64,000 nt of DNA from Centroscyllium fabricii (lineage: Eukaryota), in the NCBI GenBank assembly GCA_051313645.2, contig JBNRSN020000009.1, positions 98,890,001 to 98,954,000 of the forward strand. Direction: 5' to 3'. Positions 1 to 64,000 of the stretch are shown here, one piece after another. The notes beneath the pieces were generated by a model. That model saw only the letters and a list, made by a program, of their open reading frames with translations, was not told the DNA's origin and did no database searches. How positions within the stretch are numbered: position 1 is the first letter of the stretch; each line of letters begins with the position of its first letter. Position numbers and translations under genes: made by a program.

Positions 1-147
1 TTGAAAGTGGGCTTTTGCCATGTAAGGGTTCATCTTTTTATTTTTCATTGAACGTGGAGCATAAGAAATTGACAGATCTTACTATGAAAACTGAGTTCTG
101 TTCCTTCCTTCTTTTAATATAAAATAAACCCGTTTCTTGGTTTACAG

Positions 148-221
148 GCGTATCTACCTTCAATGGGGTGTTTTTCAGTCCATCTTTTGTAAGGACAGAA
201 GAACGCATAGGATGGTACCTG
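148..221 (+). other. Candidate host coding exon (unidentified)
   Basis: Pyrimidine-rich tttacAG acceptor at 146-147 and GTACGT donor at 222. Open frame (G)VSTFNGVFFSPSFVRTEERIGWYL. No family recognised. Confidence 0.3.
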
Positions 222-419
222 GTACGTGAGGCAAAGGTCCTGTGTTACGATCTCTGGGTCACGCTACTGTTTAATTAGATAATGGGTAATAACTGGTCAC
301 TCTGAATTGTAGGGGATGTAAGGTCTGCTTAGTGACCAGTGTGCTGAACTCAAGAGAATACCTAGTGCTAAACCTAAAAATTGTGACACACACCATAGTA
401 ATATCACCCCCAACACCCC

Positions 420-1800
420 TTCCCCTTCACCTGGCACGTTCCCATGCAAGCGCAGGAGATGCAACACCTGCCCTTTTATCTCCTCCCTTCTCACTGTCCA
501 GGGCCCCAAACACTCCTTCCAGGTGAAACAGCGATTTCGTATACTGTATTTTTTTTATCCATTGATGGGATGTGGGCATTGCTGGCTGGCTTGGCCTGCA
601 TTTAGTGCCCATCCCTAATTGCCCTTGAGAAGATGGTGGTGAGCCGCCTTATTGAACCGCTGCAGTCCATATGGTGTAGGTACACCCATAATGTTGTTAG
701 GAAGGGAGTTCCAGGATTTTGGCCCAGCGACAGTGAAGGAGCGGCGAATCAGGTCCAAGTCAGGATGGTGTGTGGCTTGGAGGGGAACTTGTAGGTGGTG
801 CTGTTCCCATGCGTCTGCTGCCCTTGTCCTTCTAAGCGGTAGAGGTCGCGGGTTTGGAAGGTGCTGTTGAAGGAGCTTTGACGAGTTGCTGCAGTGCATC
901 TTGTAGATGGTACACACTGCAGCTACAGTGCGCTGGTGGTGGAGGGAGTGAATGTTTAAGGTGGTAGATGGAGTGCCAATCAAGCGGCCTGCTTTATCCT
1001 GAATGGTGTCGAGCTTCTTGAGTGTTGTTGGAGCTGCACTCATCCAGGCAAGTGGAGAGTATTCCATCACACTCCTGACTTGTGCCTTGTAGATGGTGGA
1101 AAGGCTTTGGGGAGTCAAGAGGTGAGACACTCGCCGCAGAATTCCCAGCCTCACGATGCGGTCTCCTCTACATTATGGAGGCCAAACGCAGATTGGGTGA
1201 CTGCTTTGCGGAACACCCCCATTCAGACCGTAAGTGTGACCCCGAGCTTCCGGTCGCCTGTCACCTTAATTCTCTGCTCCACTCCCACTCTGACCTCTCC
1301 GTCCTCGGCCTCCTACACTGTTCCAACAAAGCTCAACGTAAGTCTGAGGAACAGCTTCTCATCTTTCTATTAGGCACTTTACAGCCTTCTGGATCTATTG
1401 AGTTCAACATTTTCAAACTATATTTGGCTCTTGTATTTCTTAATTTTTTTCCCCCTCTTGTTTCCTCACATGGTAGCTGCCATCGTCATTCACACATCAT
1501 CTAGAGCCATCTTTTGTTTCTTAACTTGTCCCATTACCTCTCCTTTTGCTCTATCATCCCTTTTTTCAGTCAATCTCTCCGTCCTTCCATCTTATCACAG
1601 ACCTTCCCTTTGTTCTTTCTACCCCTCCTCCCAGCCCCCGCTTAAAAATCTCTCTTCATGAATATTTTCCAGTTCTGAGGGAGGGTTCGACCCAAAACGT
1701 TGACCCTATTTCTCTCTCCTTGATGCTGCCTGACCTGTTGAGTGTTTCCGGCACTTTCTGCTGTTATTTCAGATTTCCAGCATCTGCAGTATTTTGCTGT
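420..1800 (+). mobile_element. Penelope-like element 3' fragment (GIY-YIG endonuclease + pLTR), interrupted by a LINE
   Basis: GTFPCKRRRCNTCPF at ~432 continues after 1150 as CGLLYIMEAKRRLGDCFAEH...PVACH...EEQLLIFLLGTLQPSG. The pLTR has a degenerate hammerhead motif CTGAGGG-AGGGTTCGACCC-AAAACGTT at ~1675-1701. Confidence 0.8.
548..1154 (-). mobile_element. 5'-truncated LINE 3' end (probably RTE-X type)
   Basis: ORF 615..1154 (LGILRR...TIYKAQVRSVMEYSPLAW...WNSLP) is a LINE RT C-terminus, followed by a 3' UTR and an A-rich tail at ~548-557. It splits the Penelope ORF. Confidence 0.8.
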
Positions 1801-4233
1801 TGTAATAGTAATGTCTCCGTTGTTTTACCTCCCAGGTTCTTCATGTCGAAGGGGAAGTCAGAGGCTTTATTTTCAAAAAAACATTTGACACCAGAGCTTA
1901 AACCCACAGGAAGCAGCCAGTTACGCTGCTTCGGGTTTTCCTATGCCGGCCAGCTGGGGGGGTGGGGGGGGCTTGGAGTTCCTGCGAGGTCTAGCGCAGG
2001 AAGCAGCGAAGTACGGGTTGCGTCCAGTAATTCGGGGTTTTTTAAAAACTTTTTCTACAGACCAAGACCAGGATATTCTACGCTGGGAAAAAGCAGTCGT
2101 AAGTATCCGTTTTTATCTGGTAAGTGTGTATTTTATTGATTTTAATTGTTGTTTTTTCAGGTTTTTAATTGTGGATAACTTTAAAGACAGGTAAGTATTT
2201 TTTTAGACCTGTTGGAAGTTGAACAATTTTTCTGTAAATTTTTATTTTTTCTTTAAAATAGGTTATTTGTGTTAGTTGGGGTAATGTTACAAAAATGTGG
2301 TGTTTGTAAAATTTTATTTTTGAGTTTAGATGTCTTTTGGGCAATCTCTCCTTTCAGAACTTGCACAGATTTCTCAGTGAAAGTTTGGAACGGAGAATTG
2401 TTTCCATTGATTGGCTCCCTGCCAATCAGATGGTCTCAAAAGCCATCTCGCACTAATTACACCCTTCAGTTGCCCATGAAGCTCGCACGGAGCTCTGACA
2501 AGCTGGGCTAACTGCAATTACTGAGTGCAAAAAAGCAAACCTGATTATGGGCAGTGCAAGTGCAACTAGCAGGCACTGCACCCGCACGAAGGCTCCACTG
2601 CAATTTCTGGGCCTTTATTTTAACAGCAGTCGGGTTAGGCATTTTTAGGAACTCAGTGAGTGGTACCATATACATACATAGGTAAATAATTGTTCAGCCT
2701 GCACACTCAATGGTGTTCCAGGAATCTATTGTCTAAGCCAGCTTTTAACTGCTTCAGCATGGGAATTCACCTTACCACAATCTCCATTAAAAAGAAAGGA
2801 AGAACTTGCATTGTTCTCTGAAGAACTGAAGAAGTGCGGGGATTTATGTGATGCACTATTACTGAACTTGGTGTCTCATAATGATGGGTAGAGATTGAGA
2901 AGTGGATGAAGAACAGAGACCAAGGAGTGAGGAAAAGATGTTGACAGACATTGATGGGTAGAGATTAAAAAGGAGGGAAATCAATAATGACAGAATTTGC
3001 CAGATAGAACTAGCCAAGATCAGTTTTAAAAGGAGAGAAATATAAATTGAGAGAAAATATAACAAAAATTAAGTGAGACCAGAGCAAAAGCTCCAGGTTG
3101 AAGAGTCCCGCTGTTACTTGCCCTTCTCACACACATGCCACAGAACCCCTGTAGAGGGCGCAGTGCTGGATCAGACGCCTGATGACAGCAAGTGCTGCTC
3201 AAAAGCCCACAAACAATTTGTGGGCCGCTGTAAACATAGTGAACGGCGAGCGCCGTTCCTTCACCACTGACTGCAAAATCTGGGCCATTATCATTTTAAT
3301 GCACACCTTTTGGGCAGTGAGGAGAATTTTTTTTAAGTGCTTTATTGTGGAACATTTGGTTTATGGTTAGGCTTTGTGGCTGGTACAATGTATCACTGTC
3401 ATGTGTTTGCCATATGTACTCTTTAAAAAAAATAAATTTGTTCACCTACAAATGTTTTAACTTTTCATTTGCTTATGAAATATAGTTATTGGTGTTTTTG
3501 TTTGCAGGTGACATAGGGCAAAAAAATTCGTCAGCGCACGGATTGGGTGCTAAATTTGGCGATGTGCAGCTACCCTCCGAGTGGCAACTAATCAGAGAGC
3601 CGGCCCCCGAATCTGCGGTCTTCTGTCAGGAATCACGCTGTGTTCCGTATTCATTCTTCCAGAATTTATCTTCAGCAAATCAGAGCCCCCTCAGCTTCCC
3701 AGTGTAACACCTCCCGATTGGGGGGGTCGGGCGATCCCCCAGCGGCAACTGATCAGAGAGCCGGCCCCCCTCCCCGCTCTCACATCAATTGGCCGCTCAG
3801 GCCGACTCCCCCCATCAGCTGGCCGCGCTCGGACCGAAGAGTGAGGGTGGCCCTTTTAGCAGCGCTGCAGCGGCCACTCAAACCCGCTGCAGCACTTGCA
3901 AAAGCTGGCACTGAAAGCGCGGGGGGCGGTTGCAACTGTATATTGTAGCGCCAGCAAGGCCTAGGAACCACACGTGAGCCAGAGAGCTAGAGAAAACACA
4001 ACTTTAATACACTAGAGCTAAACAAGAAAGAGAGTGAACCACTCGCAACAAGCATATTTAAACTGTCCCGCGGTTGGTGACGTCATCGCGTCGGCAGACG
4101 TGGTGATGTCGTCGCATCACCCGGATGAGCGGGGCTTTGCTCCGCGGAGTTCCCGTGGCGGATTCGGTGTCCCAGTGGGCGTGCCGCCACACAGCTCCCC
4201 CCAGAATCCGTCCGGGAGGAATAGTAAAAGAGT

Positions 4234-7200
4234 CTATGTGTGCCGTTGGGGTGGCCGGATGATGCGGCCGGACCGTGTTGCATGTTGCTTCTGGTTCTGC
4301 GGTGGAGTGTGGGCGGGTTTTGTTGCGGGAGGGCGACCGCGTTGTGATGGTTGTGCGGGGACAGTCGTCTCACCCGCTATAACGTGTGCCGGCTTGAGCC
4401 GGTCTATTGTCACAGTTTCAGTCCTGTTGCCCATTTGCAATTCGAAAGCTTTAGCTCCCGCCCGAAGCACTCTGTAGGGGCCATCGTAAGGTGGCTGTAG
4501 TGGAGATCGGTGTCCGTCGCGCCGGACGAACACGAATTTAGCGTTTTTGATGCCGTCCGGCACCCGAGCTGCCGGCTCTCCATGCCGGGCCACTGGTAGT
4601 GGCTGGAAAGCTCGTGCCGGGTTGGCGAAGTCTTTTAAATACTGGTCGGCTGACCAGGGAGCGTTGGGCTCGGCTAGGAACTCGCCCGGCACTGTTAAGG
4701 CTTGGCCGTAGACGAGTTCTGCTGCCGAGGCATTGAGGTCTTCCTTGACTGCCGAGCGCAGCCCGAGGAGAACCCATGGGAGACGGTCGGTCCACGACGC
4801 GTCCTTGAGGGTGGCTCGTAGTGACGCCTTCATTGAGCGGTGGAACCGTTCGCATAGCCCGTTCGCTTGTGGGTGGTATGCGGTGGTTCGATGTAGTGTT
4901 ACCCCGAGGTCGCGGGCGATGGCCGCCCATAACGCTGACGTGAACTGGGGTCCTCTGTCGGAGGTGATGTCGGTGGGCACGCCGAAGCGGGCGACGCAGG
5001 TGGCGATGAACGCCCTGGCCAAGTCCGTGGTGCCGGTGGCGGTGAGGGGGACTGCTTCTGGCCAGCGAGTGTTGCGGTCGACCATGGTCATTACGTGCGT
5101 GTGGCCCCGGGATGGCGGTAGTGGCCCGACGAGATCAATATGGACGTGGTCAAAGCGTCTGGCCGGCACTTTAAAAGTTTCCAGCGGTGCCCTGATGTGC
5201 TTATGCACTTTGGAGCGCTGGCAGGCAATGCAGGAGCTGGCCCAGGCGCGAACGTCCTTGCGCAGGCCGCGCCATACGAACCGGGCCGAGATTAATTTGA
5301 TGGACGCGCGGGTGCCGGGGTGGGACAGGTCATGGAGGGTCCTGAATATGTGTCGCCTCCAAGCGTGGGGGACGACGGGCCTGGGCTGCGGCAGGGATAC
5401 GTCGCAGCAGACGATGGTGGCAGCGGGGCCGTGCGCGATATTGGCCAAGTGGAGGCCAGGGAGATTTGCTGCTGCGTTGAGCAGGTCTGGGTCAGTCAGC
5501 TGGTCTGCGGCCAGCTGGGCGTAATCGACCGCCATTTGGGCGGCGTTAATGGTGGGGCGTGAGAGGCAGTCAGCGACCACGTTGTCGCGGCCGGAGATAT
5601 GTTGGATGTCGGTCATAAATTCCGACACGGCCGCGAGTTGGCGCTGCTGCCTGGCCGACCAGGGTTCGGCGACCTTAGCCATCGCAAACGTGAGCGGCTT
5701 ATGGTCGACGAAGGCTGTGAAGTGGCGGCCCTCCAGGAGGAAGCGAAAATGTCGCACTGCCAGATGGAGAGCGAGGAGCTCCCTATCAAAGGCGCTGTAC
5801 TTAACCTCTGGGGGCTGGAGTTGCCGGCTGAAAAAGGCCAGGGGCTGCCAGGAGTTGCCGGTCCACTGCTCAAATACGGCCCCGACCGCGTGGTCGGAGG
5901 CGTCGGTGGTGAGGGCTACTCTGGCGTTGGGCCTAGGGTGGGCTAGGAGGGTGGCATTTGCCAGGGCGGTTTTAGTTGCGGTGAAGGCGGTGGCGGCGTC
6001 GGCCGTCCACTCGACCGCAGCCTTGTTGGACTGCCCGCGGGTGGCCTGGTATAAGGGGGCCATGAGAGCGGCTGCTCCCGGGATAAATCGGTTATAAAAA
6101 TTGACCATCCCCAGGAATTCCTGCAGCCCTTTAATGGAGTGCGGGCGGGGGAATTCCTGTACCGCCTGCACCTTGGAGGGCAGGGGTATGGCCCCTGTTT
6201 GGGAAATGCGGTGGCCGAGGAAGTCAATGGTATCGAGGCCGAATTTGCACTTGGTCGGGCTTAATATAAGGCCGTGTTCGGCCAGGCGTTGGAACAGGGT
6301 CCTGAGGTGCAGGAGGTGTTCCTGGGGGGAGGTGCTGGCCACGAGGATGTCGTCTAAATAGACGAAAATGAACTTCAAGTCCCGCAGGACCGAGTCCATG
6401 AGGCGCTGGAAGGCCTGGGCCGCGGTTTTAAGGCCGAAGGGCATCCTGAGGAACTCGAAGTGCCCGAAGGGGGTGATAATGGCCGTTTTAGAAATGTCCG
6501 CCGGGTGCACCGGAACCTGGTGGTAGCCACGCACCAGGTCGATCTTAGAGAAGATCGTACAACCCGCTAATCTGGTGGAAAAATCCTGGATGTGGGGTAC
6601 GGGGTACCTATCCGGGGTTGTGGCGTTGTTTAGGCGGCGGTAGTCGCCGCAGGGGCGCCAACCCCCGTCTGGCTTGGGGGCTATGTGGAGAGGAGAGGCC
6701 CAGGGGCTGTTGGAGCGGCGGATGATGCCGAGTTGCTCCATGGTGCGGAACTCTGTGCGCGCGATCTCCTGCTTGGCCGGGTCGAGCCTACGGGCGTGGG
6801 CATGGACGGGAGGTCCTGTGGTCATAATAAAGTGTTCCACCCCGTGTTTGGCCTGGCGGGCGGTGAACGTGGGGTTGGTTAGGGCGGGGAACTCTGCCAG
6901 GAGCGTGCCGTAGGCATCGGAGTCCCGGGAGCGGCATTGGGCTGCCGCGTGGGCCACGAGTGTGGGCCCTGTGGCGCATGGGATGGTCGTCATGTTATTC
7001 ATGTTGACCAAGCGGCGCCAGGTCACATCGGCCAGCAGGCCGTAGGCGCAGAGGAAATCTGCCCCGAGGAGGGGTGAAGTGACCTGGGCTGTGACGAAAT
7101 CCCAGGTGTACGTGTGGCTTGCAAGAGTAATTGTGAGCTTGCGGGTGCCGTACGTTTTGATACTGGAGCCGTTGGCCGCTGCGAGTGGCGGGCCCCGGGT

Positions 7201-7347
7201 GCCTTGTTTGGTTTCTGCAGGGGAGGCTGGCACGATGCTGTGCTGCGCGCCTGTGTCGCAGAGGAACCTAAGGCCTGTGCCTCTGTCTGTAACAAAGAGC
7301 AGTGCTCCTGTGTGGCCTACAGACATAGTGGGGGCTTGAACGCGCAT
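4234..7347 (-). CDS. pol: Pol polyprotein (protease, RT, RNase H, integrase with GPY/F motif), intact
   Basis: 1037-aa ORF with FLCDTGA protease, YLDD RT, TDAS RNase H, HHCC plus D,D35E integrase (HIDLVGP...SDRG...CER) and PPYDGPY. Confidence 0.96.
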
Positions 7348-8045
7348 GGCTGGACGCAGCGGTGCGCTTTGTTATCGAACCGCGTGTGGTAGTAGCACCA
7401 GCCGGTGCTAGAGGGACGCGGTTGCCTAGGTGGGCGCGGGGCCCTAGGTTCAGGCGTAAAGTTAGGCCTGGGGGGTGATTGGGCGCACTCTACCGATGCA
7501 GAGTTAGGGTCGCACGTGGTTGAGCGGGTGCGCTGCGCCTCCATGAGCCTGTCGGCTTCCTCAGCGAGCTCGTCGTCGCTCCGTTGGCCAAGGGCCGCCA
7601 AGGCCGGTCTGATGGAGCGGGGCAGTTTAAGGAGGAAGACGGTGCGGAACAGGGAGGCCGGATTGGGTGTGAGCGCTTGCATCTGACCTAAGAGGTCCGA
7701 TGGGTCTGCGTCCCCGAGTTCGGGGAGGTCAAGGAGCTGGCAGTCGCGCTCAAATTGAGAGGGGATAAAAAAAATTATAAGCGCGGCCTTAAGGGCTTCG
7801 TACCTGCCTGTAGTGGGCACACGCTGTATTTTTGACCACATCCGATCGATCGTCGATTGCGGTAGGGCTGAGAACACCAGGTCGTAGCGGTCGTCCCCCT
7901 GGATGCCATGTGTGCGGCAGCTGGTCTCGATGCACATAAACCAGGCCGCTGGCCGTTGCTCCCAGAACTCGGGTAGAGTTAGTCCACGTCCGAAGTTCTG
8001 GCCAAGTCCTTGTGTTCGTGGAGCTTGGTTCCTTGCTCTTGCCAT
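7317..8045 (-). CDS. gag: Gag with CHCC zinc knuckle
   Basis: LPEFW...P.AWF N-terminus and [18 protein letters not shown] (C-X2-H-X9-C-X3-C), typical of the CsRn1 clade. Confidence 0.92.
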
Positions 8046-8122
8046 GTTTTCTGTTTAAAATGTTCTTTGGCTGGTGGTCCCTGATCCTGCGGCAGCTTTT
8101 CTTCTTTGGAATTCGTTCCAAT

Positions 8123-8134
8123 TCGGGGTCACCA
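8123..8134 (-). promoter_or_regulatory. Primer binding site for tRNA-Trp
   Basis: TGGTGACCCCGA on the minus strand, 1 nt inside the 5' LTR, complementary to the tRNA-Trp 3' end. Confidence 0.88.
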
Positions 8135-10289
8135 CTGTAGCGCCAGCAAGGCCTAGGAACCACACGTGAGCCAGAGAGCTAGAGAAAACACAACTTTAAT
8201 ACATTAGAGCTAAACAAGAAAGAGAGTGAACCACTCGCAACAAGCATATTTAAACTGTCCCGCGGTTGGTGATGTCATCGCGTCGGCAGACGTGGTGACG
8301 TCGTCGCGTCACCCGGATAAGCGGGGCTTTGCTCCGCGGAGTTCCCGTGGCGGATTCGGTGTCCCAGTGGTCGTGCCGCCACAATATAATGTTTACACCA
8401 GTAATGACCTGACGGCATTACTGAGCCTGTACCTATATATATCTGTAATGACCTAACAACAGGAACGGCCCCACCTCTAACTCCTCCCCTCAGGTCGGAG
8501 CACATAGGTGGGCGCTCACCACTTCCCATTCACTCACCATCCTGATCTCGTCTGAAGACCAGCTCCATTTATAGTTAATAAAAGCCTTTAGTTAAGGTCA
8601 CTATTTGTCTTCGAGTATTATTGACGATATGTCAGCGGTGGAAAGGCGCAAAGCCCAATATCGGGCGTAACCCACCGGCGGGCGTTGCACACGCATTGCC
8701 ACGATGATTGTTGATCGGCAGGCGGCGCTGCGCTAACATTTAGCGCCAGCGCTACCCACTAGGTCAATTTAGCGCCCGGCGCTAATTTGGGCGCTACATC
8801 GGCGCTGCCCCATTAGCGCCGATTTTTGGCGCTAATGGGCCGGCGCTAGGTTGCCAATTTTTTGGCCATAATGTTCCAAATATGGAGTTGGACCATTTCC
8901 AGGAGTTACTTACAGCAACTGTAATATCCTGGACTTTGTATTTTTACAAGGAACTACAGGTGAAATCAGAAATTAGCTGCTCCAAACTGTTCCATTTTTA
9001 TTTGTACACATATACAGTTCTCTAGTGATAATGTTAATCTATTATTGTCAATAATAGTATGGTAACACTGCCAAACCTAATTTTGGTATAATTACTCCAA
9101 ACTTACATTTTCTACACTTAATTAAGCGCAGATTCACAATAACTAAATTAATAATGCTCATGGTATTACCTGAGGAAAATAAGCAAACCAGCAATTTTCC
9201 ACATCAAATGCCAACATACAGCACATGCAAGGACACAAGTGAAGTAGGGCTAAATATTGTTTGTAAACACATTAATAACTCATAGCAATGTTCACGTTAG
9301 ATGGTATGTTAATTTTGAGAGCAGAACAAGAACAAAAGAAAGAGGGTAATCTAAATTACTGTCCTGTCAGAAGAGTTTTCTGGCAAAAAAGCTCCAACTA
9401 TTTAGCATGGGCAGAAGATCGGTGCTTGTGCTGTTTTCTAGTCAACAGAGATGAATCCACTGACATTTGTGATCAGTTGCTTGCATGTTTTTTTGTTTCC
9501 CACTGCATTTCCTGTAACTGTAAAGGTCACTGTACCTCTGAACTTCAGTGCCATTGCTCCTTTCATGTCCCAGGGAGTGATTATGCAGTCAATTCACAAT
9601 CCAGCAATATGTAGCTACATCAGCCAGGTTAGAGATGCAGTGCAAATGCAGGTTTCCCAATGTGCACATGCCCTAAAAGGTGAGGGTGAGTATGCAGCCA
9701 TTCTACAAATGTTGTGTGTCACTGGCAGTCTTCCAAGAGATCTGGGTGTACTCGACCCCTTACGTGTTGGAATAAGTACATTAATCCAGAATATATTTTC
9801 CTTCCATGTGTAGAAAAAGGCTCTATTTTGGAATATGCACCTAATCTGAAATCTGTAAAATGTTTTCAAACATATATGCTCAACTCCCAATGGCAACACA
9901 TCTGTGTCCGAAATGTTTGAGAGAGATGAACGATTACATGGCTCTCTCCCCGGAGATTATAGATAGACAATTAAATCATATTTGATGACTCCACTATACA
10001 ACACAAGCATCTGCAGAAGACAAATTCAGCAGTAAATATTGTGTATGATTTGTCCTCTTTGATATATATTGGGTACTTATGATGTGCTGCCCCATTGCCC
10101 CCTACAATGATCAGAGAGAGGTCTGACTGCACCCTAGGCGGGCTGCACAGATATGACATTACCCATGTTTGCAGGTGCACAGACTCGTCACAGCTACTTG
10201 GTCATATAACAGGTGATGTGCCTTCAGCATCTATGCTTCACCTTGGAGGGCTATCTCCAGGTCAGAAATGTGCCCTTGATGCGCCAAAA

Positions 10290-12463
10290 ATGTCGGGAGT
10301 AATTTTAAACTACCCCACCTGGTGGGAAACTTACTTACTTTAGTAAAATTGGGCCGGGCTTAAAATGGGTTTCCGATCTGATCCGGTCAGCTTTCAGATT
10401 AGGTTAAAATTTCACCCCAATCTTGAGATGTTGGAAATTGAAGGAGCATGTGCACAGTATGTGCATAACTGGAGGGTCTAAAAGTGTTACAGATTTGAGC
10501 CTGCTTTAATTACCTTCTCAAGTGCAGTGACATCAGTCACTCCCATAAGCAATCCGAGCATTTTAATTTTGGAGCTGACTCACACTCACTCTATTTCTGC
10601 TTGTACAATAGCAGAAACCAGGGGTGTAACAATAGTACCTCTGTGTGACCTGATTTGATGCTATTCACATGTAATTTTTAAATTTCGCTAAAGGCAGACT
10701 GAGCAAACATTTGGTGCGATGAGGCCTGATAGAAATTGTTAAGATGTTTTATTTCACAGCAATCTGAATCTATGGCTGCAATTTTGTGGGTGTCAGCGGA
10801 CACTGCTGTGAACCCATTGCTACGTGCCTTCCTGATGTTGGGTCTGTCAGCACTGAGCAGATCGACACGCAGTTGTGGTTTACCAGTGGGGAACCTAATT
10901 CAGGTAATTAGTGGCCTGTTTAGAGCCACTTATTATTGAATTTCAGCTCATCTTTTGCATTTGACAGTTTGTCCACGGGGTCCACGCAGGTTGTGGACCA
11001 CGTCTGTCAAGCTGAAGCAGGAGTTCAGTGGCCATTGAATCAGCTGATGAGTTAACAACTTCAAATGTACAGTAAAAGCTCCCACCTTACAGAGATATCT
11101 TCCCTCAGCCACAAGCTCTTCCTCACTACATTTCCACAACAGATTCACCATGCTGCAAGTCTTTACACAAGTCTCCATCGAGTCTGACCTCATTACCTCT
11201 CTCACCATTGACAGATTGCTTCTGTCATCTGTACTTTATCTGCCATCTATTCCATCAGCATACTCTCTCATCTTGGTTCTCAGAATCCCACCGCGATCAG
11301 CCCCAACACCAGCAGCACCAGGCACACCAGCAGCACCAACAACAACACCACAAACCTTCTACGCAATCACCTGATGCTGCACAGGACAGAGCGCATCAGC
11401 ACCTGACCACATTACTGCCTGGGATGTCAGGGATGGCCTCACCATGGCCAGATTTACTTCACTTAATGCTGTATACCCTGGCTGATACATTATATGCCAG
11501 TTGGCACCATCCTACACCAACACCATAAAGCATCCCTACAATGCCGAAGCCATTCCTTTCATACTCATGACCATTGTGAGGAGTACTGTTATGTCTCACC
11601 ATTCACTGCAACTCACGAAGCCACTTCCAAAAGTGCACACAAATCTGTCCAAGAATGTAAAGTGTTGAAAATAAAGGTTTCAATGTTTGACACCACATTA
11701 ACAGAAACTTTACATGAACATTGCCTAAAACACTCAAGTGCCTACCCTTGTGTGTTATTTGATATGATTTCACTTGGATGAGGGTAAGTGTGAGAGATGG
11801 CTAGTGAGATGGGGATATGATAATATAGATAGAGAGGAATGGATGGAGTTCCAAGGTAAGTTGGTGTAAGTAAGGATGTGCAGACGTAGGGTAGGGAAGG
11901 CAGAGTGATGGGGATGTGACAAGAGGCAAAGCAGGATGAGGTTGAGTGTGGCTTTGTACTAATGTTTCATAATCTACAGAGATCATTTAAACATTCGCAG
12001 CACTACATCCAGGTCCTCCTGACCACATCCCTGCTTGTGCCCTCCTGTGCAATGTGCAACCAGGCTGTGTTGATCTCCTGGGGAGGTCTCTTCTGCCCAT
12101 GGGAAGGGAAGAGGACCTACATGTGTGCTGTGACTCCCTTCATAAGCATATGGAGGAAGTCATGGGAGAGCCTGAGTGTAGCCCTGTGCCTTTGTGCAGT
12201 GCTTGTCAGTGTTTGCAGCACCTCAGTCCTGTAGAACACTGACAGCACAACTATCAACCTAAATTTGTGTGTGGTCCCTTTAAGCAAACCAGCTGTGACA
12301 CATCATCAAATGACATCACCAGACCTGCTTCCTCTAATTGGCTGGGAAATGCGCTGGGCAGGCTTAACAAGTCCCATCAAGGGACATTCATTTCAGACAG
12401 CAGGATGGACCCGCCACCGATGTCGCCTGCCACGGACCCGCCAAGGTCAGCAAAATCACGGCG
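10290..12463. mobile_element. Decayed PIF/Harbinger remnant
   Basis: CAGCAC-rich transposase-start-like tract at ~11300 and a Myb-like remnant at ~12000-12200 (-), both similar to the elements at 12610 and 31800. Boundaries are approximate. Confidence 0.45.
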
Positions 12464-13340
12464 TATACTACAAAATCTATGACAGGACTCACATTTTTGT
12501 ATAATAATACAAAATGAAGAACATGCCACACTAGTCCACATCAGTGGGTCATGTTATTTAACTTAAACAAGATGGCTTCTGACTGTCCTCCAGCATGTCT
12601 AAACACATTGGGCTCGATTTTGCCAGGCCCAAGGAGCTGGGATTGGAGGCATGTGAGATGGTAAAATCGCAAAAAATGGTGGGCGGGCCTGATCCCACCT
12701 CCATTCCACCTCCGAGCAATTTTCCCAAGTGTGAGTTTTCTGAACCCATTTCCATCACACCTCCAAGAGGCGGGATAGGCCCTTAAGGCCCTTAACAACC
12801 ACTTAATTGCCTCTATAATCCCATTTTGAGAGGCCTTTCTGATTTTACCACTTTTCCCACGTCCTGCAAGTCTCCTCTGGAACACGCCAGTGAATCATGG
12901 TGGCCTCACAAGTGGACTGCTTACTAACAGCTGCAGCTCCACCATTAAAAAGGAGTTTTCAGCAATCATCATTTGCAGGTGGCAGAACTTTGTTGTCTCA
13001 GGTCTGGGGGAACTTTTAGGAGGCATACCCATTGTTGTTGAAGTTTGGAGCCTGACACCCATCTCCAGTGTGATCTCCTGGGAAACCCCTCTCACCACCT
13101 TGACTGAGCGCATCCTCAACTGAGGGATATACCAGAAGCATGGGAGCCATTTATTTAATTTCCTCCCGGACATCAGATTCGGATGAAGACCAGCCACGGC
13201 AGCAGCAGAACCATGAAGAACAGCACCACCAACAGCAGCAGCAACAACTGGAGCACCAAGCTGCTGCTCACCCACCTGAAGCTGCACAGGCCAGAAGGCG
13301 TCAGCGTGCGACCACATTGCTGCCCAGGATGCAAGGGAAT

Positions 13341-15993
13341 TAGAAACATAAACATAGAAGATAGGAGCAGGAGTAGGCCATTCGGCCCTTCGAGCCTGCT
13401 CCGCCATTCAATGAGATCATGGCTAATCATCCAAACCCAGTACCCTGTCCCTGCATTTTCCCAAATCTCTCGATCCCTATCGAGCCTGCACCGACACATA
13501 TCCCACCCTATTCCCGTAACCCCACATATTCAATCCCCCCTAACACTAAGGGTCAATTTATCATGGCCAATCAACCTAACCCGCACATCTTTGGACTGTG
13601 GGAGGAAACCGGAGCACCCAGAAGAAACCCACGCAGACACGGGGAGAATGTGTTAAGGATAATTTTCCAGAATTCGATAGACTCGGGAACAGTGCCCATG
13701 GATTGGAGGGTAGCTAACGTTACCCCACTATTTAAAAAGGGGGGTTGGGAAAAAGCGGGCAATTACAGACCTGTAAGCCTTACATCGGTGGTGGGCAAAA
13801 TACTAGAGTCCATCATTAAGGATGTAATAGCAGAGCACTTGGCAAATGGGGACAGGATAGGACAGAGTCAACATGGATTTACAAAAGGTAAATCGTGCTT
13901 GACGAATCTATTGGAATTCTTTGAGGAAGTAACTGGTAAAATAGATGGGGGAGAGCCAGTAGGTGTGGTGTACCTGGACTTCCAAAAAGCCTTCGATAAG
14001 GTCCCACATAAAAGATTAGCATGTAAAATCAAGGCTCATGGGATAAGGGGAAAAGTATTGACGTGGATAGAGAACTGGCTGGCAGATAGAAAACAGAGAG
14101 TTGGAATAAACGGCTCATTTTCTGAATGGCAGGCAGTAACAAGTGGGGTCCTCAGGGATCTGTCCTGGGTCCCCAGCTGTTCACAATTTATATTAATGAC
14201 CTAGATCAGGGAATCGGATGCAGCATCTCCAAATTCGCAGACGACACTAAACTAGGAGGGGGGGTAGGCTCAGAGGAGGGGATCAGGAAGCTCCAGAGCG
14301 ATTTGGACAAATTGGGGGACTGGGCAGATACATGGCAAATGCACTATAATGTGGATAAGTGTGAAGTTATCCACCTTGGGGGCAAAAACGGGAGGGCAAA
14401 TTATTATTTAAATGGCAATAGATTGGGAGATGGGGAAGTACAGAGAAACCTGGGTGTTCTTGTGCACCAGTCATTGAAGGCGAGCATGCAGGTGCAACAG
14501 GCGGTCAGGAAGGCAAATGGTATGCTGGCCTTCATATCAAAAGGGTTAGAATACAGGAACAAGGACACCTTACTACAGCTGTACAGGGCACTGGTGAGAC
14601 CACACCTCGAGTACTGTGTGCAGTTTTGGTCGCCTCATCTGAGGAAGGATGTTCTTGCCATGGAAGGAGTGCAGCGGCGATTCACCAGGCTGATACCAGG
14701 AATGGCAGGAATGACCTATGAGGAGAGACTATGTAGTTTGGGGATGTACACACTGGAGTTTAGAAGATTGAGAGGGGATCTCATAGAAACATATAAAATT
14801 CTGACAGGCCTGGACAGACTAGATGCAGAAGGAATGTTTCCGATGGCAGGAGAGTACAGAACTAGGGGACACAGTTTAAGTGAGAGGCGATCTTATTGAA
14901 ACGTATAAGATCGTGAGGGGCCTTGATCGGGTGGATGCACCAAGGATGTTTCCAATGATCGGGGAGACCAGAACTAGGGGGCATAGTCTTAGAATAAGGG
15001 GGGGCTCTTTTAAAACTGAGATGAGGAGAAACTTCTTCACCCAGAGGGTGGTTAATCTATGGAATTCACTGCCCCAGGGAGCTGTGGAAGCGGGAACATT
15101 AAATAAATTTAAAACCGAAATAGACTGTTTTTTAGCTGACAAGGGAATTAAGGGTTACGGGGAGCGGGCAGGGAAGTGGACCTGAGTTATGGTTAGTATA
15201 GTAAGACCTGAGTGATCTCCTGGACAAGTTTCGATCGCCTGGATTGGGGTCGGAGAGGAATTTCCCGGATTTATTTTCCCAAATTGGACCTGGGTTTTTA
15301 TCCGGTTTTTCGCCTCTCCCAGGAGATCACACGGTTCTTTGGGTGGGAGAAGGGTGATAGTGGTACGAAGGTTAGGGTAGGATCAGCAACGATCTTGATG
15401 GGGAGGGGGCGGGATCGGGGGGCCGATGGCCTACTCCTGCTCCTATTTCTGGGGTTCTAGTGTTCTTGTGTTCCTGTGTTCTTGTGTCTTCTGTTCTTGT
15501 GCTATTGTGTTGTGTTCTTGTGTTCAGCCATGAACGTATTGAATGGCGGTGCAGGCTCGACGGACCGAATGGTCTACTCCTGCACCTATTATCTATGTAT
15601 CTATGTATCTATGATAAGGGCTAAACCATTTAGGACAGAGATGAGGAGGAATTTCTTCACCCAGAGAGTGGTGAACCTGTGGAACTCACTACCACAGAGG
15701 GCAGTGGACGCCAGCTCATTGAATATATTTAAGAGGGAATTAGATATATTTCTGCAGGCAAAAGGGGTTAAAGGTTACGGAGAGAAGGCAGGGACGGGAT
15801 ACTGAACTGAAGGATCAGCCATGATCTCATTGAATGGCGGAGCAGGCTCGAAGGGCCGAATGGCCTACTCCTGCTCCTATCATCTATCATCTATGCAATG
15901 TGCAAACTCCAGACAGATATACCCGAGGCTGGATTTGACCCTGGGTCTCTAGTGCTGTGAGGCAACAGTGCTAACCACTATGCCACCGTGCCA
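13341..15993 (-). mobile_element. V-SINE (HE1-like), split by a CR1 insertion
   Basis: tRNA-like head at ~15925-15993, V-domain (tgtgggaggaaaccggagcaccc on +) at 13560-13650, and CR1-type tail at 13341-13425. Confidence 0.8.
13653..15896 (+). mobile_element. 5'-truncated CR1 LINE carrying two further CR1 3' ends (14880-15613)
   Basis: RT ORFs 13419..14204 and 14126..14899 (one frameshift), resuming at 15614 (IRAKPFRTEMRRNFF). TSD AATGTG at 13647-13652 and 15897-15902. Confidence 0.9.
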
Positions 15994-18557
15994 CACTCAT
16001 CTTGGCCAGATTTGTTTACTCTGCACAATCAAACACTTTTGCCTCGCACTTTCTTATCAGATCACCGACAATGGCCAAGAACCTACGGATTCGTATCACT
16101 CTAACCACCATACTGACAATTGCAAGTCGCCCTAAGCCCTCAATGTGGAAGTCCCATTAGCAAAATGACACACGCCCCACTGCAACAGTTTGCCATCAGA
16201 TTTTTTATGACAATAAGCAACTGATGGCTTTTGAAAATTAAACACAACATTACATCCAAGTGACTATGCTTAAGACTACTTGTGCATTATCTTCCTCTTA
16301 CACGTGCTCCTACGTGGTGCTTCCCCTGTGGCTTCAGCAGGTGTGGCGACCCCTTGATCACTTTCTTGCTGCTCCTGTCTCGACACCTTTAGCGGGCGTC
16401 CTCTGGGGTGGCGAACCTGCGAGGGCTCGGAAGCAGTCTGCTGCTCAGCGGCTGTGCAGCGATTGAGATGCCGATCTCAATTGGGTGGGGACTCTGGTGG
16501 GGCTCTGACTGAGGGCTCTGCAGTGGCATGGTCATGTGAGTGCTTGGAGAGGAGCCCCCTTGCTCCTGGACAGTGGGGACAGGGGCTCTGACTGGTCCTG
16601 TGGGGGAGTAAAGAAAAGAGTTAGAAATATGAGGTAAAGGTTACATGCACATTGAATTGGCAGATGATCATAAGTCAATCTGTTGGAGCATCAGAATCAT
16701 TATCAGTGACTCATGCAATGTCAGTGAGAGAGATGCCAAACTATTTTGTCACCAGCTTGCTGTAATGTGCCCGTCTGTCCGTCCCCCACTTGGGAATCCT
16801 CCTGAATTCCAGCAATTTCCAGGGCCGCTTCCTCCAAGGTGGTGAGCTGGGTTACTGAGGGTGGCCCTCCTCCTGCCCTCACTCTTTCACTCTTATTGTG
16901 GGCTCTCTTTTCCTGCAATAAGGGACAAAAGTGGAGTTTGAGTGAGAATGAAGTAGTGAGTGTAGAGAATCCATACCATAGATGCTTAAAAGGAGACAAA
17001 GGGCCCTCCCTGTGTGTTGTAAGTTGTCATTGCATCACAGTGATAGAGAGTGTGAGGGCTGCATGGTAGAATAGTTAAGTGAATGTGACCATAGGGAGAG
17101 AGGGAATGGGTAAGGGTGCAGGGATGTAAGTGTCAAGTGGGATATGGAGGAAGAGGTTGGCAAAGCAGAGTGCTGGTGAAGAGAGGCAATGGGGATCAGA
17201 TTAAGGGTGATGGGAAAGTCATACTCACTTTTCCTGTACGGGGAAAGTCATGAAACCTCTTCCTGCATTGCACCCAGGATCTGCGGCTCATTGATAGAAG
17301 TTGACCTCCTTGGCAACTTGCAGCCACACAGCTTTAGTCAGCTGGTGTGGCTGTTTTCTCCCTGATGAAGGGAACAGCACCTCCCTATTAGATCTTGCTC
17401 CCTGCACCAGAGCTTGGAGGGAGGGCTCATCAAAGTGAGGTGCATACTTTTGCTTGCTGGTGGACATGGTCGGTAAATGAAGTCCTTCATACAATGTCCA
17501 AAGCGTTTCCAGTCTCCAGAAGAAACAAGGCTGATTGCAGGCCTTAAATCCAGCAGCACTGATGACATCATCGGAGGTGACTTTCTGGATGGAAAGACTA
17601 ATTGGGTCAGGGGTTCCCACACGCTGGAAATCAATTGCCTAATTAGGGGGAAATCGCAATTTTTCAACACTTCACTTCGGATTCGGGGTCCTGACACGAA
17701 TCCCACCTGACATGCCCCAGTCCGCCCACATTGGCAGAATCGAGCCCTTTATTTAGCAAAACACCTCACAGCTTTCTTGTTAACAAACCTGATTGCACTT
17801 GCAGTCTTCCTATTTCAGGCTTTCTTTTTCTATCTTCCTCTGTTCACAGACAGACAGGGTACAAAAGACTTTCCAACACAATGGGTGTGAGGTGTTTTTT
17901 TGATTACTTTGACAAGCTAACATATTGTTCTTTGTTTAGCATCTGGGGGAAGGAAAGAAGTTCCATTTAGCATATTAACCACATTTTATCTAGGTGCATC
18001 ATGAGTGCACTTTCCTTAAAAAGCCCAACATTAAAAGTAATTCTTTTTCAAAAATCCTTTCTTTGGAAAAATAGTCAAAAGAGTTCTGAATTTGTGATGG
18101 TAAGTAGCAGCATCATGCAGCTCGGTTGTGTTACAATTGCTTGATTTGTGATGCACTTGAAAGTTGCACATGGATAGCTTTCAATTATATCTTGCATCTC
18201 GAAAGTGTGCCCTTCTGAGGCATGGGTATACATGAGATACAATGAAAGAGCTGTATGTTTGTGTGAGGGCTTAGCATGGGTGAACAGTAAACACCCATGT
18301 AAACAGTAAACTGGTTGATAATCAACACTTTATGATGGGTAACATTTTGTGGCATGCAATCCTCAGCTGGTTACCTGACACTGCCAGATACCTTGTCCGA
18401 TTTTTTGAAGAGTGCCATCTGCTTCTGCATGTGTTCACAGCTCCTGCATGTAGTTTACTCAGTGTTGAGCTTGGTCACCTCTTGCTGTAAGGAATGGTAT
18501 GCCGCTGTCCTCAGGGGGAGTCCTGTAAGGGGCCAAGCCAAACAATTGTCCTTGCAC

Positions 18558-18775
18558 GATAGCAAAATACTGCGGATGCTGGAAATCTGAAATAACAACA
18601 GAAAACGCTGGAGAAACTCAGCAGGCCAGGCAGCATCGGTGGAGAGAGAAACAGAGTTAATGTTTCAGGTCGATGACCTTTCTTCAATCGACTTGAAACG
18701 TCAACTCTGTTTCTCTCTCTCCACCGATGCTGCCTGGCCTGCTGAGTTTCTCCAGCGTTTCCTGTTGTTATTTCA
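18558..18775. mobile_element. Penelope-derived inverted pLTR pair (foldback)
   Basis: About 90-bp inverted arms (18588-18675 / 18687-18775) matching the pLTR at 1690-1800. Flanking duplication ATTGTCCTTGCAC at 18545-18557 and 18776-18788. Confidence 0.8.
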
Positions 18776-20254
18776 ATTGTCCTTGCACCCTCCTCATACA
18801 GAAGCACAGAATCTATTACATGGCCTCCACATTGGGTTTCCTTTCATTTCAGTTTTGACTGGCACTTGCTCCCCACTCAGCCCTAACCAAAGCCGACAAA
18901 TATTTAAAACAAATTTTGAAGCTTTATAGAGGCTCAGCAATATTTTCCCCCACGTGTATAGCCACTGGCCTTTATGTGCATACATCTCTTTGAATTTGAG
19001 CTACTGGCTGGATTTTGTACATATCCCATTAGGCTAGCTCCTTGTACAAAGTGGAAATTTAACAGAATAATTATTCAAATGAGCTAACCCTGTAAAATCA
19101 CAGACAATCAGATCACTATGCTTTTGACTGAAATTGGTTTTGTAAGTCAGCACAGTTGGTTAGAAAGCTACCCTTTTACCTTGAGTTAAAGCTAGCCCTG
19201 CACAAACTGGTAATGTATAAAGCTTCTCCTCTGTCAGCTGCTGAGGCTCCAATGTCAAATAAACTTACGTCAACCTTAATCCTGTTCCAAATAGATATGA
19301 GTCCAGAGCGCAAAACATTTCAGAATTGGAGACCAACTGGTCAATCTCAAACACAATGAAAGGCCATGAAGAGGTTTGTTATGTAAAATTGAAATGTCAG
19401 AACAATGCAATGAAGGAGACTCTTCTCAGATTGCAGTTAAAATAAAATAGACAATTTGCTTTGCCTCAATGCTGAAATAACAGCTCTGTTATGGTGGGGC
19501 TGGGGTGATGGGCAAGGGGAGAGAGCGGTCTCTTAATACAACAATTGTGTTGTGCTCCAAATTATTTTCTAATTTGGGCTTTGTTTCGCAGAAAATAATT
19601 TCAGCTGAGTATCATCACCAAGCAGCATCCAAAAGCAAAAATGAAAGGCCTGTCTTATTTTGCCTTCAGTTTTTTCCAAGGTTCTATTTTTTCTTTTAGA
19701 GAAAATCTCTAATTCAGTAAATTTTGCCTGGTGCTAACACATTGCAAGCAATAAAAATTAAATCAGAATCAGAAAAGAGTGGTTGAAGGGTTCCATATTG
19801 TCTATGTGAATAAAGGAGCAGAGTCGACTAAAATACAGGTATCCATTGACACATGTAGTTTGGCCCCGTATATTTTCCTGATGTTTCTCTGGCACACATT
19901 GTTTTAGAGATTTTCCATAAATTGCATATCTACATTGTGAATTGTAGGTGCACTGAAAGTGAATCACTAGTTAGTACCAATTTCTCAGTAGCTGTGAAGT
20001 TGTTGCTATGTTCAATTTTCCCAGTGTTTATTTTTCTGAAAGTCCTGCTCATAATGCTGCCAGCATTATCCAGTTTGTTGGGTTTTGTATTGACCAAGTT
20101 ATATTTGTATTGGTCATTTAAGTGGATTGCTGGCTATTTTCCTGTAACCCAGGATGATCAAGAGTAAATGTTATATATTTTCACAATAGCTCTGGGTTTT
20201 GAATCTGATTTTTTAAATATCCAAACACTCTGAAAGTTTCTATATGTATATATT

Positions 20255-20400
20255 TTTTGTTTGTTTGTTCTCAGAATGTGGGTGGTACTGGCAAGGTTGC
20301 ATTTATTGCCCATCCCTAGTTGCCCTGATAAGGCTTTTTTCTTGAACCGATGCAGACCTTGTGCTGATGGTGTTCCCATTTTGTTATTGGGAGGGAGTTC
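20255..20400 (-). mobile_element. RTE-X-like LINE 3' tail fragment
   Basis: Similar to 560-710 (gcatttattgcccatccctagttgccct). Confidence 0.7.
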
Positions 20401-20680
20401 TGCTCTCTCAGGTGGATGTAAAAGATTCCATGGCACTATTTCGAAGAAGAGCAAGTGAGTTATCCCCGGTGTCCTGGCCAATGTTTATCCCTCAATCAAT
20501 ATCACCAAAAAAAAAGATCATCTGGTCATTATGACATTGTGGGAGCTTGCTGTGCGCAGATTGGTTGCACGTTTCCTACATTACAACAGTGACTACACTT
20601 CAAAAGTATTTTGTTGGTTATAAAGTGCTTTGAGGCTTCCTGAGGTCATGAAAGGTGCTATATAAATGCAAGTGTTTTAT
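20400..20680 (+). mobile_element. Deu-domain SINE fragment (SacSINE1/AmnSINE1-like)
   Basis: caggtggatgtaaaagattccatggcactatttcgaagaagag...gtcctggccaat...tgggagcttgctgtgcgc..., ending aaaggtgctatataaatgcaagt. Confidence 0.75.
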
Positions 20681-20689
20681 TTTAAGCAA

Positions 20690-21135
20690 CTGAAGGCACA
20701 GCTGCCAATGATGGGGCAAATGGAAGGGGTGGGCGGGTGATGCACAAAAGGCCAAAGTCAGAGGAACGGAGAATTTGGGGGATGTGGTAGGGCTGGAGGA
20801 GCTTCCAAAAATAGGACAAGGAAAGGCCATTAAAGGATTTAAACGCAAGAATGATTTTTTTTCTTAATTTGAGGCTTTGGGGGACTGGGAGCCAATGTAG
20901 GTCAGCGAGCACAGGTCTGGTAGGTGAGGTAGAACTGGTGTGGGATCAGATATGATAGGATATGATAGGCATAGTTTTTGATGAGCTGAATTTTACATAC
21001 AGAGAATGGAGGATGGGAGGCCAGCCAGGAGAGCATTTAGCGAGTTGAGGCTGGAGATAACAAAGGCATGGGTGAGGGTTTCAGCAGCAGATGGGCTGGG
21101 ATAGGGGCGGCGGCAGGTAATATCACAGAGGTGTA
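20690..21135 (-). mobile_element. L2-type LINE ORF2 C-terminal remnant
   Basis: LADLHWLPV...ILAFKS motif typical of L2. Confidence 0.65.
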
Positions 21136-23618
21136 ATGCAGAGTATATAAGGGTTTCTGTTCACTTGGGCTGTGAAAAAACAGATTCAATACTTTTCCAA
21201 CATAGGGAAGATTTCCTCTGAGCAATAAATGTGGAAAAAATGTAAATGCATTCTTTATAAACACATTTACGATTCAGTACAAATAGCACACAGAGGAAAT
21301 CTTTTCACCAGAAAATTTGATTATGACTTCTGATTTTTCCAAATAGTCATGCACATTGAAAATGTTTTACAGTAGGGAAGAGCTTGAAACCAAGAATATC
21401 ACTCTGCCCTGATAATGTATCAATAATTAAAGAGAATCTGAAGGCCTTTACTAATCAAAACAGATTAATGCTCATTTTGTGCTAAGATTGTATGTACCTC
21501 TGCAACTATCAAACCCCAAGGGTCTCAGAAAAAACCTCTGCCAAGATGGAAAAACATTTTAAACAATTTTCATTTTTTTGTAAAGAAATATGCACCAAGG
21601 CAATTCAATCTAAAATATTAGACTGGTCCTACTGGAGTGGTAAAGCTATTTAATGATAGTCTCTATTGGAGATATGTATTGAATTATGGGCATAAACTCA
21701 CAAACAACAGAAATGTGAGAAATTAGGTTTATTTGAAGGTGGCTGCCTATACACAACCCTTAACCTAGCAAGCCTTTTTATACCAATAGATCCCACACTC
21801 TTATTGACAGGGACAAACTATCCTTTGCTGGTGAGTGAACAGTGATAAAAATTGGATTTCTTTCTTTGCCCAATTTATATTATTAAAGGTTAGATCTGGC
21901 ATTAAGTGTGTATCAGTCATCCACTGTTAGAACATTTTGACACTTTCAATGCATTCTACACTTTATTCTGTCATACACTGTTGTGTTGTAAAATTTCTGA
22001 TTATTTCAATGCTTAAATTCATTGGCCTAGAAATTGCAGTAGGCCAAAATCCTGCCGATGCTACCGTGGGACGAAGTTAACGGCTGCCCGAAATAATAGT
22101 GCAGGCAGCACTGGATTTTGGTGCTGCCTGCTAAATAAATTAGCGCAAGGCTAAATCTACCATGCAAGACTGATTTTCCGATGCTGCTCTCAGCAGGAGT
22201 CCCAATGTAGCATGGCCGAAGCAAGAGCAACGTCATCCTAAAGCAAGACTGTCATTTTAGAAAGCAGTGTCTAAAATTAAGAAAATAAAAATCATTTTAA
22301 AATAGGCAGTTTTTAGCCCTTAGAGTTCAACTGCTTTCTGAAATTTGAAAAAAATAATTCCCAAATTGCAGTCTTCAGCTCTTAAAGCTGAACTGCCATC
22401 CGCACCTAGATAAAAGTAAAAGTGTTTCTGCACTAACGCAAATTGCCCACCAAGCCTGGGCGGGGTACCCAGGGTCTTGCAGGCAGCACTCCAGATTTGT
22501 GCAGGGGGTCAACACTACAAGAGAGATCCTTTGCCAGAAAGAAGGATGTGTGACCACATCACCAAGGCCATTACTGCCAGCAGTGTCAGTCCCACGACCT
22601 GGCTCCAGGGCCCAAAGAAGCTTCATGACCTCAAACCAGTAGTCAAGGTCAGTGAATGCATCTTCAAAAGCCATCTCCTACCAATTACACCACTAACCTC
22701 ACATGCTGCTCATAGCACGGCTGCCCCCACCACCCCCATCATTCACCAACCAACAATCTGCACCAAACACAAGGCAGACCTCCCATTCATAGCTTCACCT
22801 CACCCCCTTGGAGGAGATGGTGCTGGCTATTCTTGGTAGGGACAAGGCTGAGCTCTTGGCCAGCAGTGGGGCTGAAAGGATACAAGATGCTGGTATCCTC
22901 ATATGTTATCCTCCTTCTCACATCCTACTTCACCCTCATACCACAATATCTTCTGATTTACATGGTGTGCTGGTGTAAACATGTGAAGGGATATTCACTA
23001 GTCCTAGCCCCTTTAGTGCTAGCCCGGATCAGGCGTATTTCTCAGACGTTCACTTTCAACTAAAGTTTGAGGTAGCTGAATCCTAAAGAGGCTTAATTGG
23101 GTCTAAATGTCTGGACTATCTCTCCATAAAGGAAAGGAACAACCTGAAAATGTTACCGTCCTCCAGACAGCACTTTTAATAAGTTTAACTAGACTGTAAC
23201 GTTTTGGATATTATGAGGGTCCAGAAAACTCCCCCAAAATTCTGCAACCCCTCACCAAAGAGTGTACAGAGATTGAGTTTGCAAGTTTGCAACAGAGGTC
23301 TTATGTGAGACAATTCTAAAAATATATAGGTTTATTAAAGAACCGACATGCAGTTTACAGTTGTTGAGTCAATCGTAACATTAACCTTATTGTGTTTTTA
23401 CAGAGCTAAAAAAAACAGAGGTCAAAAACTCGGAGGAACAAGCAACGGGCAAGGAACCAGGGAGGCCACAACTGGACTCAGGTAAGACACTCTGTTAAGG
23501 CGTAACCGGTAAGTATATCTTTAACTATATCTATATAACTGTGTATATACTTATTATAATTTAGCAGAGATACAGTAGAGACAGAGTAGTCTAAGTCTAC
23601 TAGGGATTTAGGAGAAAA

Positions 23619-24575
23619 ATGGGAGACATAGTGCAGGCCGTCGCGGTCATGTGCTCCACCTGTAGCATGTGGGAATTCAGGGACCCAACCGGGGCCCCTG
23701 ATGAACACGTATGCAGGAGATGCATCTATCTGCAGCTCTTAGCCGACCGCATAACGGTGCTAGAGCGGCAGATGGGGTCATTGTGGAGCGTGGGCAACGA
23801 CGAGCAGGTCGTGGATAGCACGTATGAGAGAGTGGTCACACCAAAGACTAAAATAGACCAGTCAGAAGAAGTATGGTTGACCACCAAGAAGAGGGCCAGA
23901 GCGAGGAAGGAAGAGCAGGGAACCCCTGGGGCCGTCCCCCTGTTCAACAAGTATACCGCTTTGGATACTGTGGGGGGGGACGACCCGCCAGGGGAGGGCG
24001 GCAGCAGCCTACCTCCAGGCACTGGGGGTGCTGGGGCTGCCCAGAAAGGGAGGGAAACTAGTGTGCCAGCAGTAGTAATAGGGGATTCAATTGTAAGGGG
24101 CACAGAGAGGCGGTTCTGCGGCCGTGGACGTGACACCAGGATGGTTATTTGCCTCCCTGGTGCCAGGGTCCGGGATGTCACGGAGCGGCTGCAGGGCATC
24201 TTGAGGGGGGCAGGGGACCAGGTAGAAGTTGTGGTCCACATTGGCACCAACGACATAGGAAAGCAGGGGGACGAGGTCCTGCAAAGTAAATTTAAAGAGC
24301 TAGGTGAGAAGCTAAAAAGCAGGACCCCAAAGGTTGTAATCTCTGGATTACTCCCAGTGCCACGAGCTAATGAGTACAGGAACCGTAAGATAGAGCAGCT
24401 TAATTCGTGGCTAAAAGATTGGTGTAGGAGGGAGGGTTTCAGCTTTTTGGATAATTGGTCTTACTTCTGTGGAAGGTGGAACCTATACACGCAGGACGGA
24501 TTGCACCTGAACCAGAGGGGGACCAATATCCTTGCGGGAAGGTTTGCTAGCCGGGTTGGGGTGGGTTTAAACTAA
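23619..24575 (+). CDS. CR1 ORF1p (zinc finger/coiled coil + SGNH esterase domain)
   Basis: CSTC...CRRC, then VIGDSI, HIGTND and DGLHL SGNH blocks. Confidence 0.92.
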   Translation: MGDIVQAVAVMCSTCSMWEFRDPTGAPDEHVCRRCIYLQLLADRITVLERQMGSLWSVGNDEQVVDSTYERVVTPKTKIDQSEEVWLTTKKRARARKEEQGTPGAVPLFNKYTALDTVGGDDPPGEGGSSLPPGTGGAGAAQKGRETSVPAVVIGDSIVRGTERRFCGRGRDTRMVICLPGARVRDVTERLQGILRGAGDQVEVVVHIGTNDIGKQGDEVLQSKFKELGEKLKSRTPKVVISGLLPVPRANEYRNRKIEQLNSWLKDWCRREGFSFLDNWSYFCGRWNLYTQDGLHLNQRGTNILAGRFASRVGVGLN

Positions 24576-24598
24576 TTTGGCAGGGGGAGGGGACCCAG

Positions 24599-27487
24599 AT
24601 GGAAGGTATAATGGATAGGGGAACACAACCTAATAAAGGAAAGCAGACTAGACAGCAAAACAAGGTAGTTTTAGGACAGAGAATGAAAGGCATATACTTT
24701 AACGCAAGGAGTCTGACTAACAAAGTGGATGAGTTAAAGGTATTGGTTGACTCATGGGAATATGATATAGTAGCTATCACGGAGACGTGGCTGAAAGAGG
24801 GGCAAGAATGGCAGCTAAACATTCCGGGGTATAGAATTTTCAGGCGGGACAGGGACGAGGGTAAAAGGGGAGGGGGGGTAGCGATACTGATTAAGGATTC
24901 AATCACAGCCATTAGGCGGGTCGACCTAATGGACGAATCCTCAAACGAGGCACTATGGGTGGAGGTAAAAAATAAAAAAGGGGGGGGCACCTTACTGGGA
25001 GTATATTATAGACCACCAAACAGTAAAGGGGAGGTAGAGGATAAGATATGTGAACAAATTACGAAGATTAGTGAAAATAATAAAGTAACAATACTAGGGG
25101 ACTTTAATTTCCCCAATATCAACTGGGAGAATCAAAGTGTGAGGGGCACGGATGGTTCAGCATTCTTACAATGCAGCCAAGATAATTTTTTGAAACAATA
25201 TGTGGGGTCACCTACAAGGGGGGGGGCGGTACTAGACCTAATACTTGGGAACGAGGACGGGCAGATAGAGGAGGTAACAGTGGGGGAGCACTTCGGGGAT
25301 AGCGACCACAATTCAGTTAGTTTCAAGATTGTAATGGAGAAAGATAAAAATGGACCAGGGGTAAAAATACTTAACTGGGGGAAGGCGGATTTCAATAAAA
25401 TTAGGAACGATGTAACCGCAGTAGATTGGGGCCATCTCCTCAGAGGAAGATCTGCATCAGAGCAGTGGGAGGCCTTCAGAGGGGAAGTCGGGAAGATACA
25501 GGAGGAACATGTTCCTGCAAAAATTAAGGGTGGGGGAGACAAACAAAGGGAACCTTGGATGTCTAGGGATATATGTAAACTAATGAAGAAAAAAAGGGGG
25601 GCTTTTAACGAATATAAACGGCTAAAAACTGAGGAGGCACTAGGGGAGTATAAGAAATATAGGGGGGATTTAAAGAAGGAGATAAGAAAAGCCAAGAGAG
25701 GTCATGAGATTACAATGGCCAGTAAAATCAAGGATAACCCTAAGGCATTTTATAGTTATATAAAAAACAAAAGGATCACGAGGGAAAGGGTGGGGCCCAT
25801 AAAAGACGATAGCGGAAAGCTGTGCGTCGAGCCCGAGGAGGTGGGGGAGGTACTAAATGAATTCTTCTCTTCAGTATTCACAAGAGAGAGGGACGATACC
25901 GACATCGAAATCGGACAGAGTGTAGGGGGGGTAATTGAGGATATTACCATTACAAGGGAAGAAGTTCTAGAAATCTTGGGAGGCTTAAAGGTGGACAAAT
26001 CACCAGGGCCGGACGCAATGTTCCCCAGGCTGCTGTTCGAGGCCAGGGAGGAGCTTGCGGGCCCCCTGTCTCAAATCTTCAGGACCTCTCTCGCGTCAGG
26101 GGATGTGCCTGAGGACTGGAGAACGGCTAATGTAGTACCCTTGTTTAAAAAGGGTAGTAGGGACAAACCGGGCAACTACAGGCCAATCAGTCTTACATCT
26201 GTAGTGGGGAAAGTAATGGAAAAAATTCTGAGGGATAAAATCAGTTCGCATTTGGACAACCAAGGTCTAATAAGAGACAGTCAGCATGGCTTCGTCAAAG
26301 GTAAGTCGTGCCTGACCAATCTGTTGGAATTCTTCGAGGAAGTAACAAAGAGGGTGGATGAAGGGAGTACTGTGGACGTAGTATATATGGACTTTAGCAA
26401 AGCTTTTGATAAAGTCCCACATAGGAGACTAATAACAAAGGTTAGAGCGCACGGGATACAGGGTAACTTGGCACAGTGGATCGAAAACTGGCTGGGGGAT
26501 AGGAGACAAAGGGTAATGGTAGAGGGCTGCTTCTGTGACTGGAAACCAGTAACCAGTGGCGTCCCCCAAGGATCGGTTTTGGGACCCTTACTGTTTCTAG
26601 TATACATCAACGATTTGGATATGGGAGTAGGGGGTACAATCAGCAAATTCGCTGATGATACGAAAATCGGAAGGGTGGTAAACAACGATGAGGATAGTAA
26701 GGGGCTTCAGGAGGATATAGATATAATGGTTAATTGGGCAGAAAAATGGCAAATGGAGTTCAACCCAGAGAAATGCGAGGTCATTCAATTCGGTAGACCA
26801 AATGGGGTAAGGGAATATACCATGAACAACAAAACGTTAAATAGGACCGAGGAGCAGAGGGACCTGGGGGTACAGGTGCACAGCTCCCTGAAGGTTGCTG
26901 GACACGTTAACAAGGTGGTTAAGAAGGCATACGGAATCCTCGCCTTTATTAACCAGGGCATAGTATACAAAAGTAGGGAGGTAATGTTAAACCTGTATAA
27001 CACACTGGTGAGACCTCAGCTGGAGTACTGTGTGCAGTTCTGGTCACCGCACTACAGGAAGGATGTGGCTGCCCTGGAGAGGGTGCAGAGAAGGTTTACC
27101 AGGATGATACCTGGTCTGGCGGACCTATGCTACGAGGAAAGGCTGGACAGGCTGGGGTTGTTTGCCTTGGAGAAAAGAAGGTGGAGGGGTGACATGATTG
27201 AGGTGTACAAGATCATGAGGGGACACGATAGGGTAGACAAAGGGGCATTGTTTCCCCTGGTGGGAGAGTCAAGCACTAGGGGACATAGATTCAAGATCAG
27301 GGGGGGGAGGTTTAGGGGGGAGGTAAGGAGAAATTTCTTTACCCAGAGGGTGGTGGAAGACTGGAACTCCCTGCCTGTGAGGGTGGTGGAGGCAGGAACC
27401 ATCACAACATTTAAAAAATACTTGGACCAGCACATGAAGGACCATAACATACAGGGTTATGGGCCAGGTGCGGGCAACTGGGGTTAG
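24599..27487 (+). CDS. CR1 ORF2p (APE endonuclease + reverse transcriptase)
   Basis: 962 aa with NARS, ITETW, GDFN and SDH endonuclease motifs, GVPQGSVLGP, FADD and the RRNFFTQRVV C-terminus. Confidence 0.96.
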   Translation: MEGIMDRGTQPNKGKQTRQQNKVVLGQRMKGIYFNARSLTNKVDELKVLVDSWEYDIVAITETWLKEGQEWQLNIPGYRIFRRDRDEGKRGGGVAILIKDSITAIRRVDLMDESSNEALWVEVKNKKGGGTLLGVYYRPPNSKGEVEDKICEQITKISENNKVTILGDFNFPNINWENQSVRGTDGSAFLQCSQDNFLKQYVGSPTRGGAVLDLILGNEDGQIEEVTVGEHFGDSDHNSVSFKIVMEKDKNGPGVKILNWGKADFNKIRNDVTAVDWGHLLRGRSASEQWEAFRGEVGKIQEEHVPAKIKGGGDKQREPWMSRDICKLMKKKRGAFNEYKRLKTEEALGEYKKYRGDLKKEIRKAKRGHEITMASKIKDNPKAFYSYIKNKRITRERVGPIKDDSGKLCVEPEEVGEVLNEFFSSVFTRERDDTDIEIGQSVGGVIEDITITREEVLEILGGLKVDKSPGPDAMFPRLLFEAREELAGPLSQIFRTSLASGDVPEDWRTANVVPLFKKGSRDKPGNYRPISLTSVVGKVMEKILRDKISSHLDNQGLIRDSQHGFVKGKSCLTNLLEFFEEVTKRVDEGSTVDVVYMDFSKAFDKVPHRRLITKVRAHGIQGNLAQWIENWLGDRRQRVMVEGCFCDWKPVTSGVPQGSVLGPLLFLVYINDLDMGVGGTISKFADDTKIGRVVNNDEDSKGLQEDIDIMVNWAEKWQMEFNPEKCEVIQFGRPNGVREYTMNNKTLNRTEEQRDLGVQVHSSLKVAGHVNKVVKKAYGILAFINQGIVYKSREVMLNLYNTLVRPQLEYCVQFWSPHYRKDVAALERVQRRFTRMIPGLADLCYEERLDRLGLFALEKRRWRGDMIEVYKIMRGHDRVDKGALFPLVGESSTRGHRFKIRGGRFRGEVRRNFFTQRVVEDWNSLPVRVVEAGTITTFKKYLDQHMKDHNIQGYGPGAGNWG

Positions 27488-27941
27488 TACAGGGAGGAGT
27501 TTTCCTGGGCCGGTGCGGACTGGATGGGCCGAATGGCCCTTATCCGCACTGTAAAATTTCTATGATTCTATGATTCTATGATTAACAGTTCCAAAAAGAG
27601 AAAGCTTACAATCTTATTATCAGAGAACCTTAGTTTCAAATCTTAACTTTGCTACGGTTTTACAGTTCTTAAAGTTCTACAGGATATCCACCAAAATCAA
27701 ATACCTTTGATCCCCAAGGTACAAAGAGTTGGAGACTTACAGAGCTGCCTCTGAAGCCGAGAATCGCTTTGCCCCTTTAAAGCAATTCTGTTATCCCATT
27801 TGAGAGTTAAATATTTATACCCTTTCCCAGTGGTATTTCCTTTAAGGTTTTTTGCTGATGTAAGCTAATTATCTCTAGTCGTTTTTCTGCTGACCCCTGC
27901 AATTCTTACAGTCACCTCAGCTAGTAGCATTTCAGAATTTT

Positions 27942-28755
27942 GGGAGGGATTTTCCTCGGGCCATGAGGGCGGGTTTCCGGTGGGGCGGGGCCTAAAATCC
28001 CGAAACTGGGTGGGGTCACGGCCCCTCCTGCTGGATCCCCGCCGCTTTGCGGTTTTCAGGCGGCGTGTCCAGCTGACCCGAAATCTTCCCGCCTGCCACC
28101 GGTGGGGTTGATCGTTGAGGTAATTAGGAGCCCTTAATTGACATAGGTAATCCTATTTTAAGGGCCCCTTGTGATTTTGAAGCCCTTCCCACCCATTCCC
28201 CGCCATCCTGAAACCCCAGCGCTGAATCCCAGCAGGATCACAGTCAGCTTGGTCACTTTCACCTTCAAGGCATTGAAGGACCTACAGCAGAATGCCTTCC
28301 AGGCCTTCAACACCCTGGAGGTGTAAGTGACTCCCTTGGGTGAAGACCAGCTGTGGAGAAAACACTGAAAAGACTTACCTTGTCAGATGCTGCAATGATT
28401 CATAGAGAGACAGCCCCTCACTATGAAAGCTTTGCAGCATGTCCTTAGACCTGTCACTCAACCCACTTGGGCTTTGAGATTGGTTGCACTCCATTGTGAT
28501 GTCACAATGGACTGTTTCCATAGAAACTAACAACACACAGTCCCTAGAACTGCCAATCAAACCTTCAGCTGTCAACTGCAGCTGGCTGCTTTCCGACTGG
28601 AAATTGTGTATTGGCAGGGGCTTCCCACATGCAGGCAATTAATTGGCCAGTTAAGCCAAAATTGCGTGGGGTTCCCAGGCCCTGAAACATTCATGTCAGA
28701 AAACTGACATGCCCAAAATCCCCCAGCTTCCCACACCTTTGCGAAAATCCCCACT
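27942..28755. mobile_element. Harbinger-like non-autonomous element
   Basis: Imperfect termini GGGAGGGATTTTC / GAAAATCCCCAC and a GC-rich subterminal region. Confidence 0.45.
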
Positions 28756-29870
28756 TATGTCTCTTCTCTAGGTGTTTTAAGTTTACCATAAAAACGGTGT
28801 TACGGCAGGTGTGTTTTTTTACTTAATGTCATTTTTACGAAGGCAGATGTTTCTTACTTTTATGTGCTTCTTTATGAAGTGTAAATTAGATCACCTTATC
28901 AAGGGTGAACCATTGTTTCATTCTGAAAGGTTCAGCCTGCCGGAGCCTTTAACCTTCGGTTTCAATAAGGTTATTGATTCAGTGTCAACAACTACCTTAT
29001 CTCAATAGCCAGAACGCTTTCACAGCTTTTTCATAGTTAGGTTTCAAGATTTCCAAACCCAGTTTGTTATGTTTTAGTAAGGCCAGAACTCTTTCAAAAG
29101 ATAGTGTATTTTTCTGAATAGATTATATGGCTTATTCCTTCACAAATGCATCTCTTTCTTTCCTGCCCTCCCCTCACCACAACTCTACCATCGTGTCTTC
29201 CTCATTTCACACAACCAAGAAATCCAGTCTGCCTAGCCAGTGGTTGACTGAGAAGAGGGAGAGGAGAGTGAAGAAGAAACACTGCCACTCGATTTGACCC
29301 TCCCAGCCACCAGCACCTCGAGGTCATCCTGCAAGTTCATCTGCCATTTCCCCCACTGAAAGTCAGCAGCCTTCCACCAGCCATGCTGCAGACACTGGGG
29401 TAGCACTGCCTGACAGTAGGATTGGCAAAGGCACACATGGAACAGTCATTAATGGAATTCATGAGGGTGATTAGTTGATTTCTTGATGTCATATCGAATG
29501 GATAGATGTATAAAGTTGGACTGGAATATTTGATTTGTGGTGGCTTTTATTTCAGCATTGTGGCCAAGAGGACGCTGTGATGGTCAGTAACAGAGGGAAG
29601 GTAAGGTGCGGGACAAATGTTGTAAGGGGAATTGGGGTTGTGATCACCAGTACCTCCGGCGGATGATTCCATCCCAGATATCCTGGCCAGAAAGGGGCGG
29701 TTCGGTTGCATCCTTCCTTCCGCTTCCTCCTCTTCTGGATCTTCCTCTTCTGTATCTTCCTCTTCTGTGTAATCCACTTCCCTCTGTGAGCGAATGCTGG
29801 AAATCTGAAATAAAAGCAGAAAATGCTGGAAAAACTCAGCAGGTCAGGCAACATCGCTACCTGAGACGTT

Positions 29871-31557
29871 GGGCTCGATTTTATTAACGGAGGTGAGTTG
29901 AGGGTGAGCCTGCTGCTTGGCAACTTTCGGAGCTGCACCCGGCTGACGCTGCCCAGCATTTCGATTTTGGCTTCATTGGCCTCGTTACAGCTGACATGTG
30001 GGTTCCTTCAGGCAATTGCTTGCCGCATGTCAGTTTCTCGCGTCTTAGGATGCATTGTTTATTTGAAAATTTAAAGGGGCCATGTCCCCATTGCAAAAAA
30101 TGTCATTGGGATGGCTTGGCGCTTTATTATACTGAAAGGGGAGTTTACAGTGTCTGTTCTGAGCAAAATTATTGAATGATATTGCTGGTCATATTATTCC
30201 AGAAAGAGATTCATAATTTTTTGATATATGACTTTATTATCTGACAATGAAATGAAAAAGATGTCAGATGTGTTCCAAACATTTGCTTAGTAATATTAAT
30301 GCTTTTTTCTCTTAAAGGTGCTGGGAGCTGCAGGAATGGCAACCCCAAAAACTATGGCTGCACCCAGGTCCAATTAAGGCACTCTCCATCCACTTCAGGG
30401 AGTTAGAAGATGTCAGGAACTCCTCTTCCCTGGAAACGGAACGAGGAGGCCAAATCAGCAAACCAAGGCAGCTAGGCTGCAAATTGCTGAGGAGGTGAGC
30501 TCAAGGTCTGTGTGCAGACACACATTGGTTGAGTGTGGAAACAGATTTAATGATCTGCTGAGATCACCTAAAGTGTGGCCTCTGTGTTCTGGGACATGGA
30601 AGTTCAAGAGTGAGTGCTCACGTTGATTTCCAGATGGTGGTGACACTGAGCGCAAACCATTGTTTATTGGACAGATGATCCCTGGGGTTTGGTGAATATT
30701 GGGCTTATATTCATCTCCGTGTGCCAGCCACTTGTGGTTGAAGCATTAGCTTACGCGAATCTGGCATGGCTGAGTGCATCCCTTGTCTGACGGCCACCAA
30801 TGTGGTCGCCTGCTGCTGGATTAGACACATCTGGCCCCACAAGGCGTCACTGCCCGTCCTTCAACTCATCCCCCTCCTCATCCTCTTCCTCACCCTCTTC
30901 ATCTTCCTCCAAGGAGGCTGTGTGCTGAGCCACTTGTTTAACCGGCAGCACTAAGCCGCGCTGCTCTTCCTCCAAATCTGACGACCAGGATGAGAGGATG
31001 TAAATGGTTCCCATTCCATTGTTATAGATTTCAGTTGAGGCAAGAAGCTTGCAAGCTCACCCTCAAAGTATCCTGAAATTATTCCAATCAGTTCAAACAG
31101 CAGAGGTGTGTCAGCTTTACCAGTCACAAGGTCATTAGATTTGCAAAATATTATCCCGAACCGCCAACAACTAAGTTGTTGCATTTGAATGCCAGCCATG
31201 TTACAGGAATGCTTTTAACGTTCTGCACCCCTAATGACTACAGATTATATCCTCCACCAACTTGTCTCCTTGCAGCTGGATTGTTTCTGACAAGACAGGA
31301 AACAGGAGCCAGAGGCAAGAAAATAGGAAACCACTATGAAAATAGAATTATCAAAGCAGTTAACAGGCTCTTAACTGCCTTAACTACCTGTCCCACTGGT
31401 TGGAGTCAGGTCAGTTTGGGAGCGGCTGACCCAACACTCACAAAAATCGCATGGGGGTGGGATGCAGGCTGGTTGTGTGTCTGAAACCATTTTCTTCCAA
31501 TTTTCACAGCTGACCTGCCATCAAACCCACCTCCTCAGGGCCATTAAAATCGAGCCC
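29871..31557. mobile_element. PIF/Harbinger element inserted into a Penelope foldback
   Basis: Perfect 13-bp TIR GGGCTCGATTTTA and 3-bp TSD GTT. Myb-like remnant at ~30340-30570. The flanks (29793-29870, 31558-31625) rejoin as a pLTR foldback. Confidence 0.85.
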
Positions 31558-32050
31558 GTTAACTCTGTTTGTTTCTCCATGGATGCTGCCTGACCTGTTG
31601 AATATTTCCAGCATTTTTTGTCTTCTCAGAGGCCTTCCTTTAACATCCAAAGCCTTGCAAGTATCCAGCAGCACTCGCTGCTTCAAAAACTTTTAATATC
31701 TATTACATCAAGCCACACTTCAATAAAATATAAAAAATACAGTCCAAAATATGTGTATCCCTCTAAGAAGCGCTGCAGTGCTAAGGTAGGCAATTTTTAG
31801 GCCAGAGTCTTTACTGTATTCCCTTGTGCACAGGTCTTTATGCTGCGTGCGAACAACCCCCTTGGGAGAGGCGGGTTGTTAATTTCAATATTTTAATAGG
31901 TCAATTACAGCGATATTAACATAGGTTTTGGAGTTTAACTTTGGCTCGGGTTTCCTGGGCTTCCTGGAACTCGCCAGTGAAAGCAAGGTGAGAAGAAAGT
32001 GGCAATTGAGGGGGCTGAAGTCATGACAGGGAACTATGCCAATAAGTACC

Positions 32051-32622
32051 AATGCAAGAAGTCACAAAACACCAGGTTATAGTCCAACAGTTTCATTTAA
32101 ATCACAAGCTTTCGGAGCGCTGCTCCTTCGTCAGGTGAAGTGAAGTTAAGTTGATCCAAATCGTCGAGCAGAGGCTGATAGCCAAATTCCGCACCCATGA
32201 GGACGGCCTCAACCGTGATATCGGCTTCATGTCATGCTACATGTGACCCTGCCTGACGTAGTGTCATCCAGACTAGAGACATCTTTGTCTTGTAAGGAAA
32301 TTCCTTTTTTTTAAATAATTCTGTGTGTTTTCGCACAGACAAGAGGACTGCAGCATTTGACCCTTTGTGACTGTGCCTCATTGATCTCAGACTGATATGT
32401 TAAAATATGTTAATACACCTTTGTCTGCTCTGTTTATCTCTTTGCTAAGGCGAGATGTGGGAGAGATCAGATTTCTCTCTCCCTTGCATATGTGCTTTCT
32501 TTGGATCAACTTAACTTCACTTCACCTGAAAGCTTGTGATTTAAAATAAAACTGTTGGACTATAACCTGGTGTTGTGTGACTTCTTGCATTTGTCCACCC
32601 CAGTCCAACACCGGCACCTCTA
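32051..32622 (+). mobile_element. Penelope-like element, 5'-truncated, with inverted pLTR
   Basis: GIY-YIG C-terminus EQRLIAKFRTHEDGLNRDIGFMSCYM*. Inverted arms 32051-32160 / 32501-32591. 11-bp TSD CAATAAGTACC. Confidence 0.88.
32103..32137 (-). ncRNA. Minimal type I hammerhead ribozyme motif (Penelope pLTR)
   Basis: CAC-CUGACGA-A-GGAGC-agc-GCUCC-GAAA-GC-UU-GUG: conserved core, stem II and palindromic stem III. Confidence 0.75.
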
Positions 32623-33220
32623 CAATAAGTACCGAGTACTCACTGCTGCTTTCTTACATACTTGTGTGAAAGAGTTTGTTCACAGTACTTGTGCGGAGAG
32701 CTTACTTTGCACAGTTTGGAGGTGTCATCTACACTTTGCAGATTCGGAGTTCTGATCTGCACTTTGGAGCTCTGATCTATCATATCAGCATGGATGCTGC
32801 TTATGCTGTGTCATTCTGAACCTGAGATGAGGACCAAGCTGATAACCAACAGCGCCAGGATCACTTGCAGCACCAGTAGCACCAGCAGCACCAGGAGCAG
32901 CACAAGTATCAGGAGCACTTGCAGCACCAGGAGCACATGCAGCACCAGCAGCAGCAGTAGCACCAGCAGCACTAGGAGACACAGGGTCTACAGGCAGAGG
33001 ATAAGGTTCCTCGACATGTTGAAACATCAGTGTCTCAGGAGGCTCAGAGTGTTGTGTCAGGTGGTGGCGGACATTTGCAGTCTTCTGGAACAAGGCCTGC
33101 TTCCAGCTGGACCTGGTGGCCATACTTTATTTGTGGCTTCTAAGTCACCACCGCTTTCAACTTTTTTGCCTCTGGATCTTTCCAGAACTTGCAGCCGGCA
33201 GCACACAAATGCATAAGACA

Positions 33221-33588
33221 GGTGACACGGTGGCGCAGTGGTTAGCACTGCTGCCTCGCAATAAGGAGCTTCTGGGTTCGAATCCTGCTTGACACGGGAC
33301 CTCTCTGTGTGGAGTTTGCATGTTCTCCCCGTGTTCATGTGGGTTTCCTCCGGGTACTCCGGTTTCTTCCCACCACCCAAAGACATGCAGGTTAGGTGAA
33401 TTGGAGATACTAAAAATTGCCCATGGGTATGTGTGTGAGATATAGTTCTTAGAGTTGGGGGTGTCGGGGGATATGGGGAGAGGGTAGGAGGGGGGTGCTG
33501 GGTTTGGATGATCAGCCATGATCTCATCAAAAAAATGGCGGAGCAGGCTCGAAAGGCCGAATGGCCTACTCCTGCTCCTATCTTCTAT
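33221..33588 (+). mobile_element. Full-length V-SINE (HE1-like)
   Basis: A box tggcgcagtgg, B box ggttcgaatcc, V-domain and CR1-type tail. Confidence 0.88.
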
Positions 33589-35177
33589 CTGACTGATTGC
33601 TTCTTTGCCAGGGCTGGCAATTATGTCAACTTTACCTGCGATGACGCCAGTCAGAATGAGTGGATGCTTAGCTTTCCAGCTCTGGCTGGCTTCCCATAAG
33701 TGCAGGACATCATCGCCTGCATGCATATGGCAATTAGGTCACCCATAGATAACCCAACTATTCATCAACTGTAAGGAGTTCCACTCCAGCAATGTGCAGC
33801 TGGTGCGCAACTACAGAAGATCTTTATGCAGGTGTGTGCAAGATTTCTGGACAGCTGACATGATGCTTTTGTCCTGCGGCTGTCCACCTTCCCAAATATC
33901 TTTGCACCAGCAAGCAGAGTTACCGGCTGCCTGCTTGGAGGCAAGGAATACCCCCTTAAAACTTGGCAGCTGACACCTTTCAGAAGCCCCTGGAATGAGG
34001 CACAGGAGCAATACAATGAATGCCACATGACCACCAGATGTGTCATTGAACAAGCCATCGACATGCTGAAGATGTGCTTCAGATGCCTGGACAGATCTGG
34101 AGGTGTCCTTCAGTACACAACAGCCAAGGTCTCCAGAATGGTCGTGGTTTGCTGTGCTCGGCACAATATTGCACAGCAGCGAGGCTTGGATCTGCAGGAG
34201 GAACATGGTGCAGAGCACAGAGCTTTTTTGGATGATTCCAAGGAGGAGAAGGAGGAGGGGCAGAAGGAGGAGGAGGGGAGGAAGGAGGAGGAGGGGGCAG
34301 AAGATGCTGTGGGCAATGCATCACCAGCGGCGTACATTGCTGCCTAGGATGCCCAGGATGGCCTCATTATTGTGAGGTTCACTTAGGTTCCAACAGTGCA
34401 CCCATCTAACAAAGCTAGCTTTGCCGCAATACCCCTGCTCCCGCAATGCCATTAACTCAAAACAGTCCTGAAAACAACCAAGGCTCCCTTTCACAGCCTC
34501 CCCATTGTTCAGGGTCAATTCATGTTCTCCCATTCATCATCGCACAACAGAAAATATCACTTGCCTGCCAGCAAGCAAGAATGGGCAAGATATGAAAATG
34601 GTGCAAAATATTTATGTGTATATTTACAACTGAAACTTATCATTCTAACAATATGTAGCTACCCCTTGTGCATACCCTTGTGTGACGACAAATCTTTACT
34701 CTTCCTTTTCCTAGCACTGCTACGTAGTGCAACCCCTGTGATATGATCTGAGGAAGGGGCAGGCTGCTCAGATCCCTGCTCTGACTGTTGAGATCCTCTT
34801 TGCTGACGTCCTCTGTGTGTTGGAGCCCGTGAGGGCCCCGCCAAATATTGCTCTACCTGCACCTCTGCAGCGGCAAACTTTGAAACACGAGACAGCATGT
34901 GGGGTACTGACTGAGGGGGTGCAACAAGAGGGAGCACTTTGAGCTGAGTCCCCACTTCCATGTCCCCTTTCATCATCTTCCCTATCATGGCCCATCCACA
35001 TTTCCCTGTTAGCAATCAACTGGAGAGCACTTTACTGCAGATCACTGGGTCACTGAAAGGTCAAAGCTAGGGTATCAATCAGTCATTCTATTGAAGGTGG
35101 CATTCATAGTAAGCAAACCATTGGTGAACGCCTGCATGCACTCATTTGATTGCCGTGTTTGATGCTCCATGCAGGTC

Positions 35178-36240
35178 ATAATCTTAGTGTCATAACGGCA
35201 CAGAATGAGGCCATTCGGCCCATTGAGTCCGTGCTGGCTGTCTGTAGAGCAATCCAGTCAGTCCCATTCCCCCACACTATCACAGTAGCCCTGCAAGTTC
35301 ATTTCCCTCAAGTGTCCATCCAGCCTCCCCTTGAAAACATTGAGTGTCTCCGCTTCCACCACTTCCATCGCCAGTGAGTTCCAGGTCATCACCACTCGCT
35401 GCATAAAAAGATTTTTCCTCGCATCCCCATGTATCTCTTAAAACCTTAAATCTGTGTCCCCTAGTCCTTGTACCATCAGCTAATGGGAACAGCCTTTCCC
35501 CATCTCGCCTATCCAAACTCGTCATAATCTTGTACACCTCTATCAAATCACCCCTCAACCTCCTTTGTTCTAATGAAAACAAATCCAGCTTCTCCAACCT
35601 GTCCTTGTAGCTAAGATCCCCCATCCCTGGAACCATTCTGGTAAATCTCCTCTGCACCCTCTCAAGGGCCTTCACATCCTTCCTAAAGTGTGGTGACCAG
35701 AACTGGATGCAATATTCCAGTTGTGGCCTAACCAGCGCTTTAAAAAGGTTCAGCATAACCTCTCTACTTTTGTACTCAATACCTCTATTTATGAAGCCCA
35801 AGATCCCATATGCTTTGCTGACCACTCTCTCAATATGTCCTGCCACCTTCAGGGACCTATACACATTAACTCCCAGGTCCCTCTGTCACTGCACACACTT
35901 TAAAACTGTGTCATTAAGTCTATATTGCCTCTCCCTGTTCCTTCTGCCAAAATGCATCACCTCATGTTTCTCTGCATTAAATTCCATCTACCACTTGTCT
36001 GCCCATTCGGCTAGCCGTTCTATGTTCTGTTGCAATCGATTGGTATCATCCTCATCATTTGCCACACCCCCAAGTTTGGTGTCATCGGCAAATTTAGAAA
36101 TTGTACTCTCTATTCCAATATCCAGGTCATTTATATATATCAAAAAAGCAGTGGCCCCAGCACTGACCCTTGGGTAACACCACTGTCTACCATCCTCCAG
36201 TCTGAAAAACAGCCATTTACCACAACTCGCTGTTTTCTAT
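35178..36240 (-). mobile_element. 5'-truncated CR1
   Basis: ORF 35280..35864 is a CR1 RT C-terminus. Confidence 0.9.
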
Positions 36241-36249
36241 TTTCTGTCT

Positions 36250-37212
36250 AATGACTTAGATGAAGGGAGTGAATGTACTGTATCCAAGTTTGCTGGCGAT
36301 ATGAAGCTAGCTGGAAAAGTAAGATGTGAGGAGAGGGGTAAAGAGCCTACAAAGTGATATAGATAGGTTAAGTGAGTGGGCAATAAGGTGGCAGATGAAG
36401 TATAATGTGGGAAAATGTGAGGTTATTCACTTTGTAGCAAGAATAGAAAAACAGAATATTTTTTAAATGGTGAGAAACTATTAAATGTTGGTGTTCAGAG
36501 AGATTTAGGTGTCCTAGTACAAGAAACACGGAGAGCTATCATACAGGTACAGCAAGCAACTAGGAAGGCAAATGGCATGTTGGCCTTTATTGCTAGAGGG
36601 TTGCAGTACAAGAGTAAAGAAGTCTTGCTACAATTGGATAGGGCTCTGGTGAGACTGCACCTGGGGCACTGTGCACAGCTTTGGTCTCCTTATATGAGTA
36701 AAGATATATTTGCCTCAGAGGCGGTGCAACAAAGGTTCACTAGATTGATTCCTGGGATGAGAGAGTTGCCCTATGAGGAGAGATTGAGTCGAATGGGCCT
36801 ATACTCTCTGGAGTTTAGAAGAATGAGAGGTAATCTCATTGAAACATGTAAGATTCTGAGAGGGATTGACAGGATAGATGCTGAGAGATTGTTTCCCCTG
36901 GCTGGAGTGTCCAGAACTAGGGGACATAGTCTCAGAATAAGGGGCCGGCCATTTAAGACTGAGATGAGGAGGAATTTCTTCACTCTTTGTAATTCTCTGC
37001 CCCAAAGTACTGTGGATGCTCAGTCATTGAATATATTTAAGGATGAAGTAGATAGATTTTTGGACTCCAGAGGAATCAAGGGATATGGGATTAGTGCAGG
37101 AAAGTGGAGTTGAGGTCGAAGATCAACCATGAACTTATTGAATGATGGAGCAGGCTCGAGGGGACTTATGGCCGACTCCTGCTCCTAATTCCATTGTTCT
37201 TATGTTCTTATG
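36250..37212 (+). mobile_element. 5'-truncated CR1
   Basis: ORF 36577..37113 is an RT C-terminus, with tail (tgttctta)n. Confidence 0.9.
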
Positions 37213-38789
37213 ACATCATGCCACTCATGCTTGAGGTGAACTCCTCCAATCTCTCTGCAGGCGTGCACAGTTCAGCTAGAGCACCTGCCATCGCACATTC
37301 TCTGCTGCTGCTCCAGAAGTATCCTGTTCATCGACCGCCCCCAGGTACAGCATCTGCATCCAGTTTAACAGAACTTAGAGCATCCTGCACCCTCCGACGT
37401 AGACTCTCCACTGCTGTCCCTCTCTCCACTATCTGCTCGTGCTTACTTGTGATGTGTGAGTCACCAGGTGAAAACCCAACTATCTGTCTTACTAGCCCCA
37501 CTGATATGTGAGTATCTGAGCTGGTGCATGACCTGCATGAGTCCCCCTCTGAGGAGTCAGCATCATCATCGGCCAGATGGACCACCTCCTGCAGGACACA
37601 GGAAGGCCCTGTGGTAGATAAAAGAGATGAACGAGTACCGTCAAGGTAAGAATGTTTGACGTTATCATTATTCACATGATCATATTTCACTCAATGTTGA
37701 CATCAAGTCAACATGAGTGAGTGTTGTATGCCATGTGGCTGTGTGATATTTAATCTGTGACCAGGTAGTTGGGAGGCTCCGATCTCCCCATTTCTGATGG
37801 CCAGGTGCACTGAGACGCCACTTATTTCTAGTGCCTCCTCCTCTGCACTTGTTAGCTGTGAGATTTGTGGAGGGCTACCTCCAGTTCTCTGCCCCTCCAT
37901 CGTGTTCGGTGCTCTCTTCTCCTGCAAGAAGGGAAAGAGGAGACCTATGAGTGACAGTTATAGCATTTCTTGAACAGATGGATGGAGAGCATTTATTGAG
38001 GGAGTGGCATGTCATGGTGTAAGGATGAGGGTGAGTGTCAGTGGTGGATAGACAGATGGGGATGTGAGGAAGTGCATAGACAGAGAGGGATGGGTGCACC
38101 TGCAAGGTAAGCTGGTGTGAGGATTGATGTGCTGGAGTAGGCTTGAGAAGGCAGAGTGAGGGGGTTGGGGTGATATGCACATCAAGATGTAGGTAAATGT
38201 ACCATTACTCTCATCTTTCCTGCTTTAGGTTGTTGAACCATGTCCAGAAGCATTGCACCGTGCTCCTGTTGCTGCCCTACTCTGCTACTTCCAACCATGC
38301 CTTCTTGGCATTCCCCAGCCGGCTTCTTCCTCCCGTCACTAGGGAACAGTGCAATCCTCCGGTTCCGCACATCCCCAGCAGCATATCCAGGGAGGCATCA
38401 CTGAACTAAGACCTTCTTGACTCCATTCTCCCACTTCCTTCCCTTGGCTCCAAATTCCTTCAAATTGCATGTTTGGAGTGTCCCATTAAATATTGGAGTT
38501 GAAATCTCATCATGTGGGTCATCACCATGCTCGCTGACAATAATTAGCCTGGAAACCGGGAAATGATGTGGTAATGCAGTGACTGGGTTAAAAAGCCACT
38601 GACAGACATGCTGCACTGAGTTCCGGGTTTTCCCGCGTGCTACCAGGCCTCCCTAACCCCTGCTCCCAATGCATTGCGATCTTAAAATCCAGCCCGTAGT
38701 TTCACTTGGTGGATACCTTATTCTAAAGTATGCCTGGTGCTATTCCTGCCACACCCTTCTACACATTCTATTTAGAGCAGCAGCTCATC

Positions 38790-41700
38790 ATAGAAACATA
38801 GAAATATAGAAAATAGGTCCAGGAGTAGACCATTCGGCCCTTCAAGCCTGCACCGCCATTAGCACGTTCATGGCTGAACATGCTACATCAGTACCCCATT
38901 CCAGCTTTCTCGCCATATCCCTTGATACCCCCTAGTTGTAAGTATTACATCTAACTCCCTTTTGAATATATTTAGTGAATTGGCCTCAACAACTTTCTGT
39001 GGTAGAGAACTCCACAGGTTCACCACTCTCTGGGTGAAGAAGTTTCTCCTCATCTCGGTCCTAAATGGCTTACCCCTTATCCTTAGTCTGTGCCCCCTGG
39101 TTCTGGACTTCCCCAACAATGGGAACATTCTGCCCGCATCTAACCTGTCTAAACCCGTCAGTATTTTAAACGTTTCTATGAGATCCCCCCTCATGCTTCT
39201 GAACTCCAGAGAGTACAAGTTCAGTTGATCCAGTCTTTCTTGATATATCAGTCCGGCCATCCCGGGAATCAATCTAGTAAACCTTTGCTGCTCTCCCTCA
39301 ATAGCAAGAATGTCCTTCCTCAAGTTAGGAGAGCAAAACTGCACACAATACTTCAAGTGTGGCCTCACCAAGGCCCTATACAACTGTAGCAACACCTCCC
39401 TACTCCTGTACTCAAATCCCCTCGCTATGAAGGCCAACATGCCATTTGCTTTCTTAACTGCCTGCTGTACCTGCATTTCCACCTTCAGTGGCTGATGTAC
39501 CATGACGCCCAGGTCTCGTTGCACCTCCCCTTTCCCTAATCTGTCACCATTCAGATAATAGTCTGTCTTTCTATTTTTACCACCAAAGTGGATAACCTCA
39601 CATTTATCCACATTGTACTTCACCTGCCATATATTTGCCCATTCACCTAACCTGTCCAAGTCACTCTGTAGCCTCTTAGCAACCTCCTCGCAGCTCACAC
39701 TGCCTCCCAATTTAGTGTCATCCACAAATTTGGAGATACAACTGTGATAAACCACTATGTATATATTTGTATCATATCCATGGCCTGTAGTATTGTGTAT
39801 ATAGTTCTCTGTGTACTGCTTGTCTGGGCATGCCCGTGCTGACTCCGCCTGTGACTCCTCCTCCCAGGATAGGTATAAAGGTAACTGTCTCCCTCCCCCT
39901 GATCATTCCGGGAGCAGTCGACTAGCTGAGGCATGCCCAAGCTTTAGCGAATAAAAGCCTTTATTCACCACGTAACTTCTCGGTTATTGATAAGGTATCA
40001 ATTTTATTCGCTAAATTTAATCATGGAGACCATGCTAAAACCAGCGACGTTAGAACTGGATCCCCAAACACCAGGCGCCTCTAACACGTTTACGCACTGG
40101 TTCAACTGCTTCGAGGCGTACCTCGAAGCCACCGCGGCGATCGTCCAGACGGAAAGGGACAAGCTGCACCTTCTCAACACCCGGGTGGGCCCCCAGGTGT
40201 ACTCAATAATCGCGGACGCTACGTCCTACACTGAGGCGTTCCGAATCCTGAAGGCCGAGTATACCCGGGCACCGAACATCGTCCACGCCAGACACCTTCT
40301 GGCCAGCAGAAAGCAACAACCCGGGGAATCGAGCGTGGAGTTCCTACGAGCGCTGAGAGTCCTCTGCCGGGCCTGCAACTGTAAGGCACAGTCAGCCTTG
40401 GTGCACTCTGAAAGCCTCATCAGGGACGCTTATGTCACTGGCCTCAGGTCCGATTATATTCGCCAGAGACTGTTGGAGCAGAATGGCATGGACCTGCAGG
40501 CGACGATTGACCTTGGGAATGCGCTGGACTTGGTGTCCCATAATATGGCCGCTTACTCGGCCGACCACGCGGGCACATCGCGGACGCCGCCATCTTGGAC
40601 ACAGCCGGCCGCACCGCGACCAGCGGAAGAGATGACTGCGGCTACAACCTCAAAAGGGCCAAAGTGCTACTTCTGCGGCCAGGCCCAGCACCCCAGGCGA
40701 AATTGCCCAGCAAGAGACGCGGCCTGCTCCAAGTGCGGGAAGAAGGGCCACTATGCGAAGGTATGCAGAGCGGCGGCACTATCGTCCTCCAAACCGGGCA
40801 GCGCCGCGTGTGGCCCGTGGGGGCAGCCATCTTGGACACAGCCATCTTCCACAAAGCCCGCCGCGTGGGAGCAGACGCCATCTTGGACACGGCCATCTTC
40901 CACACAGCCTGCCGCGTGGCGGCAGCCATCTTGGGACCAGGCCCCAGACATCTCAACGACTCGACCGACCCGATACTGGCCTCCATCACACTCGAACAGA
41001 ACAGGAGCCAGCCACTGAGCAAATCAATGATGACGGTACAGGTGAACGGGCGGAGTATGGATTGCCTTTTCGACAGCGGGAGTACGGCGAGCTTCATACA
41101 CCCTGATACGGTAAAGCGCTTCTCCCTAACGGTCATGCCGGCTAGCCAAAAAATTTCGATGGCGTCAAAGTCCGAATCTGCGGACGTCTGCGGTCGCTGC
41201 GTAGTGACCCTGACAGTGCGGGGCACGCACTTCCAGAATTTTAAATTATTCATGCTGCCGCAGCTCTGCGCTCCCTTACTGCTGGGCCTCGACTTCCAAT
41301 GTCACCTCCAGAGCTTGACGATGGCGTACGGTGGGCCCCTTCCCCCGCTCACGGTCAGCAACCAGCGCTCCCCGCAGTGCCCACAGCGCGCTACCTGCGG
41401 TCTCTCGACCCTTAAGGTCGCCCCTCCCTCACTCTTCGCCAACCTCACCCCGGACTGCAAACCCGTCGCCACCAAGAGTAGGCGCTACAGTACCGGGGAC
41501 AGAGACTTCATCAAGTCTGAGGTGAAACGGCTCCTGAAGGAGGGGGTCATCGAGGCAAGTAATAGCCCCTGGAGGGCACAGGTAGTAGTTGTAAAGACCA
41601 GAGCCAAGCACCGGATGGTCGTTGACTACAGTCAGACCATTAACCGGTTTACGCAGCTAGATGCATATCCCCTCCCCCGCATAGCGGATATGGTGAACCA

Positions 41701-44275
41701 GATCGCCCAGTATCGGGTCTTCTCGACCATCGATCTGAAGTCTGCGTACCACCAGCTCCCCATCCGCTCAGAGGACCGCCACTATACTGCTTTCGAGGCA
41801 GACAGCCGCCTCTATCACTTTCTCAGGGTTCCGTTTGGTGTCACCAATGGGGTCTCGGTCTTCCAAAGGGAGATGGACCGAATGGTTGATCAGTACGGAC
41901 TGCGGGCCACCTTTTCGTATCTCGATAATGTTACCATCAGCGGCCACGATCAGCAGGACCATGACACCAACCTCCAGAAATTTCTCCACACCGCCAAAAA
42001 TTTAAACCTGACTGATATCACGGAAAAATGTGTGTTCAGGACAACCCGCCTCGCCATCCTCGGCAGTGTTGTGGAGAATGGGGTCATCGGTCCCGACCTG
42101 GACCGCATGCGCCCCCTCCTGGAGCTTCCCTTCCCCCACTGCCTCAAGGCCCTGAAAAGGTGTCTGGGCTTCTTTTCATAGTATGCCCAGTGGGTCCCCA
42201 ACTACGTGGACAAGGCCCGCCCACTACTCAAATCAACCTCCTTTCCTCTGTCGGCAGAGGCCCGCACGGCCTTCTGCGGCATAAAACAGGATATTGCAAA
42301 GGCCGCGATGCAGGCTGTGGACGAGTCCATCCCGTTCCAGGTAGAGAGCGATGCGTCCGACTTTGCCCTGGCCGGCACCCTTAACCAGGCGGGCAGACCC
42401 GTGGCCTTCTTCTCGCGCACCCTCCAGGGCCCCTAAACCCGACACTCTTCCATTGAGAAGGAGGCCCAGGCCATTGTTGAAGCAGTGCGACACTGGAAGC
42501 ACTACCTGGCCGGCAAACGATTTACCCTGCTGACTGACCAACGCTCAGTCGCGTTCATGTTCAACAACAGAGAGCGGGGTAAAATCAAGAATGACAAGAT
42601 ATTGAGGTGGAAAATTGAGCTCTCTGCTTTCAATTATGATATCTTGTACCGGCCCGGGAAATTCAATGAACCCACAGATGCCCTGTCCCGCGGTACATGT
42701 GCCAGCGCACAAGTGGACCGTCTCCAGACCCTGCACAACGACCTCTGCCACTCGGGTGTCACCAGGTTCGTTCACTTTATCAAGTCCCGCAACCTCCCCT
42801 GCTCCATCGAAGAGGTCAGAACCATGACCAAGAACTGCCGGGTCTGTGCGGAGTGCAAGCCGCACTTCTTTCGGCCGGATTGGGCACATCTGATTAAGGC
42901 CACCCGCCCCTTTGAGCGACTTAGCATCGACTTTAAAGGGCCCCTCCCCTCCTCTAACCGCAACACGTACTTTTTAAATGTCATTGACGAGTACTCGCGT
43001 TTCCCCTTCGCCATCCCCTGCCCTGACATGACCTCCTCCACGGTCATCAAGGCACTGCACAGCATCTTCTCCCTGTTTGGCTACCCCAGCTACATCGATA
43101 GCGACCGGGGAGTCTTTTTTATGAGTGACGACCTGCGTCAGTTCCTGCTAGCCAAGGGCATCGCCACGAGCAGGACTACCAGCTATAACCCCCCGGGGAA
43201 CGGACAGGTAGAGAGGGAGAACGCCACCATCTGGAAGGCCATCCTATTAGCCCTACGGTCTAAAGGCTTCCCAGTCTCCCGCTGGCTGGACGTCCTCCCC
43301 GAAGTGCTCCACTCCATTCGGTCACTTTTATGTACGGCCACTAACGCCACCCCTCACGAGCGACTTTTTGCCTTCCCTAGGAAGTCGGCTTCAGGGACCT
43401 CGCTGCCGTCATGGCTATCGTCCCCGGGAGCATGTGAGGGGCCATAAGTCGGAACCCTTGGTCGAACAGGTCCACCTCCTGCACGCCAACCCCCAGTATG
43501 CCTACGTGGCGTACCCTGACGGGAGGGAGGACACGGTGTCCATCAAGGACCTGGCACCCTCGGGTGCCCCCGAGGCCAGTACGACCCATCAGCCCGCATC
43601 CCCACCCCTGCATACCGCCACCTTTGGTGCACCAGCACCACGGTACGTCATACCCCTCGAGGCGCCGGCACCAGCACCACGGTACGCCCACCCAGCACCT
43701 GCAGGCAGCACGGTATGGCCCCCTAACCTACGCACCCACCAGCCGGATGACGAATGGGAGAGTGCGCCAGTGATTGTTACCGCAAGGGGCCCCGCATCGG
43801 ATTAAATGCTCTCGCCGACCCCGCCGTCGCCGACTCCACTGCCAACAGTGCGCCCGCTGACTCCACCGCCAGCGGTGCGCCGCTCGACAAGGCAGACCAG
43901 GCCGCCCGACAGACTTAACATTTAACGATTGCATAGCATTCGCCCCGCCGGACTTTATTTTTTCACAAGGGGTGAATGTGGTAAACCACTATGTATATAT
44001 TTGTATCATATCCATGGCCTGTAGAATTGTGTATATAGTTCTCTGTGTACTGCTTGTCTGGGCATGCCCGTGGTGACTCCGCCTGTGACTCCTCCTCCCA
44101 GGACAGGTATAAAGGTAACTGTCTCCCTCACCCCGATCAATCCGGGAGCAGTCGACTAGCTGGGGCATGCCCAAGCTTTAGCGAATAAAAGCCTTTATTC
44201 ACCACGTAACTTCTCGTTTCTGAGGTTATTGATAAGGTATCAACAACATTTAATCCCTTCGTCCAAATCATTAAT
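38790..44275 (-). mobile_element. 5'-truncated CR1, split by a Gypsy insertion
   Basis: ORF 38883..39755 (ISKFVDDTKLGG...) continues at 44243-44275. Tail at ~38790. Confidence 0.88.
39743..44242 (+). mobile_element. Gypsy family B full-length copy 1 (defective)
   Basis: LTRs 39743-40000 and 43977-44242, TSD ACAAC. Gag with two CCHC from ATG 40023. Protease LFDSGS, RT YLDN, RNase H SDAS, integrase. In-frame stops at 42179 and 42434, plus frameshifts. Confidence 0.95.
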
Positions 44276-45270
44276 GGGCCCTGTTTTCCTGTGCTCCAGA
44301 AGAGCTGCACCCCCCACGAAGGGGGGGCAGAAATGCCTCGTGGGGGTGCAGCTCGGGTGATTACCAGAAACGTGAATTTCCTGTGCTGATGGGCAAGGGG
44401 CTTCAGCTTCCTACCCAGGAAGACTTTGAGCTGCCGATTTCCTGTGGCAGCTGCTCAAAATGCGGGTGTATCACGTGGGCAAGTCTCTCTTTTGCTGCAC
44501 ATTTAAAAAGGAGTCTTAGAGGGCTGCAGGCAGCTTTGAGAAGTGAAAAAAACACGTTTAAAGTTTTAAAAAAATTGATTCCTTTGGAGATATTTGTCTG
44601 TGGTCTTTCAGCTTGTAAATGGGTAGGGTTTTATATTTTTTGGTGAAAGTGAAAAAAAAACGTGATTTGAACGCGATGTCAGCAGCTCTGAAGTTTTAGA
44701 GGTGCTGCAGCAGCGTTCAGAAGTGGAGAAACACCTTAAAAGCTTTAAAATGTAAGTTTTTTTTCCATTCCTTTGGTGATGTGTGTGTGTGTGGACTTTC
44801 AGCTTTTAAATGGAAGTGCTTTTTAAAATTTTTGTTAAATTGAAAAAAAAACTGGAAAAAAACAGGGTTTCAATGGGTTTTCAGCAGTTCTAGTGGCTTC
44901 TCTTAAAAGCTTTAAAATGTAAGTTTGTTTTTCATTCCTTTGGTGATGTGTGTGTGGACTTTCAGCTGTTTTTTAAAATTTTTGTAAATTGAAAAAAAAA
45001 CGGGAAAAAAACGGGGTTTCAACGGGTTTTGAGCAGTTCTGGTGGCTTTTCTTAAAAGCTTTAAAATGTAAGTTTGTTTTTCATTCCTTTGGTGATGTGT
45101 GTGTGGACTTTCAGCTGTGTTTTTTTTAATTTTTGTAAATTGAAAAAAAAACAGGAAAAAAACTCTTTGATTCCTGCTCGATTCTGTGCGTTCTGTGGGG
45201 GCGTGGTCTCAAAAAGCCGACCTCAGGGGGCGTGTCCTGCACACAGCCTCCGCACAAAGCACCACGCACC
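44276..45270. mobile_element. Truncated Harbinger-like MITE (same family as 53561-54470, inverted)
   Basis: Starts with TIR GGGCCCTGTTTTCCTGTG and matches the reverse complement of 54070-54470. Internal tandem subrepeats at 44735-45150. Confidence 0.8.
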
Positions 45271-45944
45271 CAGCTGGGACCACATCTTCGATCCTAATGT
45301 ATGACCTACAACAGCATTGCTCACAGGCATTAATAACATAGAATAATTGTTCCTATAACTATCTCTGCTTCATTTTAATTCTTTCTAAAGCCCTCTCTCT
45401 ATCTTTCTTTGGTCTCTCGCTTTCTATTAGTATGACTCACACACATCTCATTGTGGTGCCCATATTTCACTTTTTGTGCTTTTTTTCACTGTTTCTGTTC
45501 CCTGTCTTTCTGTAAATTTCTTATCCATCCCCTGCATACCTTTCCATGGCATTCACACCGGTTCTCTTCCTGATGTCCTGATTGTTTTCTTTCTTACTGT
45601 ACCGGAGTTGCCAGCAAGGTGGGCGGTAACGTGTGCTGGGTTCAAGTCAGCACGGAGGTCTGTTGGAGAGGTGTTGCAATGTAAATGACAGAGAGGGTGG
45701 CTGTTGCAACCAAGAGGGTTTGGGTGGGCATATGGGAGTAGGCCTAAGAGGTCTGAGAGGGATTATTGAGGACAAAAATTAGTCTGGGAAGATTAGGGTT
45801 TGGGAGCACTGAAGAGTTACTGTCAGTGGTTAGTAGGACGTCTAGGGTGTTCAATTTGGCTCCTGGGAGCACTCATGTCTGAGGACGTCTGAAACCTGGG
45901 GAATTGAAGTACTCAAGAGGTGGGGTAAGAGGTCAAGGAGCATT

Positions 45945-47410
45945 TATAGAATCACAGAATGGTTACAGTACAGAAGGAGGTCACTCGGCCCATCAGGCCC
46001 GTGCTGGCTCTGTGCGAGATCACTTCAGCTAGTCCCACTCCCCCACCCTTTCCCCATCACCCTGCAATTTTCTTTCCCTCAGGTACTTATCCAATTCCCT
46101 TTTGAAAGCCATGATTGAGTTTGCCTCCACCACACTTTCAGGCAGTGAATTTCAGATCCTAACCACTCGTTGCGTAAAAATGTTTTTCCTCATGCCACCT
46201 TTGGTTCTTTTGCCAATCACTTTGAATCAGTGTCCTCTGGTTCTCAACCCTTTCTGTACCCCTCATGATTTTAAATACCTCTATTAAATCTCCTTTCAAC
46301 CTCCTCTGCTCTAAGGAGAACAACCCCAGCTTCTCTAGTCCAGCCACGTAATTGAGCTACAGGGGAGTCAAGGGTTACGGGGAGCGGGCGGGAAAGTGGA
46401 GTTGCGGCCAAGATTTGATCAGCCATGATCTCATTGAATGGCGGAGCTGGCTCGAGGGGCTAAATGGCCTACTCCTGCTCCTATTTCTTATGTTCTAATG
46501 TACATATGAAGTCCCTCATCCCAGGAATCATTCTCGTAATTCTTTTCTGCACCCTCTCTAAAGCCTTCACATCCTTCCTAAAGTGAGCTTTATATTGTCT
46601 CTCCTCGTTCTTCCTACCAGAATGTATCACTTTGCACTTTTCTGCATTAAATTTCATCTGCCATATGTCCACCCATTTCACCATCCTGTTTATATCTTCT
46701 TGAAGTCTATCACTCTCCTCACTGTTCACTATGCCTCCAAGTTTTTTGTCATTTGCAAATTTTGAAATTGTGACCTGCACTCCCAAGTCATTAATATATA
46801 TCAAGAAAATCAGTGGTCCTAGTACCGACCCCTGGGGAACACCACTGTATACTTCCCTCCAGTCCAAATAACAACCGTTCACCACGACTCTCTGTTTCCT
46901 GTCACTTAGCCAATTTCGTACCCATGCTGTCGCTGTCTCTTTATTCCATGGGCATCAACTTTGCTGGTAAGCCTATTATGTGGCACTTTATCAAATGCCT
47001 TTTGGAAGTCCATGTACATCACATCAACCGCATTGCCCTCATCAACTATCTATGTTACCTGATCAAAAAACTCGTTCAATTTAGTTAAACACGATTTGCC
47101 TTTAACAAATCTGTGCTGACTTTCCTTAATTAATCCACACTAGTTCAAGTGACTGCTAACTTTGTCCCTGATTATCATTTCCAAAAGCTTCCCCACTGCC
47201 GAGGTTAAACTGACTGGCCCGTAGTTGGCTAGATTTATCCTTACACCCTTTTTTGAACAAGGGTGTAACATTTGCAATTCTCCGGTCCTCTGGCAGCACC
47301 TCCGTATCTAAGGAGGATTGGAAGATTATGACAAAAACCTCCGTGATTTCCTCCTTTACCTCCCTCAGCCTCCGAGGATGCATCCCATCTGGTCCTGGTG
47401 ACTTATCTTC
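45945..47410 (-). mobile_element. Decayed CR1 with a short opposite-strand CR1 tail at ~46357-46500
   Basis: ORFs 46481..46885 and 47156..47485 (KSPGPDG, GVPQGSVLGP). Confidence 0.85.
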
Positions 47411-48109
47411 CTTCACTAAGACTTTGGCAGCATCTTCTTCCTTTGAGGGAGAGAGGAAACTCGGCTTGGGAGTATTGGAGGTCAAGCAAGAACCATCTTT
47501 GAACTGAAGACAATTAGCAGTTTAAGTCTGTGAGAAGTGTTTGGTGGGAGGGGGAGAAATTGCTGGGCTTTCAAGGCAATCAGATGAATCTGGAGACAGA
47601 CACACATGGGGAGTGTTTGTAGACATTAAAGAAGTTGGGGGTGTAAAGAATTTCCTGGCACTGAGGTTTGGAGACACTGTGAAGGGTGAGCTTGGGGTAC
47701 GGGGGTATTTAAAAGGCTGGGATATTGGAGCACTTGGGTGTCTGGAATCTGGGAACACTGGGTGGTTTTAGTATATAAATATTGAGAGGCTGGATGGGTC
47801 TGGGAACACTGGGTGGTTGTAGTATATGAATATTGAGAGGCTGGATGGGGTCTGGGGACACTGAGAAGTGGGTTGAAAGCACTGATAAGGCATGGGCCTT
47901 GGAGCACCAAGGCAGAGCTGTAGGCTAGGAGCTGGAATGGTGGTGTGGTGTCCAGGCTTTGGCGCTGTAATCGTACAGAGTATGGAGCAAAGACCCAGGT
48001 CACAGTGCAGCAAGGAATATGGAATGCGCAAATTGATGGCTACGTTTAGTGACCTCTTTTTAGAATTCTCTAATTTATTCTGAATTTATTCTGTGATTAA
48101 TTTAAATTC

Positions 48110-48181
48110 TTGGAGTATGTCTGCTGGTTAGGATTCAGCACTTTCACTGCCCTGGCCCAGATTCAATTCCTAGTCAGGGAA
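48110..48181 (+). pseudogene. Degenerate tRNA-Glu(TTC) pseudogene or tRNA-derived head
   Basis: tggttaggattcagcactTTCactgccctggcccagattcaattcctagtcagggaa follows the vertebrate tRNA-Glu sequence, with many CpG-type transitions. Confidence 0.7.
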
Positions 48182-48312
48182 ATGAACTTCATTGCACTGT
48201 AAGATTCTGAAAAGTGTAATAAAACCGCTGCTACCTTGTGGAGATCGAAATTGCGAACAAATTGTAAGATGATAACGGACAGATTTAAAATGTAAGAAAT
48301 CAGCATGCCTTC

Positions 48313-51300
48313 TGACGTATCGTCAATCAAACACGAAAGACGAGTAGTTACCCAAACTACAGGCTTTTATTCACTTACAATGGAGCTAGTCTCCTGTCGA
48401 GTTCAAGGCGAGAATGAGCGGGGGCAGGGCAGCCCTCACCTATTTGCTCCCACCTGAGGGGAGGAGTTAGAGGTGTGGCTGACCTGGCCTTGCATACAAT
48501 ATACAGTGTCAAAGGTGAGCACATCCATATATACACTGGTAATACGGTTACTATATACACTGGTAATACGGTTACCACATTCACCCCTTCTTTAAAAACA
48601 AGTCCGGCGGGGTGAACGAGAGAAGAAGAAGAAAACATTTTTTAATATGTCCGTTAGACGCAATCAACACTGCGCTATTAGTCTCTCTGGCAGTCGCGTC
48701 TGCCTCGAGGACCGCCGGGGTGCCGGTAAAGGTGGTGGTGCCGGTTGCAGGGCCGGGATCGGGTTCTCCGCCAACGGTGCCGGCGGTGAGGTGTCCGATC
48801 CCGGGTCGTTGATCGGAGGTGTTGATGGCCCCGGTGTGTGTATGTATGGGGGCCAGTATTCGGTGGGTGGTGGCTGGTCGGGCTGAGGCTCGACCGGGGG
48901 TTCTGCCCTAGTGCTCCCGGCGGGTGCCAGGTCCCTGATCGAGACAGTGTCCTCGCGCCCGTCCGGGAATGTCACGTAAGCATACTGCGGGTTGGCGTGG
49001 AGCAGATGCACCCGTTCCACCAGCGGTTCAGTCTTGTGGGCGCGGACGTGTTTCCTAAGCAACACCGGCCCCTGCGTTGTGAGCCACAGCGGGAGTGCTG
49101 TCCCTGAAGTCGACTTCCTGGGGAAGGAAAATAACAGGTCGTGAGGTGTTGAATTAGTAGCGGTACACAACAGAGAGCGGATGGCATGGAGTGCGTCTGG
49201 GAGGACCTCCTGCCAACGGGAGAATGGAAGGCCTCTGGACTTCAGGCCCAGGTTGACCGCCTTCCTGATGGTCCCGTTCGCGCATTCTACCTGGCCGGGG
49301 TTTGTAACTGGTCGTTCTGCTTGAGGCAACCCCTTTCTGAAGCAGAAACTGACGCAGTTCGTCGCTCATGAACGACGACCCCCGGTCGCTATGGATGTAA
49401 CTGGGGAGACCGAAAATGGCGAACAGCGTGGTGAAGTGCTTGATCACAGTTGCGCTCGTCATGTCTGGGCAGGGGAAGGTGAAGGGGAAGCGTGAGAACT
49501 CGTCTATGACCGTGAGGAAATACGAGTTGTGGTCAGTGGAGGGGAGGGGGCCTTTGAAGTCCATGCTCAGGCGTTCAAAGGGGCGGGTGGCCTTGATGAT
49601 GTGCGCCGTGTCTGGCCTGTAAAATTGGGGTTTGCACTCGGCACAGACAGGGCACTTTTTGGTCATAGCCTTTATCTCCTTGATGGAGTAGGGGAGGCTA
49701 TGGGATTTGACGAAGTGGGTGAGTCTGGTGACACCCGGGTGGCAGAGGCGATCGTGGAGGGCCTTCAGCCGGTCAAGCTGGGCGCTGGCGCACGTTCCCC
49801 TGGACAGTTCATCCGGGGGTTCGTTCAGTTTGCCTGGACGGTAAAGAATGTCGTACTCGTAAGTCGAGAGCTCGATCTGCCACCGCAGGATCTTATCATT
49901 CTTGATCTTACCCCGTTGTTTATTATTAAACATAAACGCCACAGACCGTTGGTCGGTGAGCAGGGTAAAACGCTTACCGGCCAGTTAATGACGCCAGGTA
50001 ATGACTGCCTCCACGATGGCCTAAGCCTCCTTTTCCACCGCTGAGTGGCGAGTTTCGGGTCCCTGTAGGGTCCGGGAGAAAAACGCTACGGGCCTGCCTG
50101 CCTGGTTTGTTTCGGGTCCCTGTAGGGTCTGGGAGAAAAACGCTGCGGGCCTGCCTGCCTGGTTCAGGGTGCCGGCAAGGGCGAAGTCCGAAGCGTCACT
50201 CTCCACCTGGAAAGGGATGGACTCATCAACGGCATGCATGGTTGCCTTGATGATGTCTTCCTTAATCCGAGCGAATGCCATTTGGGCTTCTTCCGAGAGG
50301 GGGAAGACGTCGGCCTTGAGGAGAGGTCTGGCCTTATCTGCGTACTGGGGGACCCATTGCGCGTAATAAGAAATGAACCCTAGACATCTCCTCAGGGCTT
50401 TGGGGTTGTGAGGTAAGGGCAGCACTTGCAAGGGGTGCATACGCTGTGGGTCGGGGCCGAGGACCCCGTTTTCCACCATGTATCCGAGGATAGCAAGCCA
50501 ATCCGTACTAAAGACACACTTGTCCTTATTGTACGTGAGATCCAGCCGTTTCGCCGTGTGCAGGAATTTGGCGAGGTTGGCATCGTGGTCCTGCTGGTCA
50601 TGGCCACAGATGGTCATGTTGTCCAGGAAGGGGAAGGTGGGCTGCAACCCATTCTGGTCAACCATACGGTCCATCTCCCTCTGGAACACCGACACTCCGT
50701 TGGTCACACCGAAGGGGACCCGGAGGAAGTGGTAGAGCCGGCTGTTCGCCTCGAAGGCGGTGTACTGGCGGTCGGATTTCCGGATGGGGAGTTGGTAATA
50801 TGCTGACTTGAGGTTGATTGTGGAAAAGACCTTGTACTGGGCGATCTGGTTTACCATATCCGAGATGCGGGGGAGGGGGTAGGCGTCGAGCCCGGTGTAG
50901 CGGTTAATCGTCTGGCTATAGTCGATGACCATGCGCAGTTTCTCGCCCGTCTTAACCACTACGACCTGGGCCTGCCAAGGGCTGGTGCTGGCCTCAATGA
51001 TCCCCTCTTGCAGCATATGCCCAACCTCCGACCTGATAAACGCCCGGTCCCCTGCACTGTAACGCCGACTTTTGGTAGCAATGGGCTTGCATTTGGGGTC
51101 GAGATTGGCGAACAGTGAGGGGGGGTCGACTTTTAATGTGGACAGGCCGCAAGTCGAGCTCCGCTTTAATTAGGGATTGTCCCGGCTACTGACGGTGAGG
51201 GGGGCCAGGGTTCCACCGAAATCCATCGTCACGCTCTTCAGGTGGCACTGGAAATCCAGTCCCAGTAAGACTGGGACGCACAACTGCTGGAGGATGTACA

Positions 51301-53191
51301 ACTTAAAATTGCGGTAGATGCAGTCCCTGATCGTGAGCGTGACGCTGCAGTAGCCGGTGACGTCCGCCGTGTGGGACTTTGAGGCAAGGGAGATTTGGTA
51401 ATGCGTGGGCTGGGTTCACAGTGCGTAGCGCCGCACTGTGTCGGGGTGTATAATTGTCTCTGTTCTACCGGTGTCGAACAGGCAGTTAGTGACGTGCCCG
51501 TCCACCTTAATCTCCATCGTGGAGTTGGACAAGGTGTGCAGCCGAGCCTGATCGACAGTGGCTGAGGCCGAGGTGTATGTGTGTGAGTGGGGGCCCTCCG
51601 CTAGCTGGGGCCCCGGCCGGGGCAGTTGGCAAGATGGCCGCTCATAAGATGGCGGCGCTGGCGATGCGCTCGAGTCCGGCTGCTGTGGATAAGATGGCGG
51701 TGCCCGTGGTTCACACGCGGCCGACCGTGGTGGACAAGATGGCGGCGCCCGTGGTTTGCACGTGGCCGACCGCGGTGGACAAGATGGTGGCACCGGGGGG
51801 TCGCACATGGCCGACCGCTGAGGATAAGATGGCGGCGCCCGTGGTTCGCACGCGGCTAGCCGTGGTGGACAAGATGGCGGCGCCAGGGGGTCGCATATGG
51901 CCGGCCGCTGTCGATATGATGACGGCGCCGGGGGGTCGCATATGGCCGGTCGCGGTGGCGTTTGGAGTGGCGGCGCCTGTGCCGTGCGCGCGGCCGGCCT
52001 CCGCCGTACAGTTAAGGGGTACTGAGGCACCCGCGCTTTACCCCCGGCTGACCGCTGCTGGGTCGCGCTGCAACACCGTACCTTGGGCCATGGAGTGGCA
52101 TCGCTATTTTCACAGGCCGTGCTGTTGGGTCTGGAGGTGGAGGTGGAGGCTGGGCTGGACTTGCACACCTTCGCGAGGTGCCCCTTCTTCGCGCACCGCT
52201 CGCAGGTCGCGTTCCTCGCGGGGCACTACACCCGCGGGTGCTTCCCTTGGCTGCAGAAGTAGCATCTGTGCCCCGCCAGTGTCTTCGCAGCCGCTGCTGC
52301 TATCGTGGGGGTCTCGGCCTGTCGCGGTGTCACCCAGGGGTCAGGGGTATCGTGTGGGCCGTGGTCTCCGTACGCCTCCAGCTTTCGTAGCGCTCCATCT
52401 ACCGCATTAGAAAGAGTTATTGCGGACTCGAGCGACAGTGTGTCCTGCTCCAGCAGCCGCTGGCGGGCCTGGCTGGACCTGAGTCCAGCCACATATGCAT
52501 CCTGGATTAGGAGGTTCGCTTCTTCCTCCACCGTCCTTGGCTGGCAGTCGCAGGCCTGTGCGAGGACTTGAAGCGCTAGTAAGAACTGTTCGTTGAACTC
52601 ACCGAGTCGTTGTCGTCTGGTCGCCAGAACATGCCTGGCATAGACCGAGTGGGCCGGGCGCATGTAGCAGTCCTTTAGTTTTTTCACCACTTCCCCGTAC
52701 GTCTTGAGGTTGCGGATAAAGGAATAAACCCGGCCGCTGATCCGTGATGAGAGTACCTGGAGTTTGTCCTCATCACTTGTAGCCTTCACGGCCTTCATGT
52801 AGGCCTCGACCAGGCCAAACCAGTGTTCGATGTTGTTATCAGCATCGGGTGCCTGAGGATTGATGTCGAGGCGACCCGGTGTCACTACATTACTCTCCAT
52901 GTTTTAAAATTAAGTGAATAATATTGACATATCGTCAATCAAACACGAAAGACGAGTAGTTACCCAAACTACAGGCTTTTATTCACTTACAATGGAGCTA
53001 GTCTCCTGTCGAGTTCAAGGCGAGAATGAGCGGGGGCAGGGCAGCCCTCACCTATATGCTCCCACCTAAGGGGAGGAGTTAGAGGTGTGGCTGACCTGGC
53101 CTTGCACACAATGTACAGTGTCAAAGGTGAGCACATCCATATATACACTGATAATACGGTTACTATATACACTGGTAATACGGTTACCACA
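48313..53191 (-). mobile_element. Gypsy family B full-length copy 2 (defective)
   Basis: 267-bp LTRs 48313-48579 and 52925-53191 (about 6 mismatches), TSD CCTTC. Gag 52226..52900, protease LFDTG, RT FLDN, integrase. Frameshifts, stops and a tandem duplication in RNase H. Confidence 0.95.
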
Positions 53192-53560
53192 CCTTCTTTG
53201 CTTGTGAAGACACAAAATGGTGGTCAGTGTGTGTTCATTGTTTGAGAGGCCCCCTGGACAAGAAGGGGAGAACACACATCTCACAGGAACAGGAATGTGT
53301 CATGCGGATGGAACTCCAATTAAGGAAGGTTTGGAGTGGGACAGACCTATCCAAGGGAGGCAGAGAGCAATTTACGATCAACAAGGCCTTATAATCCAAT
53401 GGAGGGAGATTTCAGAGATAAGAAGAAGAACAAAGAAAAAAGCAGGAGGAAGACTGAAGTGAGAAAGTTGGGCAATTCATGTTTCGACTTACAGTTTCCC
53501 TTGACCGACCACCCAGAAACGAAGGAGTGTGTATGAAAATTGGACATGGGCTTAGATATT

Positions 53561-54470
53561 GGGCCCTGTTTTCCTGTGGCCCGATTGCTGTGGGTGCGCG
53601 CTCACGTGCACCCGCGGCGCACGCGCACGTAATTTTTTTTTTTTTTCTGACGGCAATTTCCTGTGGAAAATGCCGGGTTTTTTTGCTGTGTAGGGATCTG
53701 GTTTTTTTTGGTGCGAGGTGCTTTGTGCGTAGGTTGTGAGCAGGCCCCGCCCACTGAGGTCGGCTTTCCCCCCGCACAAAGCACAGAATCGGCCTCAGGA
53801 TAAAGAATATCGGGTAGGAAGCACCTTGTTTTTTTTAAGTTTCCAGGAAGCACCTTGTTTTTTTTAAGTTTCTAGGAAGCACCTTGTTTTTTTTGGTGGA
53901 AGTGAAAAAAAAACGTTTAAAGGTAAGTTTTTTTTTTATTCCTTTGCAGATATTTGTCTGTGGTCTTTCAGCTTGTAAATGGGTAGGGTTTTTTTTTTTT
54001 TGGTGAAAGTGAAAAAAAAACGGGTTTTAACGCGAATTAAGCAACTGTGATGGCCATCAGAGCTGCTGACATCGCGTTCAAAACCCGTTTTTTTTTCACT
54101 TTCACCAACAAAAAAAAACCCTACCCATTTACAAGCTGAAAGACCACAGACAAATATCTGCAAAGGAATCAAAAAAAAACTTACCTTTAAACGTGTTTCT
54201 CCACTTCTCAAAGCTGCTGCAGCACCTCAAAGACTGCTTTTTAAATGTGCAGCTGAAGAGAGACTTGCCCACGTGATACACACGCATTTTGAGCAGCTGC
54301 CACAGGAAATCGGCAGCTCAAAGTCTTCCTGGGTAGGAAGCTGAAGCCCCTTGCCCATCAGCACAGGAAATTCACGTTTCTGGTAATCACCCGAGCTGCA
54401 CCCCTACGAGACATTTCTGACCCCCCTTCGTGGGGGTGCAGCTCTTCTGGAGCACAGGAAAACAGGGCCC
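53561..54470. mobile_element. Harbinger-like MITE with internal foldback
   Basis: Perfect 18-bp TIR GGGCCCTGTTTTCCTGTG. Internal inverted arms at ~53912-54035 / 54072-54194. Confidence 0.85.
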
Positions 54471-54719
54471 AATGTTAAAGGGGATACTTTTATGTACATT
54501 TGAATCATTAAAGGGGCACTTTTATATACTTTGAATTGATAAGTTGCAGGCATATTCATTACCGGGAGTTCTTTGAATTTAATGCCAAAGGTATGTACAC
54601 TTGAATTTTGAACTATAGTCTGATTAAAAGACCAATTTTATTGATCACATCCTTGTCTGTCATTGTTACGCTAATTTGTAATTCTCGAGGTCCGAACAGT
54701 AGTAAGAGAAAGTGCTACA

Positions 54720-56056
54720 GGACACGAAATAGGGGGATTCGCAAACAGCAAGGAGGACTGTCAAGAAGTTCAGGAAGATATTGACAGGTTCGCTGAATTG
54801 GCAGATGGGTTGCAGATGCAATTTAATGTGGATAAGTTGTGAGGTAATGCTTTTTGGGAGTTAAAACAAGGAACTGGAGCATATATTCAGTTGAAGATGC
54901 TAAAAGGTGTAGATGAACCAAGAAAACTAAGGGTTCAAATACATAAATATGTAATTCAATAAAATTGCAAGTGCAGTTAGTTAAAGCCGTTAAAAAATCA
55001 CCAGAATTTTTAGAAATAGAGGAATAGATACAAAAACAAAGTAAGGACACATTTGAATGTTGGTTAGGCCACAGTCAGGCCTGGTTAGTACTTGGATGGG
55101 GGACCACCAGGGAATACCAGGTGCAGAAGGTCATGAAAGGAGCCCCGGGGAGGGGCGATTGGCTGAAGATTGTCGGAATGATGGAAAAGATGGAATGGCG
55201 GCGCGCACAGACGCAGTGGCTTTGCTGGACTCGTGGGAGCTTGCAAGATCACATTTCATTGTTCATGTACTTGTACATTGTATAATGACAATAAAGTTGA
55301 ATTATTATTATTATTAGAGGATTGTACATAATTTTGTGCACCAGATTATACAAAGGACATTAAAGCCATAAGAGAGCATACAGCATACATTCACTAGAAT
55401 GATGCCACTCATGGGAAACTACTGTTATGAGGAGAGATTTGAGATACTAGGATTACATGGAATATACAATACATAAACAGGCCATTCAGCTCAACTAGTT
55501 TATGCTGGTGTTTATGCTCCATATCAGCCTCCTTCCACTCTGTTTCATCTAACCCTATCAGCATATCCTTCTATTCCTTGATCCCTCATGTATTTATCTA
55601 GTTTCCCCTTAAATGCATCTATGCTATCCGCCTCAACTACTTCCACATTCTGACCACTCTGGGATTATTTCCACCAGAGCAGAAAGGAAGAGGAGGTTTA
55701 ATAAGAGTTTTAAAATTATGAAGGGCTGTATTTTCTTTGTTGGGGGAACCAGTCATGTGGCGTTGTCAATTTAAAGTGATCACTACAAGAGCGAGGAGAG
55801 AGGTTCAGAGAAATTTCTTGATATGGTGGGTTGTTGGGACATGGAATGCTTTGCCACAGGGAATGATTACAGTAGAGACCACTGCATATTTAAGGAAAAG
55901 TTGGATATATTTGAAGCAGAGGAAGATACCAGGTTATGGGCAGAGAGTAGGGCAGTGAGTTTAGTTTTGGATTGCTCTATCAAAGAGTTGTCACAGTGAC
56001 AATGAGCTGAATGGATTCCTTCAGTGGTGTCAACTGATATGGTTCAATGGTTCTAT
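54720..56056 (+). mobile_element. Old, decayed CR1 3' fragment with nested insertions
   Basis: DTKIGG...EDIDR, LVRPQ and RNF..WVVGTWNALP remnants. Small inverted CR1 tail at ~55455-55660. Confidence 0.7.
55074..55316 (+). mobile_element. 5S-rRNA-derived SINE-like insert (5'-truncated)
   Basis: 55074-55130 matches the 3' half of 5S rRNA (gcctggttagtacttggatggg.gacc...gggaatacc.ggtgc). A unique body follows, then the tail tgacaataaag...(TTA)n. Confidence 0.7.
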
Positions 56057-56336
56057 GTTAATTAGCTCAGTGGGGGACAAATATAGTTGCTCAAAGGACT
56101 TTGCATTTTTTTTCGTGGAGATTTGATTGTTTGCTTTTGTAGCAGATGCTAATGTTCATTAGTTGTTTCTTAAGTGAAATTGACTCTAGTATTTCTTTTA
56201 GAGATAAAGAAGGCAATTTTTTACATACATAGTAGGGTTTGTTTGGTTGGCTGGCTTTTAGTAAATGGTGCATTTGAGTCTATCAACATATTTCACATTT
56301 TCATTATTTGAGATGAATTTCAGATCAATTCATATC

Positions 56337-57341
56337 TGTCATAGATGGAATTCTCCTTTAAGGATTCCATCTTTAAATTCTATGTCTGTTCTCTGTTTAA
56401 TTCATTATACCTCGTTTTCCAGTAAATACAGCTAATTGTACCTCGTTTATTGTTTCGTGCAATTAAGGGGACTGAGCTAATTAATCAATTTGGCTTGAGC
56501 TGTATTTAAGCTTTGGGTTGGCAACAGGAGATTGCCGGATCATTATCTACTACTAGGAAACAGATGTGCTGTCCTAGCTCCATGGAGGCAGTCTAATGTG
56601 GGGAGTTCCCCTGCTTGTAGAAGAAATGGATTCTCCTTCTGAAAACTCTGTTGGAGTGAGTCCCCTCGGTGGAGCGGACCCTGGAGAATGCCTGTTTCTA
56701 CATTCTGGACATTGCTCTCTATCACCTGAACTCAGGTTTGGACATTGATGCTGATTTACTATGAAGTAGTCGTTGTAAAAGGTTCTACTCACAGAAGAAA
56801 ACTTGTTCCAGTTCCTAAAGCTCTCTGATGAAGTAGTCGTTGTAAAAGGTTCTACTCACAGAGGAAAGCTAGTTTCCAGTTCCTAAAACTCTCTGATGAA
56901 GTAGTCGTTGTAAAAGGTTCTACTCACAGAAGAAAACTTGTTCCAGTTCCTAAAGCTCTCTGATGAAGTAGTCGTTGTAAAAGGTTCTACTCACAGAGGA
57001 AAGCTAGTTCCAGTTCCTAAAACTCTCTGATGAAGTAGTCGTTGTAAAAGGTTCTACTCACAGAAGAAAGCTTGTTCCAGTTCCTAAAACTCTCTGATGA
57101 AGTAGTCGTTGTAAAAGGTTCTACTCACAGAAGAAAATCTTGTTCCAGTTCCTAACTTCTTTGATGCTCTTCGCTGAGTGTCCTGGGGGTCCGAAGCGTA
57201 TTACGAATGTCGTTGATCTCTGTATTGTAATATTTGACTGTATGTATATATATGTTTTGGCAAATTGGGGAAATAAAGGAATCTTAGCTCTAGACTGTTG
57301 TCCAGTGTCTTGCATTTGGGCCCCACCACCCAAACGTTACA
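56337..57341 (-). mobile_element. 1005-bp solo LTR (family not seen elsewhere in the window)
   Basis: TG...CA ends, 5-bp TSD ATATC (56332-56336, 57342-57346), and AATAAA on - at 56446-56451. Confidence 0.78.
56761..57155. repeat. 67-bp tandem repeat, about 6 copies, inside the solo LTR
   Basis: Unit starts at 56761, 56828, 56896, 56963, 57030 and 57097. Confidence 0.95.
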
Positions 57342-57397
57342 ATATCGGGGTGATGGCATTGTTATTCAGTTCACAAGCAGCTAAATCTGCAACTCAC

Positions 57398-57501
57398 AGC
57401 TTGTGAGAATGCCAATTAGATTCAGGTAAAATGTCTGTCCAACATGGTGCTTCTTGCATACCACATCCGCTTGAGATATTGGAAGCTTGTTAAAAATATC
57501 C
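57398..57501 (-). other. Candidate host exon (unidentified)
   Basis: cttttacAG acceptor and GTGAGT donor on -. One open frame, DIFNKLPISQADVVCKKHHVGQTFYLNLIGILTS. Confidence 0.25.
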
Positions 57502-58368
57502 CTGTAAAAGATTCACACATCAGCTCAGTGTGGGGGGTTGGGGTGCTAACTGCCCAGAGCCCAGACATAGGAAGTGGTAGCATGTTTAATTGATTTGCAG
57601 CTTGACTAGTTGATTCCAGTACAGGTACATAGACAGCTGGGGGAGGGCCAGGGATCAAGCCTTTGACTTCCTGTCCAGCTAAAGAGAAACGAATACCTAG
57701 AGGAAATTGGAAAAGGAAGACAGACACAGCGGGAAAGATCTCTTTGCTTAAGTTTAGTGCTGATTAGTTTCAGAGAAACCGTTGGTCAGAAAAGTATACT
57801 TCGCCCACGAACAGTGACATCATGTCGTGCTTTGTTATTTTCTACGTTATAATGGACCTTACAAAATAGATTAAAATTCAGAGTAAATGTTATTCTGTTC
57901 ATTCATAAATATGTAATTAATCAGCTTGTTGGTTTATAATTGACCTTGTCTCACCAAAACATAGAAGAAACATGCATGGGGGCACTTGCAAGATTACAGT
58001 ATAAAGTTGATGTAATTTGAGGCTTCATTGTTACGACCACCCCCTGGTCACACTATTTGGTAGATATTGGGCAGTATATGCAAACTCCTGATTGTAAGTG
58101 GGGGGGGGGGGGGACGGATCCTGCTTCTGGGAGAGATCAGTGATGTTGGCCCCGAAAGAGTATCTAGCGCATACCCAAAATTTATCACACACATTTTGTA
58201 GGCATATCAATTATTTTTCTGCACCTTACAGACATTTTTCATGCAATACACACATTTGCAGATTGCAGAGGTTTTAATTATAGCAGAATATGTCCTGTGG
58301 CATTGCCACGGTGAGTTGGATGATGCACTATTTATAACAATAGGTGTGTTTATGGGATAGGTGATACC

Positions 58369-59702
58369 TGTGGTAACCGTGTAATCCCGTAGCCTCCCCT
58401 ACTCCATTACGGAGATTAAGGCTATGACCAAAGAGTGCCCTGTCTGTGCCGAGTGCAAACCCCAATTCTACAGGCCAGACAGGGCGTACGTCATCAAGGC
58501 CACTCGTCCCTTTGAACGCCTGAGTGTGGACTTCAAAGGCCCCCACCCCCCCCGCTCCACTGACCGCAACTCCTACTTCCTTACGGTCATAGACGAGTTC
58601 ACACGCATCCCCTTTGCCTTTCCCTGCCCAGATATGACGAGCGCAACGGTGATCAAACACTTCACCACGCTGTTCGCCATTTTTGGTCTCCCCAGCTATA
58701 TCCATAGCGACCGGGGGTCGTCGTTCATGAGTGACCAGTTACAACCCCCGGGGGAACGGCCAGGTAGAAAGGGAGAATGGGACCATCTGGAAGGCGGTCA
58801 ACCTGGGCCTGAAGTCCAGAGGCCTTCCAGTCTCCCGTTGGCAGGAGGTCCTCCCAGACGCGCTCCATTCCATCCGCTCGCTGTTGTGTACCGCCACTAA
58901 TGCCACACCTCATGACCTGTTGTTTTCCTTCCCCAGGAAGTCGACTTCGGGGACAGCATTCCCGCTGTGGCTCACAGCGCAGGGGCCAGTGTTGCTTAGG
59001 AAGCACGTCCGTGGCCACAAGACTGACCCCCTGGTGGAACGGGTGCATCTGCTCCACGCCAACCCACAATATGCTTACGTGGTATTCCCGGACAGGCGGG
59101 AGGATACGGTCTTGATCAGGGATCTGGTGCCCGCCGGGAGCACAATGGCAGAACCCCTGGTCAAGCCTCAGCTCGACCAGCCACCACCGACCGACTACTG
59201 GCTCCCACATATACACACACCGGGGCCCTCAACACCACCGATCGACGACCCGGGATCGGACGCCGCACCGCTAGCACCGTTGGTGAAGAGCACGACCCCG
59301 GCCCTGCAACCGGCACCACCATCACCGGCACCCCGGCGGTCCCTCATGCAGACGCGACCGCCGGAGAGACTGATAACAAACTGTTAAAAGACTCTGTATA
59401 TATATCTTTTTTTCCACCCTCAGGCATGTTCACCCCGCCGGACTTGTTTTTAAAGAAGGGGTGAATGTAGTAACCGTGTATAACCACTGTATATAGTTGC
59501 TGGTCTACCTGTATAATATTGTAGGCCATGTCAGCCACACCCATAACTCCTCCCCTCAGGTCGGAGTATATAGGTGAGTGCTGCCCTGCCCCCACTCATT
59601 CTTCACCTTGACCTCATCAGGAGACCAGCTCCATTCATAGTTAATAAAAGCCTGTAGTTTAGGTAACTACTCGTCTTTGTATGATTAATTGACGATACGT
59701 CA
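58369..59702 (+). mobile_element. Gypsy family B copy 3, internally deleted
   Basis: TSD ATACC. The first 15 bp of the 5' LTR join directly to integrase. 3' LTR 59466-59702. Confidence 0.92.
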
Positions 59703-60229
59703 ATACCATCATAGCTGCTGATTTACAGTGACTGAATATGTGATATTCCATTTTTATTACATGATGTTTTGGGATTTTTCAAAATTCTTTGGGAATTGAA
59801 TTCTACAATTCTGTCCATTATTCTGTGAAACCCGTAAATGAGTGAGATTCATTCTCTGCATATAAACAGGTAATAATTAAAGGCTTACTTTCAAAATTCA
59901 ACTCATTTGTTTTTTTAAAGAAATTAACTTGTTTTAGGATGAAGAAAAACACATCTACCTATCTCTCTGAGCTCAATATGCTTTCTTGCGTTTATACTTC
60001 ATTTAGAATTCAAACACCAACAAAGACTGTAATAAGAATATGATGAGAACAGCCCATCATTTTTCTCTCTCTCCACATGGAGCATATGAAAATACAAACA
60101 GTGCATGTTTTCCACTACACTCCTTGCACTTATGACTTGCCTGTATGTTTTGGTTGGCAAAGCTAAGGAGCACTAGAACAATTTATTCCCTGATGAAATA
60201 TGAAGCCAATGGCAGCTCGCATTGTAGAA

Positions 60230-60440
60230 GAAAAACAGAAAATGCTGGAAACCCAGAAAATGCTGGAAACAATCAGCAGGTCAGTCAGCATCTATGGAGA
60301 GAACAGACAGTCCTGATTAAGGTTTATATCTGAAATATTAACTTGTTTGTTCTCTTCACAGATGCTGATGACCAGCTGAGTGTTTCCAACATTTTCTGTC
60401 TCTGTTTCAGATGTCCATGATTTGTACTGTTTTGCTTTTT
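60230..60440. mobile_element. Decayed Penelope pLTR foldback
   Basis: cagaaaatgctggaaac...cagcatct / gatgctg...tttccaacattttctg, as at 18558. Confidence 0.6.
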
Positions 60441-60513
60441 ATTTATGCAGCTTGCATTCTTGTTTTCTTACCAAGGATTGTAAAAATCAAGCTGTTGTTG
60501 TACTGAACTGAGC

Positions 60514-61280
60514 TGTTTTATGAGCTGAGAATTGAAAGTGCTGATTGTTAAAAGGCTTACAAAAGTATATTTCAAAAAGTATATTTATTTTATTTATTTA
60601 AGAGAGTAAGTTAAAAATATATTAAATTTAATCAGTGGAACGTTTTTTAAATCAAAACCGTATTGAAGCACGATTATAAAAGGGGTGGGGCTAATTTGAA
60701 AAGTGCTTTGTTTTATGAGCTGAGAATTGAAAGTGCTGATTGTTAAAAGGCTTACAAAAGTATATTTAAAAAAGTATATTTATTTTATTTATTTAAGAGA
60801 GTAAGTTAAAAATATATTAAATTTAATCAGTGGAACGTTTTTTAAATCAAAACCGTAAGTTGAAGCACGATTATAAAAGGGGCGGGGCTAATTTGAAAAG
60901 TGCTTTGTTTTATGAGCTGAGAATTGAAAGTGCTGATTGTTAAAAGGCTTACAAAAGTATATTTAAAAAAGTATATTTATTTTATTTATTTAAGAGAGTA
61001 AGTTAAAAATATATTAAATTTAATCAGTGGAACGTTTTTTAAATCAAAACCGTAAGTTGAAGCACGATTATAAAAGGGGCGGGGCTAATTTGAAAAGTGC
61101 TTTGTTTTATGAGCTGAGAATTGAAAGTGCTGATTGTTAAAAGGCTTACAAAAGTATATTTAAAAAAGTATATTTATTTTATTTATTTAAGAGAGTAAGT
61201 TAAAAATATATTAAATTTAATCAGTGGAACGTTTTTTAAATCAAAACCGGAAGTTGAAACACGATTATAAAAGGGGCGGG
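60514..61280 (+). repeat. About 197-bp tandem monomers x4, upstream of a CR1 ORF1
   Basis: Unit starts at 60514, 60709, 60906 and 61103. Each unit has TATAAAA followed by a GC-box-like GGGGYGGG. Confidence 0.93.
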
Positions 61281-61584
61281 ACTTAGTGCGGTGTGCAGGG
61301 AGTGCGGAGGGCATCGAGTGCTAACGAGAGTTTGGTTAGTGTGAGAGTTCGGGCAAGTGGGAGGTGAGGGAGGTGCTTCTCTGTCTTGCTTCTGTCCAAA
61401 CTCTTAGGTTCGGCTAGCGTCGGGAATAATAGCGGAAGATCGAAATTAGGTTGGTAAATCAGCTTGTTGGTAAGTACTGTTGCTTATATTTTACTCTTTA
61501 TACGTCACTGGTGGAAAGTGCTCTTTAATATCGTGATATTTAGCTATATTGGGTATAATTAATAAGTATAATTAAATATATAGA

Positions 61585-62598
61585 ATGGGTGAGCAGGTGA
61601 TGTGTTACTGCTGTGAGATGTGGGAGTTCGTGGAGAGGATTGATGCTCGAGGTGACTACATTTGCAGCAAGTGTTTATTGCTCCAGGAACTCCAGCTTCA
61701 TGTTGATGAGCTGCATTCTGAGCTTCAAACACTGCGACACATCAGGGAAGGGGAGAATTACCTGGACTTTAAGTTGCAGGAAACAGCCACACAAAATAGA
61801 TTAATTGACTTAAATGTAGATCATGGCCAGGGACAGGATGGTGTGACTATAAATGAGGCAGGTACGGGAATCAAGGCGGTAGTGTTGGAGGAGCCACAGA
61901 CCTTGCTCTTGTCCAACAGGTTTGAGGCTCTTACTCCCTGTGGGGGTGGGAGCGGGGACTGTGGAGAGGATGAGCAACCTGGCCACAGCACCGTGGAGCG
62001 GAGGGCCATTCAAGAGGGGGGAGTTAATAGAAATGTTGTAGTGGTAGGGGACAGTATCATCAAGGGGATAGATAGAGTTCTCTGCAACCGAGAGCGGGAG
62101 TCCCGAAGGCTGTGTTGCCTGCCTGGTGCAAGGGTTAAGGACATCTCTTCTGGACTGGAGAGAAACTTGCAGTGGGAAGGGGAGGATCCACTTGTCCTGG
62201 TACATGTTGGTACCAACGACATAGATAAGACAAGGAAGAAGGTTCTGTTACAGGAGTATGAGCAGCTAGGGGTCAAACTAAAAAACAGAACCTCAAGGGT
62301 AATAATCTCTGGGTTATTACCTGAGCCACGAGCGAATTTGGATAGGGTAAATAAAATTAGGGAGTTAAATGCGTGGCTCAAAGACTGGTGTGGGAGAATT
62401 GGGTTTTGCTTCTTGGGACACTGGCACCAGTACTGGGACAGGGGAGAACTGTTTCGGTGGGACGGGCTTCACCTGAACCAGGCTGGGACCAGTGTCCTGG
62501 GGAATCGTATAACTAGGGCTGTAGAGAGGGCTTTAAATCTAATTAGTTGTGTGGAGGTTTCTAGAGAGCAAATAAATAAAATGACACTGGAGAAGTAG
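61585..62598 (+). CDS. CR1 ORF1p (zinc finger + SGNH esterase) of a 3'-truncated element
   Basis: CYCC...CSKC, VVGDSI, HVGTND and DGLHL. The native end RALN is read through into flanking DNA. Confidence 0.9.
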   Translation: MGEQVMCYCCEMWEFVERIDARGDYICSKCLLLQELQLHVDELHSELQTLRHIREGENYLDFKLQETATQNRLIDLNVDHGQGQDGVTINEAGTGIKAVVLEEPQTLLLSNRFEALTPCGGGSGDCGEDEQPGHSTVERRAIQEGGVNRNVVVVGDSIIKGIDRVLCNRERESRRLCCLPGARVKDISSGLERNLQWEGEDPLVLVHVGTNDIDKTRKKVLLQEYEQLGVKLKNRTSRVIISGLLPEPRANLDRVNKIRELNAWLKDWCGRIGFCFLGHWHQYWDRGELFRWDGLHLNQAGTSVLGNRITRAVERALNLISCVEVSREQINKMTLEK

Positions 62599-64000
62599 TC
62601 CAGTAATAATGTCACTTGACCTCCCACTAATTGCAACACAAACAAACTCAACTGATTTTGTGTCCTAAATATGTCCTGAATGAGAGGAAAAAAGTTGCAA
62701 GGAATTGCATGATGGGAAATTATTGTAATTCAAAATGGCCGCCATCCACACTATTATTACATATACAATGATATATCTTGTAAACCGAACACTGTATGAA
62801 GTCGACATTTGGCAGGTGTGTTGCTGAGGACCCAGGGAAATGCAGTATCAAGTTTGAACTTGTTTGGATGAGCGGTTCTTAAACACCCCCCCCCCCCCTT
62901 GACATGGTGCAGTCCAAGCTCATCAGCTCAGCTGGGGTATAAATGGCTGCCAGTGAGAACAGATGAGAGCTGTGAGTGGAGAGACAAACACCACCATGCC
63001 ACGGGTGCTGTCAGTTGGCACTGCGATACTTAAGTCTATGGATGGACTAACACCTGCTGAGTACACCTTCAAGAGGAAGGATCAAGCTGTCACTCTTGGC
63101 ATGAAGTCTTCTGTAAGAATTGATGGAGATCAAATTCAAGTTGATCCACAGCTTCTATTTCAGAGACTGGTCCTAGTTGCACAGAAATGCGATGAACTTG
63201 AGTTAGCCCTCAAATATGAGCTATGTAGCTATCCCCCAGCCCTATTTGATTCCGCTCTACTGCTTCGAGAAGCAAATAAGCCAGCCCTTGCCGATACCAT
63301 CTGGAGTCTTATTGGGCCTCATGTTCCAGCAGATATTGTACAGGGTGGTAGTCAGTATGTCTTGGATGGGGGAGCACTTCTTCAACGCATCCCATGGTCT
63401 CATGGATCTACTTATAAAGACATATGCCACCAATTTACAGAGTATGTAAGGAAGAAATATGGCAAGGCTGTAGTGGTGTTTGATGGATATGAAAGTTGTA
63501 ACACAAAGGACATGACACACCAAAGACGGTCAAAGGGGAAGCTTGGCACCACTGTGACATTTACAGCTGACATGATTGTCACAATGAAGAAGGAACAGTT
63601 CTTGGCTAACAGGCAGAACAAGCAGAAATTTCTTTCAATGTTCAGTGAAGAACTGCAGAAAGCCAACTGTGAGACACACCATGCCTCAGGAGATGCTGAC
63701 CTGCTGATTGTGCAGAAAGCTGTGCAGTGTGCTACCACCAACAACACTGTACTAATAGGGGATGACACAGACCTCTTAGTCCTTCTCTGCTACCATGCTA
63801 GCCTAGACTCCCATGACCTGTTCTTTTGTTCGGAGATGAAGAAAAGCACAAAGAAGACTCGCATTTGGAACAACAAGGCTACAAAACAACTACTTGGCCC
63901 AGACATATGTAAACACATCTTGTTCTTACATGCAGTTCTTGGAAGCGACACTACATCTCGCCTCCATGGGATTGGGAAGGGAGCTTCCCTCAAGAAATTC
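62596..64000 (+). mobile_element. Academ (AcademX)-like DNA transposon, left part, internally deleted
   Basis: Putative TAG terminus at 62596 and an XPG/FEN1-like ORF of the kind fused to Academ transposases. The right end lies outside the window. Confidence 0.6.
62996..64000 (+). CDS. XPG/FEN1 (PIN-like) nuclease-domain ORF, open to the window edge
   Basis: Hand translation gives 335 codons with no stop: VLDGGALLQRIPW, VVFDGY, GDADLLI, GDDTDLLVLL, LHAVLGSDTTSRLHGIGK. It is absent from the ORF track because no stop is in view. Confidence 0.82.
   Translation, partial: MPRVLSVGTAILKSMDGLTPAEYTFKRKDQAVTLGMKSSVRIDGDQIQVDPQLLFQRLVLVAQKCDELELALKYELCSYPPALFDSALLLREANKPALADTIWSLIGPHVPADIVQGGSQYVLDGGALLQRIPWSHGSTYKDICHQFTEYVRKKYGKAVVVFDGYESCNTKDMTHQRRSKGKLGTTVTFTADMIVTMKKEQFLANRQNKQKFLSMFSEELQKANCETHHASGDADLLIVQKAVQCATTNNTVLIGDDTDLLVLLCYHASLDSHDLFFCSEMKKSTKKTRIWNNKATKQLLGPDICKHILFLHAVLGSDTTSRLHGIGKGASLKKF

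Follow-up and report, generated by a model that had tools for sequence, protein, structure and literature searches.

The window, a 64,000-nucleotide stretch of the Centroscyllium fabricii genome, contains a full-length LINE of the family termed family 3 here, which we take to belong to the CR1 clade on the basis of its architecture and its tail (Table 1). Target-site duplications of 6 bp (ATTAAC at 23380-23385 and 27581-27586) bracket the element, which terminates at its 3' end in a short tandem tail and lacks LTRs. Family-3 copies aligned from about position 23382 to 27583 with a median identity of 99.4%, and the joint of the empty site (23379 to 27581) was present in contigs from two runs; the three contig sets aligned to the element displayed just DNA-type variation along with the empty site. 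ORF1 encodes N-terminal Cys pairs, a coiled-coil-like stretch, and an SGNH/GDSL esterase (PF13472, E 1.7e-16), and it ends in Leu-Asn-stop. Positions 24551 to 27487 form an open -1 frame of 978 codons that encodes the APE endonuclease and reverse transcriptase (RT). Esterase-type vertebrate CR1 LINEs share the Cys pairs and SGNH esterase in ORF1, the APE and RT domains in ORF2, and the short tandem 3' tail, but the available sections of three papers describe them as having two ORFs and mention neither frameshifting nor fusion (PMC4120745, PMC3905857, PMC11835228). The single-ORF CR1/L2 subgroups covered in one of these sources carry a PHD domain rather than a whole esterase ORF1 fused to ORF2 (PMC4120745). 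No description of a frameshift or an ORF1-ORF2 fusion in CR1 was found in the searchable literature, a scope outside which key older papers lie.

Table 1. Features of the two CR1-type copies in the window and of their ORF1-ORF2 junctions.
Feature	Position	Strand	Basis or remark
Full-length young CR1-clade LINE, family 3	23386..27580	+	Copy alignment and empty site
ORF1, 318 aa	23619..24575	+	Frame 23604-24575, ATG 23619
Slippery heptamer U UUA AAC, in ORF1 phase	24566..24572	+	Sequence and sampled relatives
ORF1 stop TAA, abutting the 3' end of the heptamer	24573..24575	+	TAA, TAG, or TGA in relatives
Linker in -1 frame, 41 codons, stop-free	24572..24694	+	Slip site to first endonuclease motif
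G5 run and second G run, putative stimulator	24583..24592	+	Conserved spacing
ORF2 core (APE endonuclease, RT)	24695..27487	+	PF03372, PF00078
3'-truncated copy of fused lineage	61585..62598	+	ORF1 without stop into linker; homology lost near 62595
Fused junction, heptamer U UUA AAU (62532-62538)	62532..62546	+	One extra base compared to -1 relatives

The initial annotation had TTTAAAC in X XXY YYZ phase where ORF1 ends, and the reading of 24564-24575 as GGT TTA AAC TAA bears this out. The heptamer, stop, and phase were intact in all of the 30 best-scoring family-3 copies. When 100 ORF1 ends were sampled by position from this genome, 83 had a stop at this place (TAA in 72, TGA in 7, and TAG in 4), preceded by TTTAAAC in 68 cases and by a one-base variant in 8 more. 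Genome-wide, an esterase motif followed by heptamer plus stop occurred at 29,191 places, compared to 0 in the reversed control. Among 14 lineage representatives (esterase identity of 22-83%, median 34%; junction defined by the first stop), the Leu codon was TTA in 14/14, the Asn codon was AAC in 13/13, and the codon 5' of TTA ended in T in 12/14 despite coding for G, S, D, C, or A, although the shared ancestry of the lineages makes these junction counts non-independent trials. The Leu and Asn codons were the sole invariant ones among 31 conserved columns; in the other 29, all degenerate, the commonest codon was kept in just 36-92%. Conservation of the junction at the nucleotide level exceeds the coding need, as is expected of a programmed -1 frameshift site, and the heptamer, stop, and -1 phase are common to many shark lineages, bird-type elements, and one invertebrate-type element.

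More distant ORF1 proteins that end in N (n = 62, protein sequences only) had LN in 44 cases, GN in 11, and KN in 2. The residue before the ending was one whose codon is unable to end in T in 1/44 LN proteins versus 9/11 GN proteins (Fisher p 8e-8), the pattern that X XXA AAC heptamers would require; U_UUA_AAC, G_GGA_AAC, and A_AAA_AAC are listed among the shiftiest heptamers in the accessible part of one paper (PMC5009743). DNA of the GN-ending relatives was not found in viral contigs, genome contigs, or the shark's own genome, where the search returned shark LN families only. A Leu-Asn end demanded by the esterase, with ORF2 arising by internal initiation or from an RNA of its own and the slippery appearance being incidental, would agree with the occurrence of LN at 87 distinct ORF1 endings. 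A protein requirement, however, cannot account for the choice of TTA out of six possible Leu codons, of AAC rather than AAT, or of T at the preceding wobble position; moreover, LN adjoins the stop even where 6-13 residues have been inserted upstream, and GN and KN stand in for it in the distant relatives. We regard this explanation as very unlikely.

The G-rich tract that had been reported downstream of the window heptamer is present as GG (24579-80), G5 (24583-87), and G4 (24589-92). G occupied each of positions +11 to +15 after the heptamer in 20/21 representatives, wobble positions included. No conserved or stable hairpin was detected in the 80 nt downstream in these 21 representatives (z from -1.6 to +2.6), and most of them offered two-tier quadruplexes only. 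The heptamer-to-G5 spacer of 10 nt is longer than the 6-8 nt that is reported to be optimal for quadruplex stimulators (PMC3919603). According to the sections available of PMC5009743, -1 frameshifting at U_UUA_AAC in the coronavirus IBV and retroviral gag-pol expression share with the CR1 junction the heptamer, the phase, and the order of a structural or chaperone ORF followed by a -1 polymerase ORF. The CR1 junction differs in that no hairpin was found and the candidate stimulator is a short G run, and the CR1 element encodes no protease to cut the fusion. The protein-stimulated frameshift of the arterivirus PRRSV likewise has a short motif, unstructured and set at a constant distance (CCCANCUCC, 11 nt to the 3' side of its shift site); the CR1 G5 starts at +11. 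As excerpted in that source, the viral motif is C-rich and bound by nsp1beta/PCBP, whereas the CR1 motif is G-rich (PMC5009743). For APE-type non-LTR elements, a review passage states that ORF2 of Dictyostelium TRE5-A and TRE3-A needs a -1 frameshift, in a different host and behind a different ORF1 (PMC5911963).

The downstream G runs were unstable in length in families 2 and 5, as might be anticipated if slippage of RNA polymerase or reverse transcriptase, rather than of the ribosome, set the ORF2 frame in some transcripts; such slippage could also rescue a frame-0 class of family 5 described below. T3A3 is, however, a short run for polymerase slippage, and no junction indel was listed in the contigs aligned to the window element, which are of DNA type only. 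Furthermore, because the G run follows the stop, the ORF1 stop of the -1 families would survive any slippage at that run. We consider this origin of the ORF2 frame to be highly improbable.

The endonuclease was encoded in the -1 frame in 21/26 representatives, with two damaged copies in frame 0 and three lacking the motif. Across representatives the linker varied from 35 to 91 codons and contained 5 stops in the -1 frame versus 117 and 98 in the other two frames. The window element is open in this frame through the ATG at 24599, as originally described, but conservation does not extend to this ATG as an ORF2 start: in sister copies the triplet is AGT or ACG. Across the lineages covered, the heptamer, adjacent stop, and -1 phase were mostly kept and the ORF2 ATG was not. 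In family 1, the commonest (24/100 sampled), an intact ORF2 of 984 codons has its first Met only at codon 163, beyond the first endonuclease motifs at codons 55 and 82. The UAAUG/AUGA type of stop-start overlap was absent from the ORF1 ends of the representatives, in which Met positions varied or were missing, and the 2A motif D(V/I)ExNPGP was absent before the APE domain in the linker translations.

These features bear on the alternative of a separate ORF2 protein made by termination-reinitiation, either AUG-independent or at a nearby AUG, with the heptamer and G run serving as the cis signal. Mammalian L1 and silkworm SART1 resemble the elements studied here in having a bicistronic RNA and low ORF2 output, and the portions available of two papers describe L1 ORF2 translation as thought to be AUG-independent (PMC5009743) and SART1 as relying on UAAUG coupling (PMC3708506). 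Both of those LINEs yield a separate ORF2p by reinitiation, whereas the CR1 junction has a -1 overlap without a conserved start. The Met codons present in the linkers of families 2-5 would suit reinitiation, but it leaves without reason the fixed -1 phase over linkers of such different length, the frame that is open right from the heptamer, and the X XXA AAC covariation. A splicing origin of an ORF2-only mRNA, with the junction acting as branch point and 3' acceptor (CTAAY ... AG/G) for donors in the 5' UTR, could draw on the two GGTAAG sequences in the 5' UTR and the AG before the G run in most representatives. There is no pyrimidine tract, the branch-like A lies only about 8 nt from the AG, family 1 would have no start codon, and splicing would explain neither the heptamer nor the phase upstream of the AG; we give splicing almost no credence.

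Variation of the ORF1/ORF2 phase, which the initial annotation had named as evidence against frameshifting, was encountered in part, in one young family. Of the 804 copies of family 5, the first 100 were examined, and 34 of these had ORF2 in frame 0 behind UGA, with a strong-context AUG five codons (15 nt) after the UGA. The frame-0 copies are young and mostly open, with few substitutions among them (the family-5 tree was based on ORF2 alone and 29/30 loci). Because this class amplified, the -1 phase is dispensable for some amplifying subfamilies, and the class adds weight to reinitiation. Against reinitiation, a 5-nt duplication turned frame-0 junctions back to -1 in 13 of the 100 listed copies, and this class amplified with its first AUG out of frame; in addition, the +1 phase was seen in just 5 of the 100 listed copies (47, 50, and 53 nt).

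The second CR1 copy in the window had been described as ending in RALN at 62530-62545 and interpreted as another slippery stop junction. This assignment must be withdrawn: no stop is present, ORF1 continues in frame as RALN-LI, and the copy belongs to a fused form within family 2. The -1 frame of this copy meets TAG at 62544-62546, and its full-length relatives comprise one ORF of 1317 codons. Exact matching yielded 861 + 188 fused copies (at least 1,049) versus 2,787 in the -1 form. The median divergence of the two fused forms was 1.0% and 1.3% versus 3.7% for their -1 relatives; the fused lineage is younger. All 19 of the +T copies fell in one clade nested among +A copies (support 98.8/100) in a tree from which 7/65 rows with <1,500 aligned bases were left out. 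This second step, A to T, brought Asn back at that position, a point in favor of the esterase requirement considered above. Four -1 copies lay inside a young clade containing 37 fused copies, so the +A step may have been repeated or reverted. The two fused states were separated by fixed differences numbering 16 synonymous versus 9 replacement in ORF2 (p 0.003 when set against private changes) and 8 versus 8 in ORF1 (p 0.035); by these counts, ORF2 of the fused lineage stayed under purifying selection after fusion. Continued selection on ORF2 without a stop at the end of ORF1 also argues against reinitiation, which we hold to be unlikely overall.

Since the fused lineage kept multiplying, a single ORF1-ORF2 frame is compatible with continued copying. 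Its linker has four Met codons, and thus an internal ORF2 start could still operate. Among 60 family-2 loci picked by junction, 0/22 full-length copies were free of stops and indels; the intact fused copies were picked by similarity, apart from these loci. Fused proteins elsewhere consisted of one RefSeq model, a 594-aa partial fusion (P0066), plus P0029, both being single stingray gene models known from protein alone, and no further ORF1-ORF2 fusion was found among proteins of 722-2300 aa, a weak negative. The fused junction residues, Leu-Asn-Leu-Ile, are in the order expected from a two-tRNA slip. Non-LTR elements with 2A (StopGo) sequences, including members of the CR1 clade, also recode near the ORF2 N terminus, but 2A separates the products and the fused-lineage linker has no NPGP motif; the accessible part of the 2A paper argues that ORF1 must be produced apart from ORF2 (PMC3708506).

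The conserved heptamer and phase without a conserved start, together with the naturally fused lineage, support at the sequence level the ORF1-ORF2 fusion that had been proposed, and programmed -1 frameshifting is its likely source. The conserved RNA signal would consist of U UUA AAC, the stop, and the G run 10 nt on. Most ribosomes would terminate at the ORF1 stop to give free ORF1p, and a minority would slip back one base at U UUA AAC to place the endonuclease and reverse transcriptase in the C-terminal part of a fusion, which for the window element would be some 1,289 aa long. The G run may stimulate slipping as a weak quadruplex or as a protein-binding site. We infer that slipping occurs, as we do its rate and the function of the fusion as a working enzyme.

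A broader reading, which we offer tentatively and consider as a whole to be possible rather than probable, is that CR1 RT is made only within an ORF1-ORF2 polyprotein of Gag-Pol type, reached in one genome by any of three interchangeable routes: -1 slippage in most families, the single ORF in family 2, and UGA readthrough in the family-5 subclass. Under this broader proposal, ribosomes slipping at the retained U UUA AAU of family 2 would meet a stop two codons further and yield free ORF1p, with the ratio inverted. G5 at its fixed 10-nt spacer would be a protein-bound stimulator, the G-rich counterpart of the C-rich arterivirus motif, and the signal would extend to invertebrate CR1s through G GGA AAC and A AAA AAC variants.

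Translation of LINE ORF2 is called unclear in the sections available of two sources (PMC3708506, PMC5009743), and the working view of LINEs treats ORF2p as a protein made separately. CR1 is described as the main bird repeat, making up 11.8% of the chicken assembly, in the accessible part of PMC11835228, and it is very abundant in this shark genome. If frameshifting is correct, CR1s would gain a retrovirus-like control of the ORF1:RT ratio, with the RT tethered to the ORF1 particle, and their copies would add a huge natural collection of frameshift sites in chromosomes, marked by an unusual stimulator. As natural experiments, the fused lineage and the frame-0/+5 series provide ready-made controls for frameshift reporters.

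The window element is a young full-length LINE with a 6-bp target-site duplication, in a genome of 7.2 Gb; its architecture and tail, rather than an RT tree, would place it in CR1. A protein search with its ORF1 returned shark and ray proteins as the nearest named relatives. The initial annotation had read the junction as T TTA AAC followed by TAA, with ORF2 in the −1 frame and an ATG at 24599, and this reading was exact. Heptamer, stop, and phase were kept in 30 of the 30 best copies of the element's family. The ORF2 ATG is not conserved, sister copies having AGT or ACG at its position.

Features of the window and their positions
Feature	Position	Strand	Description
Window element	23386-27580	+	Full-length LINE
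5′ UTR motif	23480-23515	+	GGTAAG twice, splice-donor-like
ORF1	23619-24575	+	SGNH esterase
ORF2 frame	24551-27487	+	APE endonuclease and RT
5′ units	61040-61290		Tandem, AT-rich, TATA-like and GC-box-like motifs; upstream of the fused element's 5′ UTR
5′ UTR motif, fused lineage	about 61470		One GGTAAG
G7 run, fused copy	62548-62556		Interrupted by T (Gly to Val) in a young +T subgroup
Unrelated DNA	62595-64000		Cuts the fused copy at about 62595; possibly a DNA transposon
Open frame	62957-64000		348+ codons; no Pfam match
LTR-retrotransposon gag/pol frames	4234-8054	−	
Frame	4237-7371		Protease, RT, RNase H, and integrase matches (Pfam search)
LTR-retrotransposon gag/pol frames	39948-43805	+	
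LTR-retrotransposon gag/pol frames	48664-52903	−	

Junctions elsewhere in the genome were sampled by an esterase motif ∼70 nt 5′ of the junction, so that the heptamer was not a selection criterion. This anchor has 27,167 matches, of which the first 100 by position gave 19 clusters of ORF1 ends, 6 with at least 5 members. A stop lay 23 to 29 codons past the anchor in 83 of the 100, and the heptamer highlighted by the initial annotation was borne out by tabulation: TTTAAAC preceded 68 of these 83 stops and one-base variants preceded 8, the other 7 being frame-damaged or unrelated. The remaining 17 ends comprised 13 of a fused form, 2 with a mutated stop, and 2 unrelated. Esterase motif, heptamer, and stop occur together 29,191 times genome-wide. 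Among 15 additional loci found with a distant protein, TTTAAAC stood before the stop in 12, and CTTAAAC, TTTAAAG, and a frame-damaged junction were each seen once. The slippery junction is a real feature of these elements.

Among 44 distinct C-terminal endings of shark, ray, and frog ORF1 homologues, 43 are Leu-Asn. Among 55 metagenome loci, 23 were inspected and 11 reach a heptamer at the ORF1 end: 10 have TTTAAAC, the next codon being TAG or TGA in 8, TGC in 1, and AAG in 1, and locus L167, read by eye, has GTTAAAC-TAG. Locus L169 also shows TTTAAAC-TAG, but its sequence stops short of ORF2; other inspected loci were cut short or were different kinds of element. We take the TTTAAAC elements to be bird-type and L167 to be invertebrate-type. 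In three metagenome esterase LINEs (L184:2880-2990, L201:700-760, and L203:3970-4030) ORF1 ends with TGA and then CTG, presumably a readthrough-like context, and in L203 the endonuclease lies in frame 0 behind this one TGA. Two CR1 ORF1 proteins (P0008 and P0057) have a bacterium and a flatworm as their recorded sources, which probably reflects host contamination.

Codon usage at the junction was compared in 14 representatives, with the junction defined by the first stop. Leu was TTA in 14/14 and Asn was AAC in 13/13, whereas the commonest codon was kept in 36 to 92% at the other 29 conserved degenerate columns. A representative search yielded 146 proteins and 97 usable distinct endings, 62 of them in Asn (LN 44, GN 11, KN 2, other 5); the other 35 do not end in Asn, so not every esterase ORF1 carries the junction signal. 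Only one of the 44 LN endings comes after a residue whose codons cannot end in T (background 18%, p 0.002), and GN is preceded by Gln in 9 of 11 and by a residue unable to end in G in none. Leu, Gly, and Lys are dissimilar residues, yet all are encoded by XXA codons. Judged from proteins only, the three endings would fit the heptamers U UUA AAC, G GGA AAC, and A AAA AAC; all three are among the shiftiest named in the available text of the Atkins review (PMC5009743). Protein constraint, polymerase slippage, or splicing, even taken jointly, would be an improbable basis for the junction.

Of 26 representatives, 21 have the endonuclease motif in the −1 frame and 2, both damaged copies, have it in frame 0; a search of the other 3 gave no motif. 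Linkers span 35 to 91 codons and contain 5 stops in the −1 frame versus 117 and 98 in the other two frames; some linkers have no Met codon, and in the rest its position differs. Two copies of family 1 (24 of the 100 sampled ends) have 984 open codons in which the first Met is codon 163, past the first endonuclease motifs. Mammalian LINE ORF2 is attributed to AUG-independent initiation in the accessible part of PMC5009743; with linkers of this kind, production of the CR1 ORF2 by L1-like reinitiation appears unlikely. The sequences make it quite probable that −1 slippage on U UUA AAC yields an ORF1-ORF2 fusion, as the initial annotation proposed. Most ribosomes would terminate ORF1 at its stop, and a minority, aided by the adjacent stop and G run, would slip, which in the window element's family gives a fusion protein ∼1,289 residues long. 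Excerpts of PMC5911963 state −1 frameshifting for Dictyostelium TRE5-A and TRE3-A, and those of PMC5009743 state frameshifting for HeT-A. No description of CR1 frameshifting or fusion was found in the searchable literature, which mostly leaves out subscription papers, and the overlap may have been remarked on before; the available portions of PMC4120745, PMC3905857, PMC4255032, and PMC11835228 mention neither.

Candidate stimulators were examined in 21 representatives hand-chosen after clustering (13 shark, 7 bird-type, and L167). The 80 nt downstream held no notably stable fold in any of them (z −1.6 to +2.6), and a hairpin stimulator was rejected. G occupies every position from +11 to +15 in 20 of the 21; two of these positions are wobble positions, and another is the first base of a codon that varies. 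Past +15 there is a second run of G, and when quadruplexes were allowed in the folding, most of the structures had two tiers. With an RNA quadruplex as stimulator, −1 frameshifting can reach 7%, with a spacer optimum of 6 to 8 nt, and readthrough 1.5% (PMC3919603, in part). The fixed spacing of the candidate G run also resembles that in PRRSV, where the motif bound by protein lies 11 nt downstream of the shift site (PMC5009743, in part).

A search with the second element of the window, a truncated family-2 copy, returned many 1317-codon open frames from a lineage with one base (A or T) added at the heptamer. Six fetched copies each have a single ORF from the ORF1 start to the ORF2 stop with esterase, APE, and RT domains; because of the extra base, the protein reads Leu-Asn-Leu-Ile, which is the order expected from a two-tRNA −1 slip. 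Exact-pattern counts were 2,787 for the −1 form, 188 for +A, and 861 for +T, with median divergences from the group majority of 3.7, 1.3, and 1.0% (20 position-picked copies each). A wider fused pattern had 1,155 matches, and 100/100 among the matches listed look like the same single lineage. In a tree rooted on family 4, the older −1 copies branch off as a ladder, and a young clade (99.9/100) contains the 37 fused copies together with 4 −1 copies near its base; the 19 +T copies group as a single clade inside the +A copies (98.8/100), and a separate tree with fewer rows gave the same order of −1, +A, and +T. Between +A and +T, ORF2 has 16 fixed synonymous differences and 9 fixed replacements (pN/pS 0.15; private 73:157; p 0.003), and ORF1 has 8 of each (pN/pS 0.29; private 17:58; p 0.035). 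These ratios indicate that the fused element went on copying after loss of the ORF1 stop, with both ORFs under selection, which was unexpected because the authors of PMC3708506, in its available text, argue that the two ORFs have to yield separate products. The default route to ORF2 in this lineage cannot be reinitiation that depends on termination at the end of ORF1; ORF2 may start internally, at one of the four Met codons of the linker. Most fused copies retain U UUA AAA/AAU and the G run, which is no proof of use because the lineage is too young. A −1 slip in them would meet TAG two codons on, freeing near-native ORF1p.

Fused copies L065 and L085, sisters in the tree with fewer rows, have clustered A-to-G changes around the junction, a pattern that suggests ADAR-edited RNA that was then retroposed. 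The G7 run is broken in a young +T subgroup (L032-L063 versus L064 and L104), and in only 2 of 20 position-picked +T copies, possibly reflecting stimulator relaxation after fusion.

Family 5 is the sole sampled shark family with a UGA stop. Junction lengths counted by eye in the first 100 of its 804 copies were 45 nt (7), 48 nt (40), and 54 nt (13) in the −1 phase and 49 nt (34) in frame 0, with 6 others. The 34 frame-0 copies depart from the constancy of phase expected from the initial annotation and show that a −1 junction is not strictly required. Young and mostly open, the 49-nt copies fall in two groups, and no compensating indel was found before their endonuclease. One group is sister to the 54-nt class, whose junction equals the 49-nt junction plus a 5-nt duplication. 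Across L322-L351 the lengths form a series from 48 to 49 to 54 nt, in which a frame-0 subfamily behind UGA amplified and the −1 phase was then restored. The frame-0 class may have been copied in trans, or may rely on UGA readthrough, reinitiation at an AUG five codons on, or slippage in its own A5/G9 runs. Because −1 was regained and +1 junctions are rare in these sequences, it seems somewhat more likely that a continuous product is needed.
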